Virus record (IMG/VR): IMGVR_UViG_3300028812_000228
Location: 1-25,300 of that record
Strand: one strand, 5' to 3'
Length of the DNA stretch: 25,300 nucleotides
Source of the DNA: a virus
Taxonomy: Duplodnaviria; Caudoviricetes
Shown here: piece by piece, positions 1 to 25,300 of the stretch
Numbering within the stretch: the first letter of the stretch is position 1
How the letters are laid out: the number at the start of each line of letters is the position of its first letter
The notes under the pieces: model-generated
Database searches by the model: none
Told to the model about the DNA's origin: nothing
What the model saw: only the letters and a program-made list of their open reading frames with translations
Translations under genes and position numbers: made by a program

Positions 1-57
1 GCATAGGGCGTCAGGCAACTCCTAAGTTTGCGATCTTGGGCCATGGGGGTGCCGCTG

Positions 58-396
58 ATGGCATCCAAGCAGCGCTATGCGGAGAACATCGCGAATGCCG
101 TGGCCATTCTGGACGCGCTCAAACTGGGTCGGGGTTGCGTCGACTGCGGTTATCGCCGGAGCCCGGCCGCACTGCACTTCGACCACATTGATCCATCCAC
201 GAAGCGATCGGACCTCGGTTGGTACGAGGACAGGTCGAAATTGCAGAACGCCACGCGGCTGCGGCGGTATCTAGATCACGTTGAGCGGTACTGCGTCGTT
301 CGGTGTGCCAACTGTCATGCCGAGCGGGGTGTGCGTGAGCGGCACTGGCTAATTCGGCGGGGCAGATTGCCCGATCGAGACCCGACCCTCTTCTGA
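58..396 (+). CDS. HNH endonuclease (terminase-adjacent)
   Basis: CVDC...LHFDH...CANCH zinc/HNH motifs, directly upstream of terS. ATG at 58 chosen because GGGGGT precedes it (the ORF track starts at TTG 28). Confidence 0.85.
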   Translation: MASKQRYAENIANAVAILDALKLGRGCVDCGYRRSPAALHFDHIDPSTKRSDLGWYEDRSKLQNATRLRRYLDHVERYCVVRCANCHAERGVRERHWLIRRGRLPDRDPTLF

Positions 397-406
397 GGAG
401 GTAGCG

Positions 407-820
407 GTGGGCACTCGCGGCCCCGTGCCAAAGCGCACCTCTCAGAGGCTCGGTCACGTCACGAAGGCGGAGAAGGCGGCAGCCACACCGGTCAAGGTGG
501 TTGGCGTCGTCGAGGTCCCGCCGGCGGACGAATCCTGGCATGATCTCGCCAAGGATTGGTACCAGTCACTGTCCGATTCGGCCCAGGCGCAGCTGATGGA
601 GCCCTCCGACTGGGCTGCGGCGCGCTTGGTCGCGGCTGAGATGACCCGGATGCTGGCTGAGCCGCCGAATGCGGCACTGCTGGGCAAGATCTGGTCGGCG
701 ATGGGCGAGCTGATGACGACCGAGGGTGCCCGCCGGCGGCTGAAGGTCGAGGTGGAGCGCCGACGGCTCGCCGCGGCGCCCGCGCCGGTGGCGAAGATGG
801 ATGACTACCGCGATCTCTGA
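407..820 (+). CDS. terS: Terminase small subunit
   Basis: GAGGAGG SD before GTG. N-terminus MGTRGPVPKR and internal WYQSL..S...EPSDW resemble actinophage small terminases. Overlaps terL. Confidence 0.85.
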   Translation: MGTRGPVPKRTSQRLGHVTKAEKAAATPVKVVGVVEVPPADESWHDLAKDWYQSLSDSAQAQLMEPSDWAAARLVAAEMTRMLAEPPNAALLGKIWSAMGELMTTEGARRRLKVEVERRRLAAAPAPVAKMDDYRDL

Positions 821-2582
821 CGCCGAGATTCTTCCCGGCTACTTCCTTGATCCCTGGTTCGGTACGCAGGCTTGGTGCACGCTGCCCTGGCCCGCCGAGC
901 AGGCGGCGAAGAACGAGCTCATCGCCGCGTCGATCGGGCCGCAGGTTATCGACTGGGCCGAGGGCCGCCGTGAGGACGAGGACGGCCCAGGGCTGATCCA
1001 CTACCTGACCGGCGAGCCGTGGCGGTTCACGCCCGGGCAGAAGCGGTTCCTGATCCTCTGGTACGCGTTCGACCCGCTCACGGGCCGGTGGGTGTACCGG
1101 TCGGGGCTGAAGCGGGGCGCGAAGGGCACCGGTAAGGACCCGTTCGCCGGCGCCTGGCTCGACGGGGAGCTGATCGGCCCGACGCACCTCGTGCACCGTG
1201 ACGGACGCTGGGTGGGCGAGCGCCACCGGCTGCCGTTGGTGCAGGTGGCCGCGAACTCGGAGGCTCAGGCCAAGGATGTGCTGCGCGTGGCGAATGCGCT
1301 GTTGCCGCGGCGCACGCGGGAGTACTTCGGCATCGACTGCGGCGAGACCCGCACGATTGTCGACGGCGGCGGCCGGCACGAGATCCTCACCGCGTCGGAG
1401 AAGACGTCCGAGGGCGACCCGGCGACGGCGATCGCACTGAACGAGTCGCATCACATGACTGAGTCGTCCGGCGGGCACCGTACGGCCGAGGTGGCGCGGC
1501 GCAACGTCGGCAAGAGCCCACGCGAACTGCAGGCCAGGCTGTGCGAGTTCACCAACGCCCACACGCCCGGGTCCGATTCGGTCGCTGAGCGGACGTATGA
1601 GGCGTGGCAGGCGCAGGTCTCCGGCCGGACCCGGCGGGTCGACATCCTGTACGACTCGATCGAGGCCCCACCGCAGCTGGACATCTACACCGAGGACGGC
1701 CTGGCGGAGTTCCTCCGCGCCGCCTACGCGGATGCGCCGTGGGCCGACCTGGAGCGGCTGGCCGGCGAGGTGCTCGACCCGCGCACGAGTGTGGCGGACA
1801 CGATCCGGTTCTACGGCAACGGCCTCGCCGCCCGAGAGGACGCCTGGGTCGACCCGCGACGGTTCGACGACCTCTCCCGGCCCGACCTGATCGTGACCGA
1901 CAACGACCCGATCGCCATGTTCCTGGACTGCTCCAAGTCGACTGACGCGACCGGGCTGGTCGGATGTCGGCTGGACGACGGGCATGTGTTCACGCTCGGC
2001 ATGTGGCAGCGGCCCCGCGGCGACCGCGGCAAAGGTTGGCTGGCGCCACGTAACGAGGTCGACGCTTCGGTCCGTTTGGCGTTCGACCGGTACCGGGTGA
2101 CGTGGTTCGGCGTGGATCCCTCGCCGGCGCGGGACGACTCGGACGAGTCGCTGTACTGGATGAACCTCGTCAACCAGTGGCACCGCGACTTCCGCGACAC
2201 CGTCCTCGTCTGGGCGACGCCGGGTGTACAGACCGGCAACGCGGTGCTGTTCGACATGCGGCTCTCGTCGCGTGGCGGCAACGACCGCAACCGGTTCTTC
2301 ACCGAGGCGGCCGAGCAGACCGCCAAGGACATCGACGAGGACGGAGCGTTGTCGCACGACGGCGACGCTGCCCTGCGACTGCACGTCCACAACGCGCGGG
2401 CGCGGAAGAACCAGTGGGGCACGAGCCTCGGCAAGGTGACCCGCGACTCTGACAAGCTCGTCGACCTCGCGGTGTGCATGGTCGGCGCCCGCATGGGGCG
2501 ACGGATCGTACTGAACAGCGGCGCTCTCGAGGCCGCAACGAAACCAACAGGAAAACGTCCGGGTCTAGTCGTGGGGTGGTGA
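801..2582 (+). CDS. terL: Terminase large subunit
   Basis: 593 aa. Walker A-like GAKGTGKD, Walker B-like LNESH, RNase H-like nuclease FLDCSKSTDAT and C-terminal KLVDLAV. Lies before the portal. Confidence 0.95.
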   Translation: MTTAISDAEILPGYFLDPWFGTQAWCTLPWPAEQAAKNELIAASIGPQVIDWAEGRREDEDGPGLIHYLTGEPWRFTPGQKRFLILWYAFDPLTGRWVYRSGLKRGAKGTGKDPFAGAWLDGELIGPTHLVHRDGRWVGERHRLPLVQVAANSEAQAKDVLRVANALLPRRTREYFGIDCGETRTIVDGGGRHEILTASEKTSEGDPATAIALNESHHMTESSGGHRTAEVARRNVGKSPRELQARLCEFTNAHTPGSDSVAERTYEAWQAQVSGRTRRVDILYDSIEAPPQLDIYTEDGLAEFLRAAYADAPWADLERLAGEVLDPRTSVADTIRFYGNGLAAREDAWVDPRRFDDLSRPDLIVTDNDPIAMFLDCSKSTDATGLVGCRLDDGHVFTLGMWQRPRGDRGKGWLAPRNEVDASVRLAFDRYRVTWFGVDPSPARDDSDESLYWMNLVNQWHRDFRDTVLVWATPGVQTGNAVLFDMRLSSRGGNDRNRFFTEAAEQTAKDIDEDGALSHDGDAALRLHVHNARARKNQWGTSLGKVTRDSDKLVDLAVCMVGARMGRRIVLNSGALEAATKPTGKRPGLVVGW

Positions 2583-2586
2583 CGCG

Positions 2587-4044
2587 ATGCCCCTCTCAGC
2601 TGCCCAGATCAGGGAGGCGCTCGGGGCACTGCGTGAGGCTCGCGCCAGCGAGCAGCCGCGGCTGAAGCGTATCGACGCCGTGCTAGCGGACAGCCTCTAC
2701 GGCCAGGCCGCCGGCGTGTATGTGCCGCGGCGCGCAACCCGCGAGTACCGGATGCTCGTCGAGCAGTCCCGGTTTAACGTGCTCGACCTCGTGGTCACGT
2801 CGGTGGCACAGAACCTGTTCGCCGACGGCTTTCGCCCTACCGGCCCGAATGGCCGGGCGCCGTCAGCCGAAAACGCGAAGATCTGGAATGCGGTGTGGCA
2901 GCCAAACAGGATGGATGCCCGCCAGTCGGCGCTGTACCGGTCTGCGATCGCCCACGGCGTGTCGTACGCCCTCGTACTGCCGGGTGACCCGGTCCCTGTG
3001 ATCACGCCGATGTCGGCGTGCCGGATGACCGCGTTGTACGTGGATCCGACAAACGACGAGTGGCCCGAGTTGGCCATGGAAGTCATGCACGAGCGTCGCT
3101 ACGGCCAAGAGAAGACGATTCTGGCCAGGATCTTTGACGACGAGGCGATCTATACGGTCAAAGCGAGCGACTCCCCCGACGTTGAGCCGCAGATCGTATC
3201 GGTCGAAGAGCATGACCTAACCGTGGTTCCGGTGGTGCGGTTCCGTGACCGCTACGACCTAGGTGTGCCGCGCGGCAAGGTCGAGCCCCTGATGTGGCTG
3301 CAGCAGCAGGTCAACCAGATCACCTTCAGCCTTGCTATGGCTCTGCAGTACGCGGCGTTTCGCCAGCGATACGTGACGGGCATGGAGACCCGGGTCGACG
3401 CGAACAACAACCCGCTGCCGCCGCTGTTCAACGTCGCCGTCGATCAGATCCTCGCCGGCACGTCGCCGGATATGAAGTTTGGCGAGTTCTCCCAGACCGA
3501 GGTCGGCGGCTACCTCGAGTCGCGGGACAAGGTACTGCTGCACATGGCGAGCGTGGCGCAGGTCCCACCACAGAGCATGGTGATCGGGTCGGGCATCTCC
3601 AACGTCCCAGCTGAGGCGCTCGAGCTGCTGGCAGCCGGGCACAAGCAGGACATCGCCGAGCACAAGACGAGCTTCGGTGAATCGATCGAGCAGATGATGC
3701 GCTTGTGCGGCAAGGCGATGGAAGACGAGAAAACCTGGGAGGACATGTCCGCTCAGGTGGTGTGGCGGGATACGAGCCTGCACTCGCCTGGCGCCATCGT
3801 CGACGCCCTTGGTAAGGGCGCGCAGATGCTGAACATTCCCCCGCAGGTCCTGTGGGAAGAGTGGCCCGACATGACCGACCAGAAGCTGGCCCGCTGGAAG
3901 GCGGCGGCCGAGGAGATGGACGGCATGCGCGACGCTGCCACCACCCCGCCACCGGAGCCCGAGGACCTGATCGAGGGGGCGCGTGGTGACGTCTCCGCTG
4001 GCTCAGCCCGGGCCGCCCGCACGCCGCAGCCCGCCCGCACGTAG
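2587..4044 (+). CDS. Portal protein (SPP1 gp6-like)
   Basis: 485 aa directly after terL. Motifs WQPNRMDARQ, VVPVVRF, QYAAFRQRYVTG, KFGEF and VVWRD are typical of actinophage portals. Confidence 0.92.
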   Translation: MPLSAAQIREALGALREARASEQPRLKRIDAVLADSLYGQAAGVYVPRRATREYRMLVEQSRFNVLDLVVTSVAQNLFADGFRPTGPNGRAPSAENAKIWNAVWQPNRMDARQSALYRSAIAHGVSYALVLPGDPVPVITPMSACRMTALYVDPTNDEWPELAMEVMHERRYGQEKTILARIFDDEAIYTVKASDSPDVEPQIVSVEEHDLTVVPVVRFRDRYDLGVPRGKVEPLMWLQQQVNQITFSLAMALQYAAFRQRYVTGMETRVDANNNPLPPLFNVAVDQILAGTSPDMKFGEFSQTEVGGYLESRDKVLLHMASVAQVPPQSMVIGSGISNVPAEALELLAAGHKQDIAEHKTSFGESIEQMMRLCGKAMEDEKTWEDMSAQVVWRDTSLHSPGAIVDALGKGAQMLNIPPQVLWEEWPDMTDQKLARWKAAAEEMDGMRDAATTPPPEPEDLIEGARGDVSAGSARAARTPQPART

Positions 4045-6934
4045 GTCACCGCCGGCACGCCGGTCGTGGCCCGCCGAGGGTGGGCCAGGCGGTACCGCGG
4101 ACCGGCTGTCGCGCCAGCACCAGAAGAACGTCGCCACCGTTGCCGGCGGTGTCGTGTCGATCGTCGCTTCGGCTGCGCTCGGCGCTGATCCGGCCGCGAT
4201 CGCAACCTGGTACTGGGGTGTTGTCGACGGCCTGATCTCCCGGATCCAAGCCGGCTACGCCATCAACCGCAACAGCGCCATGCAGTACCTGACCCGCCAT
4301 GGCGCCCTGCACGGCGCACAGGTGCAGCCCGTGCCCGGGTCGCTGGATGTGGCGCGGCTGCGCAAGCGGCTGGAGATCACCGGCCCGATCGGTTTCAAGT
4401 CCGCCATCGCCGGCGGGCAGGACACCGACGAGGCGCTGCGGCACATGGCGACGAATATGTCCGGTGTCGCCGACGAGGCGGTACGTAACGGCGACCGCGA
4501 CGTCATCACCCGCACTGCCACGTCAGGCCGTGGTGTGGTCGGTTGGCGCCGGCGGCTGTCCGGCCGGGCGTGCGGATTCTGCTCCATGCTCGCCTCTCGC
4601 GGTGCGGTGTATGTGAACCGTGCGTCGGCGACGGTGGCGAAGGACGGGATGGCCTTCCACCCGCACTGCCACTGCTGGGCTGAGCCGCTCTACCGGGAGC
4701 AGCGCGAGCCCGCCGAGGTGCAGCGGCTGCAGGCGCAGTGGCGGCGGATCACCGCCGGCCACAGCGGCAAGGACGCGCAGCGGGCTTGGATGCGGCACTG
4801 GGACCGCGCGACACCGCGAGCACGGCAGAGCATGGGCCTCCCTGCCCGGCCGGGCGGAACTGCCAGAAGCCCGGGTGCGCAGGCGCAGGTGCGGCCGATC
4901 CTGCTCGAGGCGAAGTCGCCCGAGGCCGTGTCGAGGGTGCTGGCGGCCGAGTATCGCCGCATCACCGGCCACGACGTTCGCGTGGACCTGCGCGGTTCGG
5001 TCGACACTGCTCGCGAGCACGCCGAGGGTGTGCTGCGGGTCATCGATCGGTACCCGGATATCCAGCTGGACGAGATCGCCACCGGCCGGCTGCTCATGTC
5101 GTACGCCGAGCTCGACGGCCGCCGGCTGATCTTCTCCGAGCGGTACTCCTCTGTGGAGCGCCGCCAGCGGTACCTATCCGAACTGGCCGGCGACTCCGAC
5201 GCGCACTGGCATCCGTTCGACAACCCGGCTGGCATGGCCGTGCACGAGATGGGCCACGCCCTGGACGTGCTGCGGTTGCAGCGCTCCGCCCGGGCACAGA
5301 TCGACGAGCTGGTGCAGTCGCATGGTGGCGTCGCGGGCGCGAAGCGCATCTCCGGTTACGCCGAGACGAACACCGATGAGTTCATCGCCGAAGCGTTCGC
5401 CGACGCGATGATGAACGGCTCCCGCGCCACTCCGCTGTCGCGGGCTGTGCTGGACGTGCTGGACGCCGAGTACGCCCGAGCGGTACCGGGATCCGGTGCT
5501 GGTGGGGTGCTGCGCGCGGTGCCGTCGCCGGAAATCCAACTTTTCCCGAGCCGCTGGGGTAAGGGCACTGTCGTCGTCGCGAGGTACGCCGACGGGACTA
5601 CGGCGCGGATCGCCGACGACATTCCGGATGCGGCGGTTCGGCGGCTCCAGGCTGATCTCGACGCGGCGCCGAACCGGGCCGCGAGGGTCAAGGAGATCCG
5701 GGCCGAGTTTGAGGCGTTCGCAGCGCGGCGGTTTGCCCGCAGCGAGGCGATCGACCGTTTGGCTCGGGAGAACGACATCCCGAACTGGGCGGCGCTGACC
5801 GGGGCGCAGCGGGAGTCGGCGCTGAAGCGTCGCGGGATCGCCGTGCCGGAACCGATTCCGGCACCGTTCACAGTCGCTCCCCGGAAGGCCGCGAAGAAGG
5901 CCGCTGCTCCGGTCGCCGATCGCTACCCGCTCGCTCCCGGCCACCGTGGCGCGACAGCGGCAGCCCGTCAGCGCCAGCGTGAAGAGGTGCTGACGCTCAC
6001 CCGAGACGCGCCTGGCGGCGCACGGAACTGGCAGGGCACTTCACGCGAGCATGCCGAGGCGCTGGAGAGTCTGGGTTACCTCCAGCGCACATCGAGCGGC
6101 ACTTTCACGCTGACAGACAGGGGCCGGGGCTACTTCGCCCAAACGCCGGCCGCACCCCCCGCTACCCCCGTTCCGTCCACTGTGGCTCGTGCCCGGATCA
6201 CCCGGGCGACGAAGTCCCGCACCGAGAAGGCAGCCGGCTACCCGGAACGCGCCCCGGTGCCGACGGCGAAAGCTCCGTGGACGGCAAGGTATCCGGACTA
6301 CGACCCGCCGGACTACACCGCGCGGGTGGTGCTCGACCAGGACCGCACCATCCGCCCCGGCGGCTGGGCCGATCCGCCCGACCCGCGTGCCGTGGGTAGG
6401 GAGTTCACGTCCTTTGAGGGCCCCGTGGTGCTCGACGAGCTGGGCCGGCCGATGAACCCGTTCGGCCGTACCGGCATCCAGGGCCGGGGGCTGTTGGGGA
6501 AGTGGGGCCAGAACCCGGCCGCCGATCCGATCATCACCCGCTACAACCCGGACACCGGGAAGTTGGAGATGGCCGTCATCCGCCGTGGCGACACGGACGA
6601 GTGGGCCATCCCCGGCGGCATGGTCGACGACGGCGAGCAGGCACTCTCGGCGGCGGCGCGGGAGTTCCTGGAGGAGACCGGCGCCGACCTGGACATGTCC
6701 GGTGCCCGGCAGGTGTACCGGGGCTACGTCGACGACCCGCGCAACACGGACAACGCGTGGATGGAAACGACGGTCATGCACCGTCACCTGTCGCCGGAAG
6801 AAGCGGCGCGGGTCCGGTTCGGCGACGCCGGGTGTCGACGGGTGAGATCCGCGCGGTGCGGTGGGAGCCGGTCACGCCCGAGTTCGTGGGCCGTATGTAC
6901 GCGTCGCACGGGACGTTCGTGCGTGAGGCGTTGA
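3983..6934 (+). CDS. MuF-like minor head protein fused to a HEXXH metallopeptidase and a NUDT9-like Nudix ADP-ribose pyrophosphatase (5' part of a frameshifted ~1520-aa gene)
   Basis: [20 protein letters not shown]...HPHCHC (MuF-type, 4544-4675). HEMGH (5243-5257) plus [17 protein letters not shown]. Nudix box [23 protein letters not shown] (6614-6682). GAGGGG SD before GTG 3983/3986. Codons after ~6832 are out of frame with the domain. Confidence 0.88.
   Translation: [983 protein letters not shown]
4013..4066 (+). repeat. 3 x 18-bp degenerate tandem repeat encoding PPARRS
   Basis: ccgcccgcacgccgcagc / ccgcccgcacgtaggtca / ccgccggcacgccggtcg. All differences are synonymous in the MuF frame. 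Confidence 0.8.
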
Positions 6935-8544
6935 AGGGCATGCCCCGCCGGCAGGCTGTTGCACCGGTGAAGGCAGCGAAGGCCGCTCCCGCCAAGAAGG
7001 CAGTGCCACGGAAAGCAGCAGCGGCATCGGATGTGCGGTCGCCGTTGCGCGCCTCGGATGAGACGGCGCTGGAGCGGGCGGCACCCGCGTCGTATGTCTC
7101 CCGCCGGACTCCCTCTATCGACATCAGCGACGAGGAGCGAGCCGCGCTTCGTCAGTACCGAAGCGTTAGCTCTGCGCCGGAGGAGATCCAAGCAGCCCTC
7201 CGTGCCGGCGACCTCCCTGAGGAGTACAGGGAGACGGTCGCCGCGATTGACGCCGTGATGGCCCGGTCCAGGCTCACCGAGGGTGTCGTCGCGGATCGCG
7301 GAATCTTCGACTTGGACCAGATTTTCCCCGGCCGATTCGGAGACGACCTCGTCGGTGCCGAGTGGATCGATCGTGGCTACCTGTCGACGACCATCAGTGA
7401 GTCCGAGGCCGCCAGCTTCGCGTTCGGCGGCCCGCGCCAAGCGGTTCTCCGTATACATGCACCGGCCGGAACGCCGGGCGTCCAACTGTCCAGTTCCAAG
7501 TACGAGGCTGAACTGCTGCTCGGCCGTGGCCTGCGGTTGCGAGTCATCGGTGATCGCGGACTGAACGCAAATGGCGCCCGCCTTCTCGACGTAGAGATCA
7601 TCCCCACCTCTCCCACCAAGGCCACCAAGGCAGCGAAGGCCGCTCCCGCCAAGAAGGCCACACCTCGCAAGGCTGCTACTCCTCCCGCACCTCAGCGCAT
7701 GTCTCTGGCTGCGCTGAGGACGGAACTGGACCGTGCCGGCGTCACCGTCCCACCCCGGACACCGAAAGCCACACTGGTGGACGAGGTGACCGCGCTACGT
7801 GGTGGGGCGACACCAGCACAGGTGACAGCGAGGCTGAACCCGCCAGAGCCGATGCGGATCGACCGGACACTCAGCCCAGCCGAAGTCCTGGAACAGGAAC
7901 GCCGAGCCCGCACGACCGCGCTCGCCGCACCGCCGGTGAAGCTGCAGGACCTCCCGCAGCGAGGCGCTGGCGGGGCGGCGCTGCGGTACTACCAGCGCCA
8001 CGGCGACGCGCACATGCTCGGCCTCATGCGCCGAGGCCGCGTCGGCGCCCCACCCGGCGCTCGCGGTGCACTGCCGAGCGTCGAAGAGGTGCAGGCTTCG
8101 ATCGACCAGATCCGCCGGCTCATGGACCAGTCGGTCCTGACCGAGGGCATCACGGTGTTCCGCGGCATGGCGTCCGTGTCCCGCCTCGGCCGTGGGGCGA
8201 GCGAGCCGGGCAGCCTCGTCGGCAGGACGTTCCGCGACAAGGGGTTCGTCTCCACCTCCGCTGATCGGCGCATCGCCATGGACTTCATGTCCGGCGAAGG
8301 CATGGCCAGCGACGGTGTGCTGATGGAGGTCCGCGTCCCAGCCGGCACGCGGGCCATCCAGGTCAGCAGCGACACCTTCACTGGCAAGGCACCCACAGCC
8401 ACGTCGGAGCGGGAGATCCTGCTACAGGACGGGCTGCGGTTCCGTGTCGTCTCCGACGAGATGGTCACCGACGTCTACCCTTGGCGCGGCGAAGCCACCA
8501 CAGGCGAGCCGTACCGCCACATCGTGGTCGAGGTGATCCCATGA
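6832..8544 (+). CDS. Nudix C-terminus plus two VIP2/C2-like (R-S-E) mono-ADP-ribosyltransferase domains (3' part of the frameshifted MuF fusion)
   Basis: ART1 (~7130-7605): ADRGI, GYLSTT, YEAELLL. ART2 (~7975-8541): VFRGM, GFVSTS, SEREILL. The first residues RAVRW...MYASHGTFV complete the NUDT9-like domain. The ORF-track start at 6502 is a shadow of the upstream frame. Confidence 0.85.
   Translation: MSTGEIRAVRWEPVTPEFVGRMYASHGTFVREALKGMPRRQAVAPVKAAKAAPAKKAVPRKAAAASDVRSPLRASDETALERAAPASYVSRRTPSIDISDEERAALRQYRSVSSAPEEIQAALRAGDLPEEYRETVAAIDAVMARSRLTEGVVADRGIFDLDQIFPGRFGDDLVGAEWIDRGYLSTTISESEAASFAFGGPRQAVLRIHAPAGTPGVQLSSSKYEAELLLGRGLRLRVIGDRGLNANGARLLDVEIIPTSPTKATKAAKAAPAKKATPRKAATPPAPQRMSLAALRTELDRAGVTVPPRTPKATLVDEVTALRGGATPAQVTARLNPPEPMRIDRTLSPAEVLEQERRARTTALAAPPVKLQDLPQRGAGGAALRYYQRHGDAHMLGLMRRGRVGAPPGARGALPSVEEVQASIDQIRRLMDQSVLTEGITVFRGMASVSRLGRGASEPGSLVGRTFRDKGFVSTSADRRIAMDFMSGEGMASDGVLMEVRVPAGTRAIQVSSDTFTGKAPTATSEREILLQDGLRFRVVSDEMVTDVYPWRGEATTGEPYRHIVVEVIP
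6970..7658 (+). repeat. Perfect 32-bp direct repeat (6970-7001 and 7627-7658) flanking ART1
   Basis: aaggcagcgaaggccgctcccgccaagaaggc occurs twice, 657 bp (219 codons) apart and in frame, encoding KAAKAAPAKKA. Confidence 0.92.
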
Positions 8545-8612
8545 CCGAGCCCGACCGTACGGACACGTTCGTCTGGGAAATCGAGGACGTGGAGTGGGAG
8601 GACGACGAATGA
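8541..8612 (+). CDS. 23-aa acidic mini-protein (MTEPDRTDTFVWEIEDVEWEDDE), candidate ART inhibitor
   Basis: ATGA overlap with the ART stop at its 5' end and ATGA overlap with the next start at its 3' end, filling the gap exactly. Below the ORF-track cutoff. Confidence 0.65.
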   Translation: MTEPDRTDTFVWEIEDVEWEDDE

Positions 8613-8824
8613 CCGTCGGACCCCGCAGCCAGTGCAACGCCTGCCGCCACCTGAAGCCGAAGGCGAACCTGGACGACCCGTTCACCTGTACCGCCTTCCC
8701 CGAAGGCATCCCTGACGCGGTGTACGGCAACGAACTCGACCACCGCCAGCCGATCGCCGGTGACGGTGGTGTGAGGTTTGCCGCGAAGCCGGGAGACCAG
8801 TTCCCGGCCTACGCGTTCGAATAG
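8609..8824 (+). CDS. Small Cys/His metal-binding protein (CxxC...C-x-AFPEGIP...DH), candidate immunity protein
   Basis: 71 aa from ATG 8609 with a GGGAGG SD. Motifs CNAC, CTAFPEGIP, DHRQP. Sits between the toxin-like gene and a terminator. Confidence 0.75.
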   Translation: MTVGPRSQCNACRHLKPKANLDDPFTCTAFPEGIPDAVYGNELDHRQPIAGDGGVRFAAKPGDQFPAYAFE

Positions 8825-8847
8825 ACGTCCAGCACGAGCTGGATCTG

Positions 8848-8874
8848 AGCCCGTCTCGATTAGGCGGGCTTTTT
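8848..8874 (+). terminator. Intrinsic terminator
   Basis: Stem agcccgtct / aggcgggct (9 bp, one G-U), loop cgatt, followed by a T-run. Confidence 0.75.
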
Positions 8875-8877
8875 CAT

Positions 8878-8966
8878 GCCCCGCAGCCGTAACGGCGGGG
8901 GCTTAACCGCGCCTCGCAGCCGCAATGGCGGAGGCCCGATCCCGCAGCCGCAACGGCGGGGATGGG
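8878..8966 (+). promoter_or_regulatory. Three tandem conserved hairpins in the scaffold 5' leader (putative cis-regulatory RNA)
   Basis: Core GCA-GCCG-YAA-YGGC-G occurs three times (8878, 8911, 8939), each closed by a different complementary 5-bp stem: gcccc/ggggc, gcctc/gaggc, atccc/gggat. Confidence 0.75.
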
Positions 8967-8975
8967 AAGTCACGA

Positions 8976-9947
8976 ATGTCTGACGAAGAAGAGTACGACG
9001 AGGCCGACGACACCAGCGAGTGGCAGGCCGAGGCCGGTAAGTGGAAGCAGAAGGCCAGCGAAGCCGAGCGGGCTGCCGCCGAGAACGCTGGCGCTGCCGC
9101 ACGTTTGGCCGAGCTCGAGAAGGCCACAAGCGGCCAGGCGGACGAGCACGCCGAGGCGTTGAAGGCGGCCAAGGCCGAGGCCGACGAGGCAGCCAGGGCC
9201 GCCGAGGAGCGCGGTGACAAGACGGCCGCCGAATGGCGGGCCGAGGCGGAGAAGTGGAAGCAGCTGTCTCAGAAGAACGAGCAGCTGGCCAAGCAGAACC
9301 TCGCCGCAGCGCGGCGACTCGAGAAGCTCGATGCCGAAGGCGCCACGGCCACCGAGAAGGCGGCCAAGGTCAAAGCGGCGGCGGAAGCCCAGACGGCGGA
9401 GACCAAGGCCGACCTTGAAGCGAAGGCCACCCAGGCAGAGTTGAAGGCGGCCCGGCTCGCGGTCGCCCAGGAACTCGGCGTCCCCACTGCACTGATCGAT
9501 CTGCTTTCCGGTGCGTCGAAGCGGGAGATCGAGCAGTCGGCGGACAAGCTGCTCCGCGAACTGGCCGCCAACAAGCAGCCCGAGCCGGAGACGGTCCAGG
9601 CGGCCGAAGTGCAGCAGAAAGCCAAGGAGGACGGCGAGCTCGCAGAGGCCCGCAAGCTTCTGGTCGAGGCGGAGATCAAAGCTCTACGCCTCGAGGTCGC
9701 TACCGACAAGAAACTCCCATCGGGCCTGGCTGAACTGCTGAACGCCCGCACCCGCGAAGAGCTGGAGCGTCAGGCCGACGCGCTTGTCACCGCGATCGGT
9801 GGAGTCAAGTCCGCTGAAAGGCCAACTCGCGGGCGCATGCCCACTGAGCGGTTGCGTTCCGGCGCGCTGCCTGAGGGCGCCGGCGACTCTGACATCGATC
9901 CCGGCAAGCTCGCCGATTCGATCCTGGGCCGGAATCGCGGCTATTAG
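8976..9947 (+). CDS. Capsid scaffolding protein (internally duplicated)
   Basis: 323 aa from ATG 8976. Acidic N-terminus, WxAEAxKWKQ coiled coil and RLxVA...LP..L.ELL....EEL...AD.L helical motif. Immediately upstream of the major capsid gene. Confidence 0.85.
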   Translation: MSDEEEYDEADDTSEWQAEAGKWKQKASEAERAAAENAGAAARLAELEKATSGQADEHAEALKAAKAEADEAARAAEERGDKTAAEWRAEAEKWKQLSQKNEQLAKQNLAAARRLEKLDAEGATATEKAAKVKAAAEAQTAETKADLEAKATQAELKAARLAVAQELGVPTALIDLLSGASKREIEQSADKLLRELAANKQPEPETVQAAEVQQKAKEDGELAEARKLLVEAEIKALRLEVATDKKLPSGLAELLNARTREELERQADALVTAIGGVKSAERPTRGRMPTERLRSGALPEGAGDSDIDPGKLADSILGRNRGY

Positions 9948-9950
9948 ACA

Positions 9951-9974
9951 ACCACGGCAAGAAACCGCCGTGGT
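9951..9974 (+). promoter_or_regulatory. Stem-loop between scaffold and capsid genes
   Basis: Perfect 8-bp stem accacggc / gccgtggt with an 8-nt loop and no U-tract. Confidence 0.5.
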
Positions 9975-10001
9975 CAACCAAGAAAGAAGGGTTAACCGAC
10001 C

Positions 10002-10868
10002 ATGGCGTTCTTGACCGCCAAGGGGATCGCCCGGACGGGCATCGCCCTACTCACCCGCACCCTGGTGCTTCCGATGACTGTCACCCGCCTTCCGGGTGAG
10101 GACTTCGCCGGTAGCAACGGGGACACCATCACCGTTCGCGTGCCGCAGCCCGGCACCGCCCGGACCCAGTCGTCCGCCGGTACGCAGATCGACTACGACA
10201 CGATCTCGGAGACTCCGGTCGACGTGACGCTGGAGCACCTGTACCACGCCACCAAGGTCACCGACGAGTCGATGTCGTTGGAGCTCGAGAACTTCGCTGA
10301 GCAGGTCACCCGGATCCAGGCCGCAGCGGTCGCGACCCGGGCCGAGGACCAGCTTGCCGGGGTGATGAACACCCTTGCGATGGACCTGTCGATTGCGTCC
10401 GGCGGCACCGACGTCGAGAGCATCGTGCTCGAGGCCCGCGAGATGCTCGGCGAGGCTGACGTGCCCAGCGGCGATCGCTACCTTGCCGTATCGCCCTCGG
10501 TGGCGACGTTCCTGCTGAAGCTGGACAAGCTCAGCCGAGTCGACGCGTCTGGCACGTCCACGGGGCTGCGCGACGCCATCATCGGGAAGTTCTACGGCTT
10601 CATCTGCGTGGAGTCGAACGGCCTCACGGCCGGCACTGCGGTGGCTTACCACTCGTCAGGGTTCGTGTTCGCGAACCGGACCCCGGTGACGCCGCGAGGC
10701 GCGGCTGACTCGGCGACCGCCACCGAGGGCGGCGTCGGCATGCGGCAGATCTTCCAGTACGCGCCGGACTTCCTGTCGGACGCTTCGGTCGTCTCGACCT
10801 TCGCCGGTGCCGCGCTCGTCGATGCTGACCGCGTCGTGAAGATCACCACAGGTGGCGCGTCGAGCTGA
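10002..10868 (+). CDS. Major capsid protein (HK97 fold, P22-coat-like family)
   Basis: 288 aa after the scaffold. Motifs GDTITVRVP, VPSGDRYLAVSP and LRDAIIGKFYGF. Ends in TTGGASS. Confidence 0.9.
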   Translation: MAFLTAKGIARTGIALLTRTLVLPMTVTRLPGEDFAGSNGDTITVRVPQPGTARTQSSAGTQIDYDTISETPVDVTLEHLYHATKVTDESMSLELENFAEQVTRIQAAAVATRAEDQLAGVMNTLAMDLSIASGGTDVESIVLEAREMLGEADVPSGDRYLAVSPSVATFLLKLDKLSRVDASGTSTGLRDAIIGKFYGFICVESNGLTAGTAVAYHSSGFVFANRTPVTPRGAADSATATEGGVGMRQIFQYAPDFLSDASVVSTFAGAALVDADRVVKITTGGASS

Positions 10869-10913
10869 CGCACCCCCAACACCCAATCCCGCGCAACGGA
10901 ATGGAGGAGGGCC

Positions 10914-11273
10914 ATGGCTCTCACCTACAGGAACACCATCAGGAAGCACGTCGTCACGGTGGCTGAACCGGCGGACATCCTGGCAGCGGCAGAGGTTGAG
11001 GCCGAGCGCCTCAACCGTCTGGGCACAAAGGACGGCCGCCTCGACGCTGAGCGGCTTATGGCCAAGGCTCAGTCCCAGGCACGCCACATGCGGCAGACGT
11101 TGACCAAGATGGACCAGTCCCGCAGGTGGGAGCGGTACGCACCGCCTCCCGTTGTGCCGGCCTCGCCGCCGCCCTCCGAGGCCCTGGTCCCGGAGGCTCC
11201 GGCGGCGAAGGCGACCAAGGCCGCCCCCGTCAAGGCGGCGGCCAAGGCCGACCCGGAGATCGAGGCAGCGTAG
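10914..11273 (+). CDS. Hypothetical protein with Pro/Ala/Lys-rich C-terminus
   Basis: Strong GGAGGAGG SD. Its stop abuts the next GTG. No recognisable domain. Confidence 0.75.
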   Translation: MALTYRNTIRKHVVTVAEPADILAAAEVEAERLNRLGTKDGRLDAERLMAKAQSQARHMRQTLTKMDQSRRWERYAPPPVVPASPPPSEALVPEAPAAKATKAAPVKAAAKADPEIEAA

Positions 11274-12338
11274 GTGCGCGTCCTGGCGATGACGCACGCC
11301 TACCTGCCAGGCCATTGCGCGGGCGCGGAGACGATGCTGCACGGCATGCTCCGCGCCCTCGTGGTCGCCGGTCATCAGGTGGACATGACCCTGTCCGTGC
11401 AGACCGGGGAGCCGTACGAGATCGACGGCATCCAGGTCCACCCGCGGCAGGGCAAGAAGGTGTCGCTCGACCTGCTCATGGCCGCGGACGTAGTAGTCGC
11501 CCATCTGGCGAACACGCCGCCGGCGGCGGCGCTGGGGAAGTGGAACGGCAAGCCGGTCGTCATCATCAGCCACAACAACTTCCGCGCCAACTACAAGGCG
11601 ACCCTGGCACCGCAGGGCCACGTCTCGCTGATGGTGGTCAACTCGGAGTGGATGGCCGACGACCTACGCGAGTGGATCGCCCGGCAGAAGCCGCGGCGGA
11701 TCGGGCCCGTGCCGCAGATCATCATTCACCGACCCGTTGTGAATCCGGCCGAGCACGCCACGGCCCCGGGTGACCGGGTGACGCTGGTCAACATCAGTAA
11801 GGACTTCGACGCCCCGGACGGCCACGTGACGGGCAAGGGCGGCGAGTTGTTCCGGCTCCTCGCCGAGCAGATGCCGGGCACGCCATTCCTCGGGGTGACC
11901 GGAAGCTATGGGCCACAGCAGGACATGACGGGTCTGCCCAATGCGGAGGTCCTGCCGCACCTACCGAACAGCCAGATGCGCGACCGGGTGTGGGCGCGCA
12001 CGCGGGTGCTGCTGATGCCCAGCTCGTACGAGTCGTGGGGGCGTGTCGCGTCCGAGGCGCTGTGTTCCGGAATCCCGGTGATCGCCAACCCCACCCCCGG
12101 CCTGATCGAGAACCTCGGCGACGCGGGCATCTTCATCGACCGCAACGACACGGACGCCTGGGCCGCGGCGATCCGCGACCTCGCCGACCCGGCCGTGTAC
12201 GAGGCGGCCCGCGCCCGTGCGCTGGCCCGCGCTACGGAGCAGCAGCGTCTACACCTCGAGGACGACGAGAGGTGGTGCGCCAGTGTCGAAGCCCTCGGTG
12301 GCCGTCGTCATTCCATGGCGGACCTCGCGCACGCATAA
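11274..12338 (+). CDS. Glycosyltransferase, GT-B fold (GT4-like)
   Basis: MRVLA...H.Y.P...GAE N-terminus and LLMPSSYESWGRVASEALCSGIPVIA (E-x7-E). Confidence 0.92.
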   Translation: MRVLAMTHAYLPGHCAGAETMLHGMLRALVVAGHQVDMTLSVQTGEPYEIDGIQVHPRQGKKVSLDLLMAADVVVAHLANTPPAAALGKWNGKPVVIISHNNFRANYKATLAPQGHVSLMVVNSEWMADDLREWIARQKPRRIGPVPQIIIHRPVVNPAEHATAPGDRVTLVNISKDFDAPDGHVTGKGGELFRLLAEQMPGTPFLGVTGSYGPQQDMTGLPNAEVLPHLPNSQMRDRVWARTRVLLMPSSYESWGRVASEALCSGIPVIANPTPGLIENLGDAGIFIDRNDTDAWAAAIRDLADPAVYEAARARALARATEQQRLHLEDDERWCASVEALGGRRHSMADLAHA

Positions 12339-12969
12339 ATCGCGCCGGCTCGAGCTGTGCCGCACCGCCCTGCGTGAAGCCCTGCCCGACGCCGAGATTT
12401 CGGCCTTCGACTCCGGACATCAGCCGTTCAACCGCGCCGCATCTCGAAATGCGGGCGTGGCGAACAGCCACGGCGGCGCGGACATCTTGGTCGTCTGCGA
12501 CGGGGACGCGATCGCCGAACCGGAGCCGCTGCGCGACGCGATCGCCGCAGCTGGTGACGGGAAGCTGCACCTGCCGTACACCGCCGCCGTGCTGTTGTCG
12601 CAGCCCGGCACCGACGCTGTTCACGCCGGCACCGACCCGGCCCAGGCCGACGTCTGGCACGCCAACCCGAACAGCGTCGGCGGGTGCGTGGTCATCACGT
12701 ACGAGTCATGGCGTGCAGTGGGCGGCTGGGACGAGCGATTCACCAATTGGGGCTTCGAGGACACCGCCTTCTGGGCCGCCATGGACACCATGTTCGGGAT
12801 GGTCCGCCACGACGGCGCTCTGTTTGATCTGTGGCACATCGACAAGCGCGGCATCGGCTCGCCGCAATGGCAGGCGGGCATGGCCCTTTGCGACCGTTAC
12901 ACCGATGCGCGAGGTGACCAGCAGGCCATGCGGGCACTGATCGAGGAGCGGCTATGCGCGTCGGCGTGA
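12283..12969 (+). CDS. Glycosyltransferase, GT-A fold (GT2 / GT7C-like)
   Basis: VAVVIPWR, FNRAASRNAG, DGD (DxD) and VGGWDERFTNWGFED. GTG 12283 has a GAGGTG SD and overlaps the upstream gene by 56 bp. Confidence 0.88.
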   Translation: MSKPSVAVVIPWRTSRTHKSRRLELCRTALREALPDAEISAFDSGHQPFNRAASRNAGVANSHGGADILVVCDGDAIAEPEPLRDAIAAAGDGKLHLPYTAAVLLSQPGTDAVHAGTDPAQADVWHANPNSVGGCVVITYESWRAVGGWDERFTNWGFEDTAFWAAMDTMFGMVRHDGALFDLWHIDKRGIGSPQWQAGMALCDRYTDARGDQQAMRALIEERLCASA

Positions 12970-13973
12970 CCGGTGGAGCGGGGTTCATCGGCGGCCACGT
13001 CATCGACGTGCTCTACGAGCGCGGACACGAGGCGGTCGTCTTCGATCACCGCGGCCGGCCCGGCCCACGTGTCGCTGACGGGTTCGTGCCTGAGCGGATG
13101 CTCGGCGATACCCGCGACGAAGTCTCGGTGACCGAACTCGCCGCCCACGTCGACGGGATCATCCACCTCGCCTCCGTCCTCGGCACCCAAGAGACCGTGT
13201 TCAACCCTCGGCCCGCCGTGATGACGAACGTCATCTCCGGCATGAACGTCTTCGAGGCCGGCGTCCAGTACGACCTGCCGGTGGTCAACATCGCGGTCGG
13301 GAACGCCGGCTTCTCCAACCCCTACTCGGCCAGTAAGACGTGCGTCGAAACGCTCGGGCACATGTACGTCCGCGACCGCGGGCTGCGGCTCAATCAGGTC
13401 CGCCTGGTGAATGCGTACGGTCCGCGCCAGTCGGTCGCCGCACCGTACGGCACATCGAAGGTGCGCAAGATCACGCCCGCGTTTGTGTGCCGCGCCCTGA
13501 CCGGCGCCCCGGTCGAGGTCTACGGCGACGGCAAGCAGGTCTCGGACATGGTGTGGGTTCGCGACGGCGCGCTCGCCCTGGTGCTCGCGCTCGAGTCCGC
13601 GGCTGCCGGCACGGTGGTACCGCGGGTGATGGAATGCGGCCCGCTCGACCACACTGCAGTCGTCGAGGTTGCCGAGCTCGTGATCGCAGAGGCGGAGAAG
13701 CTGACCGGCCGGCGGTCGGAGATCGTGCACCTGCCGATGCGGCCGGGTGAAACACCCGGCGCGTATGTCACGTGCGACCCGGAAACACTGGGCCCGATCG
13801 GCATGGACCCGGCCGACCTGAAGCCACTCGCCGAGGGCATCGCCGAGACGGTGCTGTGGTACGCGCGGAACTGGCTGCCACGGTGGCGCGCCGAGACGCC
13901 ACAACCCTGGTGCGTCGAGCAGCGCCGCGGCGACTGCGGCTGGTGCAGCCCGGCATGCAGGGACTTGGCGTGA
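12954..13973 (+). CDS. NAD-dependent nucleotide-sugar epimerase/dehydratase (extended SDR)
   Basis: TGGAGFIG, IHLAS, YSASK (YxxxK), NAYGPRQ and VYGDGKQVSDMVWVRD. Confidence 0.93.
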   Translation: MRVGVTGGAGFIGGHVIDVLYERGHEAVVFDHRGRPGPRVADGFVPERMLGDTRDEVSVTELAAHVDGIIHLASVLGTQETVFNPRPAVMTNVISGMNVFEAGVQYDLPVVNIAVGNAGFSNPYSASKTCVETLGHMYVRDRGLRLNQVRLVNAYGPRQSVAAPYGTSKVRKITPAFVCRALTGAPVEVYGDGKQVSDMVWVRDGALALVLALESAAAGTVVPRVMECGPLDHTAVVEVAELVIAEAEKLTGRRSEIVHLPMRPGETPGAYVTCDPETLGPIGMDPADLKPLAEGIAETVLWYARNWLPRWRAETPQPWCVEQRRGDCGWCSPACRDLA

Positions 13974-15010
13974 GCATCGCGATCGTCACCGGCGCCGGCG
14001 GGCTGATCGGCGCCGAGACCGTACGCCACTTCGCGGGCCTCGGCCTTGATGTGGTCGGTGTCGACAACGACATGCGCGGCCAGCTGTTCGGCCCGGACGG
14101 GTCGGTCGCTGGCAGCGTCGCCGTGCTGCGGGGCCTCGACCGGTACGTGCACTATGACGCGGACGTCCGCGACCACGGGCGCCTATCGTCGATCCTCGCC
14201 ATGACCGGCCGTGACACGTCGCTTGTGGTGCACTGCGCGGCCCAGCCGGCGCACGACTCGCCGGACCCGCTGGTCGACTGGGACGTGAACGCCACCGGCA
14301 CCGTCAACGTCCTCGACGCCGTCCGCCGACACGCACCCGACGCCGTGGTGGTCGTGCTGTCGACGATCAAGGTCTACGGCCAGCAGCCCAACGAGCTCCA
14401 CCTGCTCGATAACCGCACCCGCTACGAGGTGGTCACCCGGACGGCCTACTACGACGGCATCGACGAGACCATGTCGGTCGACGGGTCGGCCCGGTCTGTG
14501 TTCGGCGCGTCCAAACTGGCGGCCGATCTGATGGCGCAGGAGTACGGGCAGACCCTCGGTCTGCGCACGGTCGTGCTCCGGCCCGGCTGCCTTACCGGCT
14601 CCGCCCACGCCGCCGTCGAGGCGCACGGGTTCCTCGGGCACCTCGTCCGCTGTGTAGCCACCGGCCGGCCGTACCGGATACAGGGCAACGGCAAACAGGT
14701 CCGCGACCAGGTCCACGCCGCCGACGTCGTGTCCGCGATCGAGCAGATTTGGCGGGATCCGCCGGAGGCGGGCGAGGTGTTCAACCTGGGCGGCGGACGC
14801 GGTACCGAACTGTCAGTGCTCGAGGCCGTCGCCCTTGCCGAGGAAGTGACCGGCCTAGCCGCGAAGGTTGAGCACGTTGAACCACGCCACGGCGATCACC
14901 GCTGGTGGGTCACCGACACCACCAAGCTGCAGCGCCGGTACCCGGCTTGGTCGCCGACCCGGACAGTACGGCAGCTGGTCGAGGAGATCGCGGACCGGTG
15001 GCTCCCATGA
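13970..15010 (+). CDS. NAD-dependent epimerase resembling the CDP-paratose 2-epimerase (RfbE-like) subfamily
   Basis: GTGA overlap start. Motifs TGAGGLIG, DNDMR..LFG, HCAAQPAHD, STIKVYG, FGASKLAADLMAQEYG, GCLTG, HGFL and GKQVRD. Confidence 0.88.
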   Translation: MSIAIVTGAGGLIGAETVRHFAGLGLDVVGVDNDMRGQLFGPDGSVAGSVAVLRGLDRYVHYDADVRDHGRLSSILAMTGRDTSLVVHCAAQPAHDSPDPLVDWDVNATGTVNVLDAVRRHAPDAVVVVLSTIKVYGQQPNELHLLDNRTRYEVVTRTAYYDGIDETMSVDGSARSVFGASKLAADLMAQEYGQTLGLRTVVLRPGCLTGSAHAAVEAHGFLGHLVRCVATGRPYRIQGNGKQVRDQVHAADVVSAIEQIWRDPPEAGEVFNLGGGRGTELSVLEAVALAEEVTGLAAKVEHVEPRHGDHRWWVTDTTKLQRRYPAWSPTRTVRQLVEEIADRWLP

Positions 15011-15699
15011 GCCCGACCTGGACGATCCTCGTCCCTACGCTTGGCCAGCGCCGCGAACTGTTGCAGCGGATGCTTGCCGGGCTCATGCCGCAGGTCGAGC
15101 AGGCGGCCGGCGCGGTCCGGGTGCTGGCCTACTGGAACAACGGTGAGAACAGCCTCGCCGACACCAAGCAGGCACTGCTCGACGCCACCGAAACGGATTA
15201 CCTGTCCTTCGTGGATGACGACGACACCGTGTCCGATGACTACGTCTCCGCGATCCTCGATGCGCTGCGACGCGGCCCGGACTATGTGGGTCTGAAGTTG
15301 CAGGTGTACGAGAACGGCCGGCCGTTCGTCTTGTCCCATCACAGCCTCAGCCACGGCGGGTGGATCAACGAGGGCGCGCCTTATTACCGGCGTGACATCA
15401 CCTGCGCAAACCCGATGCGTACCGACATCGCCCAGACGGCGAGGTTCGACGTCGTTTCCCGCGGCCAGGCCGAAGACGTCCCATGGGTCACCCAGTTGCG
15501 CGACGGCGGCCTCCTCCGCACCGAGGTGTTCATCGACCGTGTGCTCTACCACTACTGGTGGGTTCCGTCCCAGTCGGCGTGGATGGCGCCGAAGAGCCAG
15601 ATCCGTCGACTCGACTCCAACGGTCAGCCGTGGCAGCCACTGGCCGTCGACTCACCCCACTTCGCTTGGCACCCGGCCAGCACCTTGACGGAGGAGTAG
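15007..15699 (+). CDS. Glycosyltransferase, GT-A fold (GT2-like)
   Basis: ATGA overlap start. Motifs WTILVPT, YLSFVDDDD (DxD), AEDVPW and VLYHY. Confidence 0.85.
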   Translation: MSPTWTILVPTLGQRRELLQRMLAGLMPQVEQAAGAVRVLAYWNNGENSLADTKQALLDATETDYLSFVDDDDTVSDDYVSAILDALRRGPDYVGLKLQVYENGRPFVLSHHSLSHGGWINEGAPYYRRDITCANPMRTDIAQTARFDVVSRGQAEDVPWVTQLRDGGLLRTEVFIDRVLYHYWWVPSQSAWMAPKSQIRRLDSNGQPWQPLAVDSPHFAWHPASTLTEE

Positions 15700-15701
15700 C
15701 T

Positions 15702-16403
15702 GTGGCAGACCTGCTCGTCATCGTGCCGGCCCGTACCCGGACCTGGAACATCGAGCGGATGCTGCAGGCGTGGACGGACACCGCCGCGTGGGGCGTCGCC
15801 GACCTACGGGTGGATGTCGACGCCGACGATCCGGCGCTGCCCGGCTATCAGGCGATCGTCATGCCGCCCGGCGCCCGGCTGGTGGTGCACGACTCGTGGA
15901 TGCCGTGCATGCACAAACTCGAGGTCGCCGCGGCGCAGGAGGTCGGTAACTACTTCGCCCTCGGGTTCATGGGCGACGATCACGTGCCGCGCACTGTCGG
16001 CTGGGCGCAACGTTGGGTCGAGGTGCTGCACGATATGCGGACCGGCATCGTCTATGGCGACGACGCTCTGCGCGGGGAGGAACTGCCCACGCAGTGGGCG
16101 ACGACGTCAGACATCGTGCGGGCGCTCGGCCGGCTGTGCCCCTCGCCGGTGGAGCACCTGTGGTCCGACACCGCGGTCTACGACCTGGGCAAGGCCGCAG
16201 ACTGCATGCGCTACCTGCCCGACACGGTGATCGAGCACGCCCACTACATCAACGGCAAGGCGCCCCGGGATGCCCAGTACGAGCGGGTCAATGGGCGCGA
16301 CCAGTGGGACCGGGACGAGGCCGCCTACCGGGCGTGGCAGCGCGACCAGCTGCCCGCCGACGCTGCGGTCGTGAGGGCACTAAGGGAGGCCCACGGTGAC
16401 TGA
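15702..16403 (+). CDS. Putative glycosyltransferase, GT-A fold
   Basis: GGAGGAG SD before GTG 15702. Motifs LLVIVPAR, FMGDDHVPRT.GW, IVYGDD, HLWSD and IEHAH. Confidence 0.78.
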   Translation: MADLLVIVPARTRTWNIERMLQAWTDTAAWGVADLRVDVDADDPALPGYQAIVMPPGARLVVHDSWMPCMHKLEVAAAQEVGNYFALGFMGDDHVPRTVGWAQRWVEVLHDMRTGIVYGDDALRGEELPTQWATTSDIVRALGRLCPSPVEHLWSDTAVYDLGKAADCMRYLPDTVIEHAHYINGKAPRDAQYERVNGRDQWDRDEAAYRAWQRDQLPADAAVVRALREAHGD

Positions 16404-17022
16404 CCTCGCCACCATCACCGACGTGACCGACCGGTCCCCGCGGACCCTGACGGCTGGCGAGATCACGCGTGCCACGGTGCTGCTCGGCGACGCCTCCGCC
16501 GCGGTGCGCGGATACACCAAACAGACGTTCACCGCGGTTGAGGACGACGCGGTGATCCTGCGGCCCGTCGGTGCGTTCCTTGAGTTGCCACAGACTCCGG
16601 TCACCGCAGTCACCGAGGTCCGTGGGATCAGCGACGCCGGCGCGGTGCTGGATCCGCTGTCCGGGTGGACGTGGGACGGACTCGACCGCGTCGACATCGC
16701 ATCGGTCGGCTTCCGGTACTTCGCCGACCCGTGGTGGCCGTGGCCAAACGGACCTGAGTCGTTCCGGGTGCTCTACGACCACGGCGATGATGTGGTGCCC
16801 GACGATGTGATCCGCGTCGTGTGCGGCATGGTGCTGCGGGTGATCTTCGCCCCGTCCGCGGTCGAGGGGATGTCATCGGAGCGGACGGGACAGTACTCCT
16901 ACCAGATGTCCCAGCAGACCAACGGCGGCAGCCCGGGCATCACCGTGCGACTGTCCGAAACGGACAAGGCCGACCTGTCCCACTACCGCCCGATCGCCGG
17001 GTCCATTCAGGTACGTCTCTGA
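16396..17022 (+). CDS. Head-to-tail adaptor
   Basis: LAT..DV, LL.DAS..VRGYT.QTF, LPQTPV..V, Y.HG...VPDD.....C.MV and ER.GQYSY. First neck gene. Confidence 0.85.
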   Translation: MTDLATITDVTDRSPRTLTAGEITRATVLLGDASAAVRGYTKQTFTAVEDDAVILRPVGAFLELPQTPVTAVTEVRGISDAGAVLDPLSGWTWDGLDRVDIASVGFRYFADPWWPWPNGPESFRVLYDHGDDVVPDDVIRVVCGMVLRVIFAPSAVEGMSSERTGQYSYQMSQQTNGGSPGITVRLSETDKADLSHYRPIAGSIQVRL

Positions 17023-17369
17023 TGGGCAGCATCCCCGCCTCGATGCTCATCCACACCGTGGCCCGGATCCGGCCGACTACGAGCACGGACGCCCACAACA
17101 ACACGACGTACAACTACACCGTGCCGCCGGCGACGAGCACGAACCTGACAGGCCGGATGGAGCAGAACAAGGCGTCGGAGCCGCTCGCCGATGGGCGGCA
17201 GTCGTCAGAGCGAAACTGGACGCTGTTCACGAACGAGTCCGACGTCGCGGTCAGTGACCGGATCGTGTTCGGCTCGCTCACCTTCGAGGTGGAAGGCCCG
17301 CCGGCACCGATGTATGACGGCGTCGGCTTCCACCACCTCGAGGTCGCACTGCGCATCTTCGACGGCTGA
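17022..17369 (+). CDS. Head-to-tail stopper (head closure)
   Basis: TGATG overlap start. 115 aa with DRI.FG..TFEVEGPP and HHLEV.L. Confidence 0.8.
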   Translation: MGSIPASMLIHTVARIRPTTSTDAHNNTTYNYTVPPATSTNLTGRMEQNKASEPLADGRQSSERNWTLFTNESDVAVSDRIVFGSLTFEVEGPPAPMYDGVGFHHLEVALRIFDG

Positions 17370-17371
17370 GC

Positions 17372-17665
17372 ATGGCCACCCTGATCCGCTACACGCCGAA
17401 CTTCCGCGGCATCAAGAGACTCCGCAGCTCCCGCGACGTTGACCGGGAGCTGGAGCGCCGCGCCCACGAGGTGGCCAACGCGGCGCAGTCCACCTACGAC
17501 GGCGACCCGCCGGAGAGCGGCCGGGTCGAGGTCGAGGTTGTGCAGTCGGCCAGCGACACCTCCGAGCCGCGTGCCCGCGTCGCGGTTATCGCCCGCCACC
17601 CAGCCGCGCTCGCCATCGAGGCGGAACGCCGCGTTCTCGGTGGATCACTCGACGCTGCGAGGTGA
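17372..17665 (+). CDS. Neck/tail completion protein (HK97 gp10-like position)
   Basis: 97 aa with N..GI..L.SS..V...L..RA..VA and RARV.V. Synteny. Confidence 0.7.
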   Translation: MATLIRYTPNFRGIKRLRSSRDVDRELERRAHEVANAAQSTYDGDPPESGRVEVEVVQSASDTSEPRARVAVIARHPAALAIEAERRVLGGSLDAAR

Positions 17666-17668
17666 GAT

Positions 17669-18055
17669 GTGGCTCTACCTGCTGCCGTGGCGTTGACGAT
17701 CGCCTACCTCGATACGTTGCACACGATCCCCGTCGTGTCGAAGGTCCCCAACCCTCGCCCTGCCGCGCTCATCCAGGTCCGCCGCGTCGGCGGGACCGGC
17801 CTGCAGCCGGTGCGGGACAACCCACGGCTGGACATCTTCTCCTGGTCCGCCACCAGCGCTGAAGCCGAGACGCTCGGCGGCACAGTGAGGGCCCAGATGT
17901 TCGCTCTCGCCCGCACGACGCTGCTCGGCGGGATCCAGTGCTACCGGGTCGAAGAGGCATTGTTCCGCCAACTCGACGACGACGAGACAGGTACCTACCG
18001 CACGTGGGGCACGTACGCCCTCACCCTTCGGGCTGACGACGTTCTGCCCGCATAG
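17669..18055 (+). CDS. Tail terminator
   Basis: VP.PRP..LI.VRRVGG and D.PRLDI..W. Directly before the tail tube gene. Confidence 0.8.
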   Translation: MALPAAVALTIAYLDTLHTIPVVSKVPNPRPAALIQVRRVGGTGLQPVRDNPRLDIFSWSATSAEAETLGGTVRAQMFALARTTLLGGIQCYRVEEALFRQLDDDETGTYRTWGTYALTLRADDVLPA

Positions 18056-18115
18056 ACCTCCGGCACCGCGCGGCCGGCAGTTCCCCACCATCACTACCGC
18101 CGCACGGAGGCATCC

Positions 18116-18670
18116 ATGACACTCAACTCGTCGCAGGTCGACGTCGCGATCACGGGCGAGGTGTCCGTGGCGCCCGTCGGCACAGCCGCACCCACCACCT
18201 CGACCAGTGCGCTGAACGCCGCATTCATCGGGCTCGGCTACATCAACGAGGACGGCGTGGTCATCACGCCCAACGACACGACCGAGAACATCATCGCGTG
18301 GCAGAATGCCGCGGTCGTCCGCACCGTCTACACCGAGAGCTTCTGGACCTTCCAGTTCCGGATGATCGAGAACAAGGGCGAGACGGCCGAGCTCTACTTC
18401 AAGGGCGACGTCGAGGTGGTCTCGGCCGGCCAGTGGAAGATGACGGTCGGCGCCGCTGGCCCCGACCCGCGGGCGTTCGTGCTCGACGTCGTCGACGGCA
18501 CGAAGCACTACCGCTACTACCTAGCCAACGCCGAGGTCACCGAGCGCGGCGAGATCACGAACAGCAACGGCGAGGCGATCGGATACGACGTGACGATCAC
18601 TGCCTACGCCGACTCCAACGGCGTCGCGTTCACCGTGTTCACGGACAACGCGGCGTGGGGCTACAGCTGA
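18116..18670 (+). CDS. Major tail (tube) protein
   Basis: GGAGG SD. Motifs APVGTAAP, LGYINEDGV, IIAWQ and AIGYDVTITAY. Ends in WGYS. Confidence 0.92.
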   Translation: MTLNSSQVDVAITGEVSVAPVGTAAPTTSTSALNAAFIGLGYINEDGVVITPNDTTENIIAWQNAAVVRTVYTESFWTFQFRMIENKGETAELYFKGDVEVVSAGQWKMTVGAAGPDPRAFVLDVVDGTKHYRYYLANAEVTERGEITNSNGEAIGYDVTITAYADSNGVAFTVFTDNAAWGYS

Positions 18671-18681
18671 TCGATATGACC

Positions 18682-18718
18682 CCCGCCAGCCCACGCCGCG
18701 CGGACGTGGGCTGGCGGG
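18682..18718 (+). terminator. Strong GC-rich hairpin after the tail tube gene (terminator/attenuator or mRNA stabiliser)
   Basis: Perfect 14-bp inverted repeat cccgccagcccacg / cgtgggctggcggg with no U-tract. Confidence 0.6.
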
Positions 18719-18754
18719 CCTAACTGCTCTCCGCGCATCGAGAGGAATCCGCGC

Positions 18755-19150
18755 ATGTCTGAACCATTCGACCTCGATGCCGTCGTCGCCGACGGCGAAG
18801 GCGAGCCGTTCCGCTTCACCTGGGGCGGCAAGGAGTTCTCCCTGCCGCCGTTGATCGGCCTGCCGATCGACCGCCAGATCACCATCGTCGAGGTCATCGA
18901 GAAGCTCGACGGTAAGGCCGAAGACGTCACCGCGATCCTGAACGCGCTGACTCTCGTCGTCGGCCAGGAGATGCTCGGCGAACTCAGCGCCGCCCGGCCA
19001 CTGTCGACCGTTGGCGTGGTGCGCCTGCTCGGCGCCTGGATGGCACACCAGCGGCCGGGAAAATCGCGGGCGTCGTCGGCCTCCTCCGTCGGCACGGCGA
19101 AGCCATCGAAGCCGACCTCGCGCTCCACGCGGGCCCGCAGGACCAGCTAG
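18755..19150 (+). CDS. Tail assembly chaperone (lambda gpG-like)
   Basis: Lies between tail tube and tape measure. FDLDA...PF.F..GG..F.LP. Contains the slippery heptamer. Confidence 0.88.
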   Translation: MSEPFDLDAVVADGEGEPFRFTWGGKEFSLPPLIGLPIDRQITIVEVIEKLDGKAEDVTAILNALTLVVGQEMLGELSAARPLSTVGVVRLLGAWMAHQRPGKSRASSASSVGTAKPSKPTSRSTRARRTS

Positions 19151-19482
19151 CCCAGCTTCTCCTTAGCGCAGCGTGGCGAAGGCTTGGCGTGCTGATCGGC
19201 GCGCTCGCGAAGACGCCCGGCACGCTGCTGCACCGCAAGCTGGCCGGCGACGACTGGACGCTTGACCAGCACCTGCTCGCCCTCGCGGTAGACGCGATGC
19301 GGATCGCGAACTGGCAGCGGTCGAAGGACGGCAGCAAGGCCAGCAAGCGGCCCAAGCCGATCTCTCCGCTGGCACAGCAGAAAAAGCCGATGCAGCGCGG
19401 CGACACCGGCGGCCAGAGCCGCGCGGCGGTCGTCGCGATCCTGCGCGGGTACCGAACCGGAGCCTATGAAGCTGGGGGGTGA
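18755..19482 (+). CDS. Frameshifted tail assembly chaperone (gpGT-like, ~242 aa)
   Basis: The -1 frame reads GKIAGVVGLLRRHGEAIEADL...WTLDQHLLA...ANWQR...RPKPI and stops 3 bp before the tape measure start. Confidence 0.85.
19057..19063 (+). other. Programmed -1 ribosomal frameshift site G GGA AAA
   Basis: Correctly phased XXXYYYZ heptamer (Gly-Lys). The -1 frame is open from here to 19482. Confidence 0.9.
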
Positions 19483-19485
19483 CCC

Positions 19486-21732
19486 GTGGCCGAAGAGGTG
19501 GGGCAGGCGTATGTCTCGATCCTCCCTTCACTGAAGGGTTTCTCCTCCCGGCTCCGGTCGGAACTGCGGGGTGAACTGCGGGCCGTTGACGGGCCGGTGG
19601 CCGACGCGGGCCGCCGGGCCGGCGGCGGGTTCGGCGACAATCTGCGCGAAGGCATCCGCAGCCGCCTCGCCGGTATCGGCACACTGCTCAAGACCGGCCT
19701 GGTCGTCGGCATCGCCGCGGTCTCCGCCGGACTGGTCGGCCTGACCACCTTCGGTTTGCGCTCCGCCGCGGCGCTCGAGCAGACCCAGATCGGCATCGAA
19801 GCCTTGACCGGCTCGGCCGAGGTGGCGAAGGAGTTCCTCGGCGAGCTGCAGCAGTTTGCGGCCACCACACCCTTCGAGTTCTCCGGCGTCGCCGACGCGT
19901 CCCGCCGCATCCTCGCCTTCGGCAACGCCGTCGGCATCACCCGCGAAGAGGTCATCCCCACCCTTTCGGTGATCGGCGATCTCGTCTCCGTCCTCGGTGG
20001 CACGCAGGAGAACATCGACTCGGTTGTCCGGGCGCTGGGGCAGATCAGCTCCAAGGGCAAGGTCTCGCAGGAAGAGCTGCTGCAACTCGCCGAGGCACTG
20101 CCGGGCTTCAACGCCAACGCGGCGATCGCTGCCTCGCTGGGCCTGTCGGTCGGCGAGTCGATGGAGGCCATCACCCGCGGCGAGGTCGGCGCCACCGAAG
20201 GCATCAACGCCCTGCTGGCGGGAATGGCACAGTTCCCCGGCGCCGCCGGCGCGATGGAGAAGCAGTCCCAGACCCTGCTGGGCGTCTTCTCCACCTTCAA
20301 GGACACGTTGGCGATCTCGCTGACCAACGCGTTCCAGCCGGTGATCCCGGAGATCAAGGAAGCGCTGACAGCACTGACCCCGCTGCTCGGTGGGGCGATC
20401 GACGCCCTCGCCCCAGCGCTCGGCGGGTTGCTGTCCTCGCTGCTGCCGCTCGTCGGGCAGATCGTGCAGGCCGTCGGCCCGGTGATCCAGCCCTTCCTGG
20501 ACGCGATCGCGCAGACCATCCCGATCCTGTCGCCGGCCATCCAGGCATTGGGGCGGGCGTTCGGCACCGTCGCGGAAGCGCTGGCGCCATTGCTGCCCGT
20601 GCTCGGCGAGGTGGTGGCAGAACTCGCTCTGGCGCTGGCGCCGGTGATCGAGGCTCTCGCTCCGCAGTTCGCTCAACTGGTCGGCCCGATCGGCGACATC
20701 CTGCTCGCTCTCGTGCCGCTGCTGCCGCCGCTGTCCGAGCTGATCGTGTTGCTGTTCCAGGCCCAGGCGCCGCTGATCGAACTGATCGCGCTCGGTGTGG
20801 CGTTCCTCGCCAACGAAGCCCTCGTGCCGCTGGTCGAAGGTCTGGCTGCGGCAGTCGGCGAGCTGGTGAAGTGGGCCCGCCCGATCGTGGCGTTCTCCGA
20901 CTCCACGGAGGAGATGGGCGCCAACCTCGCGGCCATCGGCGACATGGTCGGCGGGAAACTCGCCGAGCTCGGGAACTGGTTCCAGGAGCTACCCGGCAAG
21001 ATCGGCGACTTCCTGTCCGGCTTGCCCGCGAAACTCGCCGAGCTTGGGCGCGAAGCACTCAACGATCTCGCGTTCGCTGTCGGCGTCGGGATCGGCCGGC
21101 TGCTCGGCATCATCCGCGATGTGCCCGGCCGCGTCATCGACGACCTCAAGGCGTTCCCGGAGCGACTGTCCACACTGTTCGGTACCGCGGTGGACGCGAC
21201 GAAGACCACGGTCGCGACAAAGGTCGCCGAGCTGCTGCTGTTCCTTCGCGGGCTGCCGGGCCGGGCGGTCGACGAACTGCGGTCCCTCGGCGGTCGGCTG
21301 GTGTCCTTCGCGCTGGAGCTCGGGCCGAAGCTGTTCCAGATCGGCAAGGACATCGTCGGCGGCATCGTGGCCGGCATCAAGAGTGCCATCTCCGGCGTCG
21401 GGTCGGCGTTGATGTCCGGCCTGAACAGCGCCTTGGATGGCGTGAAGCACGGACTGGGCATCGCCTCGCCGTCCAAGGTGTACATGGAGGTTGGCGAGGA
21501 CACGATCGCCGGCTACATCGCCGGAGTGGAGCAGTCGGCACGCGACGCGGCGCTGGCCACTACGGCGGCACTGGCACCCGCTGCCGCGACAAGCGCGGGG
21601 GTCGCCGCAGCGCCGCAACGGGTGGCGGTCGACACCGACGACCCGATCGTGCAGATGGTCATCAACCGCGTCCGAGACGCGATCCGCGAGCAGTTCGGTG
21701 GAGACGTCGACCTGGCCTTGGGGACAAGCTGA
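19486..21732 (+). CDS. Tape measure protein
   Basis: 748 aa. VGQAYVSI.P N-terminus, FAATTPFEF, LGQISSKGKV, Leu/Pro amphipathic repeats and LGIASPSKV. Confidence 0.95.
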   Translation: MAEEVGQAYVSILPSLKGFSSRLRSELRGELRAVDGPVADAGRRAGGGFGDNLREGIRSRLAGIGTLLKTGLVVGIAAVSAGLVGLTTFGLRSAAALEQTQIGIEALTGSAEVAKEFLGELQQFAATTPFEFSGVADASRRILAFGNAVGITREEVIPTLSVIGDLVSVLGGTQENIDSVVRALGQISSKGKVSQEELLQLAEALPGFNANAAIAASLGLSVGESMEAITRGEVGATEGINALLAGMAQFPGAAGAMEKQSQTLLGVFSTFKDTLAISLTNAFQPVIPEIKEALTALTPLLGGAIDALAPALGGLLSSLLPLVGQIVQAVGPVIQPFLDAIAQTIPILSPAIQALGRAFGTVAEALAPLLPVLGEVVAELALALAPVIEALAPQFAQLVGPIGDILLALVPLLPPLSELIVLLFQAQAPLIELIALGVAFLANEALVPLVEGLAAAVGELVKWARPIVAFSDSTEEMGANLAAIGDMVGGKLAELGNWFQELPGKIGDFLSGLPAKLAELGREALNDLAFAVGVGIGRLLGIIRDVPGRVIDDLKAFPERLSTLFGTAVDATKTTVATKVAELLLFLRGLPGRAVDELRSLGGRLVSFALELGPKLFQIGKDIVGGIVAGIKSAISGVGSALMSGLNSALDGVKHGLGIASPSKVYMEVGEDTIAGYIAGVEQSARDAALATTAALAPAAATSAGVAAAPQRVAVDTDDPIVQMVINRVRDAIREQFGGDVDLALGTS

Positions 21733-24518
21733 TGGCCTTCCCCGACACCGATCTCGAGGTCATCGTTGAGGCGTTCCTCGGTGCCAACCCCAACGACGAC
21801 CCGGGTACGTGGCCGGCCGCAACCGACCTGTCCTCGCGGCTGCTGGGCAGCCCGATTGGCCTGACAACGGGCCGCCGGTCGGGCACGAAGACCGCCGCGG
21901 CGGGACAGTGCACTTTCTGGCTGGACAACGACGACGGCGCGCTGACGCCGCTGTTAGCCACCTCGACGTACTACCCGGACTGGGATCTGGGTGTGCCGAT
22001 GCGGCTGTCGGTGGACAACGTCGGAGCGTCGCCGCCGTATCCGCAGTTCTGCGGGTATGCCGTCGACATCGCGCCAGAGATCATTCCGACTTCCGGTGGC
22101 GGGTCCACGTCGGTGGTGAAGGTGACGCTCGGCGGGATCATGCGGCGCCTTGGTCAGGGCTCGGTGGCCAGGCCAGCACTTGAGCGCTCAATCCTGGCTG
22201 CGGATCCGTACTCGTTCTGGGCATTGAACGACGGTCCGCTGGCGGAAGCTGGCCTGCTAACCCACGGCGTAGGCGAAGCGTTCCAGTCGCTGAACTGGGG
22301 TGACGCGGTCGCTCCCGGGACCGAGGACATGGGGGAGTGGCTCGGCCCCGGGATCCTGTTGACCGACGACTCTGCCATCACCAGCGAGGTCCCACTGCCG
22401 GCCAGTCCGAGCCGGGTAACGATCGACGCGGTCTATAAGTTCAACCACGTTGAGAGCGCCAACACCCAGATCATCGGCATGACCCTGGCTGCTGTTCCTA
22501 CGTTTGCAACGGGCAGCAGGTGGCCGCTGCAGGTCGAGTACAGCACGTCCGCCGGCGGATCGATCATCGGCGGCAGCCCGGGATTCACTGTCACAAACTT
22601 CGTCACCGACGATGTCCTTGGAGGGCCCCACCACCTGCGGTGGGACTTGATCGTCGACGGGTCCGATGTGGACTACCACGCCTATCTGGATGGCGTGGAG
22701 GTGTTAAGCGCAACCGCGGTCGGCACCAGCCTTGCCGGACTGAAGCATGTGCGGATGTTCAACGACGGCGCGGATGGCTCCACCGGCGCATGGACCGACT
22801 TCGGCATCTGGGTTGACGAGACGCCGCCCGATGTTGAGCAGATGGCGGCGGCGGCGACGGCTGGATACGCCGGCGAGCAGGCGCATGAACGCTTCGAGCG
22901 GATCATGACCGAGGAAGGCTTGCCGTACGAGTCGACGGCCATCATAAGCGTCGAGGTAGGTCCGCAGCCGATCGGGGACGTGCTGGAAATCTGCCGGGAC
23001 CTGGAGAACGTCGACCACGGCATCCTGTCCGAACTGACGTCGACGTGGGGCCTCGGCTACCGGGCCTCGTCGCAGCGCTACAACCTGAGCCCGGCCATGA
23101 CGATCGACCTGTCGACGTATCGCACCAGCGAGGGGACTTCGGCGGGCGTGCTGCGGCCGGTGCGCAACGACCAGCGCATCCGCAACGAGTGGACGATTAG
23201 CCGGCCGGGCGGCAGTTCGCGCACGTTCAAAGACGAAGCGCATCAGGCGAAGCGGGGCCGCTACAACGACAGCGCCGAGGTCAACGTAGCGGGCGACGTG
23301 CAGCTGCTCGGTGAGGCCAGCTTCCGCGTCCGCGAGGACACAGACGGCAGCCTGCGCTACGCGGCGTTCCCAATCGACCTGGGCGCGAACGCGTCAACCC
23401 TGCTGCCCGACTGGCTCGAGATGTCTCTGGGCGACAGGATCGACCGGTCCAACACTCCGTCGCAACACCCGACGGACACGGTCTCGGTGGTCGTCGTCGG
23501 TTACACCATGGGAGTCCGCCGTCGCGGCTGGGATCTCGCGCCGGTTGTCGAGCCGTACGAGCCGTGGCGCGTGCAGCAGCTCACCGAGGACCCGCCCGAT
23601 GACGCCACCCTTGACGGCTGGGCGGTCCCGGACGTCTTCGCGCTGCGGGCTGCGGTCGACGACAACGACACGTCTTGGGTGGCTGACTGCTGGCCGCGGA
23701 TGACGACCGACGCCGACGACATGCCGTGCCGAATCACGGTGGCTGGCGAGGAGAACGCGATCACTGCGGTCGCGACGACCGCCGCAACCTACGTCGCCGT
23801 CGGCGCCGCGGATGCCGACGACAATGCCGCCGTAACACCCGGCGACTACGCCGGCGGCGCGGTCGGTGACTGGATCGTGGTCGAGGCGGGGAGCCGCGAC
23901 ACGACGTCGCCGACGCTGGCGATCACCGACCCGAACTACACCTACGACCTCCTCGGCCATCAGGGCGGCCTGTACGTATGGGCCGCCTTCCGCACCGCCT
24001 CTGCTCCGGCGCCGACGGTCACCCCGTCCGGCGGGGCGGCGGGCGACACAGTCCAGGCGCAGGTGTTCGGGCTGCGGGGTATGCCGATCACCGGCTCGCC
24101 GTCGGACTGGATCCTCGACTACATCGGCCAGACGAACTCCTCGGCGCAAGACATCGCGTATGGACGTCTCGCGGCTGGTGGCTACGCCGGCAGGGTGATC
24201 CTCTTCTTCGGCCGCAAGTCGGACGACTGGACCTCGGCGGCGATCTCCGGGCCGCTTGAGATCACCGAAACGACGTCCACATCCGGCAACGACCAGAGCC
24301 TGTACGGCGCGCGACGGATCGACACGACACCAACCGTGGTCGGCGGTTCATCCATCACAGTCACCGGCGGATCGACCGCCGTCTCGGACTCGCTCGTGAT
24401 CGCTCTGCAGGGCGGATACCAGACCTTCACCGTGACCCGCAGCGTGAACAACGTCGAGAAGTCCCACGCCGTCGGGAGCGCAATCGAGCTTCTCGACCCG
24501 ATCGTGCCGAGCCTGTAG
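21732..24518 (+). CDS. Large tail-tip/minor tail protein with a probable LamG/ConA-like domain
   Basis: TGATG overlap start, 928 aa. Motifs LDNDDG.LTP, PYSFWALNDG, RN...I.R.GG and QTFTVTRSVN. The ORF-track start at 20871 is a shadow inside the tape measure gene. Confidence 0.82.
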   Translation: MAFPDTDLEVIVEAFLGANPNDDPGTWPAATDLSSRLLGSPIGLTTGRRSGTKTAAAGQCTFWLDNDDGALTPLLATSTYYPDWDLGVPMRLSVDNVGASPPYPQFCGYAVDIAPEIIPTSGGGSTSVVKVTLGGIMRRLGQGSVARPALERSILAADPYSFWALNDGPLAEAGLLTHGVGEAFQSLNWGDAVAPGTEDMGEWLGPGILLTDDSAITSEVPLPASPSRVTIDAVYKFNHVESANTQIIGMTLAAVPTFATGSRWPLQVEYSTSAGGSIIGGSPGFTVTNFVTDDVLGGPHHLRWDLIVDGSDVDYHAYLDGVEVLSATAVGTSLAGLKHVRMFNDGADGSTGAWTDFGIWVDETPPDVEQMAAAATAGYAGEQAHERFERIMTEEGLPYESTAIISVEVGPQPIGDVLEICRDLENVDHGILSELTSTWGLGYRASSQRYNLSPAMTIDLSTYRTSEGTSAGVLRPVRNDQRIRNEWTISRPGGSSRTFKDEAHQAKRGRYNDSAEVNVAGDVQLLGEASFRVREDTDGSLRYAAFPIDLGANASTLLPDWLEMSLGDRIDRSNTPSQHPTDTVSVVVVGYTMGVRRRGWDLAPVVEPYEPWRVQQLTEDPPDDATLDGWAVPDVFALRAAVDDNDTSWVADCWPRMTTDADDMPCRITVAGEENAITAVATTAATYVAVGAADADDNAAVTPGDYAGGAVGDWIVVEAGSRDTTSPTLAITDPNYTYDLLGHQGGLYVWAAFRTASAPAPTVTPSGGAAGDTVQAQVFGLRGMPITGSPSDWILDYIGQTNSSAQDIAYGRLAAGGYAGRVILFFGRKSDDWTSAAISGPLEITETTSTSGNDQSLYGARRIDTTPTVVGGSSITVTGGSTAVSDSLVIALQGGYQTFTVTRSVNNVEKSHAVGSAIELLDPIVPSL

Positions 24519-24529
24519 GAGGGGAGCCG

Positions 24530-25072
24530 ATGCCGCTCACCAACGACACCATCCCCACCTACGCGGTAGAGCCGCTGCGCGCGTCGAAACTGACGCAGGA
24601 GCGCGACGCCTTGGAGGAGGTGGCGGGCGCTGGCATCATCGCCCGGCATCGCCGCACCACTACCTCGACGACGACCACGACCGAGGTCGGCGTGGTCCGC
24701 CTGGACGATGTCCCGGTCATCGGCGGGCGCCTCTATCACATCTACACGTCAACAATTCAGCTCGCCAGCAGCGTCAACAATGACGGCCTGGCGGCGAACC
24801 TGCGCTTCACCGCCGACGGGTCGACGCCAACGACGTCGAGCACTGTCATGACGTCGTTTCGGGACCAGCAGGTCAACGCCACCACCGGTTTCACCGGCGT
24901 CATCTCGGTCATCTATGCGCCCGCCTCGGATCTGGCGTTGAGCCTCCTGCTCACCGTCGCACGGCTCACCGGCACCGGCAACGCCCAGATGAGCGGCTCG
25001 GCGACGTTCCCGGTCGACCTTGTGATCGAGGACATCGGCATCGACCCGGGCAGCACCGGCACGAACATCTAG
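24530..25072 (+). CDS. Minor tail protein (putative)
   Basis: GGAGGGG SD. Thr/Ser-rich beta-type sequence with LRASKL near the N-terminus and IEDIG near the C-terminus. Synteny. Confidence 0.7.
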   Translation: MPLTNDTIPTYAVEPLRASKLTQERDALEEVAGAGIIARHRRTTTSTTTTTEVGVVRLDDVPVIGGRLYHIYTSTIQLASSVNNDGLAANLRFTADGSTPTTSSTVMTSFRDQQVNATTGFTGVISVIYAPASDLALSLLLTVARLTGTGNAQMSGSATFPVDLVIEDIGIDPGSTGTNI

Positions 25073-25080
25073 GAGGGTGC

Positions 25081-25300
25081 ATGGCTGTCACGTCGCTGGC
25101 TGAGATCGCGGTCCGCACCACGCAAGTGTGGGGTGGGCTGCGCACCCGGCCCTACTCCATGGGTGGCACGGTCCCGCGCAACGACTGCTCGTCGTACGTC
25201 GCCACCGTCTTGGGTCTGGAAAACCCGCTGGCGTGGTCGACGGTGAACCTGCCGCAGGTGCTGAACCCGATCAGCTTCGACCAGGCAATGCCCGGTGACG
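25081..25300 (+). CDS. NlpC/P60-family peptidase, probable endolysin (5' partial, runs off the window)
   Basis: AGGAGG SD. Manual translation MAVTSLAEIAVRTTQVWGGLRTRPYSMGGTVPRNDCSSYVATVLGLENPLAWSTVNLPQVLNPISFDQAMPGD contains PY..GG, DCS and PGD. Confidence 0.75.
   Translation, partial: MAVTSLAEIAVRTTQVWGGLRTRPYSMGGTVPRNDCSSYVATVLGLENPLAWSTVNLPQVLNPISFDQAMPGD

Follow-up and report, generated by a model that had tools for sequence, protein, structure and literature searches.

The window (the whole 25,300-nt stretch of viral DNA analysed here) is a siphovirus structural operon. Pfam and PHROG searches identify HNH, terminase subunits, portal, a VG15 gene, scaffold and major capsid; the same operon continues with a glycosylation cassette, adaptors and tail genes. 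The VG15 gene is placed in the head module, with the portal on one side and the scaffold on the other (Table 1). Two overlapping plus-strand frames cover it, 3983-6934 and 6502-8544, and are read here as one gene. The terminase and the VG15 domain resemble those of actinobacterial phages, so we take the host phylum to be actinobacterial. A GTDB scan with orfB, a small gene downstream, gave a single short match, probably by chance, and so names no host. Six soil metagenome runs contain half or more of the window's DNA words, and no RNA run holding window sequence is listed. The ORFs scanned in this partial contig include no integrase, and a MerR/excisionase-like gene upstream in L015 is the sole hint of a temperate lifestyle. 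An Rfam scan yielded zero matches. L-numbers denote loci, and P-numbers proteins, retrieved by sequence searches of viral collections.

Table 1. Features of the multi-enzyme head gene and its neighbours (window coordinates)
Feature	Position	Strand	Basis or remark
Portal gene, upstream neighbour	2587..4044	+	PF05133, E 8.4e-30; phrog_104
VG15/MuF-like multi-enzyme gene	3983..8544	+	~1520 aa intact; split here, one base missing near 6830
VG15 (MuF-like) head-targeting domain, CxxC...HxxCxC	4235..4825	+	PF25310; alignment
Zincin metallopeptidase, lethal-factor-like catalytic core; HEMGH at 5243-5257, downstream Tyr and Glu	4904..5482	+	Profile, alignment
Small conserved module, ~65 aa, HTH-like by eye	5954..6148	+	Common to L011, L108, P0213, P0262
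NUDT9-type ADP-ribose pyrophosphatase	6209..6942	+	Crosses the break
G run, lacking one base present in three other contigs	6829..6833	+	Contig comparison
ART1, R-S-E clade, R...STT...ExE	7120..7608	+	PF03496; weak Vip2 match, E 0.005
Small helical module, Rho-N/HeH-like by eye, within Lys/Ala/Pro linkers	7693..7827	+	Without Pfam confirmation for this copy
ART2, C-terminal, R...STS...ExE	7957..8544	+	PF03496; motif alignment
orfA, 23-aa acidic peptide, predicted ART2 partner	8541..8612	+	ATGA overlap
orfB, 71-aa Cys3His protein, predicted metallopeptidase partner/inhibitor	8609..8824	+	Co-occurrence, sequence tracking
Terminator-like hairpin with U tail	8847..8874	+	-16.2 kcal/mol, z -2.4
Scaffold and major capsid genes, downstream neighbours	8925..10868	+	Pfam, PHROG matches

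Read through, the gene encodes a VG15/MuF-like domain, a lethal-factor-like HEXXH peptidase, a NUDT9-type Nudix, ART1 and ART2, in that order, with catalytic motifs intact in all four enzyme domains. The initial annotation had proposed a MuF domain, HEXXH peptidase, NUDT9-like Nudix and two ARTs; motifs and profiles bear out the enzymes, whereas the N-terminal domain matches PF25310 (VG15) and not PF04233. PF04233 proteins bear the same cargo, and among the 399 cultured actinophage records that match the VG15 domain several are annotated MuF-like. Pfam finds VG15 (E 5.5e-19) and NUDIX on the first frame and two PF03496 stretches (E 8.5e-23) on the second. The H, E, H and E of the peptidase are invariant across 31 relatives; its profile matches the lethal factor core at E 8e-4 and clusters ATLF/M90-like. 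Both ARTs have the R, S-T-S/T and ExE motifs of Alt/VIP2 R-S-E enzymes, and ART2 has no PDB match at E 0.1. The ExE motif signifies arginine specificity in ARTs. A 50-nt linker repeat occurs at 6970-7019 and again at 7627-7676.

The Nudix domain belongs with human NUDT9 (1q33, E 8.8e-37); its best PDB matches are NUDT9 and TRPM2, and its relatives match PF25969 and PF00293. It shares with human NUDT9 and TRPM2 NUDT9-H an N-terminal cap region, an intact Nudix box (~6614-6685) and a DPRNTDNAW loop, and differs in being a module inside a phage head protein. NCBIfam models for RppH score 20-22 bits against cut-offs of 116-118, so the domain is not of the single open RppH/NUDT16 type. NCBIfam scores far below cut-off likewise argue against NudE or NadM affinity, in a comparison that did not include T4 NudE itself.

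To judge from its sequence, the gene falls into a known class, that of MuF toxins and polyvalent proteins. MuF polymorphic toxins (Jamet 2017, PMC5576092; Zhang 2012, PMC3482391) share its head-module site, a variable C-terminal enzyme and a small coupled downstream ORF that changes with the cargo, and their N-terminal domain has a MuF-like counterpart here in VG15. PMC5576092 reports a small downstream ORF for 89% of MuF toxin genes and lists ART and ATLF-type peptidase among the cargo. The window gene differs in its four enzymes per chain, in its VG15 domain and in its NUDT9 cargo, Nudix being absent from that paper's text and six supplement files. Bxa (PMC11699363) is described as a MuF-ART specific for arginine that kills bacteria, is blocked by an adjacent small protein and comes with two immunity genes. 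Compared with Bxa and the MuF toxins, the window locus has no ARH eraser gene, and its partner genes are orfA (23 aa) and the Cys3His gene orfB. Polyvalent proteins (Iyer 2017, PMC5512222) likewise shuffle ART, kinase, GNAT and Rho-N-type modules around an MPTase hub in a virion-gene context, and differ in that the accessible text describes neither NUDT9 nor cognate partner genes.

Closer precedents exist for single domains. In Iyer 2022 (PMC9503650), fusions of Nudix or ART domains to MuF or portal proteins are described, with injection and the countering of ADPR signals as their proposed role. Most phage Nudix domains there fall in the T4 NudE and NadM clades, in contrast to the NUDT9/TRPM2-type window domain; its text as accessible does not name NUDT9, though an architecture of this kind may appear in its Fig. 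5a. Actinophage VG15-VIP2 fusions (Arthrobacter phage Adolin gp4; Microbacterium EH/EJ phages, PMC7302621) share the N-terminal family and ART type but have a single ART. In 50,697 cultured-phage records, neither the peptidase, NUDT9 nor orfB has a match at tblastn sensitivity. The initial annotation knew of no description of the architecture as a whole. MuF-ART, MuF-Nudix and MuF-peptidase are each published; the part of that claim that stands concerns the NUDT9 type and the partner-gene pattern, for which the literature search found no precedent.

The two tiny coupled ORFs noted earlier behind the gene are present. Cysteines C9, C12 and C27 and histidine H45 of orfB are invariant, and its structure model has a pLDDT of 89.7. 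It has no entry in Pfam, PHROGs or NCBIfam; its profile gave chance-level matches only against PDB sequences, and a viral fold search with the model returned only uncharacterised proteins, none at E 0.001. With 203 viral matches, it points to a widespread, unannotated Cys3His family.

orfB accompanies the peptidase. When loci were retrieved with the peptidase, 22 of the 28 scored peptidase genes (4 truncated ones were left unscored) had orfB no more than 900 nt downstream, namely 10/10 with an ART and 12/18 without. Loci found with VG15 (5 not scored) have orfB behind 4 of 5 genes with a peptidase, none of the 3 that carry an ART and no peptidase, and none of the 55 that carry neither, which makes 0/58 lacking the peptidase. 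The search with orfB itself yielded 80 loci, 77 of them with upstream DNA; not de-duplicated and found with a query built from peptidase neighbours, they have an HEXXH gene upstream in 67/77, while 7 lie behind ART-ending genes without HEXXH, 2 behind an unidentified domain and 1 is truncated. Across 15 loci, orfB identity tracks the peptidase (partial r 0.66, Mantel p 0.0002) and not VG15 (0.10, p 0.16); the orfB-peptidase correlation falls from 0.72 to 0.29 once close pairs are removed. Three loci with two peptidases (L115, L118, L154) have two orfB copies. Immunity to ART2 was rejected as the chief role of orfB: its identity stays at 93-96% in L011 and L017, whose C-terminal domains differ.

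The N-terminus of orfB varies with what lies upstream. Behind peptidases, 5-11 residues precede the first Cys (35 cases, mostly 8, usually with an M-T/S start); behind ART ends the stretch is 15-25 residues in 8 of 9 cases (p 1e-5 against the peptidase cases). Other metallopeptidase inhibitors cap the active-site zinc. By analogy, the short fixed N-terminus suggests that orfB may cap the zinc of its peptidase. orfA, for its part, looks by eye like the N-terminal arm that orfB-family members have behind ART-ending genes, for example in L188 and L192.

Other terminal domains have partners too. A partner family of its own lies behind 8 of 9 kinase ends, 4/4 DUF3626-like ends and 3/4 GNAT ends, and ART ends are followed by unrelated short acidic peptides or armed orfB. 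In L122 a kinase partner, a GNAT partner and orfB stand in mirror order of the domains. Internal domains often have no partner gene, among them the internal ARTs of L011, L017, L121 and L153; the window gene has two ExE ARTs and one shared peptide, orfA. To go by these genes and the literature searched, where neither was found, the domain-by-domain partner pattern and the Cys3His partner family look new. The pattern amounts to a rule that assigns immunity genes to the cargo domains of polyvalent proteins, and would make otherwise toxic domains clonable.

Some family members have different neighbours. In L195 (5068-6984) and L212 (1305-2585), orfB-family genes follow a C-terminal domain unmatched by profiles, whose motif resembles that of an H-Y-type ART. 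Five loci (L117, L129, L130, L131, L189) hold stand-alone peptidase and orfB pairs directly upstream of the portal, some multicopy, without MuF. Behind orfB in the window, the terminator reported earlier is upheld by its folding energy, though a consensus terminator scan does not include it. Between this hairpin and the scaffold gene lie three tandem hairpin-like repeats (8876-8970, ~30 nt spacing), whose joint fold is no better than shuffles (z -0.7) and which have no Rfam match.

On balance we favour reading this gene as a MuF-type head protein whose four enzymes are likely injected and likely act independently, with orfA and orfB as predicted inhibitors in the producing cell. The head-module multi-enzyme effector of the initial annotation gains support from gene position, intact motifs and the precedent of MuF toxins, Bxa and polyvalent proteins. 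Packaging, injection, catalysis, targets and binding are what we infer from sequence, motifs, position, shuffling and co-occurrence. The protein would be expressed late, and a few copies would be anchored in the head by VG15. In the producer, orfA and orfB would serve as stoichiometric inhibitors of the terminal ART and the peptidase, respectively, by analogy with Bxa/Bsi (PMC11699363), and would be left behind at packaging. The cargo would be freed into the next actinobacterial host along with the DNA, possibly after self-cleavage of the kind proposed for MPTases (PMC5512222). In that host, the prediction is that both ARTs attach ADP-ribose to arginines of host proteins, that NUDT9 hydrolyses free ADP-ribose, or linear messengers of that type, to AMP plus ribose phosphate, and that the peptidase cleaves host proteins or the polyprotein itself. 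Genes of this sort would lengthen as cassettes, each an enzyme with its partner, are inserted in frame after the peptidase, pushing orfB downstream.

A less probable but serious alternative is that the cargo acts without injection, through late expression, lysis, vesicles, tail-less particles or virion assembly; in the assembly variant the peptidase would be a maturation enzyme and the ART would act on head proteins. An injected chain of 165 kDa must pass a siphovirus tail, and this size counts against injection. Cultured VG15 homologues are often annotated as capsid maturation proteases, and Iyer 2022 (PMC9503650) offers a packaging-step role as an alternative. According to PMC11699363, lysogens release Bxa and its site of action is host epithelium, so MuF-ARTs need not act by injection. 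Yet 55 of the 63 scored VG15 genes lack both peptidase and ART, which makes the cargo dispensable for assembly, and a set of partner genes that switches together with the cargo accords with a toxicity held off in the producer.

The NUDT9 domain of the head protein has relatives in similar settings. In a tree of 318 NUDT9-like domains thinned to 197 (FastTree, midpoint root), a single 13-tip clade (support 0.94) takes in 10 of the 11 large phage-type fusions and leaves out P0048; P0023, whose genomic context is unknown, is counted among the 11. The Nudix box is intact in 11/11. Carriers in the clade are VG15, PF04233 MuF, portal, and genes of 2000-6000 aa between portal/MuF and the major head genes. 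No mention of NUDT9 in phage head proteins was found in the mainly open-access texts searched, and by sequence this phage clade of NUDT9 head cargo looks new. Three loci (L096 4448-17401, L097 2-19357, L098 7115-13552) have giant genes of 4300 to >6400 aa with NUDT9 and kinase, one with ARTs, flanked in these larger phages by head protease-like genes on one side and major head genes on the other.

It is possible, though we advance it tentatively, that enzymes of the clade travel in heads and, once injected, destroy linear ADPR-type messengers on entry, before phage genes are expressed, and that polyvalent head proteins are accompanied by nested domain-specific inhibitors, among them the Cys3His family as zinc-finger inhibitors of lethal-factor-like peptidases. 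Known phage counters to NAD/ADPR immunity (sponges, NAD rebuilding, RyDEP) are mostly expressed after entry. A virion-borne NUDT9, if real, would arrive as an eraser already made, and the clade is a source of small testable domains. The turnover of NUDT9 is ~10 per second. Related minor head proteins, SPP1 gp7 and 80alpha gp44, are reported at 1-2 copies per virion; by analogy, with that turnover, 1-2 injected copies could deplete a few micromolar every minute, which would suffice for a messenger and not for bulk NAD breakdown. His-ADPR is a linear ADPR-type messenger. Linear messengers such as free ADPR and His-ADPR are the likelier substrates because cyclic 2'/3'-cADPR is described as very stable (PMC13232231) and phages with NARP1 are reported to reuse ADPR.

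The initial annotation had joined the ARTs and the Nudix in one pathway that might yield phosphoribosylated proteins. The co-occurrence search that it proposed lends such coupling no support. We pooled complete VG15/MuF proteins of at least 480 aa from all searches, 103 in number and 72 after removal of 90% duplicates, which carry MPTase (56), ART (37), kinase (16), GNAT (12) and NUDT9 (6). ART is present in 4/6 proteins with NUDT9 and in 33/66 without (Fisher p 0.67, n=72), the remaining cells being 2 with NUDT9 and no ART and 33 with neither; with 6 NUDT9 cases in a pool that grew from searches with this protein, the test is weak. Three proteins, P0048, P0058 and P0128 (a portal fusion), bear NUDT9 and no ART. 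Where both occur on one chain, in 6 of the 11 phage-type fusions (P0001, P0127, P0007, P0130, P0023, L003), NUDT9 stands before, between or after the ARTs, in an order that differs among P0001, P0127, P0007/P0130 and P0023. None of the closest VG15-plus-peptidase relatives in a representative search has NUDT9; they bear ARTs, kinases, GNATs, DUF3626 or papain-like domains. In L011 the peptidase is 76% and orfB 96% identical to the window's, and NUDT9 is absent. As far as sequences tell, cargo domains are freely shuffled among VG15/MuF proteins.

These counts bear on two proposals that tie NUDT9 to the ARTs. One, which we regard as unlikely, makes NUDT9 a clean-up enzyme that removes ADP-ribose arising from side NAD hydrolysis by the ARTs and so protects the producer or the incoming phage. 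It suits a pyrophosphatase of free ADPR (PMC9404506) that adjoins ART1 in the window gene and has an ART for company in 4/6 NUDT9-bearing MuF/VG15 proteins, but 33 ART-bearing proteins do without NUDT9 and at least three complete NUDT9 fusions do without ART. The other, decidedly improbable, is a coupled writer and trimmer: the ARTs would modify host arginines and NUDT9 would trim the products to phosphoribose, which host erasers could not remove. The six chains that hold both activities invite this idea, and reviews list a weak NUDT9 activity on protein-linked PAR that tethering could raise. Against it stand the absence of enrichment, the ART-less fusions, the variable domain order, and a domain that is not of the RppH/NUDT16 type.

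The biochemical literature points the same way. Free ADP-ribose is given as the substrate of NUDT9, with protein-linked PAR cut weakly (PMC9404506, PMC6414514). In PMC9404506, NUDT9 is listed for PAR alone, far below NUDT16, the sole Nudix said to digest mono-ADP-ribosylated protein. According to PMC4680915, whose tests as reported did not extend to NUDT9, bacterial ADPRases left protein-linked ADPR uncut, and the active trimmers were open single-domain decappers used in large excess. Clearance of free ADP-ribose or ADPR-type signals, which the initial annotation also named, is a better option for the NUDT9 domain than phosphoribosylation.

NUDT9 domains also turn up in other company. Three proteins of 2700-4000 aa (P0234, P0239, P0297) fuse NUDT9-like domains to NAD synthase, NAPRTase and isochorismatase, a whole NAD salvage set. 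AT-rich giant-virus contigs (L006-L009, L099-L105) have stand-alone NUDT9 genes, two copies in L007.

The four-domain protein presupposes that the two frames form one gene. The GC3 signal changes frame near 6830. L001 agrees with window positions 1-8744 without a mismatch, apart from one additional base at the break; L015 and L016 are intact in the same way, and the gene is in frame in a sister strain (L002, L017, L035). The frame-corrected length of about 1520 aa in the initial annotation holds, at 1520 aa when counted from 3983. The protein collection contains three full-length members of 1463 aa, called from 4154, beside this contig's two fragments. A programmed frameshift or a genuine split was rejected because otherwise identical contigs carry the intact gene, though these may derive from one sampling campaign; the break is likely an assembly error or a rare allele. 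One read contig spanned the site, in frame and of sister-strain origin; from the window's own strain no read contig spans it in either form. That the window allele is genuinely split or decaying, so that this phage does not make the four-domain protein, is highly improbable given those intact copies, even though the break cuts off the NUDT9 C-terminus and zero read contigs of the window's strain bridge it.

The start codon is uncertain. Upstream, translation could begin in frame only at 3983 or 3986, and either start adds an extension of ~35 residues missing in close relatives. The extension is a Pro/Arg repeat (PPARRS three times) without counterpart there, and the gene start overlaps the portal end by 62 nt (window 3983-4090). 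Database gene calls, beginning at 4154, truncate a conserved helix.

Two further regions of the window stand out. Between the major capsid and head-tail adaptor genes, 11274-16403 holds a glycosylation cassette of a GT4, a GT2/galactosyltransferase, two NAD-dependent epimerases, a second GT2 and a methyltransferase-like gene, which likely serves to glycosylate the virion and to make the sugar nucleotides for it; in the equivalent position L013 carries another cassette. In the tail region, a large ORF (20871-24518) has a phosphodiesterase-like PHROG match (phrog_24476).
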